Of a stretch of DNA of 64,000 nt, positions 1 to 64,000 are shown piece by piece. The translations under genes and the position numbers were made by a program. The notes below the pieces were generated by a model. It was not told the DNA's origin. It made no database searches and worked only from the letters and a program-made list of their open reading frames with translations. This stretch comes from Candidatus Magasanikiibacteriota bacterium (GTDB taxonomy: Bacteria > Patescibacteriota > Patescibacteriia > Magasanikbacterales > GWA2-37-8), in contig CALRIA010000003.1 of the NCBI GenBank assembly GCA_943359595.1, forward strand, positions 3,179-67,178, written 5' to 3'. Within the stretch, counting starts at the first letter, position 1. The number at the start of each line of letters is the position of its first letter.

Positions 1-1
1 T

Positions 2-928
2 AACTACAAATTTTTTATAGCTATCGTAGCCATATTCATAGTTGGACTTTTTGTCTATTCAACAAAAAACATCGATAATAGCGGCTTAAAAATACCAGTA
101 AAAAATTCGCGTTTACAAGTAGTCACTTCTTTCTACCCCTTATATTTTTTTACCACTCAAATCGTATTGGATAAAGCCGCTGTATACAACATTACTCCCG
201 CTGGAGCCGAACCACATGATTATGAACCCACTACCAGAGATATAGCCAAAATTGAAGATAGCCAGTTGTTAGTTCTCAATGGTGGCAAATTGGAAGCTTG
301 GGGAGAAAATATACAAAATATCTTAAGTAAAAAAAATACAACCATTATAAATGTAGGAGAAACATTAATCAATCAAGATATTACTGAAAATGACAACCAG
401 ATGCGTGATCCACATATTTGGTTAGATCCAGTATTAGCTAAAAAAGAAGTAGAAATAATTGCGAAAAATATAAGTACCATCGATCCGACTAATTCTCAAT
501 TTTACAGCGATAATTCCAAGCTTTTAATTAATAAATTGGAAAATTTAAATAGCCAATTTAAAGCTGGACTAAACAACTGTCAAAAAAAAGATATAATTAC
601 TTCACATGCCGCTTTTGGATATCTAACACGTGAATACAATCTCAACCAAATCACGATTTCTGGTTTATCACCAGATGAAGAACCTTCACCAAAAAAATTG
701 GCCGAAATCACAAAATTAGCTAAAGAAAACCAAATAAACTATATATTTTTTGAAAGTTTAGTAAGCCCAAAATTAGCCAACACTATCGCTCAAGAAATTG
801 GTGCTAAAACTTTGGTGTTAAATCCAATCGAGGGATTAACCGACGAAGAAATCAAAAATGGAAAAAATTACTTTACCGAAATGCAAAATAATTTAACTAA
901 TCTTAAAATTGCTCTAGAATGTCTATAA
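2..928 (+). CDS. znuA: Metal (zinc/manganese) ABC transporter substrate-binding protein, ZnuA/TroA family. It is 5'-partial because the reading frame is open to the window edge.
   Basis: The frame-2 translation runs from position 2 with no stop. The N-terminus has a hydrophobic signal-like segment. Motifs 'VVTSFYPLYFF...AEPHDYEPT' and 'DPHIWLDP' are typical of ZnuA/TroA. The gene sits beside an ABC ATPase and permease. Confidence 0.8.
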   Translation, partial: NYKFFIAIVAIFIVGLFVYSTKNIDNSGLKIPVKNSRLQVVTSFYPLYFFTTQIVLDKAAVYNITPAGAEPHDYEPTTRDIAKIEDSQLLVLNGGKLEAWGENIQNILSKKNTTIINVGETLINQDITENDNQMRDPHIWLDPVLAKKEVEIIAKNISTIDPTNSQFYSDNSKLLINKLENLNSQFKAGLNNCQKKDIITSHAAFGYLTREYNLNQITISGLSPDEEPSPKKLAEITKLAKENQINYIFFESLVSPKLANTIAQEIGAKTLVLNPIEGLTDEEIKNGKNYFTEMQNNLTNLKIALECL

Positions 929-1680
929 ATCACCAAAAAAATATTATTGAGGTAGAAAAAGTATCATTTTCCTATGGTAATGTTGAGGTATTAAAAGATA
1001 TCACTCTTGCTATACATCAGGGAGATTATATTAGTTTAATTGGCCCAAATGGTGGTGGTAAAACCACGCTATTAAAAATTATGCTTGGCCTCATTGAACC
1101 ACAGGCTGGTCAAATAAAATTATTTGGGGAGAAACTTCAAGATTTTAAGGACTGGTCAAAATTAGGATATGTACCACAAAAAGCCATTAATTTCGATCCA
1201 CTTTTCCCTGTTACGGTAAGAGAAGTGGTGGCTATGGGATGCTATGGAAAAAAAGGGTTGCTAAAATGGTTGAACAAAAAAGATCAAACAAATATAGATG
1301 ATGCACTGGCGCAGGTTGAAATGACCAAATATGCCGACAGATTGATTGGTAATTTATCCAGCGGTCAACAGCAACGTGTATTTATTGCTCGTGCCCTAGC
1401 TGGGAAACCAGAAGTAATCTTTTTGGATGAACCAACTGTCGGAGTAGATATCAAAACTCAAGAAGAATTTTATTCCTTGCTCACCCACCTAAATAGTGAC
1501 ATGAATATTACTCTAATCTTAATTTCGCATGATATCGACGTAGTCACCAATGAAGTTACCGAGCTAGCCTGTTTAAACCAAACTTTGGTCTACCACGGTG
1601 AACCAAAAAAATTTATGAAAGGCAACTACCTAGAAACTCTTTATGGCAAAAACGCCCGGTTTATCGATCATAATCACTAA
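919..1680 (+). CDS. znuC: Metal ABC transporter ATP-binding protein (ZnuC-like)
   Basis: Walker A 'GPNGGGKTTLLK', ABC signature 'LSSGQQQRV' and Walker B 'IFLDEPTVGVD' are present. The gene overlaps the znuA stop. Confidence 0.85.
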   Translation: MSINHQKNIIEVEKVSFSYGNVEVLKDITLAIHQGDYISLIGPNGGGKTTLLKIMLGLIEPQAGQIKLFGEKLQDFKDWSKLGYVPQKAINFDPLFPVTVREVVAMGCYGKKGLLKWLNKKDQTNIDDALAQVEMTKYADRLIGNLSSGQQQRVFIARALAGKPEVIFLDEPTVGVDIKTQEEFYSLLTHLNSDMNITLILISHDIDVVTNEVTELACLNQTLVYHGEPKKFMKGNYLETLYGKNARFIDHNH

Positions 1681-1687
1681 GTAATAT

Positions 1688-2488
1688 ATGTTAGAAATTT
1701 TTCAATACGGTTTTATTGTGCGAGGATTGGAAGCAGGCATTTTAATTGGTTTAATCGCTCCATTAATCGGTATATTTTTAGTGTTACGACGATATTCTCT
1801 AATTGCTGACACCCTATCCCATGTATCTTTGGCGGGAGTAGCAGTTGGATTATTATTGAAAATAAATCCATTATGGACCGCTCTAGGTGCTTCAGCTTTA
1901 TCTTCAATTGCTATTGAACGCCTACGTACCAGTAAAAAAATTTACGGAGAAACTGCTCTCTCTATTTTTCTATCTGGAAGTTTAGCTCTAGCAATAGTAT
2001 TAATCGGATTAGCCCACGGCTTCAGTGTTGACCTATTTAGCTATTTATTTGGAAGTATCGTGACTGTAAAACAGATAGACGTCTATATTATTCTCGGACT
2101 AAGCGTCCTAATTGCTTTGTCAGTTTTTCTTTTTTATAAAGAATTAATTTATATCGCTTTTGACGAAGAAGCGTCCACCGTCAGTGGTCTACCAGTAAAG
2201 ATATTTAACACCTTGTTTGTTTTATTAGCGGCAATAGTGATCGCCATTTCTATACCTATAATTGGAATTTTATTAATCTCAGCATTATTAGTATTACCAA
2301 CTATTACTGCTTTACAATTAAAACAAAGTTTTACAAAGACATTGCTCTGGGCGGAAATAATTTCAGTATTTTCTATTATTACTGGAATAATCACTTCCTT
2401 TTATTTAAACATTTCCTCTGGTGGCACTATTGTGTTGATCATGTTAACTATTTTTGGAATAGTATTATCCATCTATGGAAAAAAATAA
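1688..2488 (+). CDS. znuB: Metal ABC transporter permease (ZnuB-like)
   Basis: Polytopic hydrophobic 266-aa protein of ABC-3 permease type, directly downstream of the ATPase. Confidence 0.8.
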   Translation: MLEIFQYGFIVRGLEAGILIGLIAPLIGIFLVLRRYSLIADTLSHVSLAGVAVGLLLKINPLWTALGASALSSIAIERLRTSKKIYGETALSIFLSGSLALAIVLIGLAHGFSVDLFSYLFGSIVTVKQIDVYIILGLSVLIALSVFLFYKELIYIAFDEEASTVSGLPVKIFNTLFVLLAAIVIAISIPIIGILLISALLVLPTITALQLKQSFTKTLLWAEIISVFSIITGIITSFYLNISSGGTIVLIMLTIFGIVLSIYGKK

Positions 2489-2897
2489 ACAAAATAAAAT
2501 ATCGTCGATCAAAGAAAGGAACACCCCCATTCGCACTGCCCTACTAGAAATATTATCAAAGATTAAAAAACCTCTAACAACTCAAGAGTTACTATTAATC
2601 TTGGCAAAAAAAGAAATTAAAGCAAACAAAACTACTATATACAGACAGCTAGAATCACTAAAAGAAAATAACATGGTGAACGAAGTTCACTTCAACGACC
2701 GTAATACTCGCTATGAATTAAACAGCAAAGATACTCACCATCATCACCTCATCTGCAAAAAATGTAAAAAAATAGAAGATATTACTTTGTTAGAAGATTT
2801 GCAATATCAAGAAAAAATGATCTTGAAAAAAAGTAAATTTAAAGTCACACAACATTTTTTAGAATTTTTTGGACTTTGTAAAAATTGTCAAAAATAA
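2475..2897 (+). CDS. zur: Fur-family metalloregulator, probably Zur
   Basis: 140 aa with an N-terminal wHTH-like region. 'HHHHLICKKCKKIEDI' and the C-terminal 'CKNCQK' (CxxC pairs) are typical of Fur/Zur. The gene overlaps the end of the znu operon. Confidence 0.6.
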   Translation: MEKNKQNKISSIKERNTPIRTALLEILSKIKKPLTTQELLLILAKKEIKANKTTIYRQLESLKENNMVNEVHFNDRNTRYELNSKDTHHHHLICKKCKKIEDITLLEDLQYQEKMILKKSKFKVTQHFLEFFGLCKNCQK

Positions 2898-3017
2898 CTA
2901 CAATAAAAAAATCACCGACCACTCTGCTCTACACCCAAATAAAAATTTAGATACAAAGCAGTTTGGTGGTCGATGACTCTTCCTCCTCCCTACCGTCCTT
3001 GTCCAGAACGAGAAATT

Positions 3018-3215
3018 TCAGACACGTTTCTGTCCACAACGTCCGCACACGACTTGGTGTGCCAGGTTTTGATGCCCGCACTCTAGCTTTGAAACTGACC
3101 GCATCGTCGACGTACGACAACGCCAAGTTTTCTTCTGTGAAAAATAGCCGAGTCGAATCATAGCAGCAAAGAACAGCAATACCGCCGCAATGAGCAATTC
3201 AATCTTCCAATTCAT
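3018..3215 (-). CDS. Small membrane-anchored Cys-rich (zinc-ribbon-like) protein in a GC-rich islet; hypothetical
   Basis: ATG start with upstream 'AGAGGTG' ribosome-binding site. N-terminal hydrophobic helix, then the cysteines 'WRCR...ECGH...CGRCG'. Local GC is far above the surrounding DNA. Confidence 0.4.
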   Translation of the reverse strand: MNWKIELLIAAVLLFFAAMIRLGYFSQKKTWRCRTSTMRSVSKLECGHQNLAHQVVCGRCGQKRV

Positions 3216-3465
3216 GATTCACCTCTGGTTAGGGCGCACGCGCCAGTTATTCTCCCTTATCACACGGGAGAAAAATATTCCAATATATTTTAATTAGAAA
3301 ATTATTCTCCCAAATGACAACTATAAAAAGAGCAAAATCTTTAAAAGACCGTTTACTATAACATAATTATTAAAAAAAGTCAATATACAAGCAGTTTTAC
3401 CTTATTAATAACAACAAAGCAGCACCGCCAAACTCAATATGAGGAGATTCTGATGAATTAAGAAA

Positions 3466-3495
3466 AACAGGACGAAAGTCCTGTTTTTCTTTTTG
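3466..3495. terminator. Hairpin with flanking T/A runs (aacaggac-gaaa-gtcctgtt). Likely terminator for the minus-strand tRNA-Gly.
   Basis: Seen in sequence: 8-bp perfect stem, 4-nt loop, T-runs on both sides. Confidence 0.5.
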
Positions 3496-3567
3496 AGCGG
3501 GTGACGGGAGTCGAACCCGTGTTACCAGTTTGGAAAACTGGAATAATAGCCGTTATATGACACCCGC
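3496..3567 (-). tRNA. tRNA-Gly (anticodon UCC)
   Basis: Manual fold of the reverse complement 'GCGGGTG...TTCGACT...CACCCGC'. Acceptor stem is 7 bp. Anticodon stem is CCAGT/ACTGG with loop TTTCCAA. T-arm is ACGGG-TTCGACT-CCCGT. Confidence 0.8.
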
Positions 3568-3771
3568 AAATGAGTAGCAAAATGACAAAATTTATTTTGT
3601 CATTTCCTACGAATGCCGCGGGAGTACTTTAGTACACCCGCAAGGCAATAATCAACTGAATATGAGAATATATTACAAAATTATCAACAAAAAGTCAACC
3701 CCGAGTGTTGACTAAATTTTTAAAAAATTATAAAATAAATTGTATAAATTAAATACATATTAATTTTAAAT

Positions 3772-3960
3772 ATGCCAAATACATCTATCATAGATGGAGA
3801 AGAAAAAGAACCAACAGAAAGTTTGGAAGATCTACGCGATAATGAATACGAAGAAAGTCTTGATGAATATGGCGATGGCAACCAAGAAGCTGGCTGGCCA
3901 AACGCTAAAAAAGAAAAAAATACCGACCTAGAATCAGATGAAGAAGATGAAACAAACTAA
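3772..3960 (+). CDS. Hypothetical small acidic protein (62 aa)
   Basis: ORF only. Very acidic composition and no clear RBS. Confidence 0.2.
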   Translation: MPNTSIIDGEEKEPTESLEDLRDNEYEESLDEYGDGNQEAGWPNAKKEKNTDLESDEEDETN

Positions 3961-4517
3961 GCGCGGGCGCTATATTCTCCAGTTTCAGTATTGACCAATA
4001 TTTCTTCACCTTCTTTAATAAATATTGGCGCATGTACCAACAAGCCATTATCCAATTTTATTTCTTTAGTCACATTACCTGAAGCACTATCACCTCTTAC
4101 GGCTGGCGGTGCTTCCACCACTTTGTATTGAATTTTCTTTGGTAACTGAATATTCACCGGTCTTTCTTCATACAAACCAACAACTACCCCCAAACCATCT
4201 TTTAAAAATTTTGCATCATTACCCACCAAATCACCATCCATCTCAACCTGTTCATAGCTACTCATATCCATAAAAACATACTTATCGCCATTTTTATAGA
4301 GATACTGCATATTTTGAAACAGGACACTAACGATATCAATAGTTTCACTAGTTTTATAAGTAATTTCAATCACCTTACCATTAGCAAGACTTTTCATGCG
4401 AGTGCGCACAAATGCCGATCCTTTGCCAGGATTAATATGTTGAAATTCCACCACTACATACAAATCATTTTGATGTTTAATCACTACCCCTTTACGTACA
4501 TCAGATGTTGAAGCCAT
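3957..4517 (-). CDS. efp: Elongation factor P
   Basis: 186 aa. 'GKGSAFVRTRMKSL' carries the conserved Lys of the KPGKG loop. EF-P OB-fold architecture. Confidence 0.92.
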   Translation of the reverse strand: MASTSDVRKGVVIKHQNDLYVVVEFQHINPGKGSAFVRTRMKSLANGKVIEITYKTSETIDIVSVLFQNMQYLYKNGDKYVFMDMSSYEQVEMDGDLVGNDAKFLKDGLGVVVGLYEERPVNIQLPKKIQYKVVEAPPAVRGDSASGNVTKEIKLDNGLLVHAPIFIKEGEEILVNTETGEYSARA

Positions 4518-4527
4518 ATAAAAATTA

Positions 4528-5559
4528 TTAATTTATTTGATCAGCGACACTTTGAAAGATCACCTCGTTGATATCTCGTGCACCAGTAAACAATACTACC
4601 ATACGATCCACTCCCAAGGCAATACCTCCAGCTGACGAAATTCCAGAATCGAGTGCCGTAATCAAATCTTCGTCTACTGGCCAAATTTCTTTACCCAACT
4701 GTTCACGCAATGATCGATCTTTTTCTAAGTTAAATTTTTGCACTTTAGGATCAGTTAACTCTCCAAAACCATTAGCCAATTCTAAGCCTCCAATATACAA
4801 CTCCGCTCTCTGCGCATAACGATTATCGTTTTCACATAATTTAGACAATGAACACATCTGAGCAGGATAATCATAAATAAATATTGGACGATCAATCCCT
4901 AAACTTGTCTCAATTTTGTTTAAAAATAATTTGTAAAATAAATCCTCATAGCTATCCTTCATATCAACTGCAAAACCATTCTCTTGAACTAATTTTTTCA
5001 TCTGCTCTACCGACAAATAATCGTCTAAATTTACCTGTAAATATTTCTTCCACAAATCTTTAACAGAAATTCTATCCCAATCATTTAAATAATCAATCTG
5101 AAAAACACGATATTTTAATTTTTCTACATTTAGTTTTTTACCAATAAATTTAAATAAATTTTCGGCATCATCCATAAAATCCCAATACGTTCCAGGCGCA
5201 CGATACCACTCAATCATGGTAAATTCTGGATTATGTGTACCACCAAAACTTTCTACATTACGAAAACATTTACTTATTTCAAACACTCTCTGCCAACCGG
5301 CCGCCAACAATTTTTTTAAAGAATATTCTGGTGAAGTACGCAAATAAAATTTATGAGACACTTGATAAGGGTCAATAAAATCTACTGGTATTGGATTTAG
5401 ATAAGGCTCTTGCCCTGGCAAACGCAAAGCGATAGGTGTTTCTGCCTCCACAAAATCTTGTGACCAAAAAAAATTACGAATCAAATGTAAAATTTGCAAA
5501 CGTTCTTCATACACTTTTTTCAAACGCGGATTATTTTTTAGTTCATTAAAAGTAGACAT
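4528..5559 (-). CDS. epmA: EF-P lysine aminoacylase EpmA (class II LysRS paralog, GenX/PoxA)
   Basis: Class II aaRS catalytic motifs ('FRNE..THNPEFTMIEWY', 'GIALGVDRMVVLFTG'), 343 aa with no anticodon-binding domain. Immediately adjacent to efp. Confidence 0.75.
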   Translation of the reverse strand: MSTFNELKNNPRLKKVYEERLQILHLIRNFFWSQDFVEAETPIALRLPGQEPYLNPIPVDFIDPYQVSHKFYLRTSPEYSLKKLLAAGWQRVFEISKCFRNVESFGGTHNPEFTMIEWYRAPGTYWDFMDDAENLFKFIGKKLNVEKLKYRVFQIDYLNDWDRISVKDLWKKYLQVNLDDYLSVEQMKKLVQENGFAVDMKDSYEDLFYKLFLNKIETSLGIDRPIFIYDYPAQMCSLSKLCENDNRYAQRAELYIGGLELANGFGELTDPKVQKFNLEKDRSLREQLGKEIWPVDEDLITALDSGISSAGGIALGVDRMVVLFTGARDINEVIFQSVADQIN

Positions 5560-5564
5560 AATAA

Positions 5565-5598
5565 AAACATCCCGACATAATCGGGATGGTTTTTTTAT
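5565..5598 (-). terminator. Rho-independent terminator after rpsR
   Basis: Stem catcccga/tcgggatg with loop cataa, followed by a T-run on the minus strand. Confidence 0.55.
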
Positions 5599-5831
5599 TT
5601 TGGAATGAAAGGCATCAAGCTAGCTTGACGGGCGCGTTTTATGGCGTTAGCCACATGACGCTGGTGTTTGGAACAAAGACCACTACGACGTTGTGGAGCA
5701 ATCTTCATATAAGAAGACACAAAACGACGTAAATTCATAACATCTTTGTAATCTATCGCAACTTTATTGTTGACACAATAGAAACAACTTTTAATTTCGG
5801 TTTTATGGTTAGTGTTACTAGTTACTGACAT
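5595..5831 (-). CDS. rpsR: 30S ribosomal protein S18
   Basis: 78 aa. 'CFYCVNNKVAIDYKDV...RRSGLCSKHQRHVANAIKRAR' is typical of S18. Confidence 0.9.
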   Translation of the reverse strand: MSVTSNTNHKTEIKSCFYCVNNKVAIDYKDVMNLRRFVSSYMKIAPQRRSGLCSKHQRHVANAIKRARQASLMPFIPK

Positions 5832-5843
5832 AATTTATTTTTT

Positions 5844-6284
5844 TTAAAAAGGAATATCTTCAACTTTAATTTCTTCTTCAATGACTGGCTGAGGTTCATC
5901 AGATGATTCAACGTTTTGACTACTAGGTATAGAATCTGATGTTGCGCCACTACGAGCTGGGCCATCCAGCATGATCATATTATCGGCAATAATCTCAGTG
6001 CGATATCTTTTGACTCCATCTTGTCCAGTCCAATCGCGGGTCTTTAGACGACCTTCGACGTACATACGAGCACCTTTACGCAAATATTGCCCGGCAATAT
6101 CAGCTAATTTTGACCACATAACAATATTATGGAACTCTGACTCTTTTTGTTTCTGACCAGCTTGATCGGTCCAGGTTCTTCCAGTAGCAACAGTAATTGA
6201 AGCCACAGAACGACCTGCAGGAGTGCTACGCACTTCAGGATCACGAGTCAAACGACCAATTAGAGTAACACGATTTAAGTCCAT
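5844..6284 (-). CDS. ssb: Single-stranded DNA-binding protein
   Basis: OB-fold N-terminus 'VTLIGRLTRDPEVR', acidic C-terminal tail ending 'EDIPF'. Confidence 0.9.
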   Translation of the reverse strand: MDLNRVTLIGRLTRDPEVRSTPAGRSVASITVATGRTWTDQAGQKQKESEFHNIVMWSKLADIAGQYLRKGARMYVEGRLKTRDWTGQDGVKRYRTEIIADNMIMLDGPARSGATSDSIPSSQNVESSDEPQPVIEEEIKVEDIPF

Positions 6285-6301
6285 ATATTTTCGTTTAATT
6301 A

Positions 6302-6775
6302 TTAAACGCCACTAATTATTTCTCCTGACAAAATTTCCTCCAATTTTTTATCGATATCTTGGATAGACACTTTTTTATCAACAGGTTTATCAGCTGGTTT
6401 TTCATTTTTTTCTGTTACAACAACTTCTTCATTATTCATATTTGCACCAGTTATCGTGGTAGTAAACGACATTTTAGAAGCTGGAGTATAGTTTGGATTA
6501 TAGACAGAGATAATAGCTCGCAACAAATCGCGCATTAATTCCAATTTTGTTTGTAATGCCTTTAATTCTTTGGTTTCAGCACCGAAAATAACGGTGTAAA
6601 AATATCCATAACGAATTTGTTTGATAGGATAAGCCAAACGCATTTTACCCATAGAAGCAATTTCTGCTTCAGTAGCATATTCTTTCACTGCAGAAAGAAT
6701 TTCATTGGAGCGATTTTCGGCTTCTTTTTCATCCAAAGTACCCGGCAAAACCAATAATAGTTCGTATTTCTTCAT
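6302..6775 (-). CDS. rpsF: 30S ribosomal protein S6 (extended C-terminus)
   Basis: 'MKKYELLLVLPGTLDE' is typical of S6. Classic rpsF-ssb-rpsR gene order. Confidence 0.88.
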   Translation of the reverse strand: MKKYELLLVLPGTLDEKEAENRSNEILSAVKEYATEAEIASMGKMRLAYPIKQIRYGYFYTVIFGAETKELKALQTKLELMRDLLRAIISVYNPNYTPASKMSFTTTITGANMNNEEVVVTEKNEKPADKPVDKKVSIQDIDKKLEEILSGEIISGV

Positions 6776-6788
6776 AATGTATTTTAAA

Positions 6789-6817
6789 ATTCTAAGCCAA
6801 AATAGGCTTACTTACAA
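6789..6817 (-). promoter_or_regulatory. Candidate sigma70 promoter for the rpsF operon: TTGTAA-N17-TAGAAT on the minus strand
   Basis: Read in the reverse complement just upstream of the rpsF start. Spacing is 17. Confidence 0.35.
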
Positions 6818-6916
6818 TAAATTTTCTTTAGATACTTCGTAGATAGGCAAAAATATAATACCATAAATCCAAAAAAAGTCAATATCGACAGTTGCATTAG
6901 AAACTTAGAATAAATT

Positions 6917-6926
6917 GTGCTATAAT
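6917..6926 (+). promoter_or_regulatory. Candidate extended -10 (TGcTATAAT) upstream of pilB
   Basis: Seen about 30 nt upstream of the pilB ATG. Confidence 0.3.
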
Positions 6927-6956
6927 TAAACGGCAAAAGATTAAAATATCTTATTT

Positions 6957-8678
6957 ATGCTTTCAGCCAAAACACTAAAATCCGTATTGAATAAGTTAGA
7001 CAAAAAAGTCGGCAACCGTCAGCTAACTGAGGCACAAGAAAAGGCTGAAAATACTCACAAAACACTTGAAGAAGTGTTAATTTCAGATGCTCTAGTGGAG
7101 GAAAGTGAATTATACCAAAAAGCGGCCCTAGTTTTGAATGTGCCATTAATTAATTTAAAAGGCAAAGAAATCAAAAAAGATATTTTGAACCTCATTCCTG
7201 GTCCAGTGGCTGGAACACATCAGGTCGTGGCCTTTGAAAAAGACAAAGATCAGCTAAAGTTAGCCATGACTGACCCAACCGATATCCAAACAATTGAATT
7301 CTTACGACGTAAAACCGGTTTAGAACCAGTTGTCTATATCACTACCCCAAGCGATCTAAAAGATGCCGTTCGACGCTATCATGCTGAGTTAAAAGATGAG
7401 TTTTTGGTTGTTAAACAAGAGTCTGGCGAAGGTGTTGCTCAAGGAGATCTCAAAAAAGCCGCCGAAGAACTACCTATTATTAACATTGTAAACAGTATTT
7501 TAGAACATGCGGTATACGAAAATGCTTCAGATATTCATATTGAACCAGAAGAAAAAGAAGTAGCAATCAGATATCGCATTGATGGTATTTTAAAAGCCAT
7601 TATGACTCTTCCAAAAAATGTTCAGAGTGGCATTACAGCTAGAATAAAAATTCTATCCAACCTAAAATTGGATGAACATATGGTTCCTCAAGACGGTCGT
7701 TTCAAAATTCAGATCCAAGATGAAAAATTAGCTTTTCGTGTATCAATTATACCAGTTTATGATGGAGAAAAAATTGTTATGCGCTTATTGCGTGAAGGCA
7801 CAAAATCGCTTACCTTAGAAGAACTAGGTTTTTTGGAAAGTGCCAAAAATAAGCTAGAATCAGCTATAAAAAAGCCACATGGGATGATATTGGTTACCGG
7901 ACCAACTGGTTCGGGAAAAACTACCACGCTATACTCGGTGTTGGGAATATTAAACCAACCAGGAGTAAATATCTCAACAGTAGAAGATCCTATCGAATAT
8001 CGCGTCAATGGGGTTAACCAGAGCCAAATCAACCCTAAGGTTGGGTTTACTTTTGCCAATGGCTTACGCTCTCTCTTGCGCCAAGATCCAAACATCATAA
8101 TGGTTGGGGAAATCCGTGACCAAGAAACTGCTGACATTTCTATCAATGCCGCCATGACTGGTCACTTGGTACTTTCTACCCTACATACCAACGATGCCCC
8201 AACGACCTTGCCGCGTCTCATAGACATGGGGATTCCACCATTTTTAGTAGCGTATACGGTAAACATAATTGTCGCTCAACGTTTGGTGCGTAAAATTTGT
8301 CCTTATTGTAAAAAAGAATTTATTTTAGAAGGAGCCGCTCTAGATGAATTGGCCAAGATGTTTGAGATCAAAAAATTATCTGAACTTTTCAAACAAAATA
8401 TCAAAGATTTCGATACCAAAATTAATTCTTTGTCATTTTATCAAGGTGCAGGTTGTATGCGTTGTGGTCAAACTGGCTACAAAGGACGTATGGGAATTTA
8501 TGAAGTAATGGAAATTGACGAAGGCATGGCCAAAAAAATCAATGAACGTGCGCCAGCTGATGAAATAAAGAAATATGCCAGAGAGCACGGCATGACAACC
8601 ATGTTGGAAGATGGATTGGTCAAAGCAAAACTTGGTGTTACATCTATCAATGAAATATTACGCGTCACCAAAGAATAA
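6957..8678 (+). CDS. pilB: Type IV pilus assembly ATPase PilB/GspE family
   Basis: N-terminal GSPII_E_N-like region, Walker A 'GPTGSGKTTTLYS', Asp/His boxes, C-terminal tetracysteine 'CPYC...CMRCGQTG'. Confidence 0.9.
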   Translation: MLSAKTLKSVLNKLDKKVGNRQLTEAQEKAENTHKTLEEVLISDALVEESELYQKAALVLNVPLINLKGKEIKKDILNLIPGPVAGTHQVVAFEKDKDQLKLAMTDPTDIQTIEFLRRKTGLEPVVYITTPSDLKDAVRRYHAELKDEFLVVKQESGEGVAQGDLKKAAEELPIINIVNSILEHAVYENASDIHIEPEEKEVAIRYRIDGILKAIMTLPKNVQSGITARIKILSNLKLDEHMVPQDGRFKIQIQDEKLAFRVSIIPVYDGEKIVMRLLREGTKSLTLEELGFLESAKNKLESAIKKPHGMILVTGPTGSGKTTTLYSVLGILNQPGVNISTVEDPIEYRVNGVNQSQINPKVGFTFANGLRSLLRQDPNIIMVGEIRDQETADISINAAMTGHLVLSTLHTNDAPTTLPRLIDMGIPPFLVAYTVNIIVAQRLVRKICPYCKKEFILEGAALDELAKMFEIKKLSELFKQNIKDFDTKINSLSFYQGAGCMRCGQTGYKGRMGIYEVMEIDEGMAKKINERAPADEIKKYAREHGMTTMLEDGLVKAKLGVTSINEILRVTKE

Positions 8679-8682
8679 ATTT

Positions 8683-9792
8683 ATGGAGGAAAAAAGAAAT
8701 AAAATTCCATCACTACTCAAACAAAAACTAATACATTTTTTTAGCTTTTTTTTGAGTCATATTTCTTTTGTTCAAAAAATATTATTTGTATTTCATTTAC
8801 AAATAATGACTAAAGCCGGTTTATCAATAGTCGCCTCTTTAAAAATATTAAGCGAAGAACTAGAAAATAAACAATTTAAAATCATCATCAAAGAAATTAA
8901 AAGTGAAGTCGAAAAAGGCCGTCAACTAAGTGATGTATTAGCCGAATATCCAAAAGTTTTTCCGCCAATATATGTTACTATGATTGCTGCTGGCGAAGCT
9001 GCTGGTAAAATGGAGGAAGCTCTGACCCAAGTAGCAACTCAGATGAAAAAAAGTCATGAGCTATCTTCACATATTCGTGGTGCAATGATTTATCCAGCTG
9101 TCATACTAGTAGCCATTTTAGGAATATCGATTGAGATGGTCTTTTTTATTTTACCAAAAATTATGGTAATGTTTGAAGATTTTAAATCCGAGCTACCTTT
9201 GGCTACAAAAATTTTAATTACTACGGTAAAATTTACTCAAAATTACGGTATCTATTTATTAATTGGTATTATTTTTTCAATTATTTTATTTTTTTTGGCA
9301 CTCAAAAATATTACATTTAAAAAATCAGTTCATCATTTTACACTTAAACTTCCAATTTTTGGTAATATAATTAAAAAAATAAATCTAGCTCGCTTTACTT
9401 TAACTTTATCCTCCCTACTAGAAAGTACTATTCCAATCGTAGAAGCGGTAAAAATTACCGCTACTGTCCAAACTAACCTAATGTACCATGATAGTTTGAT
9501 GGAAGTCAGCGAAGCGCTCAAACGTGGCGATACTCTTTCCAAAATATTAATGAACTATCCAGAAATTTTTCCACCGATGGTTACTGAAATGATAATGGTG
9601 GGAGAAGAAGCTGGAAAGATGGACGATATGTTGAAAGAATTAGCCGAATATTATGGTAATGAAATTGACTCAACCATGAAAAATTTTTCTGTGATTATTG
9701 AACCGGTAATTATCGTAGTGCTAGGTTTGGTGGTTGCTGGTATTGCCGTGGCTGTAATTATGCCAATGTATTCTTTGGCTCAAAATTTCTAA
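8683..9792 (+). CDS. pilC: Type IV pilus platform protein PilC/GspF family
   Basis: Duplicated GspF-type domains ('EYPKVFPPIYVTMIAAGEAAGKMEEAL' and 'NYPEIFPPMVTEMIMVGEEAGKMDDML') and three TM segments. The start is taken at the ATG after the pilB stop rather than the upstream in-frame ATG at 8611. Confidence 0.85.
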   Translation: MEEKRNKIPSLLKQKLIHFFSFFLSHISFVQKILFVFHLQIMTKAGLSIVASLKILSEELENKQFKIIIKEIKSEVEKGRQLSDVLAEYPKVFPPIYVTMIAAGEAAGKMEEALTQVATQMKKSHELSSHIRGAMIYPAVILVAILGISIEMVFFILPKIMVMFEDFKSELPLATKILITTVKFTQNYGIYLLIGIIFSIILFFLALKNITFKKSVHHFTLKLPIFGNIIKKINLARFTLTLSSLLESTIPIVEAVKITATVQTNLMYHDSLMEVSEALKRGDTLSKILMNYPEIFPPMVTEMIMVGEEAGKMDDMLKELAEYYGNEIDSTMKNFSVIIEPVIIVVLGLVVAGIAVAVIMPMYSLAQNF

Positions 9793-9794
9793 AT

Positions 9795-10874
9795 ATGTTT
9801 AATAATAATCCATTTGAAGGGGCATTTGGCTTGGATATAGGTGACCTATCTTTAAAATTAGTACAATTATCTTCTCCTTCCACCTTCAGTTATGACCATC
9901 GCTACAAAATAGAACACATGACAAGTATTACCTTGCCACCTGGTTATATTGTTAATGGCGAAATCCAACAGCCAGAGATGGTTCGACACAAACTATTGCA
10001 ATTGCTTGGAAAAAGTGGGCATGGAGAAAAAATTAATTCACCGTGGGTAGTGGCTGATCTACCAGAACCAAAAACTTTTCTAACCTCAATAGAAATAGAT
10101 ATACCGCCAGAACAAATTACTCAAGAAGACATTGAATATCAATGCCAAAAACATCTTCCGTTTGATCTACAAGAAGCCTATTTAGATTGGCAAATAATTC
10201 CACTACATGAAAAAACGCGGTTTACCAGAGTTTTAATTGGCGCTACTCCAAAAACCATTGCTGATTCATATACTTATTTATTAGAGAGCGTCGGTCTTCA
10301 ACCGGTTGCTTTGGAGGTAGAATCTCTAGCTATCGCCAGGTCGCTAATTAATGAAGAAAATGTTGCTGGAGCAATTTTAGATATTGGAGCCACCAGATCA
10401 TCTGTAATTATCTATGATGCAGGCGGTGTACGCTTTAGCACTACCATAAATTTTTCTGGAGAAATAATTAATATGGCTCTTATCCAACAATTAAAAATTA
10501 CCTACGATGAGGCCGAAGATTTAAAAATTAAAAATGGAATTAATTATACAAAAGAAAAATCTGACTACCTAAAAATTATAGATGAGCTTATCAATAATTT
10601 GATAATCGAAATTAAAAAAACTATTATCTATTACCATGACCATTATCCTCAAACTACGCCAATTGAACAAGTTGAGCTTTGTGGCGGCATGGCTATGATG
10701 CAGAATTTACTACCAACTTTGGCTCGTCGATTAAAAATAAAATTTAAACTAGGCAATGCTTGGAAAAATATTAAAACTGAAAAACTAACGGATAGTCAAA
10801 AAAATCGTGAACTTACTATGGTTTCAGCAACCGGCTTAGCTCTACGCGCTATGATAAACCCATACAACGATTAA
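9795..10874 (+). CDS. pilM: Type IV pilus assembly protein PilM (actin-like)
   Basis: 'FGLDIGDLSLKLVQL' N-terminus, ASKHA-fold length, position after pilC. Confidence 0.75.
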   Translation: MFNNNPFEGAFGLDIGDLSLKLVQLSSPSTFSYDHRYKIEHMTSITLPPGYIVNGEIQQPEMVRHKLLQLLGKSGHGEKINSPWVVADLPEPKTFLTSIEIDIPPEQITQEDIEYQCQKHLPFDLQEAYLDWQIIPLHEKTRFTRVLIGATPKTIADSYTYLLESVGLQPVALEVESLAIARSLINEENVAGAILDIGATRSSVIIYDAGGVRFSTTINFSGEIINMALIQQLKITYDEAEDLKIKNGINYTKEKSDYLKIIDELINNLIIEIKKTIIYYHDHYPQTTPIEQVELCGGMAMMQNLLPTLARRLKIKFKLGNAWKNIKTEKLTDSQKNRELTMVSATGLALRAMINPYND

Positions 10875-10875
10875 T

Positions 10876-11403
10876 ATGTTACCATCTAAAATTAATATTC
10901 TATCACCTAACAAAAAAAGTCTTTTAGAAAAATTGATTAAATTTATTTTTTTTAAAGAAATGGTAGAAATTATTTTACTAGTAGCGGCCTTTCTATCAGT
11001 CGTTCTATTATGGAGTTGGTTTGCGTTACAAAATCAATTTAATGACTTATCTCAAAGTGCCATGCTCGTAAATAGGGAATATTCTCATTATAACCAAGAA
11101 ATTAGAAAAATAAATACTTTAATTAAACAATTTAATTCAGCCAACAAAAACTACACGCCACTAACAGCAAAAATTTTGGAGCTGATCGAAAAACTACCAA
11201 ATGAAATAAAAATAAATTCATTATCTATTAACCAAAAAACAAATATAATAACTATTTCTGGAATGGCCAAAACTCGCGGTTCATTATTGGACTATCAGGC
11301 AACATTAAAAGATTATTCCTGGCTAAAAACAGTCCAAACTCCAACTTCTCAGTTATTTCAAAAAGAAAATGTTAATTTTGAAATTAAAGCCAGCCAAAAA
11401 TAA
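10876..11403 (+). CDS. pilN: PilN-like pilus assembly protein
   Basis: Single N-terminal TM followed by a coiled-coil/periplasmic region. Gene order pilM-N-O. Confidence 0.6.
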   Translation: MLPSKINILSPNKKSLLEKLIKFIFFKEMVEIILLVAAFLSVVLLWSWFALQNQFNDLSQSAMLVNREYSHYNQEIRKINTLIKQFNSANKNYTPLTAKILELIEKLPNEIKINSLSINQKTNIITISGMAKTRGSLLDYQATLKDYSWLKTVQTPTSQLFQKENVNFEIKASQK

Positions 11404-11407
11404 AAAT

Positions 11408-11947
11408 ATGAAATTAAATACTGAAAAAAGAACTATTATAATACTGACGATTTTTTCGGTCATTACTTTGATTATAATTTTCCAAATAATATTTCCCACT
11501 ATTCGATATATTAAAAATCTAGAACAAGACACCAATAATCTTAGAGAATATTTAGAAAAAAAATACGAAAATACCAAGACAATACGCACCTCAAAGAAAA
11601 AAATTGAAGAAATTAAGTCAACAGTGGCCAAATATCCTGATTATTTATTTTATCATGGTGACGAACTCAAATTAATCACAACTTTAGAAAATATAGCCAC
11701 CAGAAACCAAATAATTCAAAAAATTGATAATTCAAACTTGGATAAGTTGGACGATAAACTCAATCTTTCTCTAACTTTAAATGGTGATTACCAAAATATC
11801 TTAAAGTATTTATCAGCGTTGGAAAAAGAAAATTATTATTTTATCATCACTAATCTACAGCTTTCTTCCGCTTTTAGTCCACAAAATAATAATACCAACG
11901 CTACTATAATGAATTTGGATCTAATACTATATGTCAATCAACACTAA
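11408..11947 (+). CDS. pilO: PilO-like pilus assembly protein
   Basis: N-terminal TM and coiled-coil segment. Start taken at the internal ATG after the pilN stop. Confidence 0.55.
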   Translation: MKLNTEKRTIIILTIFSVITLIIIFQIIFPTIRYIKNLEQDTNNLREYLEKKYENTKTIRTSKKKIEEIKSTVAKYPDYLFYHGDELKLITTLENIATRNQIIQKIDNSNLDKLDDKLNLSLTLNGDYQNILKYLSALEKENYYFIITNLQLSSAFSPQNNNTNATIMNLDLILYVNQH

Positions 11948-12290
11948 ATTTGACCAATTTAAAAAAACCAGGTATCTTAAACCGGCTAACAGATACACCA
12001 TCTGGAAAGTCTTTGGCATGTTAATAGTAGGATTACTTTTAGCCTGCACTATTTTTATATTTTATTTTATCTATCAATATTCTTATTTAACCCTTTCCAA
12101 TGCCAACGCTATCTTGACGCTTAATTCAAGTTTAGGGGTAGAAATAATTGATAGTAAAAATTTTTCTATTTCACAAGATATTATAAATTCGAAAAAAACT
12201 CTACTACCAATTCCAGATAAAATAAGAAATATTTTTTATTATGTCCAAACTACAAGCTCCACACCAACTTCCTCCACAAAAATCAAATAA
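11931..12290 (+). CDS. Hypothetical single-pass membrane protein (possibly pilus-associated)
   Basis: 119 aa with one TM helix and a Ser/Thr-rich C-terminus. Last gene of the pilus cluster. Confidence 0.45.
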   Translation: MSINTKFDQFKKTRYLKPANRYTIWKVFGMLIVGLLLACTIFIFYFIYQYSYLTLSNANAILTLNSSLGVEIIDSKNFSISQDIINSKKTLLPIPDKIRNIFYYVQTTSSTPTSSTKIK

Positions 12291-13419
12291 AAAAAACTTG
12301 CTTTTTATTTTAGGTAGAGAGACTACTTTATCTTTAGCCGAAATTAAAGCATTTTTTATAACAAAAAATATTAATTTTGATATTTTTTATTATAAAGAAA
12401 ATAAGCTTGTATTATCGGTTGAACAAAATATAGATATACCCGAAATGATGAAGCTGTTGGGTGGCACTATAAAAATTTGTGAAGTAGCTGACCAAATACA
12501 AACTCAAAAAGATGAACTAGCCAAATTTTTAAACCAATATATTTCAACTGGTAAAATAGAATTTTCAATAAACGGTTTTACTGCCTTAGGGATAGAAACA
12601 AAAAAAATTCTAAAACAATTAGGCAGATCCGCTCGTTACATTGAATCAAAAAATACAGCCACTGTGATTTTTAATAATCTAGTAAAGGGCGGAGCAGACA
12701 TCGAAATCTGTCACAATCAAGTTTTTATTACCAAAGCTATCCAACCAATCGAAGATTTTTCTAAGCGTGATTTTGGCCGACCGGGGCGTGATGATGAAAG
12801 TGGAATGTTACCACCAAAATTGGCTATGATAATGCTTAATCTAGCAACTCAAAAAAATGAAAGCATTATTTTTGATCCATTTTGTGGATCCGGTACAATT
12901 ATCACTGAAGCAATATTAATGGGTTATAAAAACCTTATCGGCTCAGATATATCTGAGACAGCTATAAGCGATACTATAAAAAATATTGAGTGGATAAAGA
13001 ATACCTTTAAAATTAATGACTCTAATTTAAGGATTAGTATTTTTCAATCCGATATTTTTGATATTACAAAAAAAATAGATAACGATTCAATCGACGCTAT
13101 CGTGGCCGAATCTTATTTGGGCAAACCATTAAGAGGTAGTGAGACAAAGCCAATGATAGAATCACAAGCAATGGAATTAAAAATGTTATATACCAATGCC
13201 TTTGCTAGATTTAAAAAAATATTAAAATCTGGCGGAATTGTAGTATTTATTATTCCACGTTTTCGCTATAAAGAAGATTGGATTAAAATTGAATGTGAAA
13301 ATGAAATACTAAAACATGGTTTTATAAATGATTCAATATTATCTGAAGAAAAACATCTATTATATTGGCGTACAGATCAACATGTTGGCCGAGAAATTTG
13401 GAGATTTAAAAAAATTTAA
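12241..13419 (+). CDS. THUMP-domain RNA (guanine-N2)-methyltransferase family protein (RlmL/TrmN-like)
   Basis: SAM-binding motif I 'FDPFCGSGTIITEAILMGY' with 'DPxCGSGT' is characteristic of THUMP-MTases. An N-terminal domain precedes it. Confidence 0.65.
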   Translation: MSKLQAPHQLPPQKSNKKNLLFILGRETTLSLAEIKAFFITKNINFDIFYYKENKLVLSVEQNIDIPEMMKLLGGTIKICEVADQIQTQKDELAKFLNQYISTGKIEFSINGFTALGIETKKILKQLGRSARYIESKNTATVIFNNLVKGGADIEICHNQVFITKAIQPIEDFSKRDFGRPGRDDESGMLPPKLAMIMLNLATQKNESIIFDPFCGSGTIITEAILMGYKNLIGSDISETAISDTIKNIEWIKNTFKINDSNLRISIFQSDIFDITKKIDNDSIDAIVAESYLGKPLRGSETKPMIESQAMELKMLYTNAFARFKKILKSGGIVVFIIPRFRYKEDWIKIECENEILKHGFINDSILSEEKHLLYWRTDQHVGREIWRFKKI

Positions 13420-13438
13420 TCAGCATATTATCAAAAAT

Positions 13439-13480
13439 AAAACAGCGGGCATAGTTACTATGTCCGCTGTTTTATTTTTT
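13439..13480. terminator. Bidirectional rho-independent terminator between convergent genes
   Basis: 16-bp stem with one G-T pair (aaaacagcgggcatag / ctatgtccgctgtttt), then TTTTTT. Confidence 0.6.
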
Positions 13481-13482
13481 CT

Positions 13483-14556
13483 TTAGGCTATATGAAAATA
13501 TATTACATCCCCATCTTTGACGACGTAATCCTTCCCTTCTAATTTTAATTTTCCACTTGTCTTTATTCCACTCCAACCACCAAATTCTTCAAAGTCTTTC
13601 CAGTTGACGACATCAGCTTTAACAAATCCTTTGACGAAGTCTGTGTGGATTACACCGGCAGCTTCAGGGGCTTTTGCTCCTGTTTTTACAGTCCATGCTC
13701 TGGTTTCCATCTCACCAGAAGTAATAAAAGTAATTAAATTTAAAAGTTTATAACTAGCGAGAACCAATTTATCCAAACCAGTCTGAATTAATCCCAGTGA
13801 TTTTAAATATTCAGTTGATTCTTCTTCGCTCAATTCGGCTAATTCAGCTTCAAGTTTAGCGCTAATTTCAACTTGTTCGCTACCTGGTGGAGCTACAAAT
13901 TTTTTACCACCAGTCATATCTTCATCTACATTTACTACGTACAGCATCGGCTTCATCGTAAGTAGATGAAGCTCTTTCATCATTTCAACTTCTTCTCCGT
14001 CATATTCCAATTCACGTGTTGGCTTACCTTCCTGTAGTTGTTTATTTACTCTTTCTAAAAGTTCTATCTGTTTGGCCACTTCTTTGGCCGCCGTGCCTTT
14101 GGCTCCTTTTTTTACATTTTCCAAACGTTTGCTAACAGTTTGTAAATCAGCCAAAGCTAGTTCTAAATTTATTACTTCGGCGTCATCGGTAGGATTGACT
14201 TGATTGTTTACATGGATAACATTGCTGTCCGAAAATGCCCGTACCACCTGAGCAATGGCGTCCACTTCACGGATATGTGACAAAAATTTATTTCCCAAAC
14301 CCTGGCCCTCAGATGCCCCTTTAACTAAACCGGCAATATCTACAAATTCGATTACTGTCGGAATAATTTTTTTAGATTTGGACGCTATGCTTAATTTTGA
14401 CAAACGCTCATCTGGCACTTCGACTACCCCAACATTTGGATCAATAGTACAAAAAGGATAGTTTTGCGCTTCTGCCTGTTTGCTACGTGTCAAAGCATTA
14501 AATAGAGTAGATTTTCCAACATTGGGTAACCCAACAATTCCGATTGAAAATGACAT
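13483..14556 (-). CDS. ychF: Ribosome-binding ATPase YchF (Obg-family GTPase)
   Basis: 'GIVGLPNVGKSTLFNALT' G1 motif, 357 aa, TGS-like C-terminus. Confidence 0.9.
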   Translation of the reverse strand: MSFSIGIVGLPNVGKSTLFNALTRSKQAEAQNYPFCTIDPNVGVVEVPDERLSKLSIASKSKKIIPTVIEFVDIAGLVKGASEGQGLGNKFLSHIREVDAIAQVVRAFSDSNVIHVNNQVNPTDDAEVINLELALADLQTVSKRLENVKKGAKGTAAKEVAKQIELLERVNKQLQEGKPTRELEYDGEEVEMMKELHLLTMKPMLYVVNVDEDMTGGKKFVAPPGSEQVEISAKLEAELAELSEEESTEYLKSLGLIQTGLDKLVLASYKLLNLITFITSGEMETRAWTVKTGAKAPEAAGVIHTDFVKGFVKADVVNWKDFEEFGGWSGIKTSGKLKLEGKDYVVKDGDVIYFHIA

Positions 14557-14559
14557 AAA

Positions 14560-15234
14560 TTAGTTATTTTTACCGATAATTTTAATAATTATCATTAACT
14601 CATTAAATATCTCTGCTGAAAAATAATTAATTCTGCAAACACCTTTGTAATTTAAGTTTTTAGATTCTTTACCAACTGAACGTGGGTCTATTCTAGCTTT
14701 ATAAAATTTATTTAATGGAATACTAGTTATATTGGACCAAAAATTTTGTAAATCATCAATATTTTGATCTGCTCTACATTGAAGAGTACAACGAAATTTT
14801 GATTCATCAATCTTATAAACAAACCTCAGTGTTTTTAAAAATAAACTAATTATTAACGGATCTGAATTTCCAAAAGTTAAAGAACTTCGCTGTTTTCTAG
14901 TACCCTCTAGATATAGGATTGATAAAATTATTTTAGCGACATCTTTATTTAATAAACAAACAGATAAATGTTTATTATTTTCAAATAATTTATTGTCCCT
15001 ATTATTATTTTTTTCTTTTAATACTTGTAAGGCTGCGACTCGTGCTTTATAAAGATTATTATCTTGTAGATCTTTTAACTTTTTTTTATAACTATCCGGT
15101 ACTTTAATATTTTTACACCAATGTGACAAGGTACTTTTTGGAATAGACATGTTTAAAATAGACTGAATTTCAGCGTAAGTCATGCCTTTTTTACGTAATT
15201 TTATTACTTGATTTTTGTATTGCAAAGACTTCAT
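14560..15234 (-). CDS. Hypothetical protein with N-terminal HTH-like motif
   Basis: 'KKGMTYAEIQSILNMSIPKSTLSHW' looks like an HTH. The longer annotated ORF (to 15342) would overlap tRNA-Ala and its terminator, so an internal ATG start was chosen. Starts at 15264 or 15273 are also possible. Confidence 0.45.
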   Translation of the reverse strand: MKSLQYKNQVIKLRKKGMTYAEIQSILNMSIPKSTLSHWCKNIKVPDSYKKKLKDLQDNNLYKARVAALQVLKEKNNNRDNKLFENNKHLSVCLLNKDVAKIILSILYLEGTRKQRSSLTFGNSDPLIISLFLKTLRFVYKIDESKFRCTLQCRADQNIDDLQNFWSNITSIPLNKFYKARIDPRSVGKESKNLNYKGVCRINYFSAEIFNELMIIIKIIGKNN

Positions 15235-15269
15235 AATACTTATTGTACCATAGAAGCCATACATGTACA

Positions 15270-15296
15270 ACATTAAAACTTCCCCTATTGGGGAAG
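15270..15296 (-). terminator. Hairpin terminator following tRNA-Ala
   Basis: cttcccc-tatt-ggggaag followed by a T-run on the minus strand. Confidence 0.5.
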
Positions 15297-15300
15297 TTTG

Positions 15301-15374
15301 TGGACCGCACAGGACTTGAACCTGCGACCTCTTCGATGCCATCGAAGCGCTCTAGCCAGCTGAGCTAGCGGCCC
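15301..15374 (-). tRNA. tRNA-Ala (anticodon GGC)
   Basis: Manual fold gives acceptor GGGCCGC/GCGGTCC with the G3:U70 Ala identity pair, D-arm GCTC-AGCTGGCTA-GAGC, anticodon loop ATGGCAT, T-arm GCAGG-TTCAAGT-CCTGT. Confidence 0.8.
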
Positions 15375-15428
15375 TTTTATGATGATCATTGTATAATAGA
15401 AGTTTTTTTCTGTCAATCAAATAAAAAA

Positions 15429-18400
15429 CTATTGAGATATTGTAGAAGCTGCTACAGTTTCTACAGGCACAACTACCGGCGAAATTGTTTCTGAACTTGA
15501 TATAGGTAATGGACTAAGAGTTGTTTCTGTATTCGGTGATGAAGTTGATGCTAAAGATTGAGGAGAATTATCAGCAGAACTAAAAGGATTAGAAATGATA
15601 CTACTAGTTACTGTATCATTTGTTGAAGTTGAAACCTGATTATTCGTAATCTGATTATTACCTGTTGAAGTTGCTATTTCTATTATATTCAAACTAGTTG
15701 TTTCATCTTTTCTCTTCGCCACCACTATCCAATCAAATGTCGCGTCACTCTTTCCACCATCTAATTCTTTTACTATAAATCCTTGAGAATTTTTTTCAGC
15801 AACATATATACCTTTGGCCTCTCCTGAAGTTAAAGTAACATTAATTTTTAAGGGTTGGTTAGAATCAACCATATCTTGCATTGTCTGATCAAAGGCTACT
15901 TTTGCCTCACCAGCTATTAACTGTGAAGAACTAGAAAATACAAATTCAGAAGTTGGTGATTGAATAGCAAACATTTCTTTTTCACCTTGAGAAGTATTTA
16001 ATCTAGTAATAAAGTGCCCAGATTCGTCAATTGACCAATGGTTATTTTTACTACTAATTGCCGCAACATTCAATAACATATTACCCTGTAGATTAAGATC
16101 ACCTCCAGAATAAATTAGTTGACCATTATTATTTTCCACATTTAAATTAACGGTACTGGTAGCCCCCAATACGATTCCTTGAGCGGTGGCCAATTGTTGA
16201 ATATTATCTTTAATACTAGAAATCGTTTCATAACGACTATTCACCCAACCAGTACGCACCAAAGCCATTATTTTTCCTTTGTCACCAACAAACGAATCCA
16301 ACGCCACTCCAACTACCCCAACCATGTTATCATTATTATCTTTTTTAGGATCATATTTCATAGCATAACCAGAACTAGAAGCAGTTACCAAAAGATCACC
16401 GCGATTGATAGCACCATTTTCGCCAGATACTTTCAGAGGTACCCGACCAACCATAGCCAATATTGCTGTATATTCAGTTTTACCATTTCCAACCACAATA
16501 GTTGGATTAGTCGAAACAACACCAGCCACTGTTTGTTGATTAGAGCTACCACTACGACGATACGTATCTGGATTTTCTTTATCTACTACTAGTACATCAC
16601 CTGGTTCGACAATATCATCAGCGGCGATATCTACTCGCTCTGCCAAATCTCCTGGATTAGAAGAAGTGCCAAAAACAGCACTGGCAGCATAAATATTTCC
16701 TGAAGCACGCACATCACCATTAGCCATTACTGAAAATCTTGGATCATTATTAGAACGTAGGGAAAGCAAATATTTATCAGTTGAAGTGTCAAAATTTATT
16801 GCATTGAATATAAAAGCATGCGTATCATTGGTTTTAGATTCAAATAAAGCAGTGGCGTTAAATACTAGTTTATTCAAAACACTATTGAACATTGTAAATT
16901 CACCACTTAACGCTAAATTGTACGGAGTAACATCTGAGCCGACACTTAAAGTGGAACTGTCTGTATTTACAGTTAATGATTGATATAGCTGGTTTTGCCA
17001 TCCAAGACTTACAAAGGCTACGATACTTCCTTCGCCACTACCAGAAAAATTTTCCATTGCAATACCAACTATCGGTACCTCACCAACAGCTTTGGCGGCC
17101 ACACCATCAATATTAGATAGGGTGAGTTTGTCTCCAGAATTTATTTCACCATTAATGGAAGAAACTTTTGTTGGCACACGACCAGCCAACGCTACTTTTA
17201 CCACACCCAAATTTTGGTTTGGATTAAACAGATCACCACCACCAAGCAAGAAACCTGGATTTGCAGAAACTATTCCAACTATATGACTACTTTCGCTAGC
17301 TAAACATTTCTTTACACCGGCTATCACAGTTGGGTCAGTACAAACAACATCACCGTCAGTTGGACAGGTGCCATTTGCAGTACACAACATATTTACTGGA
17401 TACGTTTCGGCCAAATCAAGGGTTGTTGTACCGGACACATAAGATGTAGCACGAATAAATCCATTAACACCAATTGCTCCATTGCTAGTTGAACCAGCAT
17501 CGATTAATAATTTATAAGAAAAAGTATTACCACCACCAAAAGACGATGTATTAATCTCAACATTTCCCGAAGAAGAAATACTAAATACACTAGAGTTGGT
17601 ACTAGTAGCGATAGTAAATAATGGAGAGGCGGTGGATGAAACAAATATAGATATTGGACCATTGGAAATGATTCCGCCCGCACCAACACTTAAACTATTG
17701 CGTACAAAAAGGCTATTGCCAATATCAGAATTTTCCCAGACAGTCAGAGCGTTTGTGGATAAATTTCCAATATCAGCGGTGCTAATTTCTGCACCTTCTA
17801 AATCTAAGATTCCAAAACTATCATTGGTATTTCCACTAACATATGCATATTTACCAGCAAAGGCATATCCATGAGCACCGACAGTTGCTGATCCGTGTGC
17901 ATACACACCGACTAATACTGGAGCTGCTTTATTGCTTATATCAACAACTAAAAGATTATTTACCGTACCAACATACGCATATTTGCCAGACACAAAGACA
18001 CCAGAAGAAAATCCGTAACTATTATCAGCTAAACTTCCAACGATAGTCGGTGCGGTAGGATTAGAAACATCAATAATAGAAAGTACATTATCTAGATTAC
18101 CAGTAACATAAGCATAACGACCAGACACATAAACTTTTTCACTGTCACCACCACCTCTAAGTGAGGTTGAAGAGACAAAACCAATTATATTTGGTGAACG
18201 CACATTAGATACATCTACTATTGTCAAAGTGCCAAAAACACTAAGAGATGTGTTATCAATAACATAGGCATATTTGCCAGCTACATAGACACCTTCTGTA
18301 CTATTTAATTTTATTGTACTAGTTACTCTACCAGTAATAATTGGAACGGCAGGATTTTTAACATCAATTATCGTAAGACCACCGCCAGTATAACAGACTA

Positions 18401-20855
18401 CATAAACATATTTTCCATCAGCGTAAAGACCAGCCGGATTATTTAATTTTGTCGCGTCGGTGACACTACTTATATATAAAGGAGAAGAGGGATTTGAAAC
18501 ATCAAATACATTCAAAGAACTATTTAATGTGCTTGGTACATAAACAAAATTCCCTGAACCAGCTATAGCAAAAGCAGTTCCAATAGTTGATGAAGCATAA
18601 AATCCAACTATTGCCGGACTAGTTTTTGTTTGAATATCTATTACCGACAAAGTGCCAGTTGAAGCAACTGCATACGCATAGTTTCCAGATACATAACTTC
18701 CATATATACCATCTAAAGTACTACTACTAACCGAACCTAATAAGCTAAGTGTTTTAGGATTATCTACTAATAATGTTCCATTATATAGATGTAGTTTAGC
18801 CTGTGGCGAAGAAGTGCCAATACCAACTTTGCCATCTCCCATAACAGATAAAATACTCGGCGTAGAGGTACCCACGCTAAACAGCGTACTAGTGCTTATA
18901 GTGGTAGATACCGTTACTGCGATTGCTCCGTTTGACAACAATCCACCCATACCTATATTTAATCCATTTTTAATAGATAAACTATTTCCTATATTTACAT
19001 TTTCCCAAACCGTAAGATCATTAGTCGCAATATTACCAATATTAGCACTACTAATATCAGCACCTTTAATATCTAAAACATAAAGACCAGAAGTACCATT
19101 AGCCACATAGGCATTTTTACCAACTATCTTTAAGCCATTGCCATCATTAATCGGATATGTGCCTATCAAGGACCCATTAGATAAATTAAATACATAAAAA
19201 GTAGTTGCATCAGTTACATAGGCATATCTACCAGAAACATACACTCCTTGCGCCGATCCATTAGTAGACATAGAAGATATTTCAACTGGAACAGTTGGCA
19301 CAGAAATATCATAGACGACTACTTTATTATCAAGTCCAGCCGCTAAATAAGCGTACCTACCAGAAACATACACATCACTAGAATTTGAAGTCCTGACGGT
19401 GGTAGAAGCAAGAACTGGATTAAGAGGATTATCAATATTTACAATGGACAATCCTCCACCACCAGTTTTAGCCATATAGGCATATTCACCGGAAATATAT
19501 ACTTTTACAGGGGCGACAGAAGAAAGCCGAGACGCCAAAATAGGATTTTTTGGGTTAGAAATATCGACAACTGTCAAACTAGATACATCCGCTACATAGG
19601 CATACTTACCAGAAATATAAACACTAGTTGCATTTCCTGCTGTATCATAAGAACCAACCAACACCGGCGTACTTGGAATAGATATATCAAAGATCAACAA
19701 ACCGTCAGTATTATCTGCCACATAAGCATATTTTCCAGAAACTTTTACATCCCAAGCATTACCAGCAGTATTATAATAACCAATTAATGCCGGGTTCGAA
19801 GGGGCGGAAATTTCAAAAATTTCTAAACCACTAGTATCATCTGCCACATAAGCATATTTGCCAGAAACATCCACAGCATATACAGTCCCAGTAGTATTGT
19901 ATGAACCAAGCAAAGTTGGATGTACAGGACTATCCACCAATAATGTTCCGTCATACAGATGTAATTTCTCTTGTGGACTTGAAGTTCCTATACCAACATA
20001 ACCACCAAAGGTTGACGAGGCAAAAGTGGTGGTAGCTGTAAAAATATTCAATCCAGAAAATGTTTGATTACTGGCTAAAAAAGCCAAGGTGGAAGAATTG
20101 GAAATATCACTAACACTAATAGTGCTAGTAGCCCAAGTGCCACCAACCACTTTTACAAATCCAGTCCAACCTGAACTATTTTGTCCCGTTCCACCATACG
20201 CATTTGAAATGACCGATCCATTCCATGTGCCTGAAGTAATTGTACCAAAACTAGAATTACCAGTGACGCTGAGTAAGCCATTGATATAAATACCAGTAGA
20301 AGTAACATGATTTAAATTAAAATTACCACTATTATCGGAAACCGGAATATACGAGGAAGACTGCGGAGTAGAGCTCGCGCCTATACCATCTAAATATTTG
20401 GCATTTAATGCAAATGGACTGGCTGTAATTCTTTTACGAGGACTAAGATTTTCTCCTCCAACTGTTATTTGCAAATAAACAGTTTGATTATCTTTAAATA
20501 TTACTGGATCAATCGAATTGGTGCCAGTATCCCCTAAATCAATTGTAAAAAAACCGTCGTTGACAGTAGTGCTTACGGTCGATGGTGAGCTGGTAGAACC
20601 AGCGGCAGAATATAATGCATTGCCGCTACTAACTGCATCATACAAAACATATTTTATCGCCTGCGTAGTAGTAACTGCCGCACCACCATTTAATAATTTT
20701 CCTTGATAAGTAATAACACTTGGAGAACTGGCTGCTTTAGCAAAATTTAAGTATCCAAAAATTGTCATTAAAAATGCAGAAAATAAAACTAATCCAAAAT
20801 ATAAAAAAATATTGGATTTTTTTTCCTTAAATTGATTCTCTACAGAAACATCCAT
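15429..20855 (-). CDS. Giant secreted LVIVD-repeat (beta-propeller) surface protein, 1808 aa
   Basis: N-terminal signal/TM. Many repeats of 'GKYAYVAD..GL.I.DIS.P..P' (LVIVD-type) in two blocks. Ser/Thr-rich C-terminal tail. Confidence 0.85.
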   Translation of the reverse strand: MDVSVENQFKEKKSNIFLYFGLVLFSAFLMTIFGYLNFAKAASSPSVITYQGKLLNGGAAVTTTQAIKYVLYDAVSSGNALYSAAGSTSSPSTVSTTVNDGFFTIDLGDTGTNSIDPVIFKDNQTVYLQITVGGENLSPRKRITASPFALNAKYLDGIGASSTPQSSSYIPVSDNSGNFNLNHVTSTGIYINGLLSVTGNSSFGTITSGTWNGSVISNAYGGTGQNSSGWTGFVKVVGGTWATSTISVSDISNSSTLAFLASNQTFSGLNIFTATTTFASSTFGGYVGIGTSSPQEKLHLYDGTLLVDSPVHPTLLGSYNTTGTVYAVDVSGKYAYVADDTSGLEIFEISAPSNPALIGYYNTAGNAWDVKVSGKYAYVADNTDGLLIFDISIPSTPVLVGSYDTAGNATSVYISGKYAYVADVSSLTVVDISNPKNPILASRLSSVAPVKVYISGEYAYMAKTGGGGLSIVNIDNPLNPVLASTTVRTSNSSDVYVSGRYAYLAAGLDNKVVVYDISVPTVPVEISSMSTNGSAQGVYVSGRYAYVTDATTFYVFNLSNGSLIGTYPINDGNGLKIVGKNAYVANGTSGLYVLDIKGADISSANIGNIATNDLTVWENVNIGNSLSIKNGLNIGMGGLLSNGAIAVTVSTTISTSTLFSVGTSTPSILSVMGDGKVGIGTSSPQAKLHLYNGTLLVDNPKTLSLLGSVSSSTLDGIYGSYVSGNYAYAVASTGTLSVIDIQTKTSPAIVGFYASSTIGTAFAIAGSGNFVYVPSTLNSSLNVFDVSNPSSPLYISSVTDATKLNNPAGLYADGKYVYVVCYTGGGLTIIDVKNPAVPIITGRVTSTIKLNSTEGVYVAGKYAYVIDNTSLSVFGTLTIVDVSNVRSPNIIGFVSSTSLRGGGDSEKVYVSGRYAYVTGNLDNVLSIIDVSNPTAPTIVGSLADNSYGFSSGVFVSGKYAYVGTVNNLLVVDISNKAAPVLVGVYAHGSATVGAHGYAFAGKYAYVSGNTNDSFGILDLEGAEISTADIGNLSTNALTVWENSDIGNSLFVRNSLSVGAGGIISNGPISIFVSSTASPLFTIATSTNSSVFSISSSGNVEINTSSFGGGNTFSYKLLIDAGSTSNGAIGVNGFIRATSYVSGTTTLDLAETYPVNMLCTANGTCPTDGDVVCTDPTVIAGVKKCLASESSHIVGIVSANPGFLLGGGDLFNPNQNLGVVKVALAGRVPTKVSSINGEINSGDKLTLSNIDGVAAKAVGEVPIVGIAMENFSGSGEGSIVAFVSLGWQNQLYQSLTVNTDSSTLSVGSDVTPYNLALSGEFTMFNSVLNKLVFNATALFESKTNDTHAFIFNAINFDTSTDKYLLSLRSNNDPRFSVMANGDVRASGNIYAASAVFGTSSNPGDLAERVDIAADDIVEPGDVLVVDKENPDTYRRSGSSNQQTVAGVVSTNPTIVVGNGKTEYTAILAMVGRVPLKVSGENGAINRGDLLVTASSSGYAMKYDPKKDNNDNMVGVVGVALDSFVGDKGKIMALVRTGWVNSRYETISSIKDNIQQLATAQGIVLGATSTVNLNVENNNGQLIYSGGDLNLQGNMLLNVAAISSKNNHWSIDESGHFITRLNTSQGEKEMFAIQSPTSEFVFSSSSQLIAGEAKVAFDQTMQDMVDSNQPLKINVTLTSGEAKGIYVAEKNSQGFIVKELDGGKSDATFDWIVVAKRKDETTSLNIIEIATSTGNNQITNNQVSTSTNDTVTSSIISNPFSSADNSPQSLASTSSPNTETTLSPLPISSSETISPVVVPVETVAASTISQ

Positions 20856-20923
20856 AAAAAAATTCTACCACTATTATACTACTTTTTCATTATTTTTAGA
20901 ATAAAAATGTGCATAACTAACTA

Positions 20924-23827
20924 TCATTTTTTCTTTAAATTTACATCTTTAGCGATCGTCTCCGCTTCTTTACCTTTAAGATCAATAATTTCAGTTTTTA
21001 GCGATTCATAACCATCACGATCATAAGCTACATAGTATTGGTTATCTCCAGCCATAAAATAATATTTTCCATCTGGTCCAGTGATTTCAGTAGCAACTAA
21101 TTTGTTAAATTTAGAATCAAATAAACGTGCAACTACTCTAGATAATGGTTTTTTTGTTTGATCATCATAGATGATACCCCAACCCTTGGCTACTGGTGGC
21201 TTTGCTAAACGTTTAAAAGCAAATGTCATAGACAAATGTATCCCAAGTAACACCCACATATACCAAACAGGGGAAATATAAAGCGACCCAAGAGTAATCA
21301 AAAGTCCTATCCAAGAAACAGCGCCCTGTACTCTTCGCATCATTTTATTCACTATCAATCGCAATGGGGTTTTCAATTTTTGACCCGCCGGATCAAGTGG
21401 AATATTTGCAGTAATTATCGAACCTTTAGCAGACACTCTTATCTCTTCACCGTGATATATATCTATGCGTTGTCCATCCGTTTGAAAGCCTTTTAATAAA
21501 GAGGTAGGAAATATGAACGTCCCTTTTTTAACTTCCAAACGATAGCGTCCAGCATTAGTTGAGAAAAAATACCGACCATCAGAACTAGTTACTTTGGTTT
21601 GAACCAATTTTCCAGTATCTAAATTAAATAGACGAACCAAAGCCAAATCTACCGGTAATTTACTCAAAGAGTTATAAACTGTACCCCATTTTTCACGCTT
21701 GCCACGTCCCAATAATAATAATGGTTGCAAAAACAAAAAGCGTAATAATGGCAAAATATCCGCCCACGATACCAAAGCGACCGTACCAACCGCCGCTACA
21801 CCTACTGCAGTTGGTGCTACCACTGTATTAGCTATTTGTTTTACAACCGGATCAGCAGCTATTTCCTGAACTACTACTATTGCATTTTCCAATTGTTTAG
21901 TAGCAATAGCTGTTACAGCAGCGGTCTTTTCAGCAATATTTTTAGCTACATTAATAGCATTTTTAGCAATTGAAGCATTTGGATCAATGACATCTTGAAT
22001 TTTTGGTGGAATAGCAACTAAACTAATTGAAGTATTAACAATGTTATTATCTGTTGTAAAAAATTGACCACTATATTCATAAAATTTATCTTTTTTAGCA
22101 GTTATATAAAACCGACCATTTGGAACCATCCAACCAACCAAGCTATTACCACTGGTTATCTGCGGATTTTTTTGACCATAAATTTGAGCTGGGAAAATAT
22201 CTCCATTTTCTTTATGTAAAGTAACTTCCACTCCAACTAAACTTTTATTTTGTCCATCAGTTATCTGCCCTAAGTCAATTGCTTGTAAATCAACACCCAG
22301 AGAATCAAATTGATCTGCTCCATAATTTATTTCTATATAAGCCTGACTTTTACCACTTTGGGGAAATAGAATATCCGCATAATAAGTATTATTAGAGTTA
22401 TCTAAACTAAATTGATGTTGGTCAGTATCGCCAACTCGTAAAATTAAACTTTTAGGTTCGCCAATCAGCGAGGTCTTTTTTATTCCCACACTCAAATTAC
22501 TACCCGCCAAACCTGAAATTGTTTTATTTTTAATAGATAATTCAATTTGATGACTACCGGCAAAAAACTTTAATTTATCTAATGATAATTTTTCAAATTC
22601 TGGTACCGTTGCTACTGGTGAATTATATTCATCGTTATCCTGCAAACTAACACATCCTGGATCAACCGGAAAATCTACCAAACCATCATTATCATTATCT
22701 TTTCCATCGTTACAGACTGGGATACTCCCACCGACCAAAATTGGAGCTATTACTACGGGGGTTGGAGGTTCGTTTGGTGGATTAACAACTATCGCAGAAT
22801 CAATTTTCCCCTGAACAAAATTACCAGAACTAAAATTATTTGATGTATCGTAAGAAAATACTGTATAAAAATAGTTAAAACCAGCTAGCACCAAATTATC
22901 ATTTGTAGTTTCACCGTTTCCACTATATACCACAGTTGCTCCATTGTCATTTGGACCAGAAGCATGGATACCAATCTTTCTCAAAATCTTAACCCCTACA
23001 AAATCTGGAGCAAAAAATGATGATGGATTTTTCCAAGTTAAAGTAAATGAATTTTGTACTATAGAAATTTGCAGATTGGAAACATCTGGTGGCGATGTAG
23101 TATCCGCTAAAGTTTTAAAATTTAAGATAGTAGTACTAGTACTATTCAAATTAACATCAGTAGCAATAATTTGATAATAATGAGTTTTATTTGGCGATAA
23201 ACCGAGCAGCGTAACTACATGACTAATTGCTGGGGTCTGTCCTTCGGAAGCATTACTTCCCAAAGACATTGTTTCTCCATAATTTATTTGGACAGTAGTA
23301 TTTTTATCAGTATCAAAAGTCACTATCGCTGAATTAACCCCAGGGGTCACGATTACATTAGAAATCACTGGATTTAAGGTCGGTGAAATATAAACCGCTG
23401 TCTTAAAACTACCAGTAAAATTAGAACTATTATTACTAGTATCAACCACTGTAATTTTGAAAAAATAGACTGTATTCGTGGTTAATCCAGATAAACTCAC
23501 CACATAACTACCGCCAGGTGCGGCTGTCAAACCATAAGCTAAAGTAGTACCATAATCAAAAGTTACGGATGATATTCCTTTATTATCACTAGCGTTCCAG
23601 GTGACTGATGCGGTGGTAAAGGTTGTGCTAGAGGCAACGCTGGAAATGGTTGGCGGGGTGGTGTCGGATACAATAGGTGGCGTAGAACCACTACCACCGC
23701 TACCTGGTATAACCAACTGCACATTAATATTTTTATTTTCTGTCGCCGCTTTTGCTGAATAAAAAAACAATCCATTTAAAAATAAAACAGCCAACAGAAA
23801 AAATATTTTTTTATTCCACCACTTCAT
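20924..23827 (-). CDS. Large secreted protein with fibronectin-III-like domains, a TM segment and CarboxypepD_reg-like C-terminal repeats
   Basis: Signal peptide, 'TPPTISS...SVTWNASDN' FN3-like repeats, internal hydrophobic helices, 'SSDGRYFF' / 'GPDGKYYF' beta-sandwich motifs. Confidence 0.8.
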   Translation of the reverse strand: MKWWNKKIFFLLAVLFLNGLFFYSAKAATENKNINVQLVIPGSGGSGSTPPIVSDTTPPTISSVASSTTFTTASVTWNASDNKGISSVTFDYGTTLAYGLTAAPGGSYVVSLSGLTTNTVYFFKITVVDTSNNSSNFTGSFKTAVYISPTLNPVISNVIVTPGVNSAIVTFDTDKNTTVQINYGETMSLGSNASEGQTPAISHVVTLLGLSPNKTHYYQIIATDVNLNSTSTTILNFKTLADTTSPPDVSNLQISIVQNSFTLTWKNPSSFFAPDFVGVKILRKIGIHASGPNDNGATVVYSGNGETTNDNLVLAGFNYFYTVFSYDTSNNFSSGNFVQGKIDSAIVVNPPNEPPTPVVIAPILVGGSIPVCNDGKDNDNDGLVDFPVDPGCVSLQDNDEYNSPVATVPEFEKLSLDKLKFFAGSHQIELSIKNKTISGLAGSNLSVGIKKTSLIGEPKSLILRVGDTDQHQFSLDNSNNTYYADILFPQSGKSQAYIEINYGADQFDSLGVDLQAIDLGQITDGQNKSLVGVEVTLHKENGDIFPAQIYGQKNPQITSGNSLVGWMVPNGRFYITAKKDKFYEYSGQFFTTDNNIVNTSISLVAIPPKIQDVIDPNASIAKNAINVAKNIAEKTAAVTAIATKQLENAIVVVQEIAADPVVKQIANTVVAPTAVGVAAVGTVALVSWADILPLLRFLFLQPLLLLGRGKREKWGTVYNSLSKLPVDLALVRLFNLDTGKLVQTKVTSSDGRYFFSTNAGRYRLEVKKGTFIFPTSLLKGFQTDGQRIDIYHGEEIRVSAKGSIITANIPLDPAGQKLKTPLRLIVNKMMRRVQGAVSWIGLLITLGSLYISPVWYMWVLLGIHLSMTFAFKRLAKPPVAKGWGIIYDDQTKKPLSRVVARLFDSKFNKLVATEITGPDGKYYFMAGDNQYYVAYDRDGYESLKTEIIDLKGKEAETIAKDVNLKKK

Positions 23828-24686
23828 GTTTATTTTTTTTATATATAAAAAATAATAAAATTAAAACTATGACCACACCAACCAAACACAGAAACCAAAC
23901 TGGCCAATACCAAAAATTTATACTACCAATTATCTGTTGATTCGTTAGCCCATAATTAATAACAATTATAGATCGATACCGCCCTGGCCAAATTAATTTA
24001 CTAATAGTATCTGGATGAATTTCAGCGCTACGATTTGATTGAGCAAATAATTTATTTCCTAAGTTAATGGGGCTTGAATCAATAATTTTATCTCTAAAAT
24101 CATAAGTTTGCACATTAGCCTTCAATGATAGATCAATATTACCAATATTTTTTACTTGCAAAAAATAGACTAAATTTTTATTAAAAAAATATTTTTTAAC
24201 CGGATAAAATTGATCCAAGGCCAAAGCTTCGTTAGCTATACCAGCAACTTGTAAAACTACAATTGTCATTAATCGTCCCCCGATATTTTGATTATTATTT
24301 TCCTGTGCGCCAAGCCCCAAATAATGGGCTCCCGGAGGAGTATTTTTGGGGATAGAAATCGTAAAGACAAAATCTTTATTTTCGTTACTTTTTAAAATTG
24401 TTTTTTCATTTTTAAATTTTACCCAATTTTCAGCCACATCACTATTTGATTTAAAAATCGGTCTACCCTGATTATCTTGTTGCACTCCTACAATTACCGC
24501 TTGATACTCTTTATCTGTATTTGAATCATTTTTTACAGTTACCATCAAATCCTGACTATCACCAATATCTAAACTAATAGTATATTTTAAAGGACTAATT
24601 GAAAAAGCACTGACCGAAGTAACTGACAAAAAAGACAGCACAACCAATACACTTACTAAAATTTTATTCTTTATCAACATAATCAA
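23811..24686 (-). CDS. Cell-surface protein, DUF916/DUF3324-like, with C-terminal TM anchor
   Basis: Signal peptide, beta-rich body, C-terminal hydrophobic helix followed by a 'KKNKHEVVE' tail. Confidence 0.5.
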   Translation of the reverse strand: MIMLIKNKILVSVLVVLSFLSVTSVSAFSISPLKYTISLDIGDSQDLMVTVKNDSNTDKEYQAVIVGVQQDNQGRPIFKSNSDVAENWVKFKNEKTILKSNENKDFVFTISIPKNTPPGAHYLGLGAQENNNQNIGGRLMTIVVLQVAGIANEALALDQFYPVKKYFFNKNLVYFLQVKNIGNIDLSLKANVQTYDFRDKIIDSSPINLGNKLFAQSNRSAEIHPDTISKLIWPGRYRSIIVINYGLTNQQIIGSINFWYWPVWFLCLVGVVIVLILLFFIYKKNKHEVVE

Positions 24687-25321
24687 ATATTAGCCGCTGC
24701 CGTTAAAGTAATATTTTGGGATAATGAAGCGGCTGCAGCTCCTGATGATCTTACAGCTTTAAAAGTTAAGGTAGTAGTGTCAAAAGAAGCTGGAACTGAA
24801 ACTGAAGACATTACTAACCCATTAATTATCGCAGTATCGTTGGAATAGGCTATGTGAGATCCACTTACTGCTAAACCATATTCTGACATATTTCCAGCAC
24901 CATCCACTATTCCGTCCGTCACGGCCGTCAATGAACTGCCACTAACTCCAGAAACTGATAAAGTATAACCAGTGACAGAATTGGTATCTACGACCGCAAC
25001 AATATTACTGCTAGCTACCACACCAGCTGAAGATAAAGTTCCAAAATCAATATTACTTCCATCAAGAGTTAGACTTAAGCGACCAATCTCAGCTGCCTGA
25101 TAGCCAGCTCGAACCTGATAACTAGTGCTGGTGCTAATTCCAACCGAATAACCACCCAATGAATCCTGCAAATTATAGCTCGTACTCGTGCCAACCCCAC
25201 CACCAAAATCTATACTATCGGCATATATATAATAATTGGTAGAAGACATCGCCGCTAGAACTACGCTAGGTACAACTAAGGCCATAATGATTAGCAAGAT
25301 AACAAATCTATTACTTTGCAT
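24683..25321 (-). CDS. Hypothetical secreted Ser/Thr/Gly-rich protein
   Basis: Signal peptide, low-complexity S/T/G-rich 212 aa. Translationally coupled with its neighbours. Confidence 0.55.
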   Translation of the reverse strand: MQSNRFVILLIIMALVVPSVVLAAMSSTNYYIYADSIDFGGGVGTSTSYNLQDSLGGYSVGISTSTSYQVRAGYQAAEIGRLSLTLDGSNIDFGTLSSAGVVASSNIVAVVDTNSVTGYTLSVSGVSGSSLTAVTDGIVDGAGNMSEYGLAVSGSHIAYSNDTAIINGLVMSSVSVPASFDTTTLTFKAVRSSGAAAASLSQNITLTAAANI

Positions 25322-25323
25322 AA

Positions 25324-27606
25324 TTATTTTTTAACTTGGATTTCCCCAACCATTTTCTTTATTTTATCAATAATATTTTTATTATTAGGGTTCAGATCTT
25401 TTACTTTATAATAATATTGTAAAGCAGTACTTTTATCACCCCTAGTTTCATATAACAAACCAAGACTATAAAGCGCATTGGAATAATTTGGCTGGATACT
25501 AACAACTTTACTCCAAATTTTTTCAGCTAAATCTCGATCACCAGTTCTATTGCGATTATATAATAAGCGGCCATAATTATATAAAGTTTCTGGATCAGAC
25601 TGATTTTGGCTAACTATTTTATCATAAACCTCAATCGCTTTATCATTTTTTTGAGTTTGTTCATAGGCGTTAGATAGCCCAATATATGCACCAAAATAAT
25701 TATTCTTTAATTCAATTGCCTTTTCGTAATTTTTAATAGCATCATCCCACTTACCCATAGTCCCATAATTATTTCCCAAACGCCACCAATGTGTTGGGTT
25801 GGTTGGTTCTAAATCTCTAGCTTGTTGCAGAGATTTTAATGCCCACTCCCGCGCTTCTGGCACCAAAGCAGAAGCATTTTCATACATGGTGGCCAAATTT
25901 TCCCATAGAATTACCGACTTAGGGGACAAATCGGTTGCATATTTGGCCTCATTTACGGCCTTAGCCATAATAGAGCTAATAGCTTGTACATCTGGAGAAG
26001 ACTGCTTACTAATATCTACCGCCTGATTCAAATAAATTTGCGCCAAAGCAGAATGATAAACATCGGAGTTCGGCCTTTTAATCAAAGCATCATTAATAAA
26101 AATTTCTGCCGTCTTGCTATTACCACTTAAAATAGCTTTAGCATAAGCTACCTCACCCAGATATAATCTAGCACCCCAAACAGTAATCATTACCAACCCA
26201 GTCATAACTACGATTAAACCAAAGGAAAAAGATAAGCTATATTGAGGAGTATCTTCGAGTGTCCATTCTTTTTCATGAGTAAAATGTCGATTATAAAATG
26301 AAAAACCAACGACTAATAAAGCTAACATAAACCACCAAGTCAACCACAATACTTGACTATAAAAAACTAAACACAAACCAATAGTTAAAACTACAAAAGC
26401 AATGGTAACTAAAAATGATTCAAATAAAATACTGTCTTTTTTAAAATTCTGTTCCGATGAAGCGGCAAAACGAATTTTGTTCCAAACTTCAAAAACGTGA
26501 CCAAGCGTTAAAAGTATCAAAAATATGAAAGCACAAATAAACAAAATTCCGCCTTCAGACAAGATACTAAGTATACTATTAAAAGGTTGATTAAAACGCA
26601 GCGACCAAGCAACTGGGTCAGAATTAAAAGAAATACTCCTAAATTGAGAAAAATCTACACCAAAAGTCCCCAAACCGCTACCCACAAAAAAATCTTTAAT
26701 ACTAGAAAAAATAGTGGCATAAGCAACCGACCAAGAAGGACTAAAACCAAGAGCCACTTCAGTTGGTACTGGCATCTGAATAAAATTTGGCGTACCAAAA
26801 ACTATAAATATAATAGTAAACACCAATAGAGCAAATAATGCTGACATCCATCCCAAATGAACTTCTCGAATAAAGCTAATACCAAACATCAATAATAAAA
26901 TGAGCGCGATTAGCAATATTATCCATAATATTTTAAAACTCAACATCACTAATACCCCTAAAGACAAAATACCAATTACAAATGACCAAATAATTCGGCC
27001 AAAATTTAAATTCTTTTTTATTAACTGGCCAAAAGATAAAACCAATAAACCCACTGCCCAAACACCAAAAACACTATTGATAGAATCTACAGTATTCCAA
27101 GATGGCCCAATTAATTTTATTAAGATTTTTATTTTAAATACAATCATTAATATAAACACTACTAACGAAACTAACCCTACCGCCAATAGCGCGTCCAAAA
27201 TACCACGCCATAGTTTCTCTGTTTTTATAAAATTGGCTACAATATAATAAAAACCAAAAAATAAAACTAATAAAACAAAATTTAAAGTAAAGTATTCCGC
27301 TCGGCCAAAAAAACTATCATAAACGTTGGCCGAAAATATTGCCGATAATAATCCAACTGCTCCCATGGTTAATATCGGAACATCAATCATGGTTTTGGTA
27401 AATTGGATTTTTTTAGTAAAAATAAATTTTGAAATCCACAGCAATATATTTAAAAGTACTAAACCACCAAACACATACTGTTTTGGTATGATATAAAAAT
27501 TATTAAGATTTTTGTCTAAAAATAAGGGGACTAGTACTATATTTAAAATCAAAAATATATATGAAAATATATCTATTATTTTACTAATACGCGATTGACT
27601 AATCAT
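25324..27606 (-). CDS. Wzy_C/O-antigen-ligase-like polytopic membrane protein with C-terminal TPR repeats (possible O-oligosaccharyltransferase)
   Basis: About 12 TM helices in the N-terminal 480 aa. The C-terminal 270 aa hold several TPR-like repeats ('WWRLGNNYGTMGKWDDAIKNYEKAIEL', and others). Confidence 0.55.
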   Translation of the reverse strand: MISQSRISKIIDIFSYIFLILNIVLVPLFLDKNLNNFYIIPKQYVFGGLVLLNILLWISKFIFTKKIQFTKTMIDVPILTMGAVGLLSAIFSANVYDSFFGRAEYFTLNFVLLVLFFGFYYIVANFIKTEKLWRGILDALLAVGLVSLVVFILMIVFKIKILIKLIGPSWNTVDSINSVFGVWAVGLLVLSFGQLIKKNLNFGRIIWSFVIGILSLGVLVMLSFKILWIILLIALILLLMFGISFIREVHLGWMSALFALLVFTIIFIVFGTPNFIQMPVPTEVALGFSPSWSVAYATIFSSIKDFFVGSGLGTFGVDFSQFRSISFNSDPVAWSLRFNQPFNSILSILSEGGILFICAFIFLILLTLGHVFEVWNKIRFAASSEQNFKKDSILFESFLVTIAFVVLTIGLCLVFYSQVLWLTWWFMLALLVVGFSFYNRHFTHEKEWTLEDTPQYSLSFSFGLIVVMTGLVMITVWGARLYLGEVAYAKAILSGNSKTAEIFINDALIKRPNSDVYHSALAQIYLNQAVDISKQSSPDVQAISSIMAKAVNEAKYATDLSPKSVILWENLATMYENASALVPEAREWALKSLQQARDLEPTNPTHWWRLGNNYGTMGKWDDAIKNYEKAIELKNNYFGAYIGLSNAYEQTQKNDKAIEVYDKIVSQNQSDPETLYNYGRLLYNRNRTGDRDLAEKIWSKVVSIQPNYSNALYSLGLLYETRGDKSTALQYYYKVKDLNPNNKNIIDKIKKMVGEIQVKK

Positions 27607-27791
27607 AAAAAATCATACTTTAAAAAAATATTTTTACCATCGATATTATACCACAAAAAGTTATTCACAACAATTAGAAAACTTTACTTTTTTTTAAACT
27701 TTTTTTAAAAAAAATTATGTTAATTTACTAAATTTTAAAACTTTCTTATAATAAGCATTGCCAATTTAATAGCAATACAAAAAATTAATTC

Positions 27792-27825
27792 AAAATCAAA
27801 TGTTTCACAGGAAACATTTGATTTT
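27792..27825. repeat. Palindrome copy 1: 15-bp stem with 4-nt loop, core AATGTTTC-N4-GAAACATT
   Basis: aaaatcaaatgtttc-acag-gaaacatttgatttt, read directly. Confidence 0.7.
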
Positions 27826-28090
27826 CTTAATCAGGAATTATAAATAATAAAAAAATCAACTTTTTAACAGATGACTATAATTAACAAACAGAATAACTTG
27901 CATAAAATTTAACTAACTATTAATTTTATTACTAAGTTTGCCAATTTTGTCACTTTGCAGATCAAAAATTTTATAGATAGCTGCTCTAATCAACGTTTTT
28001 ATACTTTCCTCCAATATCCAAATATTAAGAATACGCCTACATATATGTATAAATAAGTACACATACACGTCTTTAATAAATTTCTCTTAA

Positions 28091-28110
28091 AATGTTTCCT
28101 GTGAAACATT
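28091..28110. repeat. Palindrome copy 2: aatgtttc-ctgt-gaaacatt
   Basis: 8-bp arms, read directly. The loop is the reverse complement of the loop in copies 1 and 3. Confidence 0.7.
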
Positions 28111-28157
28111 CCACTGCTATTACCATTAATATCATTAAAATAAGATTAAATGGCTAG

Positions 28158-28183
28158 TAAAATGTTTCACAGGAAACATTTTA
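28158..28183. repeat. Palindrome copy 3: taaaatgtttc-acag-gaaacatttta
   Basis: 11-bp arms, read directly. Confidence 0.7.
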
Positions 28184-28349
28184 AAGAAAATACTAATATT
28201 AGCCATTTATAAATAAATTTGTATAGACTAGTGTATACAAATATCCACTTTTATATTAACTTATACCCAAAGTTATCCACATTATAATAAACAAAAAATA
28301 GGCCTTTAACCTATTTTTACCACAGCAATGCTAATATTGTGTTTTCTAG

Positions 28350-28421
28350 TGCCCCCAGCATGAATCGAACACACATTTTGCCCTTAGGACGGGCCTGTTC
28401 TATCCATTGAACTATAGGGGC
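28350..28421 (-). tRNA. tRNA-Arg (anticodon CCU); anticodon-stem assignment tentative
   Basis: Reverse complement 'GCCCCTA TA GTTC AATGGATA GAAC ... GTGTG TTCGATT CATGC TGGGGGC A'. The anticodon loop GTCCTAA contains CCT. One mismatch in the anticodon stem. Confidence 0.6.
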
Positions 28422-28528
28422 GATGAGAAGATTGTCGTTATTTTACAATAATTTTAAGCAATTTGCAAGAGTACGTATTGATAATCCTGCTCAAAAGTGC
28501 TAATATAGCTTAACTTAATCAAAAAAAT

Positions 28529-29575
28529 ATGGAAATGATCATTTTTTCAGTAATTATCGTTATTCTCACAATAATACTAATTGTTTTTTATAACAAACTA
28601 AAAGATCTTAGTGAACCAAAAGAAAATGGCGATCTGTTTGTAATGCTACAATCCCAAATCCAAGATCTGGGTAGACAATTTGAACAAAAAATAGGTGAGA
28701 CCCATAAAACCATGACAGACAATCAAACTTCTATGCATACGGCCATCCAAAGTCAATTTGGTCAAAGCGCAAAAATTATATCTGATGTTACTGAAAAGTT
28801 GACCAAACTAGATGAAACTAACAAACAAGTGATGAATTTTGCTGTTCAACTGCAAGGACTAGAGGATATTCTACAAAATCCAAAACAGCGCGGCATACTA
28901 GGAGAATATTATTTAGAAAATGTTTTGTTAAATGTTTTACCACCAGGCTCATTTCAGATGCAATACAAATTTAATGATGGTGATATTGTTGATGCCGTCG
29001 TGTTTGTAAAAGATAAAGTCATACCAATTGACTCCAAGTTTAGTTTGGAAAACTACAACCGAGCTGTTAGTGAAAAAGATCCCGCACGTAAAATAGAATT
29101 TGAAAATATTTTTAAAAATGACTTAAAAAATCGTATTAACGAAACTAGTAAGTATATAAAACCAAAAGAAGGAACAATGGATTTTGCTTTTATGTTTATT
29201 CCTTCCGAAGGAATTTATTATGATTTGCTTATCAATCAGGTCGGTTCTTTGAAAACCAACACTCACGATCTTATCGAATATGCTTTTAAAGAAAAACATG
29301 TGATTATTGTTTCACCAACTTCTTTTTTAGCTTATTTGCAAACCGTGCTACAGGGATTACGTGCATTACAAATAGAGGAATCAGCCAAAGAAATTCGACA
29401 ACGAGTCGAGGAATTGGGAAAACATTTATTAGCTTACGATGAATATCTAAAAAAATTGGGCAACAACCTTTCCACGACAGTAAATAGTTACAATGCGGCC
29501 AACAAAGAATTTGTTAAAATCGATAAAGACGTGGTGAAAATTGCCGGCGGTGAAAAAAAATCGAGTCACTCTTGA
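28529..29575 (+). CDS. rmuC: DNA recombination protein RmuC family
   Basis: N-terminal TM, long coiled-coil region, C-terminal RmuC nuclease-like domain ('DFAFMFIPSEGIYYDLL'). Confidence 0.65.
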   Translation: MEMIIFSVIIVILTIILIVFYNKLKDLSEPKENGDLFVMLQSQIQDLGRQFEQKIGETHKTMTDNQTSMHTAIQSQFGQSAKIISDVTEKLTKLDETNKQVMNFAVQLQGLEDILQNPKQRGILGEYYLENVLLNVLPPGSFQMQYKFNDGDIVDAVVFVKDKVIPIDSKFSLENYNRAVSEKDPARKIEFENIFKNDLKNRINETSKYIKPKEGTMDFAFMFIPSEGIYYDLLINQVGSLKTNTHDLIEYAFKEKHVIIVSPTSFLAYLQTVLQGLRALQIEESAKEIRQRVEELGKHLLAYDEYLKKLGNNLSTTVNSYNAANKEFVKIDKDVVKIAGGEKKSSHS

Positions 29576-29625
29576 TAGAGAAACCCGATTCAGAAGAATA
29601 AACTAAATACAAATTATCCTAAACT

Positions 29626-30375
29626 TTATCTTTCGCTTATTTCAATTGATTTGATTATTGTCGGAACAACCGGTTTGGAATTTTCCCCAAAACCACCGGA
29701 CTCAACTTTACTTTCCGCAATCTTATCTACTGTTTCCATTCCGCTAACTACATGACCAAAAATTGTGTAGTTTTTTGGTAGTGGATAATCGGCATGCATT
29801 ACAAAGAACTGACTGCCATTAGTATTTGGGCCAGAATTTGCCATCGCTACCGTACCACGTAAATACTCGCCATCAAATGTTTCATCAGCAAATTTATAAC
29901 CTGGGCCACCAGTTCCATTGCCTACTGGATCACCACCTTGGATCATAAAACCTTTTATTACACGATGAAAAATTGTTTTATCATAAAATCCTTTTTTGGC
30001 TAAAGTAACAAAATTTTCGACTGTTTTTGGTGTCTGATCCTTGTTGAAATTTATAGTAAAATCTCCAAGGCTAGTATGCAAAACCGCAGTATATTGTTTG
30101 TTGGCATCGAATTGAACCATAGAATTATTTTTATTTGAATTATTAATTATTTTTTTAATAGTGGCGGTGCTAACATCAGAATCATTCTTTACCTTTATTT
30201 TATCAATAGAAATTTCTGTGGCTACGTTTACTTTAATCGAATCATCAGTAGAAACTTTATCCTGTTCAACATTATTTAAATTTAATTTTTGATCTTCGGT
30301 CTTTACTGAACAGCCTGCCATAAATGGAAGCAATAGAACTAACAAAATTATTATCTGTTTATTTTTCATAGCCAT
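29626..30375 (-). CDS. ppiB: Cyclophilin-type peptidyl-prolyl cis-trans isomerase, lipoprotein
   Basis: Lipobox 'FMAGCS'. 'FHRVIKGFMIQGGDP...GPNTNGSQFFV...FGHVVSGMETVDKI' is a cyclophilin signature. Start trimmed to avoid overlapping the upstream gene. Confidence 0.85.
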   Translation of the reverse strand: MAMKNKQIIILLVLLLPFMAGCSVKTEDQKLNLNNVEQDKVSTDDSIKVNVATEISIDKIKVKNDSDVSTATIKKIINNSNKNNSMVQFDANKQYTAVLHTSLGDFTINFNKDQTPKTVENFVTLAKKGFYDKTIFHRVIKGFMIQGGDPVGNGTGGPGYKFADETFDGEYLRGTVAMANSGPNTNGSQFFVMHADYPLPKNYTIFGHVVSGMETVDKIAESKVESGGFGENSKPVVPTIIKSIEISER

Positions 30376-30386
30376 ATTTAATATTA

Positions 30387-30944
30387 TTAAAAAATATTTT
30401 TTAATTGCTTTCTTAATATCTGCCAATTGGGAACGGTTTGTGAAACTAATAACCAAAATTTTTTACCATGGTTCATCTCTTGCAAATGAGACAGCTCGTG
30501 CGCGACTACATAAGTAGCTAGATCATCTGATAGATAGATTAATTTATAATTAAAATTTAGATTACCACTTTTAGAACAGCTTCCCCAACGACTAGTAATG
30601 TTTTTGATTATCACCTTATTATACCTGAAATTGTAGGTATTATTCAACAGGAGCAATTTTTCACGCACTAAATGTAATGCACGACTTTTATTAAGCAAAA
30701 AATCTTTGCGTCCAACAGGAAAAATGCTTTTTGATTCTTTTTCTTTATAATGCGCAATTTTTTCTAAAATCCAATCAGCATGTTGCAATAAAAAATCTTT
30801 TATTTTAGATTCTGGGAAAAATACTGGGGTAGTGATACTGATTTTACCACCAAAAGATATTGCCAAGCGAATACGACGTGAATGACGCAAACGACGATGT
30901 TGATATTCCAATTCCCTGTCTTTTAATGTTATTATTTTCTTCAT
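30387..30944 (-). CDS. YgjP/DUF45-family metal-dependent hydrolase (SprT-like zinc peptidase fold)
   Basis: 'VVAHELSHLQEMNHGKKFW' HExxH-type motif characteristic of DUF45. 185 aa. Confidence 0.65.
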   Translation of the reverse strand: MKKIITLKDRELEYQHRRLRHSRRIRLAISFGGKISITTPVFFPESKIKDFLLQHADWILEKIAHYKEKESKSIFPVGRKDFLLNKSRALHLVREKLLLLNNTYNFRYNKVIIKNITSRWGSCSKSGNLNFNYKLIYLSDDLATYVVAHELSHLQEMNHGKKFWLLVSQTVPNWQILRKQLKNIF

Positions 30945-30948
30945 CTGT

Positions 30949-31869
30949 TTAAAAAACTAATAAAATTATACCAACCATAATAATTAAAAAGGCTAAAAAT
31001 TTAATCAGCAAGTCTTTTTTATCAACTGATTCTTCTATTAGATTTGGGAAAATTTTGGCAGTGATAATCGCTAAACAGAAGACAAAAAGTACCTGGAAAC
31101 CTTCAAACGCATAGACTAGTGCACCTGGTTTTAAAGATAATGCCCATTGGTTGAGAACTAACCCAATATTGCCAATAACCACAATGCCAAAAAATAATAT
31201 AAAAAAACTTATACTATTTGATCTAAGCGTTTGCCAAAAATCTTGTCTAATTTTTTTAAAAAAGAAAGAAACATTAATTGCGATGGCATCAAAAACAATC
31301 ACCCAGAAAAAAATGGTTGGAAAGGCAGTTGTTTTAGACAAATACCGTACTACTAAAGCATAGGCTGCGTATAATCCGCATGACAACAACATCAACCAAA
31401 AGGCGGGGGAAACTTTAAATGATAAATTATTTTTTTTAATAGAAGCGACAATAGCACCAGTTAATAAGAAAATCATAGCGATAAATTCGATCACAGAAAG
31501 TTTATCACCAATTATCACCCATCCTAAAATTAAACTAAAAATAGGAATAGTATTCCACAAAATATTAATACGGGTAACTTCCTCGATCTCCATCGCTTTT
31601 ATGTAAGGTATGCCAGCTAATGTATAAAATAAACTAGCCAATAATAGCCACCACATTGTGCCACTTGATGGTAAAATAATATATTTAGCATCAACAAAAG
31701 GTAACACAAAAATACTTAAAATCGATATCAAAATCAAAAAAACATACGGATTTTTAATTTTTGACCCGATTACTATTTTTGTATAAACATTTTCTATCGC
31801 CCAAGCAAAATGCGAAGCTAAAACTAATAGAATCCAAGACATAATTTCATTAAAATAAAAAACAATCAT
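30949..31869 (-). CDS. EamA/DMT-family transporter
   Basis: 306 aa with about 10 TM helices in two repeated halves. Confidence 0.6.
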   Translation of the reverse strand: MIVFYFNEIMSWILLVLASHFAWAIENVYTKIVIGSKIKNPYVFLILISILSIFVLPFVDAKYIILPSSGTMWWLLLASLFYTLAGIPYIKAMEIEEVTRINILWNTIPIFSLILGWVIIGDKLSVIEFIAMIFLLTGAIVASIKKNNLSFKVSPAFWLMLLSCGLYAAYALVVRYLSKTTAFPTIFFWVIVFDAIAINVSFFFKKIRQDFWQTLRSNSISFFILFFGIVVIGNIGLVLNQWALSLKPGALVYAFEGFQVLFVFCLAIITAKIFPNLIEESVDKKDLLIKFLAFLIIMVGIILLVF

Positions 31870-32742
31870 CTAAACACCAATTTTCCAAACATTTTTTTCT
31901 AAAAAAGCTTCAACAGTTTGTCGAGTGGCTTTATTGATAAGGTTGGAATGAGAAAGTTTATTATTTTTTGCATAATCAACTAATGTGATAATTTTTTTAC
32001 CTTCCAAGTACGCTAATCGTTTGTAATAACTATTGGTAACCGCCCTACCTACTATTTCTTCCATTATAGTGGTGGCACCTTTTTCATCAAACTCTTTAAA
32101 TGCTTCATAATATTTTTTTCTGTCAATGAATTTTATATTTATCGGCACAAATCCTTCTCGTATTAATAAATAATTATTTATGACACGCCCGATACGGCCA
32201 TTCCCATCGCAAAATGGATGGGTGTATTCAAAAATAAGATGTAATTTTGCAATTCTTTTAATAATATTTTCATAATTTGCAGCATTATATTCGGACAACA
32301 TTTTTTCCAAACGATCCACGATTTCTTTGGGGTTAGGCGCAATATGACTACCAACACGTACAAATTCATTATTATTTCTAAATCTCCCAGCAATCTCGTC
32401 ACGAATATTTGAAATTAACATTTTATGAAGCGACAAAATTACTTCGAGAGAAAGTTCCTGTTCTTTGGCTCTAGTATTTATATATGAGACAACTCGTGCC
32501 AAATTTTTGACTTCAAAAATTTCTCGTTCAGTAATATATCTATCCAAATCAATTTGCAAAAGTATTTTTTCGGTCTCTTCTAGCGTCAATGTGCTATTTT
32601 CTATAGCGTTTGAATTATACACTTGTTCAGCAACTTCTGTTTCGGCAATAAGCTGAAGCAACGCCTCTTTACCGGTAGACGTTTTATAGAACCTCTCACG
32701 AAGAGAATTCACCTTATTAAAAACATTGAGTATTTTAGCCAT
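31870..32742 (-). CDS. fic: Fic/Doc family protein (AMPylation domain)
   Basis: Canonical motif 'HPFCDGNGRIGR'. Confidence 0.88.
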   Translation of the reverse strand: MAKILNVFNKVNSLRERFYKTSTGKEALLQLIAETEVAEQVYNSNAIENSTLTLEETEKILLQIDLDRYITEREIFEVKNLARVVSYINTRAKEQELSLEVILSLHKMLISNIRDEIAGRFRNNNEFVRVGSHIAPNPKEIVDRLEKMLSEYNAANYENIIKRIAKLHLIFEYTHPFCDGNGRIGRVINNYLLIREGFVPINIKFIDRKKYYEAFKEFDEKGATTIMEEIVGRAVTNSYYKRLAYLEGKKIITLVDYAKNNKLSHSNLINKATRQTVEAFLEKNVWKIGV

Positions 32743-32762
32743 ATGTCAATATTATACACTAT

Positions 32763-32826
32763 TTTCACGGTTTTGTCAACATAAACGTGAAAATTCGTCT
32801 AATAATGGTAACTTTCACGGTTTTGG
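32763..32826. repeat. Repeated TTTCACGGTTTTG motif (two copies) plus inverted copy CGTGAAAAT, in the fic promoter region
   Basis: Read directly: 32763-32776, 32785-32793 (inverted) and 32811-32826. Confidence 0.6.
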
Positions 32827-32918
32827 ATTATTAAATACATCCAATTAGCAAGGTTAGAACCGAAGATTTATGGCTATGATTAGAACAAAAAGAAGCTCTA
32901 AATAAGCTTCATTTCTCT

Positions 32919-33007
32919 TGGCGGAGAGGGTGAGATTCGAACTCACGAGGCCTTGCAGCCTACCGCTTTTCGAGAGCGGCACCTTCAACCAACTCAGACA
33001 CCTCTCC
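32919..33007 (-). tRNA. tRNA-Ser (anticodon CGA), CCA encoded
   Basis: Reverse complement 'GGAGAGG...CCGCT CTCGAAA AGCGG...long variable arm...GAGTTCGAATCTCACCCTCTCCGCCA'. Confidence 0.8.
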
Positions 33008-33047
33008 AATGCAGATAAATAATACTAAAAAAGAATGGATTTGTCCA

Positions 33048-33719
33048 TTACCACTCTATTCCTCTTTTCCCATGTTTTCTTAAATATTCATTACATTTAG
33101 AAAAATGTTTACAGCCAAAAAAACCAGAGTAGGCTGACAATGGTGAAGGATGCGGTGCCTCCAAAATCAAATGTTTTTTACTATCAATCAACGTCTTTTT
33201 ACTTCTAGCATAACTCCCCCAAAGCATAAAAACGACGTGCTCTCGTTTATCGGAAATCGTTTTAACGACCATATCGGTAAGCTCTTCCCAACCCTTTTCT
33301 CGATGTGAAGCCGGATTATTGGCCACTACAGTTAGAATAGCGTTTAAAAGTAAGACACCTTGTTTGGCCCATGATATCAAATTCCCAGTTGTAAGATCTT
33401 TTCTTATCCCCAAATCATTTTGTATTTCTTTGTAAATATTTTGTAGTGACGGTGGCACCTTAACATTTTCCGGTACAGAAAAACTGAGACCATGTGCTTG
33501 ATTTTCACCATGATAAGGATCTTGGCCCAAAATTACCACCTGAACATTGGAAAAAGTGGTTAACCAAAAGGCTCTAAAAATATCCTGCGGTTTTGGGTAG
33601 ATAGATTTTTTAACATATTCTTCACGCACAAAATCAGCCAATTTCTGAAAACGTTCCGAAGAAAAATAATCCTGTAATATTTTCGCCCATTCTGGCTCAA
33701 TATCTACCTGTTTTGACAT
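33048..33719 (-). CDS. ung: Uracil-DNA glycosylase, family 1
   Basis: 'VVILGQDPYHGENQAHGLSFSV' and 'HPSPLSA' motifs. Confidence 0.9.
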   Translation of the reverse strand: MSKQVDIEPEWAKILQDYFSSERFQKLADFVREEYVKKSIYPKPQDIFRAFWLTTFSNVQVVILGQDPYHGENQAHGLSFSVPENVKVPPSLQNIYKEIQNDLGIRKDLTTGNLISWAKQGVLLLNAILTVVANNPASHREKGWEELTDMVVKTISDKREHVVFMLWGSYARSKKTLIDSKKHLILEAPHPSPLSAYSGFFGCKHFSKCNEYLRKHGKRGIEW

Positions 33720-33799
33720 AGTTGTAATAAAATTATTATTATATATTATTCTATCATGAATGATTGTTTAGACAAAATTACAAAGTGAGAAACAAAAAA

Positions 33800-33865
33800 A
33801 TATTTTAAACACAAAGACCCTCGCTCGGACATCCACTTTTTCAAGTGAACACCGAGACGAGGGTC
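33800..33865 (-). terminator. Long hairpin (gaccctcgctcgg / ccgagacgagggtc) followed by a T-rich run on the minus strand
   Basis: Roughly 13-bp stem with a 1-nt bulge. Downstream of the 33928..34350 ORF. Confidence 0.45.
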
Positions 33866-33927
33866 TAAGAAACCAAGGACCGGACATACGACACCGAAGT
33901 GCCGAGAATCCGAATGACCAAAGTTTC

Positions 33928-34350
33928 TTACTCGCAAGCGACGAGAACGCCGGCGAGTGGAAAAAGTCGATCGCGGAGAGCGCCCAGGTGGACGTACGGA
34001 CGACCACCCTGGATGAAAGCAAACGGCGCAAAGACGACATCTTCCGCGTCCACCACCCGAGCATTCTCGCTGATTGCAAGAACGCACCACCATTTTTTCA
34101 TCTCCTTGGGATGATTTTGAAGGACGTCGGCGAGATCGCCAACGTTCCCGAGAGTAAACCCAGCAGTCGTGAGACGCACGGCGGCTTGTTCGCCCGTCTC
34201 GTTACTGAGACACGGTTCCACCCGTAAATTCACACCAGTGCCATTGACCCAGTTGCACTTCTCGAAGAGCGACTGGAGGTTCTCACTAGAATCGGCGGCG
34301 CCACATTTGCCTTTTATTGCCAGGTTGAACTGGCCGGTTGTATTTTTCAT
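33928..34350 (-). CDS. Hypothetical protein encoded in a GC-rich islet (140 aa from the ATG; 143 aa from the GTG)
   Basis: AGGAG-N8-ATG ribosome-binding site, balanced amino-acid composition with several Cys, hairpin terminator downstream. GC is far above the flanking DNA. No recognisable family. Confidence 0.45.
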   Translation of the reverse strand: MKNTTGQFNLAIKGKCGAADSSENLQSLFEKCNWVNGTGVNLRVEPCLSNETGEQAAVRLTTAGFTLGNVGDLADVLQNHPKEMKKWWCVLAISENARVVDAEDVVFAPFAFIQGGRPYVHLGALRDRLFPLAGVLVACE

Positions 34351-34758
34351 CGTATACACTCCTGCTCACAGGTAATCCACCCCAACGAAAGACACTACCA
34401 GTGTCTAACCCCAAAATGGTACGCCTATAAGCACAACAGACTAGAAACAATTTCCAGCCTTCTTTCTATCTTATTTAGCTTAAATAAGGCAAAAAGAAAA
34501 CTAGTAATAATATTAAAGAATGGATTATTTGGCTAGAATAACAAGTGAGTATAGCATAAAATGATGATTTTGTCAATAATATGTCCTGTAAAGATGTTCT
34601 AACTGCATATTTATGGCTATGCTTAAAGAAAAAGCGACGCACTTGCGTCGCTCAATCTGTCTTGGCGGTGTGTGATTGACGTTATCAGAACTAATGTTAC
34701 AACCTCTCCATGACAACTTAAAATTCCTCATCTGCGCGCTTTAGGTAATTCGCTGTAA

Positions 34759-35517
34759 TTATGATACCAGCTTTTGCATTTTTAGAACACCGTTTACATC
34801 AATAATCTGTATATTTTTATCTTTTATGAAATCCCTAACGCCTTGACTAACTCCGCCTAGACTAATAATAATTCCTTGCGTTACCCCAGCGGATTGCATT
34901 GCTCCATACAGATCTCTAGCGACATGAGGCCCAACTTGTTTTTTATGCGCCTTGCATTGTACAAATATTTTGAAATCATTATCAGCTGTAAGTATTAAAT
35001 CAATACCGCCGTCCCCAGTGCTTTTTGTCTTAATGACCGATGAAAAATGTCCAGATTTTTGAAACAATTTTGAAACAGCTTCCTCAAATTCAAAACCTCC
35101 TAATGAGAACCAATATCCCGCTTCAGCCTTTTTTGCTTCTAAAAGTTTTTCTTTCTTCGCATCTTCCAAGACTTCCTCGTAAGTGTTTAAAGCTTTTAAA
35201 TATTTTGAATAACGCATGCCAAGTGGGTCCATTTTCTTATTAGGAAAAACTAAACTTCCAACAAGTAGCCCAATTATTGGTAAATTTAAATCAAGCCTTT
35301 TCCTTCGATTTTCAAGTTGTTCATTAAGGACTGCGGTCTTCTGATTCTTTTCATACGCTATTTGGGCCATTTTTAACTGTTCAGGATCATATAGCTGAAA
35401 ATTCTCAGCAATAGGCTGTTTTAAGTCTTGCCCTAGTATGGTTCTCTGGTCCATCTTTCGTAATTCTTGTATGAAATCCGAAAAAACATCGTCTTTTAGT
35501 TTATCGCCATTATTCAT
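34759..35517 (-). CDS. Mrr_cat (restriction endonuclease-like) domain protein with N-terminal coiled coil
   Basis: 'STGDGGIDLIL...IFVQCKAHKKQVGPHVARDLYGAM' matches the PD-(D/E)xK Mrr catalytic-domain pattern. Confidence 0.6.
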   Translation of the reverse strand: MNNGDKLKDDVFSDFIQELRKMDQRTILGQDLKQPIAENFQLYDPEQLKMAQIAYEKNQKTAVLNEQLENRRKRLDLNLPIIGLLVGSLVFPNKKMDPLGMRYSKYLKALNTYEEVLEDAKKEKLLEAKKAEAGYWFSLGGFEFEEAVSKLFQKSGHFSSVIKTKSTGDGGIDLILTADNDFKIFVQCKAHKKQVGPHVARDLYGAMQSAGVTQGIIISLGGVSQGVRDFIKDKNIQIIDVNGVLKMQKLVS

Positions 35518-35623
35518 ATTGACTAAAATTTGTTAATAGAAATTATGATCGGGGTTATAACGCTCCCCCTACAATATTAATTTCCATGGTTTTGTATGTG
35601 GTACGACAAGTCTAATCACGTCA

Positions 35624-36250
35624 TTATAAAATCTCAAATTCTAAATTAGACAATCCTAAGCCTTCCAATAATATCTGGTTTATTTTAAATGTCGCTTGAT
35701 TCGCTTTTATTGGGTCATCCGCTAGATCAACAAGCTTTATATTAATACGCCTACTAACCTCAAAAAGTATGTTTTGTAGGTTATTTATTTTATCTGGAGG
35801 ATAGTCGTTTTCTATAGAGGCTTCAATATCAGTTAAACTTTTTGAAAAATCTTCTGCTATTTTATGAATCACTGCTCGCCGATATTTATTAAAATTGTTC
35901 AAAGGTAGGAATATAGTATCACCTTTAATATATTTTTCTAGAATCTTTATCAATGCACCTAGAGGAATATCTGTTTTAATGTTTTTTTCTGTGGTGTTAT
36001 GGACTTTGGCTCTAAGCTTTTCTGCGCTGTCTATAACTCCCTTTAGGGTCTGCTCCATTCTTTGTGATTGAATTAAGAAATAGCCAAGATTGTATCCTTT
36101 TCTAAAATACTCATCATATCGACGTGTTAGTTCATTGCTTCGAATCAAAGTGTTCAATAACTGTATGAGAACAATCTTGTATTCGTAGGCGATGCTTTTA
36201 TCGGCTTCAGTCTGTTGCAACAACGCACGAAGCCCTTCTAGTCTATTCAC
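35624..36250 (-). CDS. Hypothetical protein (208 aa), member of the defence-like gene block
   Basis: ORF with no recognisable motifs. Co-directional within the block. Confidence 0.5.
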   Translation of the reverse strand: MNRLEGLRALLQQTEADKSIAYEYKIVLIQLLNTLIRSNELTRRYDEYFRKGYNLGYFLIQSQRMEQTLKGVIDSAEKLRAKVHNTTEKNIKTDIPLGALIKILEKYIKGDTIFLPLNNFNKYRRAVIHKIAEDFSKSLTDIEASIENDYPPDKINNLQNILFEVSRRINIKLVDLADDPIKANQATFKINQILLEGLGLSNLEFEIL

Positions 36251-36355
36251 AGGTTTTTATATTAAAAAGGGCTTCTAAATTTAGAATTATAGAGTCCTGC
36301 CGATATTGTATATTCAATACGGTGTGTCGTCAACGGCATTCGAACTGGGGTATAG

Positions 36356-37582
36356 CTAAGATTGACTATCCATGGTACGAATTTCTTTTTCAAATAATTT
36401 CCGAATTAAATCCCAATCTATTCTATTAACCCTAGCTCCCGACGGATGAATCACTGCAAATAGTTTATACTTGCCGAATTCTGCCCTTACTGCCATCCGT
36501 CCACCATTAGATTTCCGCGTATATAAAACAGCTTCATTTTGTACAGAACCAAAAATATCTTTTAATCGATCATACGTCTCAATACCCAGAACCAAAATTC
36601 TTTGCGGTCGAAGTGTCTCGATCATTTCTTTTACTTTAGAAAAGCTAAATTCTTCCATCTTAATCCTCGTCTGCTGAGGTATATTTTGTCTCCAAATACT
36701 AATTGTAGGCGCACGGAAAAATATTAAAGGGAATACCACACTGCTCTTAAGAAGATCCAACCCTCCATCAAAATCAAAGAAACTTCTTACCCTTCGTGCC
36801 ATTGGATAGACACCTAGTAGATATTCGTTGGAATTTGGTAATTGAAAATTACTTTCTTCAAAGGCGGCTCTATTCTCTTGCGCAAAATCTTCTTCAGTAC
36901 CGCCCGGCTGATAGCTAATAATCATTAACGGAGGATCAACAACGACTGGTGAATAAAACACTTTAATGCCGTGCCTCCAAAAAGAATATTTATTTTTGTA
37001 TTCCGAATAGACATCTTTTGTTATATTTTCTGCCCATGTTTTTACGTTCATCATTTTCGGAAATTCAATGGGTAATTTACTAAGTTTATCACAAAAAATT
37101 TTTCCAAAACTGCCTTCGCAAATATCCTTATCATTTAACATCGTTTCCTTTACTTTCATCCAGTTTGCGCCAAAAAAATTCTGTTTCTCGAAAAACTCTT
37201 TGAAATCTTGCGCAAAAAATTCAGAAAATTTTTCAAAAGTAGTAAGTCCTCCCGCACGTTGTGCGATATCCCACGGCCTAGCGTTTATATTAGTAATGCC
37301 ATATTCAATTTTAGGATATAAGGTAATTGATTGAAAGTTTTTATATTCACTTTTGAAATAGGTGTACATTACTTGATCGATAAGAACAGTAAAGGCGAGG
37401 CAATACAAAAATCGCATATTATGCCAAGGATCGGTTTTGACATGAGACATAGTATTTTCATTCAAATCTTGAATTGGAATATAAACACCCTCGCCAGGAT
37501 GTTGATAAGTCATTTTTGATTTTGCCATAAATTCGGCAAAATCGTTGCGAAAATTTTTATAGTAGTAATCTTTGGGTTCCAT
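36356..37582 (-). CDS. Hypothetical 408-aa protein. The C-terminal half has uracil-DNA-glycosylase-superfamily-like motifs.
   Basis: 'ISYQPGGTEEDF' resembles the UDG family 4/5 motif A (G-E-x-P-G-x-x-E-D). 'VIHPSGARVNR' resembles motif B (HPS...). The two are about 155 aa apart. The gene starts 5 nt after the RloB-like gene. Confidence 0.55.
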   Translation of the reverse strand: MEPKDYYYKNFRNDFAEFMAKSKMTYQHPGEGVYIPIQDLNENTMSHVKTDPWHNMRFLYCLAFTVLIDQVMYTYFKSEYKNFQSITLYPKIEYGITNINARPWDIAQRAGGLTTFEKFSEFFAQDFKEFFEKQNFFGANWMKVKETMLNDKDICEGSFGKIFCDKLSKLPIEFPKMMNVKTWAENITKDVYSEYKNKYSFWRHGIKVFYSPVVVDPPLMIISYQPGGTEEDFAQENRAAFEESNFQLPNSNEYLLGVYPMARRVRSFFDFDGGLDLLKSSVVFPLIFFRAPTISIWRQNIPQQTRIKMEEFSFSKVKEMIETLRPQRILVLGIETYDRLKDIFGSVQNEAVLYTRKSNGGRMAVRAEFGKYKLFAVIHPSGARVNRIDWDLIRKLFEKEIRTMDSQS

Positions 37583-37586
37583 ATTA

Positions 37587-38129
37587 TTATTTTCCTTCCA
37601 TTATTGTTACTAATCTACCAAGCACATTGATAGTGCCTCTTTTCTTTTCTAATTTTTCCTTTGGAAACAATTCTTTATATCTATTAACATCTCCCCGTCT
37701 TTGTTTAGCAATATATTTTGATTCAAATTCACTTTTACAAAATGCCGAATTGCTTTGAGTATTTGCGCCTAAAATATTTAACAACAGAAATTCTAAGCAT
37801 GGTGTATTTTCAATCATCTCAATACCTCTATTCTTAGCTTCTTGTCTAGCTTTTTTCATTTCTTCTGCGGATTTATCATTATCCAGAACAACAATTTTTC
37901 TATCAAAAGCACCTGGTATTTTAGACGCATCAACTACTATACTCTTAGCATCTCCACCTTTGCCTTTTCTAATAGTGATGGCAACATTACAATCACAAGC
38001 ATAAATACTCTTTAAATATTTTAAGAACATCTCTTCTCCGAGACCCTCCCCAAAAATTAAAAGTGTTTTACTGGCATGGCGTCTCTTTATTTTAAATGGA
38101 TTAGTGCGGGACATAAAATTTTGGCACAT
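37587..38129 (-). CDS. RloB-like / Toprim-like protein (AbiLii-like)
   Basis: N-terminal 'TLLIFGEGLGEEMFLKYL' and 'VVLDNDK' (DxD) are typical of RloB/OLD-Toprim. Overlaps the upstream ATPase gene by 1 nt. Confidence 0.55.
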   Translation of the reverse strand: MCQNFMSRTNPFKIKRRHASKTLLIFGEGLGEEMFLKYLKSIYACDCNVAITIRKGKGGDAKSIVVDASKIPGAFDRKIVVLDNDKSAEEMKKARQEAKNRGIEMIENTPCLEFLLLNILGANTQSNSAFCKSEFESKYIAKQRRGDVNRYKELFPKEKLEKKRGTINVLGRLVTIMEGK

Positions 38130-39343
38130 TAAAGTTTAGGAATAGCGCCGTATGCCCCTGCTATATATTTTGAATAGTAATTATCATCTGCTCGTACTCC
38201 CGTTACATCATCTAATCGCCAAGCCTCACTTTTACCCTCACTATTTTTTTCGATTAGAATAATTTGATATTTATCAAGGCTATTTAAAATACGATGACTA
38301 TGCGTACTAAATAGCAATTGTGCATTTTTAGGATTAGTATCAGGCTGAACAAACAAATCAAATAATGTTGAAACAATCTCTGGGTGTAAATTGACATCAA
38401 ATTCATCTAAGACAACTACACCGCCATTTGATAGGGCAACTAATATGGATTTTAATAATATAAATAATTGCTTTGTACCAGATGATTCATATTCCATTGG
38501 CAAAAATTCGGTACGACCACTAAAAGAGTGCACTACTTTTACATTTAGTGAAAATCCTTTTTCCTTCTTCTCTTTCTTGATATTAAAGGAATTTAAACCA
38601 AGGTCAAATTGAGATAACAATTTTTCCGCTTCTTTTTTAATTTTTTCATTATCAGATTCGCTGTAAAAATCTAACACTCCCAACAATTGTCGCATTGAGT
38701 CTGCTACGAGATGGTCGCCTAACCAACCAGCCTCCACAACATTTGTTTCGACTTTCTGCCAATAATCTAAAATCTCTTGACTTTCCTTATGATTAAATCG
38801 CACGGCTACACTCACAACACTAGCGTTTGGGCGAAGGGAGTTGCTAAATTCTTTCGGTAAATTAAAATTTTTATCATCCAATTCATACTTTTCACTTGCG
38901 CTATTCCACTGACGAGAAAACACTTTTTTGCTTGTCAATTTTTGATTACTTTTATTTTTTACCATTAATTCTTCGCTAATGATTCGTTTTTCAGTCAAAA
39001 TATAACTATATGTAAAAATATTGCCATTAATTTCAAAGTCGGCAGATAATTCTACTGGTTCTTTTTTATGATCACCAAACATAAACGGCTTGACAGGTAT
39101 TGTTGCCGAAGGACTTATGTTAAACGAGTCTACAATTAACCACTTTAAAAATGGTAACACCTTTAAAATATTGGTTTTACCAGAAGCATTTGGCCCTATC
39201 ACAGTTTCTATTTTAGAAAGGCGCGTACCTGAAGGAGCCAAAAAATAACCATAGTTACTTGGTGCTTTATCATTGACCACAAAATTAACTACGGTTGAAT
39301 CACCAAAAGAATAAAAATTCTTACACGAAAATGAGTGTATCAT
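38129..39343 (-). CDS. AAA_21/ABC-type ATPase (RloA/AbiLi/OLD-N-like)
   Basis: Walker A 'GPNASGKTNILK', Walker B 'VVLDEFDVNLHP', and an 'FSTHS' H-loop-like motif. 404 aa. Confidence 0.7.
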   Translation of the reverse strand: MIHSFSCKNFYSFGDSTVVNFVVNDKAPSNYGYFLAPSGTRLSKIETVIGPNASGKTNILKVLPFLKWLIVDSFNISPSATIPVKPFMFGDHKKEPVELSADFEINGNIFTYSYILTEKRIISEELMVKNKSNQKLTSKKVFSRQWNSASEKYELDDKNFNLPKEFSNSLRPNASVVSVAVRFNHKESQEILDYWQKVETNVVEAGWLGDHLVADSMRQLLGVLDFYSESDNEKIKKEAEKLLSQFDLGLNSFNIKKEKKEKGFSLNVKVVHSFSGRTEFLPMEYESSGTKQLFILLKSILVALSNGGVVVLDEFDVNLHPEIVSTLFDLFVQPDTNPKNAQLLFSTHSHRILNSLDKYQIILIEKNSEGKSEAWRLDDVTGVRADDNYYSKYIAGAYGAIPKL

Positions 39344-39720
39344 ATAATTTTGGTTAATAATTTTTTACTATTTGATTATACATTTTGGCTATTAAAGTAG
39401 TGTTTTTTAATATTGTTTGGATTTGGTATTTCATACGTAATAATAAATTAATGATTATATACAATGGGTAAATAAAGCTTAATTTTAATACAAATATGAA
39501 CTGAAAAGAACAAAGTGTGCTTACTACTAATAACCCTATAAATAGCCAAAATGAACAATCTCATTTATTAGCTCCCTAATACTTAATAGTATACTAAAAT
39601 ATCAGTTGTATGTCAATATCCTACAATATTTTGTATGATATGTCATTATACGTGTATTTTTAGCCACCTTTTCTCCATTTATCCGTTAAAACAGAAATGT
39701 TATCCACAGCCATTTTAACT

Positions 39721-39752
39721 AAAAATACAGCTTGTTTTAGCTGTATTTTAAA
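39721..39752 (-). terminator. Hairpin terminator (aaaaatacagc-ttgtttta-gctgtattttt)
   Basis: 10-11 bp stem followed by T-runs. Downstream of the 39778..40377 gene. Confidence 0.5.
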
Positions 39753-39777
39753 TGGTCTCTATCAGTAAAATAAAAAA

Positions 39778-40377
39778 CTATTTCTTTTTTCCGTAAATTA
39801 TGTAGATAAAACCTTTAAAATAAACTAAGAGCAAAACAAGACTCACTATAATAGTGGTGAGTACCGCATAACCGACCGCCTCCCAATAAAATATATAGTT
39901 TTTAATATATTTAACAACATGCGTACTTCCACAACTAAAGTATTTCTTATTTCCTAAACAATATGAATCTTTACTGTTTTGAATATGGGATTGAAGAATA
40001 CTATCTTTTGCAGTATTTTTTACAGCTGGATCCAGAGATTGCAAAACTGTAAAGACTTTGTCTATATTTGTGGTTATGTCATTATTGCAAACAGCATAAT
40101 TTTTGAGAGAAAAATCTGACAAGTAATCATACCCCCTTGTTGCGTCATTTTTACACGCTAAAGTGCCATTCTTTTCTAAAAATGACGGTACGGTATTTAC
40201 TAATTCAGGATGATTTTTAGTATAATCAGTTAACGTAATAGTAATATCTGTATTTTCAAAAGTGTTTTCTATCGAAGATGAGGCGACGAAATACGATATT
40301 CCTAAAGTGGCAATAATTACAACTACAAACAGCACTTTAAAAAAGCGATGCCACCATTTGCTATTAAGATTTTCCAT
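39778..40377 (-). CDS. Hypothetical membrane protein (two TM helices, Cys-containing extracytoplasmic middle)
   Basis: Hydrophobic N- and C-terminal helices. 199 aa. Confidence 0.55.
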   Translation of the reverse strand: MENLNSKWWHRFFKVLFVVVIIATLGISYFVASSSIENTFENTDITITLTDYTKNHPELVNTVPSFLEKNGTLACKNDATRGYDYLSDFSLKNYAVCNNDITTNIDKVFTVLQSLDPAVKNTAKDSILQSHIQNSKDSYCLGNKKYFSCGSTHVVKYIKNYIFYWEAVGYAVLTTIIVSLVLLLVYFKGFIYIIYGKKK

Positions 40378-40398
40378 ACATTATTTAAAATAAAATTA

Positions 40399-40800
40399 CT
40401 AATTTGCCATTTGTTTTTCTAATTCTTGTTCCTGTTGAGGCGTTAATGGTTGCACGGTAATTGGATTAGGGTCAGATTCGAACTTAGAGTAATAATTGTT
40501 ATCCCAATCATCTACACACAACACGCTCGCATGTTCAAAAATTCCAGGTATTTTAATTGAATGTTTTTCGGATTTAGTATTTGCTTCAGTAGTATACATA
40601 TATGGAACTGCTGCACTACCAGCGGAATATCTCCAAACACAGATAGAACCATTTCCTGTTGGGACATCAACAAAATAAGTTTCCAGCTGACTAGAGACTA
40701 CAATGTTTTTAATCATCGGATTGTTGCTTTGTGCATTATTACTATTACAGCCAGCCCCTAATAAAACAACTCCGACTAATAACAAAAATATCTTTTTCAT
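40399..40800 (-). CDS. Hypothetical lipoprotein
   Basis: Lipobox 'LLGAGC' after a signal peptide. 133 aa. Confidence 0.6.
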   Translation of the reverse strand: MKKIFLLLVGVVLLGAGCNSNNAQSNNPMIKNIVVSSQLETYFVDVPTGNGSICVWRYSAGSAAVPYMYTTEANTKSEKHSIKIPGIFEHASVLCVDDWDNNYYSKFESDPNPITVQPLTPQQEQELEKQMAN

Positions 40801-40860
40801 AATTTAAAATATTTGATAAGTTAATAATAAACCTTTTTGTTTGTTTTTACAAACACAAAA

Positions 40861-40967
40861 GGCTACGTGTCTTCTGGTGATCCCTTTCGGAATCCAACAA
40901 CCTTTCGATTGTTGACTAAACGAATAATACCAGAGACGGCGTAGCCATCTCTATATTCGTTTAGTTT
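40861..40967. repeat. Cluster of interleaved inverted repeats: GGCTACG..TCTGGT / ACCAGA..CGTAGCC, and ACTAAACGAATA / TATTCGTTTAGT
   Basis: Read directly. The second pair is a 12-bp perfect inverted repeat. Confidence 0.6.
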
Positions 40968-41075
40968 TTCGACCGTGCCCTGTGCATAACACAAAGTTTA
41001 GGTCTTTAAATTGTTGTGTGTATATTACCAAATAGTTGCCAAAAAATCAATAACACCAAGTAATAACCACCATTT

Positions 41076-41104
41076 TTGACACCCCAAAATATTAGTGATA
41101 TAAT
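41076..41104 (+). promoter_or_regulatory. Perfect consensus sigma70 promoter TTGACA-N17-TATAAT
   Basis: Read directly. Points into the Rep leader. Confidence 0.6.
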
Positions 41105-41240
41105 ACTTATGTTCCGATGAGAAACTATTATATAACGCTCGGAACATATTACTGTATTTGTGCTCGGGAAGGATTGCACCCCCTACTAAGGGAGGTGTTT
41201 TGTTTTATATCTACTTTCTACCTTTGGGTACAGTGCAGAT

Positions 41241-41275
41241 CAGTTTTTCGGGCGGTTGCCCCGCCCGAAAAACTG
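41241..41275 (+). promoter_or_regulatory. 15-bp perfect hairpin (cagtttttcgggcgg-ttgcc-ccgcccgaaaaactg) in the Rep leader. Candidate replication-origin or attenuator structure.
   Basis: Read directly. Confidence 0.5.
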
Positions 41276-41433
41276 GCTGCCTGCCAAGGAGAAAGAGAAA
41301 ACAAAGATTCCCGTTGTCGGTGTATCAGGCCTGTGCACTGGCATAAATCTGTTTAGCCTCATTAACTAGATTATAAGCACACATTTAACCGCAGAATGAG
41401 GCTACTATTGTAATCCGCTCTTTTAACAACATC

Positions 41434-42303
41434 ATGCCTATGATTGAACTGTATGACTTTAAACTAATAAAGTCTGGTAAAGAAATCGAGGTGTATGTGT
41501 ATAAAACAAAGAAAATATTAAAGGGCTACACCCGAAAGAAAAACCACACCGAAGAACAAAAGATACTGATAAAAGAAAAACAAGCCCAAGCCAAACAAAA
41601 AGAAGTTGAATATATGGAACTGATGGAAGAATGGGGTTGCGAGCAAGAAGTCGCTGACTTGCACCAAACCCAAAACCAAAAAACCACCTTTTCCATATCT
41701 CGTACTAGAACCAACATTCGCCGTCTCACCAATGCTAACCCACATCTGCGTAAATTCCTCACGCTAACCTTTGCAGAAAGCACGACAGAGCTCTTAGAGG
41801 CCAACCACCTGTTCAACACCGCTATGAAACGAATACTGCGAGCCAAACCAGCCTTTGAATATATCGCCGTCGTTGAATTTCAGAAAGACATTGACTATTA
41901 CGGCAACAAAAAAGAAAAAGGCGGATCTGTTCATTACCACCTATTGTGCAACATTGTCTTGCCCGACAATGCTGATACATTTGCGTGGGAAAGACGGTTT
42001 GCGATGAAGTATTGGAAAAATGGGTTTGTGAAAATACGAGAGGTAAATACTGTAACCAATATGGGTGCGTATTTCTGTAAATATCTTGGAAAAGATATGT
42101 TTGATAAAAGAATGTTTGGCAAAAAGAAATTCTTTTGTTCTCGACAATTAAATAAGCCAGTTGAGATGACTGGCGGTAAAGCAATTAGTTTTTTCAATAA
42201 ATTTGTTAAGCCGACCCTTAAACCGATCTTTGAAAAAACTTTCACCAGTGAATATACTGGCAAGGTGGAGTATTCCGCCTACACTCTTAAAGAAGATTCC
42301 TAA
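41434..42303 (+). CDS. rep: Rolling-circle replication initiator (HUH endonuclease, pC194/Rep_1-like)
   Basis: Motif 1 'FLTLTF', HUH motif 'HYHLL', Tyr motif 'YFCKYLGKD'. Confidence 0.65.
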   Translation: MPMIELYDFKLIKSGKEIEVYVYKTKKILKGYTRKKNHTEEQKILIKEKQAQAKQKEVEYMELMEEWGCEQEVADLHQTQNQKTTFSISRTRTNIRRLTNANPHLRKFLTLTFAESTTELLEANHLFNTAMKRILRAKPAFEYIAVVEFQKDIDYYGNKKEKGGSVHYHLLCNIVLPDNADTFAWERRFAMKYWKNGFVKIREVNTVTNMGAYFCKYLGKDMFDKRMFGKKKFFCSRQLNKPVEMTGGKAISFFNKFVKPTLKPIFEKTFTSEYTGKVEYSAYTLKEDS

Positions 42304-42348
42304 TTAAGTTTAAACATATTTTTATGGCTTTCATCAACACAAAACGGT

Positions 42349-42531
42349 ATGCAATTAACGGACAATTTTGTCCTGAAATTCCAGACGATCTACGAGGCGG
42401 AATTTCATGAGAAATTGAGCTACGAAAAAGCGTATGCAGAATGTATGGACATGTTCGTCCTTGGAAAAATACTATTTAGACCTGTGAGTAAGCAGGATAT
42501 ACACGCTCTTGAATTGAGCAAAGAAAATTGA
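42349..42531 (+). CDS. Hypothetical 60-aa protein between rep and the recombinase gene
   Basis: ORF only. Position suggests an accessory or directionality factor. Confidence 0.35.
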   Translation: MQLTDNFVLKFQTIYEAEFHEKLSYEKAYAECMDMFVLGKILFRPVSKQDIHALELSKEN

Positions 42532-42542
42532 TACTATATGTG

Positions 42543-42657
42543 GGCTTACCCGATACAATACAATAAACGCTATTAAAGACTTTTTTATTTTCATACCAGA
42601 GATGGGCAGTCCTGTCCGATGAAATAGTCTTTTTTAGCTATTTGTGTCGGGTAAGCC
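42543..42657. repeat. 11-bp inverted repeat (ggcttacccga / tcgggtaagcc) bracketing about 93 bp just upstream of the recombinase start
   Basis: Read directly. Confidence 0.55.
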
Positions 42658-42692
42658 AGGGCTGTCCTTTTTTGTTTTTAATCATTTTCATT

Positions 42693-44384
<1,692 letters not shown>

Positions 44385-44390
44385 GAAAAA

Positions 44391-46925
44391 TCAACCCCGC
44401 CTAATAATACCACTAGCCAAACTAACCACTTTTTTAACACCAGTAATTAACAAAGCACCGCGTGCTCTAGCCAAAAATCCCAGTAAAAGCGCTGTTAAAC
44501 CACCGGCTGTAGTTGTCACATATTTTTTAGTAATATCACGCTGCTTATTCTGATCCATTAATAAACGATCGGCATCGACTTCTCCAACATGACTAACTAC
44601 AACTAATTCAGACGATGATCTAGGCAAAATCTGCCAACCATCTTTTCCTTGATTTAAAATTCCTATCAGCTCTATTTTATCACCCTCTTTTAATGCCTGT
44701 TTATTAATTTTTGCTCCTTTAGTAAAATAAACCGAGACTTCCTTAGCACTATCATCCACATACATCAGATTACTTTTAATTTCAGTTATATCTCCAGATA
44801 TCTTAACTAGCGAACCTAATAATTCTTCACTAACGTCCTCTTTTTCTAAATCTATTGGTTCTATTTTTTTATTTGTCGCTAAAACATCTACTGCATATCT
44901 ATTTTTTATTTTTATTCTTTTAACCCCATTAATTTCCGATTTTTCTCCACCAACAGATATATAATCACCAATTTTTAAATCTGGAAAATCTTTTTTATAC
45001 TGATAAATTTGGAAACCAGTCTGGCCATCACTAATATAAAAAAACTGCTGACTAAAAGTTTTTGGTTCTACTGTCACTATTCCATGCACAGAAATCCAAT
45101 TTGAAAATACTTTAGTAGAAGCAATTTTTAGATCTTTATTTTTATTTTTTTCTCCCAATAATATTATTTTATTCATCTCCTGACCGTTTGGAGACATTAA
45201 TTTTATTTCATCACCATTTTTATCAAAACTAAGATGATGAATAGATCTAAAAAATTTTAAAGTTCCTGACGCCATAATAATAGTATCATCTGGTAATTCA
45301 TATTCCTTGCCACTTTTATTTTTTATTTTCCACCCAGAAATATCGTGCGGTTTATTTAAATAATTTTGTAATTCAATATATTCTAACTGATCTTCTATAC
45401 TGGTAACTAGCCAACTACTAATTTTTACATCGGCACTGACCACTGAAAAACTAGGGCCGACATAAACTCTAAATTCTTTTTTATTTATTGTCCCAGCGCT
45501 ACTGGAAGCCACCACAGAAACTAAATAAACTCCAGAGCTAGTAAAACTGTGTTCTAAAATATGCCCCGTACCACTAGAATTATCACCAAAATTCCAAATA
45601 AAATTTATCTTTCCACCACGTGGATCAGCGCTTCCTTCTACACTAAAAATTCCAATTTCACCGACATCTACTCCATATGGCCAATGAAGTTTCCAACTAA
45701 TATTTACCGAATCTTTTATCACGGTAACAGAAGATTTTGTAGTAGTAGAAATCTTATTTGATTTAACCATTAATGTTGTAGAGACAACGGTGCTAGTAGC
45801 AGCATGGGTTACTATATTGTTTCCTCCACCATTATCATTGTTTAAATTATTGACAACTGGAATTACCAGCTCATTGGTCGAACCGATTGTTAATTTATTA
45901 GTAAGCGCCCAGTCACTGTCTAAATCAGTATCAAAACCATCAATTTTCCTAATTAGAGCTTGACCTTTTGCTAAAGAAACTAAATTTGTTGTCCCATAAC
46001 TTACCTGATCCACTATATTATTATTTTTATCTTTTAAAATTACCGTATCTCCATTATTATTTAAATATCTATCGGTCAATAAATCTGCTACAAACCAATC
46101 ATGCCCAGCCACTAATCCCCCAAGCAATTTACATCCGCTACCCGAAGAATCACAGATCAATCCATCTGCTAAATTTAGCGTACTAGAACTAGTATTAAAT
46201 AGCTCCACCAATTCATTTCCACTAAACGGATCGGATATAATTTCATTTAATTTAATGGATTGCCAATCAAAAATATTATTCTCTGTACTGCTAGACGATA
46301 AAATTTCTAATGGTTGATTATTATTTGAAGAAGTAGCGACATCCAAAATGTTAACCGGAACTGTAGAGGTACTAGAGGAAAACAGACTATCAATTACAAA
46401 ATAGTTACTATTCTGCAGGCCAACGGTATTACCAATATTATTTTCTTGCCAATTACTAAAATAATAATCATTTAAAAATGGATTTTTTCTTTCCAATGAA
46501 TATTTGGTAGTAGACACATAATTAAAACGTTCTACAAAATTTCCAACTTCATCTTTTAAACCGATCTCTTCGCCACTTTCATTTAAATTTGTCCATGCTG
46601 AATCAAAAACAGAACCGATAAAATTTGGAAAATCCTTTAAAAACACTTCGGCATTCTGACAGATAACTGCAAATTCTCCAATCGATATTATACTATCACT
46701 AGAGGTTGTCGTAAAAAGATTATGGTTAGTATTGTTTTCCCAAAATTTCCAATCTTTAATATCTACTGGATCTGTGCCCTTGTTCCAAATTTCTATCCAT
46801 TCATGAGTACTTGTCGGATAAGCACCAACTTCGTTAATAATAATATCACTGCTAATAGCCAAAGAATTTTGTCCAATAAAAAAACTGCCAAACAAAAAGA
46901 CAGCTAACAAAATATAATATTTCAT
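44391..46925 (-). CDS. Large secreted protein with lamin-tail (LTD) and PKD-like domains and a C-terminal TM anchor
   Basis: Signal peptide. '[18 protein letters not shown]' and a second '[15 protein letters not shown]' are LTD-like. '[31 protein letters not shown]' is PKD-like. C-terminal hydrophobic helix. Confidence 0.8.
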
Positions 46926-47004
46926 ATCCCCCCAATTAAAATATTAATTAATGTTTTTATTATACCAAAATTTTTGATAATTATAAAATTTTTATAATTA
47001 AAAA

Positions 47005-47035
47005 ATAAAACCTCTTATTTAAGAGGTTTTATAAT
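47005..47035 (-). terminator. Hairpin terminator (aaaacctctt-attt-aagaggtttt) overlapping the stop of the 47015 gene
   Basis: 10-bp perfect stem flanked by A/T runs. Confidence 0.5.
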
Positions 47036-47464
47036 TATTTTTTTCAAAAGATCAAACGGTTTTTCTTTTTGAAAATTACCTTCATAACTACCTTTTAATT
47101 TTTTTTGTATTATGGCTGGTAAAGTTTTTTTAAGATCTTTAAGCAATTCTTTTGGAGCAAATAGGTAAACACTGTTTACTTTTTGTTCAACCAAAAATTG
47201 TTTAACATCATTTTTAAATTCTCTAATAAAGTTGTCTCGTTCTAATTTACGTAATTTCTCAAATTTTGCTCCAGACTCAAAAACCATTGTACCACGTTTA
47301 ATCAGATCTTCACGATCAGAATATTTAGTTTTTTCCAGCTTAAAATGAAAAACATTATTTATTTCAGCATTTCCTGCTAGATAAAAATCTGCTTCTTGAG
47401 TACTGGTGACTAGCAATAAAGCCATTTCGTCCATAAATTGAGGTAACTTAGAAGAGATAAACAT
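47015..47464 (-). CDS. Hypothetical protein (149 aa)
   Basis: ORF with Lys/Glu-rich composition and no confident family. Confidence 0.5.
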   Translation of the reverse strand: MFISSKLPQFMDEMALLLVTSTQEADFYLAGNAEINNVFHFKLEKTKYSDREDLIKRGTMVFESGAKFEKLRKLERDNFIREFKNDVKQFLVEQKVNSVYLFAPKELLKDLKKTLPAIIQKKLKGSYEGNFQKEKPFDLLKKIIIKPLK

Positions 47465-47492
47465 ATAGAATAATTAAATATAATTAATAAGG

Positions 47493-48452
47493 TTATTTAA
47501 TAGATTGTGCACTGGAATTGAGAATTTGTGGTTTATACAATTCAGGATCAATTTTTCGATTAAAACAAGTATGTTCAGCTTTATGGTTCCAATTCTGATT
47601 GAAAGAATCATATGGCATAGCATATTTAGCTGGACTGTAAATTGAGTTACTATCACTAATTGCCTCAAAGTCAGCACACAGTTCAAAAGCATATTGATCA
47701 ATTATGCGATATTCGTACATTTTATTAGTTTTTGGATCAGTTGGTACCACAAAGCCAGAGATACTATCGTTAAGCAGTGAAATTTCACCTGGGAGCAAGC
47801 CTTTTTGCGTCCAATAATTTAACGTTTGATTCTGTAACATCTGTAGGTTTTGCACGCGTTGTTCATCGAAACGACGATTGCGCTGTGTAAAAGGTGTACC
47901 AATGATGAAAAATCCTGCAATTACACTGCCTAATACTATTATCGATAAAAATACTGCCAAAATTTTAGGAATATTTGATACTAGTTCTTTACGTTTTAAA
48001 TCCCACATATAATATCCAAATACTGCTCCAGCTATTAATAATACTACCAAAATCTTTAGGAAGAAACGAACGGTAAGTTCTCCACTTAAAAAGTTATATA
48101 CAAAGGTAATTAAATCGATAATTATAGTAATTGCCGAGATAAAAAGTGTGAAATACACCAACCATTTTCTTAATCTCAATTCACGCTTTTGTGGTTCAGC
48201 CAATAAATCTTTCGCCAATAGCCACTCGGTAAACAGATAAGCTGGAACAGAAATCAATAAAATTGCCGATGCTATGCGCACCGCATCGGCAATACCGGTA
48301 AAATAATAATTAAGTGTATCTGGAAAAAGTACGTTAATATATTGAATATAAAGAGTAATAAAACCAATTGTAACCAGATAAAATGTCAGTATGTTAAATA
48401 ATTGCAAAAAAACATCTTTTGGCGTGCTTTTAAGAATCGTAGCATTTTCCAT
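47493..48452 (-). CDS. Hypothetical polytopic membrane protein
   Basis: About 6-7 TM helices in the first 200 aa, then a soluble C-terminal domain. Confidence 0.6.
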   Translation of the reverse strand: MENATILKSTPKDVFLQLFNILTFYLVTIGFITLYIQYINVLFPDTLNYYFTGIADAVRIASAILLISVPAYLFTEWLLAKDLLAEPQKRELRLRKWLVYFTLFISAITIIIDLITFVYNFLSGELTVRFFLKILVVLLIAGAVFGYYMWDLKRKELVSNIPKILAVFLSIIVLGSVIAGFFIIGTPFTQRNRRFDEQRVQNLQMLQNQTLNYWTQKGLLPGEISLLNDSISGFVVPTDPKTNKMYEYRIIDQYAFELCADFEAISDSNSIYSPAKYAMPYDSFNQNWNHKAEHTCFNRKIDPELYKPQILNSSAQSIK

Positions 48453-48508
48453 AGTAAAAAATTAATAATATTATAACTTAATTATATCACAAAAAAATAA
48501 ACAAAAAA

Positions 48509-49489
48509 CTATCTAATTCCTATCAATTTTCGCACTGTCCCCATGTTTGTATTAGCCACTTTTTGAGCTTTTTTAGCTCCATTAGCCAAAATATCATCTA
48601 ATTTTTTAGTATTTTTCAAAAGATTGGCCCGTTTTTCTCTAAAACTAGTAAAATAATCGCTCACCGTTTTACTTAGAGTAGCTTTTAAATCACCATATCT
48701 AATAGTGCCGTCTTTTTCTGCCAATAAAAACTCTTTATAAGTTTTTTCATCACCAAACTCTTTAAGTAAACCCAACAAGTTTTCTACCCCTGGAGCCTTT
48801 TTACCACCAATAGTGGCAGTTACCGCTCGCTTTAATTTTTCAATTATCTCATCTGGCTCTTCACGAAGTTCAATCACATGACCAGCACCCAAACTTTTGC
48901 TCATTTTTTTCTCTGGTTCAAGTAAACTCATTACTTTAGGAACTTTAGTAAGCAAATGTTTAGCTTCTGGGAAGAATTCTCCATATTTATTATTAAACCA
49001 ACGAGCAATATCGCGAGTTAACTCCACATGCTGAACTTGATCTTGTCCAACTGGCACTAATGAGCCTTTATATATCAAAATGTCAGCCGCTTGCAAGATA
49101 GGATAAGTAAATAGCCCAGCAGTAGCTGAAATTTGTTGGGCAGTCTTATCTTTATACTGAGTCATACGATCTAGCTCACCCATTGGAGAAACACAATTAA
49201 AAATCCAGGCAAGTTCTGTATGTTCAAATACATGTGATTGTACAAAAAAAGTAGTTTTATCTGGATCAATACCTGCAGCCAGTAGCTCAGCCGCTGTTAT
49301 CTTTACCTGCTCGCGTAATTGCTCGGCCGGAATTTTTCCAGTCAAAGAATGCAAATCAGCGATAAAAATATATAATTGATATTTACCAGAATTTTGCAAT
49401 TCCAACCAATTTTTTACTGCTCCCAAATAATTGCCAATATGCAAGTTACCGGTCGGTTGAACTCCTGATACAATTACGGGTTTAGACAT
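48509..49489 (-). CDS. trpS: Tryptophanyl-tRNA synthetase
   Basis: HIGH motif 'TGNLHIGNYLGA', 'KMSKS' motif, 326 aa. Confidence 0.92.
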   Translation of the reverse strand: MSKPVIVSGVQPTGNLHIGNYLGAVKNWLELQNSGKYQLYIFIADLHSLTGKIPAEQLREQVKITAAELLAAGIDPDKTTFFVQSHVFEHTELAWIFNCVSPMGELDRMTQYKDKTAQQISATAGLFTYPILQAADILIYKGSLVPVGQDQVQHVELTRDIARWFNNKYGEFFPEAKHLLTKVPKVMSLLEPEKKMSKSLGAGHVIELREEPDEIIEKLKRAVTATIGGKKAPGVENLLGLLKEFGDEKTYKEFLLAEKDGTIRYGDLKATLSKTVSDYFTSFREKRANLLKNTKKLDDILANGAKKAQKVANTNMGTVRKLIGIR

Positions 49490-49565
49490 AAAAAAAACAA
49501 ATAATATTATAATGTTATTTTAACCTAATTTATCTTGGCTGTAAATGCCTAAGGGCCTTAAAAAA

Positions 49566-50045
49566 CTAATAATGATACTGTCGTCCGCCCTCTATCATCA
49601 TCGCTCTATAAATTTGTTCAAATAAGAACACTCTGATCATCTGATGAGTAAACGTAAAAGAAGAAAAAGATAATTTTAAGTTGGCTATTTTTAAAATTGA
49701 TTCGTCAAGCCCTAGTGGGCCACCGATAACAAAAACAAAGTCACCGTTACCACGGACAGCCACTTCAAATAAATATTTAGAAAATGCTATAGAAGAAAAT
49801 TGTTTACCATGTTCATCTAAAACAATGACAAAAGCATCTTTTATTTTATCTAATGCCTTTTTTATTTTTTCCGCTTCTTTTAATTTAATAATTTCAGTTG
49901 GAATTTTTTCATCAAAAGATTCTTCTTTTAGCTCAATTATTTCTACTTTGGCAAATACTTGCAAACGCTTGAGATATTCTTTTTCCGCTTCTCTCCAAAA
50001 ATTTTCTTTTAATTTCCCCAAACAAATTAATTTCAAACGCAACAT
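49566..50045 (-). CDS. rlmH: 23S rRNA (pseudouridine1915-N3)-methyltransferase RlmH (SPOUT)
   Basis: 159 aa, SPOUT-fold pattern 'FVIVLDEHGK...VFVIGGPLGL'. Confidence 0.7.
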   Translation of the reverse strand: MLRLKLICLGKLKENFWREAEKEYLKRLQVFAKVEIIELKEESFDEKIPTEIIKLKEAEKIKKALDKIKDAFVIVLDEHGKQFSSIAFSKYLFEVAVRGNGDFVFVIGGPLGLDESILKIANLKLSFSSFTFTHQMIRVFLFEQIYRAMMIEGGRQYHY

Positions 50046-50052
50046 AGTGTTT

Positions 50053-51060
50053 TTATTTTTTGATCAAATTATTTATAAAAATTTTGCCAGATTTTTCCCA
50101 TGAAAATTGTAGAGCTTTTTCATGACATTTTTCAGGAGATAAATTTAGACAAGCCAGCGCAGCTATTTTTAGATCATCATCGATAAAACCATCTACTCCG
50201 GAAGTTACTATGTCTCTTGGTCCCATCACATTGTGAGCAGCAACTGGAATACCACAGGACAAAGCCTCAAGCATTACTAAACCAAATGTTTCAGTGCAAG
50301 AGGGAAAAACAAACACATCACAAATAGACAATAAATTTATAAGCTCTTCTCCTTTTTTATACCCAACAAACACCGCTCTACCAGCGTATTCTTTTTCTAA
50401 TTCCTGACGCTGTGGGCCATCACCAATGACCAGTTTAGTTCCAGGCAAATCGCAGTCTAAAAATTCTTTAATATTTTTTTCAACAGCTACTCGTCCACAA
50501 AAAACAAACACTGGCGATGGATAGCTAAGCTCTTTTTTTTGATTTATATTGCGTTTAAAAAATTCTGTATCTACTCCCAAAGGGCACACTACAATATTTT
50601 TAAAACCACGTGACTCCAAATCTTGTTTTAAACTTTGGGTACTTACCATTAAAGCATCTGAAGTGCTATGAAACCAACGCAAATAAGCATACGTACTATT
50701 AAAAAGGAAAGATGCCCTAACCTTTAAATACAATGGGAAATTAGTATGATAGGCAGTAGAAAATTTGATCTTTTTTTGTACACAGACCATTCTAGCCGCT
50801 AAACCCAAAGTGCCTTCAGTAGCAATATGAATAAAGTCTGGATTTTCTTGAGCAATAATTTTTTTAATTTTTTTCTGAGCAAAAACCGACAACCTTACCT
50901 CCGGATAAAAAAACAATGGAACGCTATGAAACATGCCAGGATGTATCAAAACTACTTTAAAATCATTTTTTTTAAGTATCTCAATAGTTTTTTCTAATGA
51001 ACGTACCACTCCATTTATAATTGGAAGCCAACTATCCGTAAAAATAATAATTTTTTTCAT
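50053..51060 (-). CDS. Glycosyltransferase family 4 (GT-B, group 1)
   Basis: C-terminal 'E.FGLVMLEALSCGIPV' retaining-GT4 signature. Confidence 0.75.
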   Translation of the reverse strand: MKKIIIFTDSWLPIINGVVRSLEKTIEILKKNDFKVVLIHPGMFHSVPLFFYPEVRLSVFAQKKIKKIIAQENPDFIHIATEGTLGLAARMVCVQKKIKFSTAYHTNFPLYLKVRASFLFNSTYAYLRWFHSTSDALMVSTQSLKQDLESRGFKNIVVCPLGVDTEFFKRNINQKKELSYPSPVFVFCGRVAVEKNIKEFLDCDLPGTKLVIGDGPQRQELEKEYAGRAVFVGYKKGEELINLLSICDVFVFPSCTETFGLVMLEALSCGIPVAAHNVMGPRDIVTSGVDGFIDDDLKIAALACLNLSPEKCHEKALQFSWEKSGKIFINNLIKK

Positions 51061-51084
51061 ACACGTTTATTGTGTATTACACTT

Positions 51085-52242
51085 TTAAAAAGACAACAAT
51101 TTTTCAAATCTATCTTCCAAAATTGCAGCGCGAGCTTCTCTCATCAATTCCAACATAAAATGGATATTATGAATCGTGGCCAAACGCAAGGCAGAGACTT
51201 CTTGAGCCAAGAATAAATGATGGAGATAAGCACGTGAATAATTTTTACAAGTCAAACAGATACAGCCAATACTAATCGATGAAAAATCTTTGGCAAAAGC
51301 AGAATTTTTAATATTTATTCGACGTTTTGGATCTTGTGAAGAAGAAACAAATACCATACCATGACGCGCCAAACGTGTCGGCGCTACACAGTCAAACATA
51401 TCCGCGCCACCAGCAACTACCTTTAACAAGTCAGTTGGATCTAAACCAACACCCATAGTATAGCGTGGTTTGTTTTTTGGCATTAATGGGATCACCCAGC
51501 GTAAAATATCTTCGGTAGCTTCCATATTATAACCAATACTCTCTCCACCAATAGCGACACCATCAAAATCTAAACTGGAGATATATTTGGCTGATTCTTT
51601 GCGCAGTTCTTCATGATTAGCCCCCTGAATAATACCAAACAAAAACTGTTTATAACCATGATAGGCAGTATTTTTCTGATGCTCTATTAAACAGCGCTGC
51701 GCCCAACGATGAGTGCGTTCCATCGCTTCTTTTGTATATTTAAAATCCGCACTATCGGAAGTACATTCATCAAAGGCCATAATAATATCGGCTCCAATCT
51801 TATGCTGACACTCTATTGCAGATTCTGGAGTAAAACGATGAGTTGAACCATCAATATGAGATTGAAAAGTTACCCCATCTTCATCTATTTTCACTAATTT
51901 CCCCTGATCGCCTGTCTGCCTTTGTTCTTTTTGTAAACCCAAACTAAAGACTTGAAAACCACCAGAATCGGTTAAAATTGCCCTATCCCAATTCATAAAT
52001 TTATGCAAACCACCAGCTTGAGCAACCAAATCTTCGCCTGGACGCAGATGTAAATGATAGTTATTAGCCAAAATAATTTTTGAATCCAAAGTCAACAGAT
52101 CAGTTTGATCCAAAGTTTTTACTGTTGCCTGCGTGCCAACTGGCATAAATACTGGCGTGGGAATATCTCCATGCTCAGTATGCATTATACCGGCACGTGC
52201 ACCAGTTTTTTTATCTTCATGAATTAGCTCAAAAAATGACAT
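51085..52242 (-). CDS. tgt: Queuine tRNA-ribosyltransferase
   Basis: 'GARAGIMHTEHGDIPTPVFMPVGTQATVK', catalytic Asp region, zinc site 'CICLTCKNYSRAYLHHL'. Confidence 0.92.
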   Translation of the reverse strand: MSFFELIHEDKKTGARAGIMHTEHGDIPTPVFMPVGTQATVKTLDQTDLLTLDSKIILANNYHLHLRPGEDLVAQAGGLHKFMNWDRAILTDSGGFQVFSLGLQKEQRQTGDQGKLVKIDEDGVTFQSHIDGSTHRFTPESAIECQHKIGADIIMAFDECTSDSADFKYTKEAMERTHRWAQRCLIEHQKNTAYHGYKQFLFGIIQGANHEELRKESAKYISSLDFDGVAIGGESIGYNMEATEDILRWVIPLMPKNKPRYTMGVGLDPTDLLKVVAGGADMFDCVAPTRLARHGMVFVSSSQDPKRRINIKNSAFAKDFSSISIGCICLTCKNYSRAYLHHLFLAQEVSALRLATIHNIHFMLELMREARAAILEDRFEKLLSF

Positions 52243-52307
52243 ATTTATTTTATTTAAGCTAATTCTATGCTATTTTGCTCAAAAAATCAAGCCAAACAAA
52301 ATTTTTA

Positions 52308-52358
52308 TAAAAAACCTCCTAAAACAGCACGACCGTTCGGGAAAATCCACGAACGGTC
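52308..52358 (-). terminator. 9-bp hairpin (gaccgttcg / cgaacggtc) followed by a T-rich stretch on the minus strand
   Basis: Read directly. Downstream of the 52385..52699 ORF. Confidence 0.45.
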
Positions 52359-52384
52359 TAGCGGTTGTTGCGAATCGTGGTCGC

Positions 52385-52699
52385 CTATGAAGGCAAAACA
52401 CGATCACGGTTGTTGATTGGAGTGAAAATAAAGTTGGTGTAATCACGCCACTCGATTACAACCAAAGTGTTACTTTGGTACTTGATTTTAAGTTCAGATT
52501 TGCGCAATGAATGACCACCGCTCATTCGCCTCTTCTTTTGTACCCGAAACGGTCCTGCTTTTGAAATCATAACGAAATCCAGGTGTGTTGAACTCACTTC
52601 GATGAGCACCTCATCAAAAGCCTTAACCATACCGGCTTCTTCTCGAATATATGCCCGAAAACGCATTCCAACACATTGACCAAGCACTTTTCCAATCAT
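52385..52699 (-). CDS. Hypothetical basic protein (104 aa from the ATG) in a GC-rich islet
   Basis: AGGAG-N5-ATG ribosome-binding site at the internal Met. The ORF track's longer form starts at TTG. GC is well above the flanking DNA. No family recognised. Confidence 0.45.
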   Translation of the reverse strand: MIGKVLGQCVGMRFRAYIREEAGMVKAFDEVLIEVSSTHLDFVMISKAGPFRVQKKRRMSGGHSLRKSELKIKYQSNTLVVIEWRDYTNFIFTPINNRDRVLPS

Positions 52700-52828
52700 T
52701 GTCACTCCTGTTATAATCCCCAAATTTCGGCGCAACCACTGACGCCGAATGCAAAAATATACTATAAAAAACTATTTTTGTCAATGTTTTGATTAATAAC
52801 TATTTACATGCTAAAATGACAATTCCAT

Positions 52829-54853
52829 ATGATAAATTTTGAGCAAGATTTAAATAAAGAACAATTAGCTGTTGTCCAAAGTGGAGATGGCCCTTGCTTA
52901 GTATTGGCCGGAGCTGGTTCTGGGAAAACTCGTACGATAACATACCGTGTTGCTTATCTGTTGGAAAAAGGCGTGCCACCAGAACAAATTTTACTAGTTA
53001 CTTTTACCAACCGTGCCGCCCATGAAATGATCGAACGTGTCCAAACACTCACAAATACTGATCTACCATTGCCGTGGTCAGGAACCTTTCACCATATCGC
53101 CAATAAAATGCTTAGACAGTATGCAACTTATCTAGGATATAAAAATAATTTTACAGTTTTAGACGCCGATGATAGTCAGGCCTTAATAAAAATATGTATT
53201 AAAGAATTTAAAACTACAGACCGATTTCCTTCCGCCAAAGTTGTAGGTTCAATTATTAGTTTTGCTCGTAATTCTCAAACAAATATTGAAGAAACAATCG
53301 AAGAAAAATTTTCTGCCTGGTGGCATCTTTCTAAAACTATCGGCGATGTATCTTCTCGCTATGAACAAAAGAAAAAAGAATCAAATGTAATGGATTTTGA
53401 TGATCTGCTTATCAACTTAGCATTATTATTAAATATTCCCGGTATTCAAGAAAAATTTTCTGGCCAGTTTAAATATATTTTGGTAGATGAATATCAAGAT
53501 ACTAATAAATTACAGGCTAATATTATTGATAAATTAGCCAAAATTCATCGTAATATCTTGGTAGTTGGTGACGACGCTCAGAGCATATATTCTTTCCGTG
53601 CGGCAGATGTTAAAAATATTTTAAACTTTGAAGAAAAATATCCAGAGGCCAAAACTTTTCGTCTTGAAACTAACTATCGCTCTCATCAACAAATATTATC
53701 TTTGGCTAATGATGTTATTTCCAACAATCGTTATCAATATCCCAAACAATTAAAAGCAATAAAAGAAAAAGGGGTAAAACCAAATTTATATCCTAAAAAT
53801 GATCAATCGGATGAAGCAGAATTTGTAGTAAAAAAGATTAATGAACTATTAGAACAAGGAACTGCCCCTCACCATATTGCCGTACTTTTTCGTGCCGCCA
53901 GCCATTCCCAACTATTAGAAATGGAACTAGCCAAAGTTGGTATTCTTTACGATTACCGTGGCGGTCTACGTTTTTTTGATCGTGCTCATATCAAAGATGT
54001 ACTGAGTTATTTACGTATATTAAATAATTTATCAGATACTGCCGCTTGGTTGCGGGTTTTATTACGCGAAGAAGGTATTGGCCCAGCTGCTGCTAATAAA
54101 ATTATTGAAGCAGTCCAAAAACTAGAAAAAATCGAAAACTTAAAAAATATCGCTCAAGGATTGAGTAATAAAATTCAAACAGGCTTCAATAATTTCCTAG
54201 AAATTTTTGAAACTCTATTGGCAGCCTACATTCCAGAAAATAATCCGGGAGATTTAATTGAATCAATCATTAATTCTCGTTATAACGATTACCTAACTAC
54301 TGAATATTTAGATAGTGAAGAACGAAAAAAAGATTTAGAGCAAATGGCAATTTTTGCCAACAAACATAAAAATCTTTCCGACTTCTTGGCTGAAGCCAGC
54401 TTACAAGAATCATTTGTTAAACCAACTGCCATTAATAAAAATTCAACTGACCTACAAAAACGATTGGTTTTGTCTACCATTCATCAAGCTAAGGGTTTAG
54501 AATGGGAAGCGGTTTTTATTATTAACATCGCCAACGATGCTTTTCCCAATAGTCGCGCTGTATCTGAGCCAAATGGGCTAGAAGAAGAACGTCGTTTGCT
54601 TTATGTAGCTATCACTCGAGCAAAAAAACACCTCACTCTCACTTATCCAATGTCCACACAGAGGTGGGGGGCAGTCGCTGGCCCAAGTATATTTTTATCC
54701 GAAATAAACCAAGAATTAATTGAGGATCACTCTATCCTATCCTACAAAAGTACAGTATTTAATAATAATGACGATGATATCCAATATATACCGGAAGACC
54801 AACCATTTAAAATAAAACCAGGTAGTTTTCTACGCGATCTCGATGATTTATAA
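52829..54853 (+). CDS. uvrD: ATP-dependent DNA helicase, UvrD/PcrA/Rep family
   Basis: 'VLAGAGSGKTRTITYRVAYL' motif I, 'VDEYQDTN' motif II, 'VGDDAQSIYSFRAA' motif III, C-terminal 'TIHQAKGLEWEAVFI'. Confidence 0.9.
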   Translation: MINFEQDLNKEQLAVVQSGDGPCLVLAGAGSGKTRTITYRVAYLLEKGVPPEQILLVTFTNRAAHEMIERVQTLTNTDLPLPWSGTFHHIANKMLRQYATYLGYKNNFTVLDADDSQALIKICIKEFKTTDRFPSAKVVGSIISFARNSQTNIEETIEEKFSAWWHLSKTIGDVSSRYEQKKKESNVMDFDDLLINLALLLNIPGIQEKFSGQFKYILVDEYQDTNKLQANIIDKLAKIHRNILVVGDDAQSIYSFRAADVKNILNFEEKYPEAKTFRLETNYRSHQQILSLANDVISNNRYQYPKQLKAIKEKGVKPNLYPKNDQSDEAEFVVKKINELLEQGTAPHHIAVLFRAASHSQLLEMELAKVGILYDYRGGLRFFDRAHIKDVLSYLRILNNLSDTAAWLRVLLREEGIGPAAANKIIEAVQKLEKIENLKNIAQGLSNKIQTGFNNFLEIFETLLAAYIPENNPGDLIESIINSRYNDYLTTEYLDSEERKKDLEQMAIFANKHKNLSDFLAEASLQESFVKPTAINKNSTDLQKRLVLSTIHQAKGLEWEAVFIINIANDAFPNSRAVSEPNGLEEERRLLYVAITRAKKHLTLTYPMSTQRWGAVAGPSIFLSEINQELIEDHSILSYKSTVFNNNDDDIQYIPEDQPFKIKPGSFLRDLDDL

Positions 54854-54932
54854 AACTCACCTTAAAAAGTGAGTTTTAATTTTATCACTTTGTTTGAAAG
54901 TTAAATTTATGGTATAATTCAATAAATAATTT

Positions 54933-55319
54933 ATGACAATTACTTCTGATAAAAAATTAAAAAGAATTTTGATAGTCGAGGATGAAAAGCCTATGGCTCA
55001 TGCTCTAGAATTAAAATTAAACCATTCTGGTTTTGAAACAACCGTTGCTTCTGACGGTGAAATGGCTTTAGAAAATTTAAAAAAACAAAAATTTGATTTA
55101 GTATTACTAGATTTAATGATACCAAAATTAGATGGATTTGGAGTAATGAAAGCCATGAAAGACAACAAGGATAAGACGCCAGTTATTATCGCCTCAAATC
55201 TAGGACAGGAAGACGACGCACAAAAAGCAAAATCAATGGGGGCAACCTGGTATTTTGTAAAATCTGACACTCCAATAAATAAAATCGTGGATTATATCGT
55301 AGGTACTTTAATGTCTTAA
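54933..55319 (+). CDS. Single-domain response regulator (CheY/PilH-like receiver)
   Basis: 'ILIVEDEKP...DLVLLDLMIPKLDG' with phospho-acceptor Asp. 128 aa. Directly upstream of pilB2. Confidence 0.8.
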   Translation: MTITSDKKLKRILIVEDEKPMAHALELKLNHSGFETTVASDGEMALENLKKQKFDLVLLDLMIPKLDGFGVMKAMKDNKDKTPVIIASNLGQEDDAQKAKSMGATWYFVKSDTPINKIVDYIVGTLMS

Positions 55320-55326
55320 AATAAGT

Positions 55327-56979
55327 ATGCAAATTGACGATAAAAAAATCAAACAGGTATTGTTGGATGGCAATTATGTTACTGCCGATGATATCACCAA
55401 AGCTGAAACCGCTATTAAAACTACTCAGGGTACAGTAGTAGACTGGCTTTTGTCATCTGAAATTATTAATAAAGATTTGTTAGGACAGGCTATAGCTGAA
55501 GCAGACAAAGTTAGCTACTCTGATTTAAATACCTATAAACCTAGCCAAGAACAAGTCCGTCTATTACCAGAAGATCTAGCCAAACAATTTCATGCTGTGA
55601 TATTTCGCCAAGAAGGTGACGAAATAATAGTGGCTACTGATGACCCAACTCAAGTTGAATTAACCAAAAAATTAAAAACTCTTTTTAAAGACAAAAAAAT
55701 AGTAACTACCTTTTCTTTTATCGAAGATATCGAAGAATCTTTTATTCATTATCTAAAAACTTTAGAGACACGTTTCAATGAAATTATAAAACAACAAAAA
55801 CGCATCGCCCCAGAGCTAATTGAACAAATTATTGATGATGCTGTCGCTTATCGAGCTTCTGATGTCCATTTAGAACCGCAAGAAAAAGAAGTAATAGTCC
55901 GCTTCCGTATCGATGGTGTAATGCAAGAAGCTGGACGTATCCCAAAAGATTATTATGGCAATATTTTAAACCGTATCAAAGTTCAGGCTCAACTACCAAT
56001 TGACGAACATTTTTCTGCTCAAGATGGGGCCGCCAGACAGGTGAGAGAAAAATATACTGTAGACATGCGTATTTCCATTCTACCAACTCTTAATGGAGAA
56101 AAAGTTGTAATTCGTCTTTTGTCTCAATACGTTCGCAGTTTTTCTTTTAGTGATTTAGGTCTATCTCAACACGATCAAGAATTACTTTTAAAAACAATCA
56201 ACAAACCATTTGGAATGATTTTAGTTACCGGCCCAACTGGTTCTGGGAAAACAACTTCACTTTACGCCTTATTAAAATTATTAAATAGTCCGGATGTTAA
56301 CATTACTACTATTGAAGATCCGGTCGAATATAAAATGGCTGGTGTTAATCAAATTCAAGTTAATCCACAGACCAACCTCACCTTCGCCAAAGGCTTGCGC
56401 TCTATTGTTCGTCAAGATCCAGATATTATATTAGTTGGTGAAATTCGTGATCAAGAAACAGCTGAAACAGCAGTGAACGCTGCACTTACTGGACATTTAT
56501 TACTTTCCACTTTTCATGCCAACGATGCGGCTACAGCGATACCGCGTCTTTTGGATATGGATATTGAACCATTTTTGCTATCATCTACTTTAGTAGTTCT
56601 CATCGCCCAACGTCTCGTACGAAAAATTTGCGATCAATGTCGTTATAGCGTCTCATTGAGCAAAGAGGAGATAAAAAAAACCATTTCACAAGATGTACAA
56701 AAATATTTCTCTGGAAAACATATTGTTTTATATAAAGGTAAAGGCTGTGCTGGCTGTGGCAACACTGGTTTTCGTGGTCGTACTGCCATTTATGAATTTA
56801 TCGAGGTCACTCCTGAAATTCAAGAATTAATTTTACAAAACCCTTCAACTGCTCAAATTTGGAAAATTGCCAGAAAACAAGGGTCGGTTACTTTGTTTGA
56901 AGATGGAATCGAAAAAGTAAAAAGTGGTACCACTTCTTTAGAAGAATTATTAAGAATGGCGGAACCTCCAAAATTTTAA
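55327..56979 (+). CDS. pilB: Type IV pilus assembly ATPase PilB/GspE family (second copy)
   Basis: Walker A 'GPTGSGKTTSLYA', N-terminal GSPII_E_N-like domain, C-terminal 'CDQC...CAGCGNTG'. Confidence 0.9.
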   Translation: MQIDDKKIKQVLLDGNYVTADDITKAETAIKTTQGTVVDWLLSSEIINKDLLGQAIAEADKVSYSDLNTYKPSQEQVRLLPEDLAKQFHAVIFRQEGDEIIVATDDPTQVELTKKLKTLFKDKKIVTTFSFIEDIEESFIHYLKTLETRFNEIIKQQKRIAPELIEQIIDDAVAYRASDVHLEPQEKEVIVRFRIDGVMQEAGRIPKDYYGNILNRIKVQAQLPIDEHFSAQDGAARQVREKYTVDMRISILPTLNGEKVVIRLLSQYVRSFSFSDLGLSQHDQELLLKTINKPFGMILVTGPTGSGKTTSLYALLKLLNSPDVNITTIEDPVEYKMAGVNQIQVNPQTNLTFAKGLRSIVRQDPDIILVGEIRDQETAETAVNAALTGHLLLSTFHANDAATAIPRLLDMDIEPFLLSSTLVVLIAQRLVRKICDQCRYSVSLSKEEIKKTISQDVQKYFSGKHIVLYKGKGCAGCGNTGFRGRTAIYEFIEVTPEIQELILQNPSTAQIWKIARKQGSVTLFEDGIEKVKSGTTSLEELLRMAEPPKF

Positions 56980-56988
56980 TTTTATCCC

Positions 56989-58515
56989 ATGAAACCGGAT
57001 AAAACAATGGACAATAAGATAACCTCTCCAAAAAAGAAATCTAACATTTTATCTTTTACTTTTGGTTTCACTGAAGAGAGCCAATATTTTGTAGAAAATT
57101 TATCAATGCTCTTGGCTTCCGGTATGGATATTATCGAAGCTTTAGAAGCGATTAAAGCCGAAATTAAATCTACTAAACTTATAGATATAATTGATGAATT
57201 GGTAGAAAATATTAATTCTGGTTTTAGTTTATGGCAATCTTTGGAGAAAACCAAATTACTACCACCACATATTATATCTTTAGTAAAAATCGGTGAAGAA
57301 AGTGGGCGATTACATGAAAGTTTGGCAGTTGTGGTAGTTCAACAAAATAAAAGCCAATCATTCAAGTCCAAAATACGGGCAGCCATGATGTACCCGGTAT
57401 TTGTAATGGGGGTAGCCATGACTGTTGGGATTGGCATTGCCTGGTTTATCTTACCTAAACTTTCTACAGTTTTTAGCCAACTAAATCTAAAATTACCTTT
57501 GGTCACTAGATTATTAATGAGTTTTGGCGCATTTTTATCACGCTACGGATCAATTGTAGTACCAACATTTATTATTAGTATTAGTATATTTTTCTATTTT
57601 CTATTTTTTTATCAAAAAACTAAATTTATCGGCCAAGCAATTTTATTTTCTATCCCAGGAATTAAAAACCTCATTCGCGAAGTAGAACTAGCACGTTTTG
57701 GTTATATCATGGGTACACTACTTGAAGCTGGGTTACCAGTGCTCGAAGCTTTGAACTCGTTAAAAGAGTCCGGTACTTTACGTGCCTATGGCAGAATATA
57801 TATACAATTAAAAGAAGGCATTGAAGAAGGAAAATCATTTGAAGAATGTTTTCATTCCAACCGCCACATAAAGAAACTTATCCCAACTACCATTCAGAGC
57901 TTAATTGCCGTCGGAGAACGCTCTGGCAGACTAGGAAAGATATTTTTAAATATTAGCGAGAACTACGAAAATAAAACTGAGCTAACTACCAAAAATTTAA
58001 GCGTAATTTTAGAACCGTTATTATTAGTAATTGTTTGGCTTGGAGTAGTGGCCGTAGCCATGGCGGTGATTTTACCAATTTATAGTTTAGTAGGTGGTTT
58101 AAATCAAAAACCTCAAGCTAGCAACCCACCTACTCCCACCGTAACTATTGTCGCCACACCGGTAATCAAAGTTAATAGTGCAGTCATAACCATTGGCACC
58201 CAAGGGATTGTTAATAATAGTTCAACACCTTCTTCGTTACAGACTTTAACACAAACATCGACCCCACCGGCAATTCCAACACTTACCTCCAGCATACCAA
58301 CAACAGGATTTTTAGAAGTATCACAAAATAAACTTGGCTATTTAAATATTCGTGCCACACCATCATCAAAATCTGAATTAATACGCAAAGCTTCTATCGG
58401 AGAAAAATTTAATTATATAGAAATTCAGGATGGATGGTATAAAATAATTTTATCTGCTGACCAATACGGCTGGGTCAGTTCGCAATATGTTCAAATTATT
58501 TCACCCACACTTTAA
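56989..58515 (+). CDS. pilC: PilC/GspF-family platform protein with a C-terminal Thr/Pro-rich linker and SH3b-like domain
   Basis: Two GspF-type repeats and three TM segments. After the last TM comes 'PTPTVTIVATP...TSTPPAIPTLTSS', then 'GYLNIRATPSSKSELIRKASIGEKFNYIEIQDGWYKI...GWVSSQYV', which is bacterial SH3-like. Confidence 0.8.
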   Translation: MKPDKTMDNKITSPKKKSNILSFTFGFTEESQYFVENLSMLLASGMDIIEALEAIKAEIKSTKLIDIIDELVENINSGFSLWQSLEKTKLLPPHIISLVKIGEESGRLHESLAVVVVQQNKSQSFKSKIRAAMMYPVFVMGVAMTVGIGIAWFILPKLSTVFSQLNLKLPLVTRLLMSFGAFLSRYGSIVVPTFIISISIFFYFLFFYQKTKFIGQAILFSIPGIKNLIREVELARFGYIMGTLLEAGLPVLEALNSLKESGTLRAYGRIYIQLKEGIEEGKSFEECFHSNRHIKKLIPTTIQSLIAVGERSGRLGKIFLNISENYENKTELTTKNLSVILEPLLLVIVWLGVVAVAMAVILPIYSLVGGLNQKPQASNPPTPTVTIVATPVIKVNSAVITIGTQGIVNNSSTPSSLQTLTQTSTPPAIPTLTSSIPTTGFLEVSQNKLGYLNIRATPSSKSELIRKASIGEKFNYIEIQDGWYKIILSADQYGWVSSQYVQIISPTL

Positions 58516-58519
58516 AATT

Positions 58520-58969
58520 ATGGGTAAAATAATTAAAAAAAATGGTTTTACACTTTTGGAACTACTTTTAGTAGTGGCTTTAATGGGTGTATTAGCCATC
58601 GTATCTGCTCCAATGTATCTATCTTTACAGGCAGAAAATGAAATGAGTATTACTTCGGTTACTATTGGTGATATTTTACATCGCGCTCAACTAAAATCGC
58701 AGGCGATTGATAGCGATTCTTCCTGGGGAGTAGAGATAACAAATGGATTGCTAATTATTTTTAAAGGATCGAATTTTATCAATCGCGACCAAACATTTGA
58801 TGAAAATTTTTCTTTAGCCAACACTATTAAATTATCCGGTTTAACAGAGGTTATTTTTGCTCCCTTATCTGGAATACCAAATATTGTCGGCGCAATTAAG
58901 CTACAACATTCAGACGGTCGCCAGTCACAACTAAGTATTAATGGAATGGGAATTATCAATATCCCATGA
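58520..58969 (+). CDS. Prepilin-type (class III signal) pseudopilin, GspH/FimT-like
   Basis: 'KKNG|FTLLELLLVVALMGVLAI' prepilin cleavage/methylation motif. Start placed at the Met that gives a short leader. Confidence 0.75.
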   Translation: MGKIIKKNGFTLLELLLVVALMGVLAIVSAPMYLSLQAENEMSITSVTIGDILHRAQLKSQAIDSDSSWGVEITNGLLIIFKGSNFINRDQTFDENFSLANTIKLSGLTEVIFAPLSGIPNIVGAIKLQHSDGRQSQLSINGMGIINIP

Positions 58970-58973
58970 TAAT

Positions 58974-59447
58974 ATGATAAGTATTAAAAAGAAAAAACAA
59001 TTTGAACCAAACGGTTTTTCTTTAATAGAAATTGTTTTATCTAGCGGTTTATTAGGATTGTTTGCCTTGGCTTTTTTAGGAGTGCTCGGCTTTAGCCAAG
59101 AAAGTACTTTGCGCGCTGGACAGCGTAATCGGGCCATTTTTTTGGCCGAAGAAGGTGTAGAGGCCACTCAAAGTATTCGAGATGAAAATTTTGCCAATTT
59201 AATCGCTGGTGATCATGGTCTAAAAACTGATACTAAATGGAATTTCACCAATCAGCCGGATATCATAGACGGCTTTACACGCACATTAACAATAGCTGAT
59301 GTCAATTCCCAAACCAAACAAGTTACTTCACAAGTAGCTTGGAAACAATCTGGAGGAAATCAGGTGTCAGTATCATTTTCAACCTTATTTACCGATTGGC
59401 GTACAGCAACTAGCACTGGAACTAGTACGCAATTTTGTGGAGTTTAA
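58974..59447 (+). CDS. Prepilin-type minor pilin
   Basis: 'EPNG|FSLIEIVLSSGLLGL' N-terminus. Confidence 0.7.
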   Translation: MISIKKKKQFEPNGFSLIEIVLSSGLLGLFALAFLGVLGFSQESTLRAGQRNRAIFLAEEGVEATQSIRDENFANLIAGDHGLKTDTKWNFTNQPDIIDGFTRTLTIADVNSQTKQVTSQVAWKQSGGNQVSVSFSTLFTDWRTATSTGTSTQFCGV

Positions 59448-59448
59448 T

Positions 59449-59955
59449 ATGTATTATTTAAAAAACAACCGAGGTTTTACTTTAATTGAATTATTATTAT
59501 ACACCGTGATAGCTGCCGGGTTACTTTTATCTATCACCGCCATGATCGCGCTACTCAGTCAATCTAGAATAAAAAACCAGACTATCAGTACGGTAGAACA
59601 ACAAGGAACTCAAATATTACAAATCATCAACCAAGAAATTAGAAATTCCTCAATCGTAATTTCACCCGCAAATGGCGTCAGTGGAACCACTTTACAATTA
59701 CAAGATATTAATGGAAAAAATACAACTTTTAATTTATCTAGTAGTACACTAAACGAAACAAAACTTAATCAGACAACACCAATTTCTTCCAATAATATTA
59801 TTGTAAGCAACCTAAAATTTTTAAATTTAACTCCAGACAATATCCACAATTCCATTAAAATAAATTTTACTTTAAATTATAATAATATTGCCAGCCGAAT
59901 CGAATATAATTATAGTCAAACTTTTTATGACACAGCCACGCTACGACAACCTTAA
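59449..59955 (+). CDS. Prepilin-type minor pilin
   Basis: 'NNRG|FTLIELLLYTVIAAGLLL' N-terminus. Confidence 0.7.
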   Translation: MYYLKNNRGFTLIELLLYTVIAAGLLLSITAMIALLSQSRIKNQTISTVEQQGTQILQIINQEIRNSSIVISPANGVSGTTLQLQDINGKNTTFNLSSSTLNETKLNQTTPISSNNIIVSNLKFLNLTPDNIHNSIKINFTLNYNNIASRIEYNYSQTFYDTATLRQP

Positions 59956-60340
59956 TAAAAATGGATTCGCCGTCTTGATCGGCGTCTTGATTGTCGGCGC
60001 TTTTGGCACGGCAGTAGTTTTGTATTTAATATTGTCAGGTATATATTCTTATCAAAATAGTTTTATTTTAGAGCAATCTAATATTGCCAAGACAACGGCC
60101 AATGCTTGCGCTGAAATCGCTTTAAATAAAATCCAGCTATGTTCTTCAACTGTTGGAATAGGAAGTGCTCAAATTGGAAGTTCCACCTGTAACTATGAAA
60201 TTATCAACAATGGCAACCAATCCAGAACTATACAAGTATCTTCACAAATAGGCACAATTACTAGAAAAGCAAAAATATTGGTTGACAAAATCAATCCAAA
60301 AATTACAATTAATTCTTGGCAGGAAGTAGCCTCATTCTAA
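59927..60340 (+). CDS. PilX-like minor pilin (N-terminal PilX_N-type helix)
   Basis: 'NKNGFAVLIGVLIVGAFGTAVVLYL' resembles the PilX N-terminus. Overlaps the previous gene by about 29 nt. Start uncertain. Confidence 0.55.
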   Translation: MTQPRYDNLNKNGFAVLIGVLIVGAFGTAVVLYLILSGIYSYQNSFILEQSNIAKTTANACAEIALNKIQLCSSTVGIGSAQIGSSTCNYEIINNGNQSRTIQVSSQIGTITRKAKILVDKINPKITINSWQEVASF

Positions 60341-60423
60341 CCGACACCTTAACTCTATAATTAAAAAATGATATAATGATAAGTAGTATCAAAAACTTTA
60401 AAAAATTAATTATTTATATAAAT

Positions 60424-60864
60424 ATGAAAAATATAAACAAAAAAGGCTTTACACTTTTGGAAATTTTATTGGTTGTTGCAGCTATCGCCATCTTAGCCGG
60501 CATAGTAATCGTTGCTATTAACCCTGGCAAACAATTGGCCGATACTCGTAACGCCCAAAGACAAGTTAATGTGAATACAATTTTAAACGGCGTCTACCAA
60601 TATTCTATTGATAATAAAGGCGTGCTGCCCGTTGGCATCACCCAAACTCCTACTGAAATCTGTAAGACTGGTGGCAATTGTCTTAATTTAATAGACCTGT
60701 CAGTTCTAACTACTAATGAAACATATCTAACCGCCATTCCAACTGATCCAACCGGCGTAAGTGCCAACGGCACTGGTTATAAAATTCAACAAAGTGTCAA
60801 CGGTCGCATTACCATCTCTGCACCTTCAGCCGAACAAGGGAAAACCATCAGTGTTACCAGATAA
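60424..60864 (+). CDS. pilA: Type IV pilin, PilA-like (candidate major pilin)
   Basis: 'MKNINKKG|FTLLEILLVVAAIAILAGIVIVAINPG' is a classic type IVa pilin N-terminus. 146 aa. Confidence 0.8.
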   Translation: MKNINKKGFTLLEILLVVAAIAILAGIVIVAINPGKQLADTRNAQRQVNVNTILNGVYQYSIDNKGVLPVGITQTPTEICKTGGNCLNLIDLSVLTTNETYLTAIPTDPTGVSANGTGYKIQQSVNGRITISAPSAEQGKTISVTR

Positions 60865-60878
60865 TTATTTATAAAAAA

Positions 60879-62528
60879 ATGGGCAAAAACAACTCTGGCT
60901 TTACCCTCCTAGAAATATTATTGGTAGTCGCTGCTATCGCAATTTTAGCAGGTATTGTTATTGTTGCCATTAATCCTGGTAAACAACTAGGAGCGACTAG
61001 AAATGCAGCCAGACAGTCGGATGTTAGCTCTATTCTTAATGCGGTATACCAATATTCTTTGGATAATAGCGGGTTATTTCCTCCAAACATAGATACAAAT
61101 TTAAGAATGCTCGGTACCAATGTTTCTGGTTGTGGAGTAATTTGTGGTCCAGTGGCTAATAGTAACACCAGCAGCCAATCAGTGCCAGTAAATTTTGCCG
61201 ACATTAATCAAACTACATTTGCTGGTACTTATACCAATAGCACATATAATACCAATAATAGTCTGATAAACCTTTCCTCTAACCAGATAACTGGTACTTA
61301 TACTTCAGATGTGAAAGATTCAGCCGGTGATACTACTTGGGCTACATTAGCTTGGGTGCCAAATCGTCCGACCGGGAAACCTTTACCAAATAATGCTCAA
61401 TCTGAAACCGCCTATCCAACCGGTAATGCCAATATGACTGGGGATGTATTGCTCATGCATTTAGATGAAAGCTCTGGCGCTACAAGTTTTGCTGATAATT
61501 CCGGTAGTAATAATAACGGAAGTTGTGCAAACCCAAACTGTCCTACTATGGCGACAGGCAAACTCGGTAATGCGCCAACTTTTTCTGCAGGAACCAATCC
61601 GATTTCCATACCTCATAGTGCCAGTTTAAATTTAACTAATCAATTTACTTTAGGCGCGTGGTTTTATCAAATTGCCACTTCAAGCTGGACAAGCTACGGT
61701 CACTTAATTGGTAAAGGTGTTGGTTTTAGTCCTCCTTCTGGATCTTTCTCCATCAGTGGAAATAGTTATTGGCGAGTATTCCTAGTTGACCCAGTCAAAA
61801 ATTCTTATCAGTACCAAGATGGTACTTGGATTGGATACAACTCTTGGCAACATATGGTTTTTACTTTTGATAATGGTACTGGAAAAATTTATTTAAATGG
61901 TTCTTTGCTTTCAACAAAAATCTTCTCATTCACATCTATTAGAACAAATAATCTTCCAGTACAAATCGGCTATGGACAATACAATGGTTTGGTTGATGAA
62001 GTTATTATTTTTAATCGCCCAATATCAGCTACTGAAGTAGCTGATATTTACAAACGTGGTGCTCTAAGTCTCAAACACCAAGTACGGTCTTGTGTTAATG
62101 CCAGCTGTTCCGATGGAACTTTTGTCGGACCAGATGGTACTGCCAAAAGTTATTATTCCGAAGCTAATAATAATTTAATTTCTACACCGTCGATATCTTT
62201 GACTAACATATCTAGCAATCGTTATTTTCAATATAAATCTTTTTTGGATAGCCCTGGTTCATCTATAACTCCTGAATTAAAAAGCGTAGCAATTGGTGGT
62301 ACACAATCGGTAATACAGGGTGGTGGAAATACTCCATCTTCAACGATAGCAGGTTGTCTGGACCTGTCTCCAACTCTTTCACCAACATACATTACCTCTA
62401 TTCCATTTGATCCTAAAACCGGCAGTAATAATCAAACCTATTATGCCATACAGAAAACATCTAATGGCAGAGTAAACGTACAGGCCTGCTCAGCAGAAAA
62501 CAACGAAGTTATTAATGTGACAAGATAA
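60879..62528 (+). CDS. Pilin-domain protein fused to a LamG/concanavalin-like lectin domain (candidate pilus adhesin)
   Basis: The N-terminal 60 aa are near-identical to the preceding PilA ('MGKNNSG|FTLLEILLVVAAIAILAGIVIVAINPGKQL'). The middle region is 'FTLGAWFY...YWRVFL...WQHMVFTFDNGTGKIYLNGSLL' (LamG-like). The C-terminus parallels the PilA C-terminus ('NGRVNVQACSAENNEVINVTR'). Confidence 0.8.
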   Translation: MGKNNSGFTLLEILLVVAAIAILAGIVIVAINPGKQLGATRNAARQSDVSSILNAVYQYSLDNSGLFPPNIDTNLRMLGTNVSGCGVICGPVANSNTSSQSVPVNFADINQTTFAGTYTNSTYNTNNSLINLSSNQITGTYTSDVKDSAGDTTWATLAWVPNRPTGKPLPNNAQSETAYPTGNANMTGDVLLMHLDESSGATSFADNSGSNNNGSCANPNCPTMATGKLGNAPTFSAGTNPISIPHSASLNLTNQFTLGAWFYQIATSSWTSYGHLIGKGVGFSPPSGSFSISGNSYWRVFLVDPVKNSYQYQDGTWIGYNSWQHMVFTFDNGTGKIYLNGSLLSTKIFSFTSIRTNNLPVQIGYGQYNGLVDEVIIFNRPISATEVADIYKRGALSLKHQVRSCVNASCSDGTFVGPDGTAKSYYSEANNNLISTPSISLTNISSNRYFQYKSFLDSPGSSITPELKSVAIGGTQSVIQGGGNTPSSTIAGCLDLSPTLSPTYITSIPFDPKTGSNNQTYYAIQKTSNGRVNVQACSAENNEVINVTR

Positions 62529-62532
62529 ATTT

Positions 62533-63759
62533 ATGCAATTAAATAACTACGTTATTATTATGTTGGCTGAAAGTTTACTCGTATTGATTTTATTATTTTT
62601 ATATTTACGATTATCTGCAAATTCAAATCTAATTTTGAATGAATTCAAAAAAACAAAAATTAAAATTGAAAAAGATAAGGCCAAAGAAGAAGCGATGCTT
62701 TCAAGTATAGGTGACGGTGTAGTAGCCACTGATAAAAATGGAATCATAATTTTCTTTAATCAGGCAGCTAGAGATATGCTATCTTGGGAAAATAATATGA
62801 TGGGGAAAAAATTAGGAGAAATATCGTTATTAGCTAATGAAAAAGGTGTTCATGTTCCATTAGAAAAACACCCTTTACATCTATCTTTAGTTAAACGAAA
62901 AAAAATAATCACTTCGGATTATCATTTTATTCGAAAAGACAATATAAACATGGCAGTTTATATTAGTGCCATGCCCATAATATTAAAAAATGAGATTGTC
63001 GGCGCCATCGAAGTATTTAGAAATATCACCCAAGAAAAAGAAATTGATAAAATAAAAAGTGAATTTGTATTTTTAGCTTCGCACCAGCTACGTACTCCGC
63101 TATCTACTATCAACTGGTACGTAGAGATGCTACTATCGGGCGATGCCGGACCAATTAACGATGACCAAAAAAAATATCTTCAAGAAGTTTATGCCGGAAA
63201 TCATCGTATGGTAGAAATGGTCAACGATTTGCTCAATGTTTCTCGTCTAGATTTAGGTACATTATCGGTTCAACTAGTGCCGGTTAATATAGTTGAATTA
63301 ATTACTGAATCAGAAAAAGAAGTGGCTGGTCTAATTGAAGATAAAAAATTAAATATAAATAAAAAAATCCCTTCTGATCTACCAGAAATAAATTCAGATA
63401 TCAAAATGATGCGCATGTTATTACAGAACTTAATTACCAACGCTATCAAATATACACCTCCTAATGGCAACATCAACATAGGCATAGAGCTACAAAATAA
63501 AAAAGAATATTTATTGACTATAGCTGACACTGGTTACGGCATACCAGTCGCAGCTCAAGATAAAATATTTACCAAACTTTTCCGCGCAGAAAACGTAATG
63601 GAAAAAGAAATTACTGGCACAGGTTTAGGATTATATATGGTGAAATCTATAGTTGAACAGTTAAATGGAAAAATTTGGTTCGAATCAAAAGAAAACATTG
63701 GCACCAAATTTTTTGTATCTTTTCCATTTAAACCAATAATAAAGAAAAAAGTAGTTTGA
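62533..63759 (+). CDS. Sensor histidine kinase with N-terminal TM and PAS-like domain
   Basis: H-box 'ASHQLRTPLSTINWYVEML'. HATPase_c N, G1 and G2 boxes ('LLQNLITNAIKY', 'IADTGYGI', 'GTGLGLYMVKSIV'). Confidence 0.85.
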   Translation: MQLNNYVIIMLAESLLVLILLFLYLRLSANSNLILNEFKKTKIKIEKDKAKEEAMLSSIGDGVVATDKNGIIIFFNQAARDMLSWENNMMGKKLGEISLLANEKGVHVPLEKHPLHLSLVKRKKIITSDYHFIRKDNINMAVYISAMPIILKNEIVGAIEVFRNITQEKEIDKIKSEFVFLASHQLRTPLSTINWYVEMLLSGDAGPINDDQKKYLQEVYAGNHRMVEMVNDLLNVSRLDLGTLSVQLVPVNIVELITESEKEVAGLIEDKKLNINKKIPSDLPEINSDIKMMRMLLQNLITNAIKYTPPNGNINIGIELQNKKEYLLTIADTGYGIPVAAQDKIFTKLFRAENVMEKEITGTGLGLYMVKSIVEQLNGKIWFESKENIGTKFFVSFPFKPIIKKKVV

Positions 63760-63760
63760 T

Positions 63761-64000
63761 ATGAAAAAACTATCAAAAAAAATCCTAATAATAGAAAACG
63801 AGTTAGCTACTAGACGAATTTTGGTAGATAAGTTAACACATGAAAAATTTTTGGTATCAGAAGCAAGTGACGGCAAAGATGGCTTAGATAAAGCCTTTAA
63901 TGAGCACCCTGATCTAATAACCCTTGACCTATTCATGCCAAAAATGAACGGTTTGGAAGTTTTAAAAAAGCTGCATGAAGATTCCTGGGGCAAGCAGGTT
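63761..64000 (+). CDS. Response regulator receiver domain protein (3'-partial, runs off the window)
   Basis: ATG immediately after the HK stop. 'KILIIENELATRRIL...DLITLDLFMPKMNGLEVL' receiver motifs. No stop before the window end. Confidence 0.75.
   Translation, partial: MKKLSKKILIIENELATRRILVDKLTHEKFLVSEASDGKDGLDKAFNEHPDLITLDLFMPKMNGLEVLKKLHEDSWGKQV

What the first reader, a model, noticed from the sequence alone, without database searches (positions are those of the whole stretch)
54933..62528. Second type IV pilus locus with a PilC-SH3b fusion and a pilin-LamG lectin fusion
A receiver-only response regulator precedes pilB2 and pilC2. PilC2 carries a roughly 140-aa C-terminal extension after its last TM: a Thr/Pro-rich linker plus a bacterial SH3-like domain.

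Five or six prepilin genes follow. The last two share a near-identical N-terminal 60 aa. The final one inserts a roughly 330-aa LamG/concanavalin-like domain between the pilin N- and C-terminal parts. This architecture suits a pilus-tip adhesin.

An SH3b on the platform protein would tether the machine to the cell wall. A lectin pilin suggests carbohydrate-mediated attachment, for example to a host cell if this is an episymbiont.

A histidine kinase and response regulator pair follows immediately.
Basis: partly seen in the sequence, partly recalled or inferred. Interest (0 to 1): 0.5.

Follow-up and report, generated by a model that had tools for sequence, protein, structure and literature searches.

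The report
Patescibacterial pilus operon with domain fusions
This is a real type IV pilus operon from an uncultured ultrasmall (Patescibacteria/CPR) bacterium; its sugar-binding pilin belongs to an already catalogued class, while the cell-wall-binding domain on its membrane platform protein is widespread in this group but, as far as I could find, undescribed.

Summary
Window 54933-64000 (+ strand) encodes:
- a receiver-only response regulator;
- a PilB-type ATPase;
- a PilC-type platform protein whose 140-aa extracytoplasmic tail is a T/P/S linker plus an SH3_3 domain;
- four minor pilins, the fourth lacking Glu5;
- a ~146-aa pilin;
- a 549-aa paralogue of that pilin with a ~400-aa nested insert containing a Laminin_G_3 jelly roll;
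- a PAS histidine kinase and a second response regulator.

An earlier locus (6957-11947) holds PilB1, PilC1 and PilM/N/O, so "second locus" is correct.

Neither fusion is peculiar to this genome. The cassette is conserved across Patescibacteria: 57 PilC ORFs in 81 cassettes carry SH3b, and none has PilM/N/O nearby. Pilin + PF13385 is the commonest published modular-pilin architecture.

- The LamG pilin is an old duplicate of the terminal pilin, not a recent recombinant.
- Its lectin core is hypervariable inside a conserved scaffold, with 1-4 tandem copies in relatives.
- I found no paper describing PilC-SH3b.

Wall anchoring by SH3b and glycan adhesion by LamG are inferred, not shown. Interest is moderate.

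The parts
54851..54878 (+). Terminator-like hairpin between the upstream UvrD-like helicase gene and the response regulator; probable upstream operon boundary
   Evidence: Consensus scan only; terminator-like sites were not more frequent than in shuffles.
54933..55319 (+). Receiver-only response regulator (128 aa)
   Evidence: Response_reg 84.8 bits, no output domain. An RR sits just upstream of PilB in 56 of 81 related cassettes.
55327..56979 (+). PilB2, PilB/GspE-family extension ATPase with an MshEN N-terminal domain (550 aa)
   Evidence: T2SSE 416 bits, MshEN 41.4 bits. Best NCBIfam hit is type_IV_pilB at 505.6 bits, below the equivalog cutoff of 675.65.
56989..58104 (+). PilC2 body: two T2SSF domains and three TM segments (aa 137-155, 189-207, 344-362)
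   Evidence: T2SSF 154.9 bits, 2 stretches; AF2 helical body at pLDDT ~90; hydropathy scan.
58105..58305 (+). PilC2 extracytoplasmic T/P/S-rich disordered linker (aa 373-439)
   Evidence: pLDDT 40-55. Composition 15 T, 10 P, 9 S, 2 charged. In 57 homologues the linker is 27-117 aa (median 47) and 40% S+P+T.
58306..58515 (+). PilC2 C-terminal SH3b domain (aa 440-508) and stop codon
   Evidence: SH3_3 46.1 bits against cutoff 27. Beta-domain at pLDDT 94-97. The closest solved sequences are cell-wall-targeting SH3_3 domains: 4krt autolytic lysozyme (E 5.8e-5), then 2krs, 2kyb, 2kq8.
58520..58969 (+). Minor pilin 1 (H/ComGD-like position), G|FTLLE; the ORF opens at 58487, the likely start is 58520
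   Evidence: N_methyl 26.9 bits; motif; public gene calls start at the internal Met, giving 149 aa.
58974..59447 (+). Minor pilin 2 (I/ComGE-like position), G|FSLIE; the ORF opens at 58941. This gene is enlarged to 450-1700 aa in most other Patescibacteria.
   Evidence: Motif; census. Enlarged homologues carry LVIVD/beta-propeller, Laminin_G_3 or fn3.
59449..59955 (+). Minor pilin 3 (J/ComGF-like position), G|FTLIE
   Evidence: N_methyl 22.0 bits; sub-threshold ComGF hit at 27 bits; motif.
59927..60340 (+). Minor pilin 4 (K-like), G|FAVLI with no Glu5; candidate filament cap
   Evidence: Motif. In 70 homologues the +5 residue is mostly I/L/V/M and never E among the residues listed.
60349..60377 (+). 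Promoter-like site (TTAACT-17-TATAAT with TG) just upstream of the small pilin
   Evidence: Consensus scan only. The region total was 45 sites against 36.9 +/- 4.9 in shuffles.
60424..60864 (+). Small pilin (~146-aa prepilin, G|FTLLE), probable major subunit; the ORF opens at 60376
   Evidence: N_methyl 26.1 bits. A ~145-165-aa terminal pilin closes the pilin block in nearly all cassettes, and 76/81 have Glu5.
60879..61091 (+). LamG pilin: class III signal peptide and alpha-1 helix (aa 1-71)
   Evidence: N_methyl 24.1 bits. 76% identical to the small pilin. The profile matches solved pilins (Geobacter PilA-N, PilE1, GspG) at positions 4-70.
61092..62348 (+). LamG pilin nested insert (aa ~72-490). 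The ConA-like jelly roll is at about aa 193-395 (nt 61455-62063; Pfam match aa 238-388). It is flanked by conserved beta-rich segments of unknown family.
62349..62528 (+). LamG pilin C-terminal pilin segment (aa 491-549) and stop codon
   Evidence: 49% identical to the C-terminal 57 aa of the small pilin. Predicted strands at 522-526, 532-536 and 546-548. Invariant C493 and C537.
62533..63759 (+). Membrane-anchored PAS histidine kinase (408 aa)
   Evidence: HATPase_c 92.1, HisKA 54.0, PAS_9 32.7 bits; one N-terminal TM segment. An HK lies downstream in 45 of 81 cassettes within the fetched flank.
63761..64000 (+). Second response regulator, truncated by the window end
   Evidence: Translation MKKLSKKILIIENE...DLITLDLFMPKMNG; phmmer hit to the first RR in the census.
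6957..11947 (+). Context: first pilus locus, machinery only (PilB1, PilC1 without extension, PilM, PilN, PilO-like); no pilin genes
   Evidence: ORFs. PilM_2 127.2 bits; PilN 27.9 bits against cutoff 22.8; T2SSM_b 19.7 bits, below cutoff.

Best explanation
The region is one copy of a compact type IV filament operon that lacks PilM/N/O and is conserved throughout Patescibacteria (CPR).

Shown:
- The parts list: a CheY-like RR, a PilB-type ATPase, a PilC-type platform, four minor pilins in H/I/J/K-like order with a Glu5-less fourth, one small pilin, one LamG-bearing paralogue of it, then an HK and an RR.
- PilC2 has three TM segments, so its 140-aa tail (flexible T/P/S linker plus SH3b) lies outside the membrane.
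- The LamG pilin is the small pilin's scaffold with a ~400-aa module nested between alpha-1 and the C-terminal beta-sheet.

Inferred mechanism:
- PilB2 drives PilC2 to polymerise the small pilin beneath a tip complex made of the four minor pilins.
- The SH3b domain reaches into the cell's own wall on its tether. It positions or holds the platform there, doing a job that periplasmic or wall-associated partners do in other systems.
- The LamG pilin co-assembles through its major-pilin-like alpha-1 helix with Glu5 and projects a lectin outward to bind surface glycans, plausibly those of a host cell.
- The hypervariable lectin core and the variable copy number set binding specificity.
- The RR and the HK-RR pair control assembly or expression.
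For: Identity of the parts.

Topology: one search finds three TM segments, and the AF2 model has a helical body, a disordered linker and a confident beta-domain.

Conservation of PilC-SH3b:
- Nearly all of the top 120 homologues carry it, down to 42% identity.
- 57 PilC ORFs carry it in a census of 81 cassettes from GTDB species genomes spanning Magasanik-, Moran-, Doudna-, Uhr-, Jackson-, Gracili- and Dojkabacteria and WWE3.
- Across these the linker stays S/P/T-rich while its sequence is free. This is what an extracellular tether would look like.

SH3b relatives: the closest solved sequences are wall-targeting SH3_3 domains of a clostridial autolysin and clostridial wall proteins.

No PilM/N/O lies within 10 kb of any cassette.

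LamG pilin:
- Paralogy with the small pilin at both ends.
- Jelly-roll fold closest to carbohydrate-binding modules and to S. sanguinis PilC.
- Family entropy is 2.62 bits in the LamG core against 1.3-1.7 elsewhere.
- Four tandem paralogues in one relative are 78-81% identical in their pilin parts and 25% identical in the LamG core.

Published parallels:
- Lectin pilin PilC binds glycans (PMC9934059).
- Lectin-like and beta-propeller pilins PilX1 and PilX2 are implicated in host binding by the saccharibacterium TM7x (PMC11623550).
Against: - No binding was tested for either domain.
- SH3b domains also mediate protein-protein contacts.
- About 24 of 81 cassettes do without SH3b, so it is dispensable in some lineages.
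- If PilC rotates during assembly, as the current model described in PMC6916266 holds, a stable wall tether would conflict with unlimited rotation.
I therefore did not verify directly that the C-terminal strands pack against alpha-1, nor whether the bulky insert fits in a filament shaft.
- 'Major pilin' is assigned from size, position and conservation only, with no expression data.
- No prepilin peptidase or PilT was recognised in the window.
- The host-dependent lifestyle of this organism is assumed from its phylum.
Confidence: 0.6

Rival explanations
1. The SH3b domain does not anchor PilC2 to the cell's own peptidoglycan. It might instead bind a protein partner outside the membrane, such as a pilin, the emerging filament or an S-layer protein. 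It might also act as a sensor or gate in place of a PilN/O-type ring.
For: The cassette lacks PilM/N/O, so some extracytoplasmic contact has to be made by other parts. The rotary model of PilC (PMC6916266) is hard to reconcile with a fixed wall tether. The matches to wall-binding SH3_3 domains are weak (best E 5.8e-5). About 24 of 81 cassettes lack the domain.
Against: The only sequence-detectable solved relatives are wall-targeting SH3_3 domains of autolysins and wall proteins. NCBIfam's weak hits are also cell-wall-binding proteins, EntA-D and EntFM. A long, low-complexity S/P/T tether of variable length suits reaching into a wall better than docking onto a defined partner at the membrane.
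Confidence: 0.25
2. The cassette is a competence (Com-like) DNA-uptake pilus rather than an adhesive pilus.
For: The gene content resembles a comG operon: an ATPase, a platform and five to six pilins, with no PilM/N/O and no PilT nearby. Minor pilins 1-3 give sub-threshold hits to ComGD, ComGE and ComGF in that order.
Against: ComGA (255.2 against cutoff 300) and ComGB (133.8 against 240) are below their NCBIfam cutoffs, and the ATPase is a full-length PilB/GspE type with an MshEN domain. A hypervariable, tandemly amplified lectin pilin has no obvious role in DNA binding. In TM7x, pilus mutants kept wild-type competence (PMC11623550).
Confidence: 0.12
3. The LamG-like module is an enzyme of the ConA-like glucanase or lyase type that cuts host surface polysaccharide, rather than a lectin.
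Confidence: 0.08
4. The cassette is a type II secretion-like pseudopilus that exports proteins rather than building an exposed fibre.
For: GspE (487.2 bits), GspF (201.8 bits) and GspG models score nearly as well as the pilus models.
Against: All these scores are below the equivalog cutoffs (630.25 for GspE, 424 for GspF). No secretin or GspC/L/M-type gene was recognised among the ORFs I examined around either locus. A 549-aa lectin-bearing pilin implies surface exposure.
Confidence: 0.05

Closest known systems
Modular type IV pilins, architecture IPR012902-PF13385 (Raynaud et al. 2021, PNAS, PMC8179133)
   Same: [quoted passage not shown] This is the most frequent modular-pilin architecture in their census (229 proteins), and their Fig. 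8 example for the top architecture comes from Candidatus Magasanikbacteria.
   Different: Their definition describes a module grafted onto the C-terminal end of a short pilin through a linker. Here the module is nested inside the pilin, with 57 pilin residues following it, more like the alpha-domain inserted in GspK that they mention. The carrier is a duplicate of the probable major pilin.
Streptococcus sanguinis PilC lectin pilin (PDB 7oa7/7oa8; Shahin et al. 2023, PMC9934059)
   Different: S. sanguinis PilC has a very short pilin moiety, an Ig-like module and a C-terminal lectin, and is modelled in a tip complex with PilA and PilB. Sequence identity is only 11-14%. Here the operon has a separate set of four minor pilins, and the lectin pilin keeps a full pilin scaffold and Glu5.
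Two type IV pili of the saccharibacterium Nanosynbacter lyticus TM7x (Grossman et al. 2024 preprint, PMC11623550)
   Same: A Patescibacteria organism with several pilus loci, two PilB/PilC pairs, and lectin-like (PilX1) and beta-propeller (PilX2) pilins linked to host binding. The enlarged second minor pilins in relatives of this cassette carry LVIVD/beta-propeller or LamG modules.
   Different: Both TM7x machinery loci include PilM/N/O, whereas this cassette never does. The paper does not mention SH3 (0 occurrences). In this window the bulky module sits in a major-pilin paralogue, not in a minor pilin.
Peptidoglycan-binding accessories of other type IV filament machines (TsaP/FimV LysM, PilQ AMIN domains, ExeA/GspA; named from my own knowledge, not tested here), and the speculated wall-anchoring role of the enlarged PilO in monoderms (PMC6916266)
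   Same: They serve the proposed need: fixing or positioning the machine relative to the wall. The review calls wall anchoring and wall crossing in monoderm pili an open, speculative point.
   Different: Those domains sit on separate accessory proteins. Here the candidate wall-binding domain is fused directly to the platform protein PilC, belongs to a different fold family (SH3_3), and occurs in a cassette without PilM/N/O.
Cell-wall-targeting SH3_3 domains of autolysins and endolysins (for example 4krt autolytic lysozyme)
   Same: Same Pfam family. These are the closest solved sequence relatives (E 5.8e-5 for 4krt; also 2krs, 2kyb, 2kq8).
   Different: Those domains target hydrolases to the wall. 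Here the domain is tethered to a polytopic membrane protein of a secretion/assembly machine, and the similarity is weak.

Membership tests
Type IV filament (type IV pilus) assembly system | PilB/GspE-family hexameric ATPase | tested here: met
   T2SSE 416 bits against cutoff 24.9. However, TIGR02538 type_IV_pilB scores 505.6 against an equivalog cutoff of 675.65, so this is a divergent PilB-like protein.
Type IV filament (type IV pilus) assembly system | PilC/GspF platform protein with two T2SSF domains | tested here: met
   T2SSF 154.9 bits, two stretches; three TM segments at the canonical positions.
Type IV filament (type IV pilus) assembly system | Prepilins with a class III signal peptide (G|F-x-x-x-E plus a hydrophobic helix) | tested here: met
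   Five genes have G|FxxxE and one has G|FAVLI. N_methyl is above its cutoff for four of them.
Type IV filament (type IV pilus) assembly system | Prepilin peptidase (PilD) | tested here: inconclusive
   None was recognised among the window ORFs by inspection, and I ran no dedicated search. It is presumably encoded elsewhere in the genome.
Type IVa pilus (PilMNO-dependent, retractile) | PilM/PilN/PilO sub-complex encoded with the machine | tested here: not met
   Absent from this cassette and from the 10-kb flanks of all related cassettes. Present only in locus 1 of the window.
Type IVa pilus (PilMNO-dependent, retractile) | PilT retraction ATPase | tested here: not met
   PilB2 scores 190 on pilT_fam against a cutoff of 319.1. 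Both ATPases in the window are 550-573 aa PilB-like proteins. A PilT may exist outside the window.
Modular pilin sensu Raynaud et al. 2021 | [quoted passage not shown] | tested here: met
   N_methyl 24.1 bits plus Laminin_G_3 73.7 bits.
Modular pilin sensu Raynaud et al. 2021 | [quoted passage not shown] | tested here: not met
   The module is nested: 57 C-terminal residues align with the C-terminus of the small pilin (49% identity).
Bacterial SH3 (Pfam SH3_3, SH3b) | Profile score above the gathering threshold and a small beta-barrel fold | tested here: met
   46.1 bits against 27. Seven strands at aa 440-504 with pLDDT 94-97.
Bacterial SH3 (Pfam SH3_3, SH3b) | Binding to peptidoglycan or another cell-wall ligand | not testable with these tools
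   Only homology to wall-targeting SH3_3 domains is available.
Laminin_G_3 / ConA-like lectin fold | Profile score above the gathering threshold and a jelly-roll fold | tested here: met
Laminin_G_3 / ConA-like lectin fold | Carbohydrate binding | not testable with these tools
   Inferred from the nearest structural neighbours.
Core minor-pilin set (GspH/I/J/K, PilV/W/X-type) | Four contiguous minor pilin genes, the last lacking Glu5 | tested here: met
   Gene order and motifs. The fourth gene's homologues never show E at +5 among the residues listed.
Core minor-pilin set (GspH/I/J/K, PilV/W/X-type) | Sequence membership in the GspH/I/J/K or ComGD-G families | tested here: inconclusive
   Only sub-threshold NCBIfam hits, for example ComGF 27 bits against 80 and ComGE 20.5 against 49; none for the fourth gene.
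Com (competence) pilus | ComGA and ComGB equivalogs | tested here: not met
   ComGA 255.2 against 300; ComGB 133.8 against 240.
Type II secretion system | GspE and GspF equivalogs, plus a secretin and GspC/L/M | tested here: not met
   GspE 487.2 against 630.25; GspF 201.8 against 424. No secretin-like ORF was recognised among the ORFs I examined around either locus.

The most novel reading that the evidence does not exclude
In a PilMNO-less pilus cassette that appears ancestral to much of Patescibacteria, the platform protein PilC is itself tethered to the cell wall through its SH3b domain.

This would be a previously undescribed way of anchoring a type IV pilus machine in a monoderm-like envelope. 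It would also be a natural test of the rotary-platform model, because a wall-tethered PilC could not rotate without limit.

In parallel, major-pilin-derived LamG pilins with interchangeable hypervariable lectin cores would be incorporated below the tip or along the shaft and would determine which host glycans the cell attaches to.
Probability: 0.3. Interest if true: 0.6.

Novelty: new variant of a known kind. Interest (0 to 1): 0.42.

Why it matters
Type IV pili are the best-supported attachment and motility organelles of ultrasmall, host-dependent Patescibacteria (PMC11623550). How pilus machines are held in, and pass through, the wall of bacteria without an outer membrane is still openly speculative (PMC6916266).

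A wall-binding domain fused directly to the platform protein gives a concrete, testable candidate for that anchor. It is conserved across many Patescibacteria lineages and sits in a cassette without PilM/N/O. It also bears on whether the platform can rotate.

The lectin pilins have conserved scaffolds, cores that fall to ~25% identity between tandem copies, and a variable copy number. That makes them plausible determinants of host or substrate range in uncultured lineages, and practical targets for glycan-array work.

Against this, every component belongs to a known family, the pilin-LamG class is published, and none of the functions is shown here.

Tried and rejected
1. Recent gene conversion between the two pilin genes: rejected. 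The shared 68-codon block is 67% identical in DNA. 29 of the 52 conserved residues use different codons, and the longest exact run is 12 nt. The C-terminal block is 53% identical.

2. The idea that the fusions are unique to this genome: rejected by homologue searches and the genome census.

3. Literature on PilC plus SH3: four searches found nothing relevant. The library lacks most subscription journals, so absence is not proof.

4. Promoter and terminator scans: the counts are not clearly above shuffles (45 against 36.9 +/- 4.9, and 6 against 5.2 +/- 2.2). I use only two sites, and only as hints.

5. Assigning the insert flanks (aa ~72-192 and ~396-490): no Pfam hit even at E = 10 and no PDB sequence relative.

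6. Direct inspection of the AF2 model to confirm that the C-terminal strands pack on alpha-1 and to define the extra beta-domain: coordinates are not exposed to the scripting environment. The nested topology therefore rests on paralogue alignment and secondary structure.

7. NJ tree of PilC bodies to time the gain or loss of SH3b. SH3-less proteins are scattered among SH3-bearing ones and the basal branches carry SH3, which suggests an ancestral domain with repeated loss. The tree has short internal branches and no support values, and at least one 'SH3-less' entry (L014) is cut by a contig end. I treat it only as a hint.

8. The NCBIfam TafC hit on the LamG pilin (40 bits against cutoff 410): disregarded.

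Full report
**What is in the sequence**

On the + strand from 54933 to the window end there is a tightly packed gene row with short gaps or overlaps:
- a 128-aa receiver-only response regulator;
- a 550-aa PilB/GspE-family ATPase with an MshEN N-domain;
- a 508-aa PilC/GspF-family platform protein;
- six pilin-like genes;
- a 408-aa PAS histidine kinase;
- a second response regulator starting at 63761 that runs off the window.

The window also holds an earlier locus at 6957-11947. It has PilB1, a 393-aa PilC1 without any extension, PilM (PilM_2 127 bits), PilN (27.9 bits against 22.8) and a weak PilO-like protein, but no pilins. "Second locus" is therefore accurate. The two loci also differ in kind: machinery with PilM/N/O but no pilins, against ATPase plus platform plus pilins without PilM/N/O.

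**PilC2**

A hydropathy scan finds three TM segments at the canonical positions (137-155, 189-207, 344-362), separating two ~136-aa T2SSF domains. Those domains must face the cytoplasmic ATPase, so the 140 residues after TM3 are outside the membrane.

The AlphaFold2 model built on 58 homologues shows three parts:
- a confident helical body;
- a disordered stretch at ~370-438 (pLDDT 40-55);
- a compact seven-strand beta-domain at 440-504 (pLDDT 94-97).

The linker has 15 T, 10 P, 9 S and only two charged residues. By sequence, the closest solved relatives of the terminal domain are wall-targeting SH3_3 domains: the two SH3_3 repeats of autolytic lysozyme 4krt (E 5.8e-5), then clostridial "enterotoxin", glucosaminidase and cell-wall-hydrolase SH3 domains. 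NCBIfam's weak hits are also wall-binding proteins.

**The pilins**

Five of the six genes carry G|FxxxE. The fourth carries G|FAVLI. Several ORFs open upstream of the likely start codons, and public gene calls on the same sequence use the internal Met for the first pilin.

In 70 homologues of the fourth gene the +5 residue is mostly I, L, V or M, and E is not among the residues listed. The terminal small pilin has Glu5 in 76 of 81 cases. Four small pilins with a Glu5-less last member match the pattern of the H/I/J/K-type priming/tip complex described in PMC9934059. Sequence membership in those families is only sub-threshold.

The last two genes are paralogues at both ends: 52/68 N-terminal residues (76%, with a 31-residue identical run) and 28/57 C-terminal residues (49%). 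The 549-aa protein is therefore the small pilin's scaffold with ~400-420 aa nested between alpha-1 and the C-terminal strands.

The AF2 model is confident (mean pLDDT 91.9). Its only dips fall at ~91-100 and ~481-490, consistent with the two connectors of a nested module.

The module's core is a ConA-like jelly roll:
- Foldseek's top hits are the lectin-like HcN domains of tetanus and botulinum toxins, and AbnA domain 4.
- A family profile bounds the jelly roll at ~193-395 and matches solved pilins at positions 4-70.

The remaining ~215 aa of the insert are conserved and beta-rich but have no Pfam or PDB sequence relative.

**Is any of this special to this genome? No.**

The exact PilC2 sequence is on a MAG contig (GCA_964734745.1). 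The nearest named relatives are Candidatus Magasanikbacteria.

Almost all of the top 120 PilC2 homologues carry PF00482 plus PF08239, down to 42% identity. I scanned the species-representative genomes and ran an HMM/phmmer census on the fetched loci. This showed a conserved cassette across Magasanik-, Moran-, Doudna-, Uhr-, Jackson-, Nomura-, Gracili- and Dojkabacteria, WWE3 and others:

RR, PilB, PilC, four minor pilins, terminal ~150-aa pilin(s), HK, RR.

Census figures:
- 57 PilC ORFs in 81 cassettes have SH3b, and two of them have two copies.
- Linkers are 27-117 aa (median 47) and 40% S+P+T.
- PilB is immediately upstream in 71 of 81, an RR is upstream of it in 56, and an HK is downstream in 45 within the fetched flank.
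- None has PilM/N/O within 10 kb.
- One 1.02-Mb contig carries both an SH3-bearing and an SH3-less cassette about 13 kb apart (L044 and L075).

A rough NJ tree places SH3-less proteins scattered among SH3-bearing ones, with SH3-bearing basal branches. This hints at an ancestral domain with repeated loss, but the tree has no support values.

**The LamG pilins**

They form a family of ~550-aa proteins. In the census they are largely confined to the Magasanikbacteria-like loci, with one to four copies in tandem.

In those loci the second minor pilin is small (~155 aa). In most other lineages that gene is enlarged to 450-1700 aa and carries LVIVD/beta-propeller repeats, Laminin_G_3 or fn3 domains. 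The bulky surface module therefore appears to have been placed on different pilin carriers in different lineages. In one locus (L025) the same insert profile hits both a 1537-aa second minor pilin (E 1.6e-56) and a 547-aa terminal-pilin paralogue.

Variability is concentrated in the lectin core:
- Family entropy is 2.62 bits per column in aa 238-388, against 1.3-1.7 in every other segment.
- The four tandem paralogues of L001 are 78%, 66%, 25%, 77% and 81% identical in the N-pilin, 72-237, LamG-core, 389-490 and C-pilin segments respectively.

The duplication in this window is old. The shared N-block is 67% identical in DNA, with synonymous differences at 29 of 52 conserved codons, so purifying selection rather than recent gene conversion keeps the ends alike.

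**Comparison with the literature**

- Raynaud et al. 2021 defined modular pilins and counted IPR012902-PF13385 as the most common architecture (229 proteins). The example drawn for their top architecture is from Candidatus Magasanikbacteria.
- Shahin et al. 2023 showed that the ConA-like module of S. sanguinis PilC binds glycans, and modelled it in a tip complex.
- Grossman et al. 2024 showed two distinct pili in the saccharibacterium TM7x and implicated lectin-like PilX1 and beta-propeller PilX2 in host binding.

The pilin-lectin idea and its episymbiont reading are therefore established. What differs here is the nested topology and the major-pilin ancestry of the carrier.

For PilC-SH3b, four full-text searches found no description, and the TM7x paper does not mention SH3. 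The monoderm pilus review states that wall anchoring and wall crossing are unresolved and speculates about PilO. The same review describes the model in which the ATPase rotates the platform protein. A wall-tethered PilC sits awkwardly with unlimited rotation, which makes the fusion mechanistically interesting or else argues for a non-wall ligand.

**Most likely mechanism**

Steps marked "inferred" are not shown by any result here.

- PilB2 and PilC2 assemble the small pilin under a cap formed by the four minor pilins. The parts are shown; the roles are inferred from the family pattern.
- The SH3b domain, on a flexible S/P/T tether outside the membrane, engages the cell's own wall and positions the platform. 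The topology and the family are shown; the ligand is inferred.
- The LamG pilin enters the filament through its major-pilin-like alpha-1 helix with Glu5 and displays a lectin that binds surface glycans. The fold is shown; its incorporation site and its ligand are inferred.
- The RR and the HK-RR pair, conserved in synteny, regulate the system (inferred).

Rivals are a non-wall ligand for SH3b, a Com-like DNA-uptake role, an enzymatic LamG module, and a secretion pseudopilus. They are weighed in the dedicated fields.

**Verdict**

The locus is a typical member of a conserved Patescibacteria pilus cassette.

The LamG pilin is a new member of a published class with a nested-insertion twist. The PilC-SH3b fusion is a widespread feature that appears undescribed and merits a direct binding test.

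Interest is moderate (0.42).

Noticed in passing
window 40879-41004 (-): An Rfam LOOT RNA match at 84.5 bits (gathering score 46.4), full length. It lies in an intergenic stretch next to small lipoprotein-like ORFs.
   Followed up: no
window ~32919-44384: A probable integrated element bounded by two tRNA-Ser genes (32919-33007 and 44267-44352). A large serine recombinase (42642-44384: Resolvase + Recombinase + Zn_ribbon_recom) has its 3' end overlapping the second tRNA-Ser on the opposite strand. There is an AbiEii-like AAA_21 ATPase (38129-39343), and oddly G+C-rich overlapping ORFs at 33746-34359.
   Followed up: partly
window 15429-27606 (-): A cluster of large surface-type proteins. It includes an 1808-aa protein with 11 LVIVD repeats (300 bits) and a 967-aa protein with a CarboxypepD_reg-like domain. 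LVIVD/beta-propeller modules are what the enlarged second minor pilins carry in other Patescibacteria, so in this genome the module may be deployed off the pilus.
   Followed up: partly
window 44391-46925 (-): An 844-aa protein with three Lamin Tail Domains (118.9 bits), a PKD domain, a weak OB-fold hit and a C-terminal hydrophobic anchor. It sits directly beside the recombinase/tRNA-Ser junction.
   Followed up: no
L018, L035, L039, L044, L045, L054, L062, L072, L077 (second gene after PilC): In most non-Magasanikbacteria cassettes the second minor pilin is 450-1700 aa. Some carry LVIVD/beta-propeller, Laminin_G_3 or fn3 domains, and several (for example L018, L062, L077) have no Pfam match at all.
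   Followed up: partly
L044 and L075 (contig JAUIFI010000001.1, 681555-703009 and 715825-736898): One 1.02-Mb contig carries two copies of the cassette about 13 kb apart. One has PilC with SH3b (499 aa) and the other has PilC without it (398 aa).
   Followed up: no
L008, L010, L016, L019, L033, L036, L048, L058, L059, L060, L068, L077, L084: Several public MAG records carrying this typically patescibacterial cassette are titled 'uncultured Gammaproteobacteria', 'Pseudomonadales', 'Bdellovibrionales' or 'Acidimicrobiales'. These are probably mislabelled or misbinned records.
   Followed up: no
window 14560-15342 (-) and 15300-15374 (-): A 260-aa ORF overlaps the tRNA-Ala gene at its 5' end, so its real start is probably further downstream. 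Its function was not examined.
   Followed up: no
window 8611-9792 (+): The PilC1 ORF opens 68 nt inside the end of pilB1, and its first ~40 residues give a weak extra hydrophobic segment. The true start is probably further downstream.
   Followed up: no
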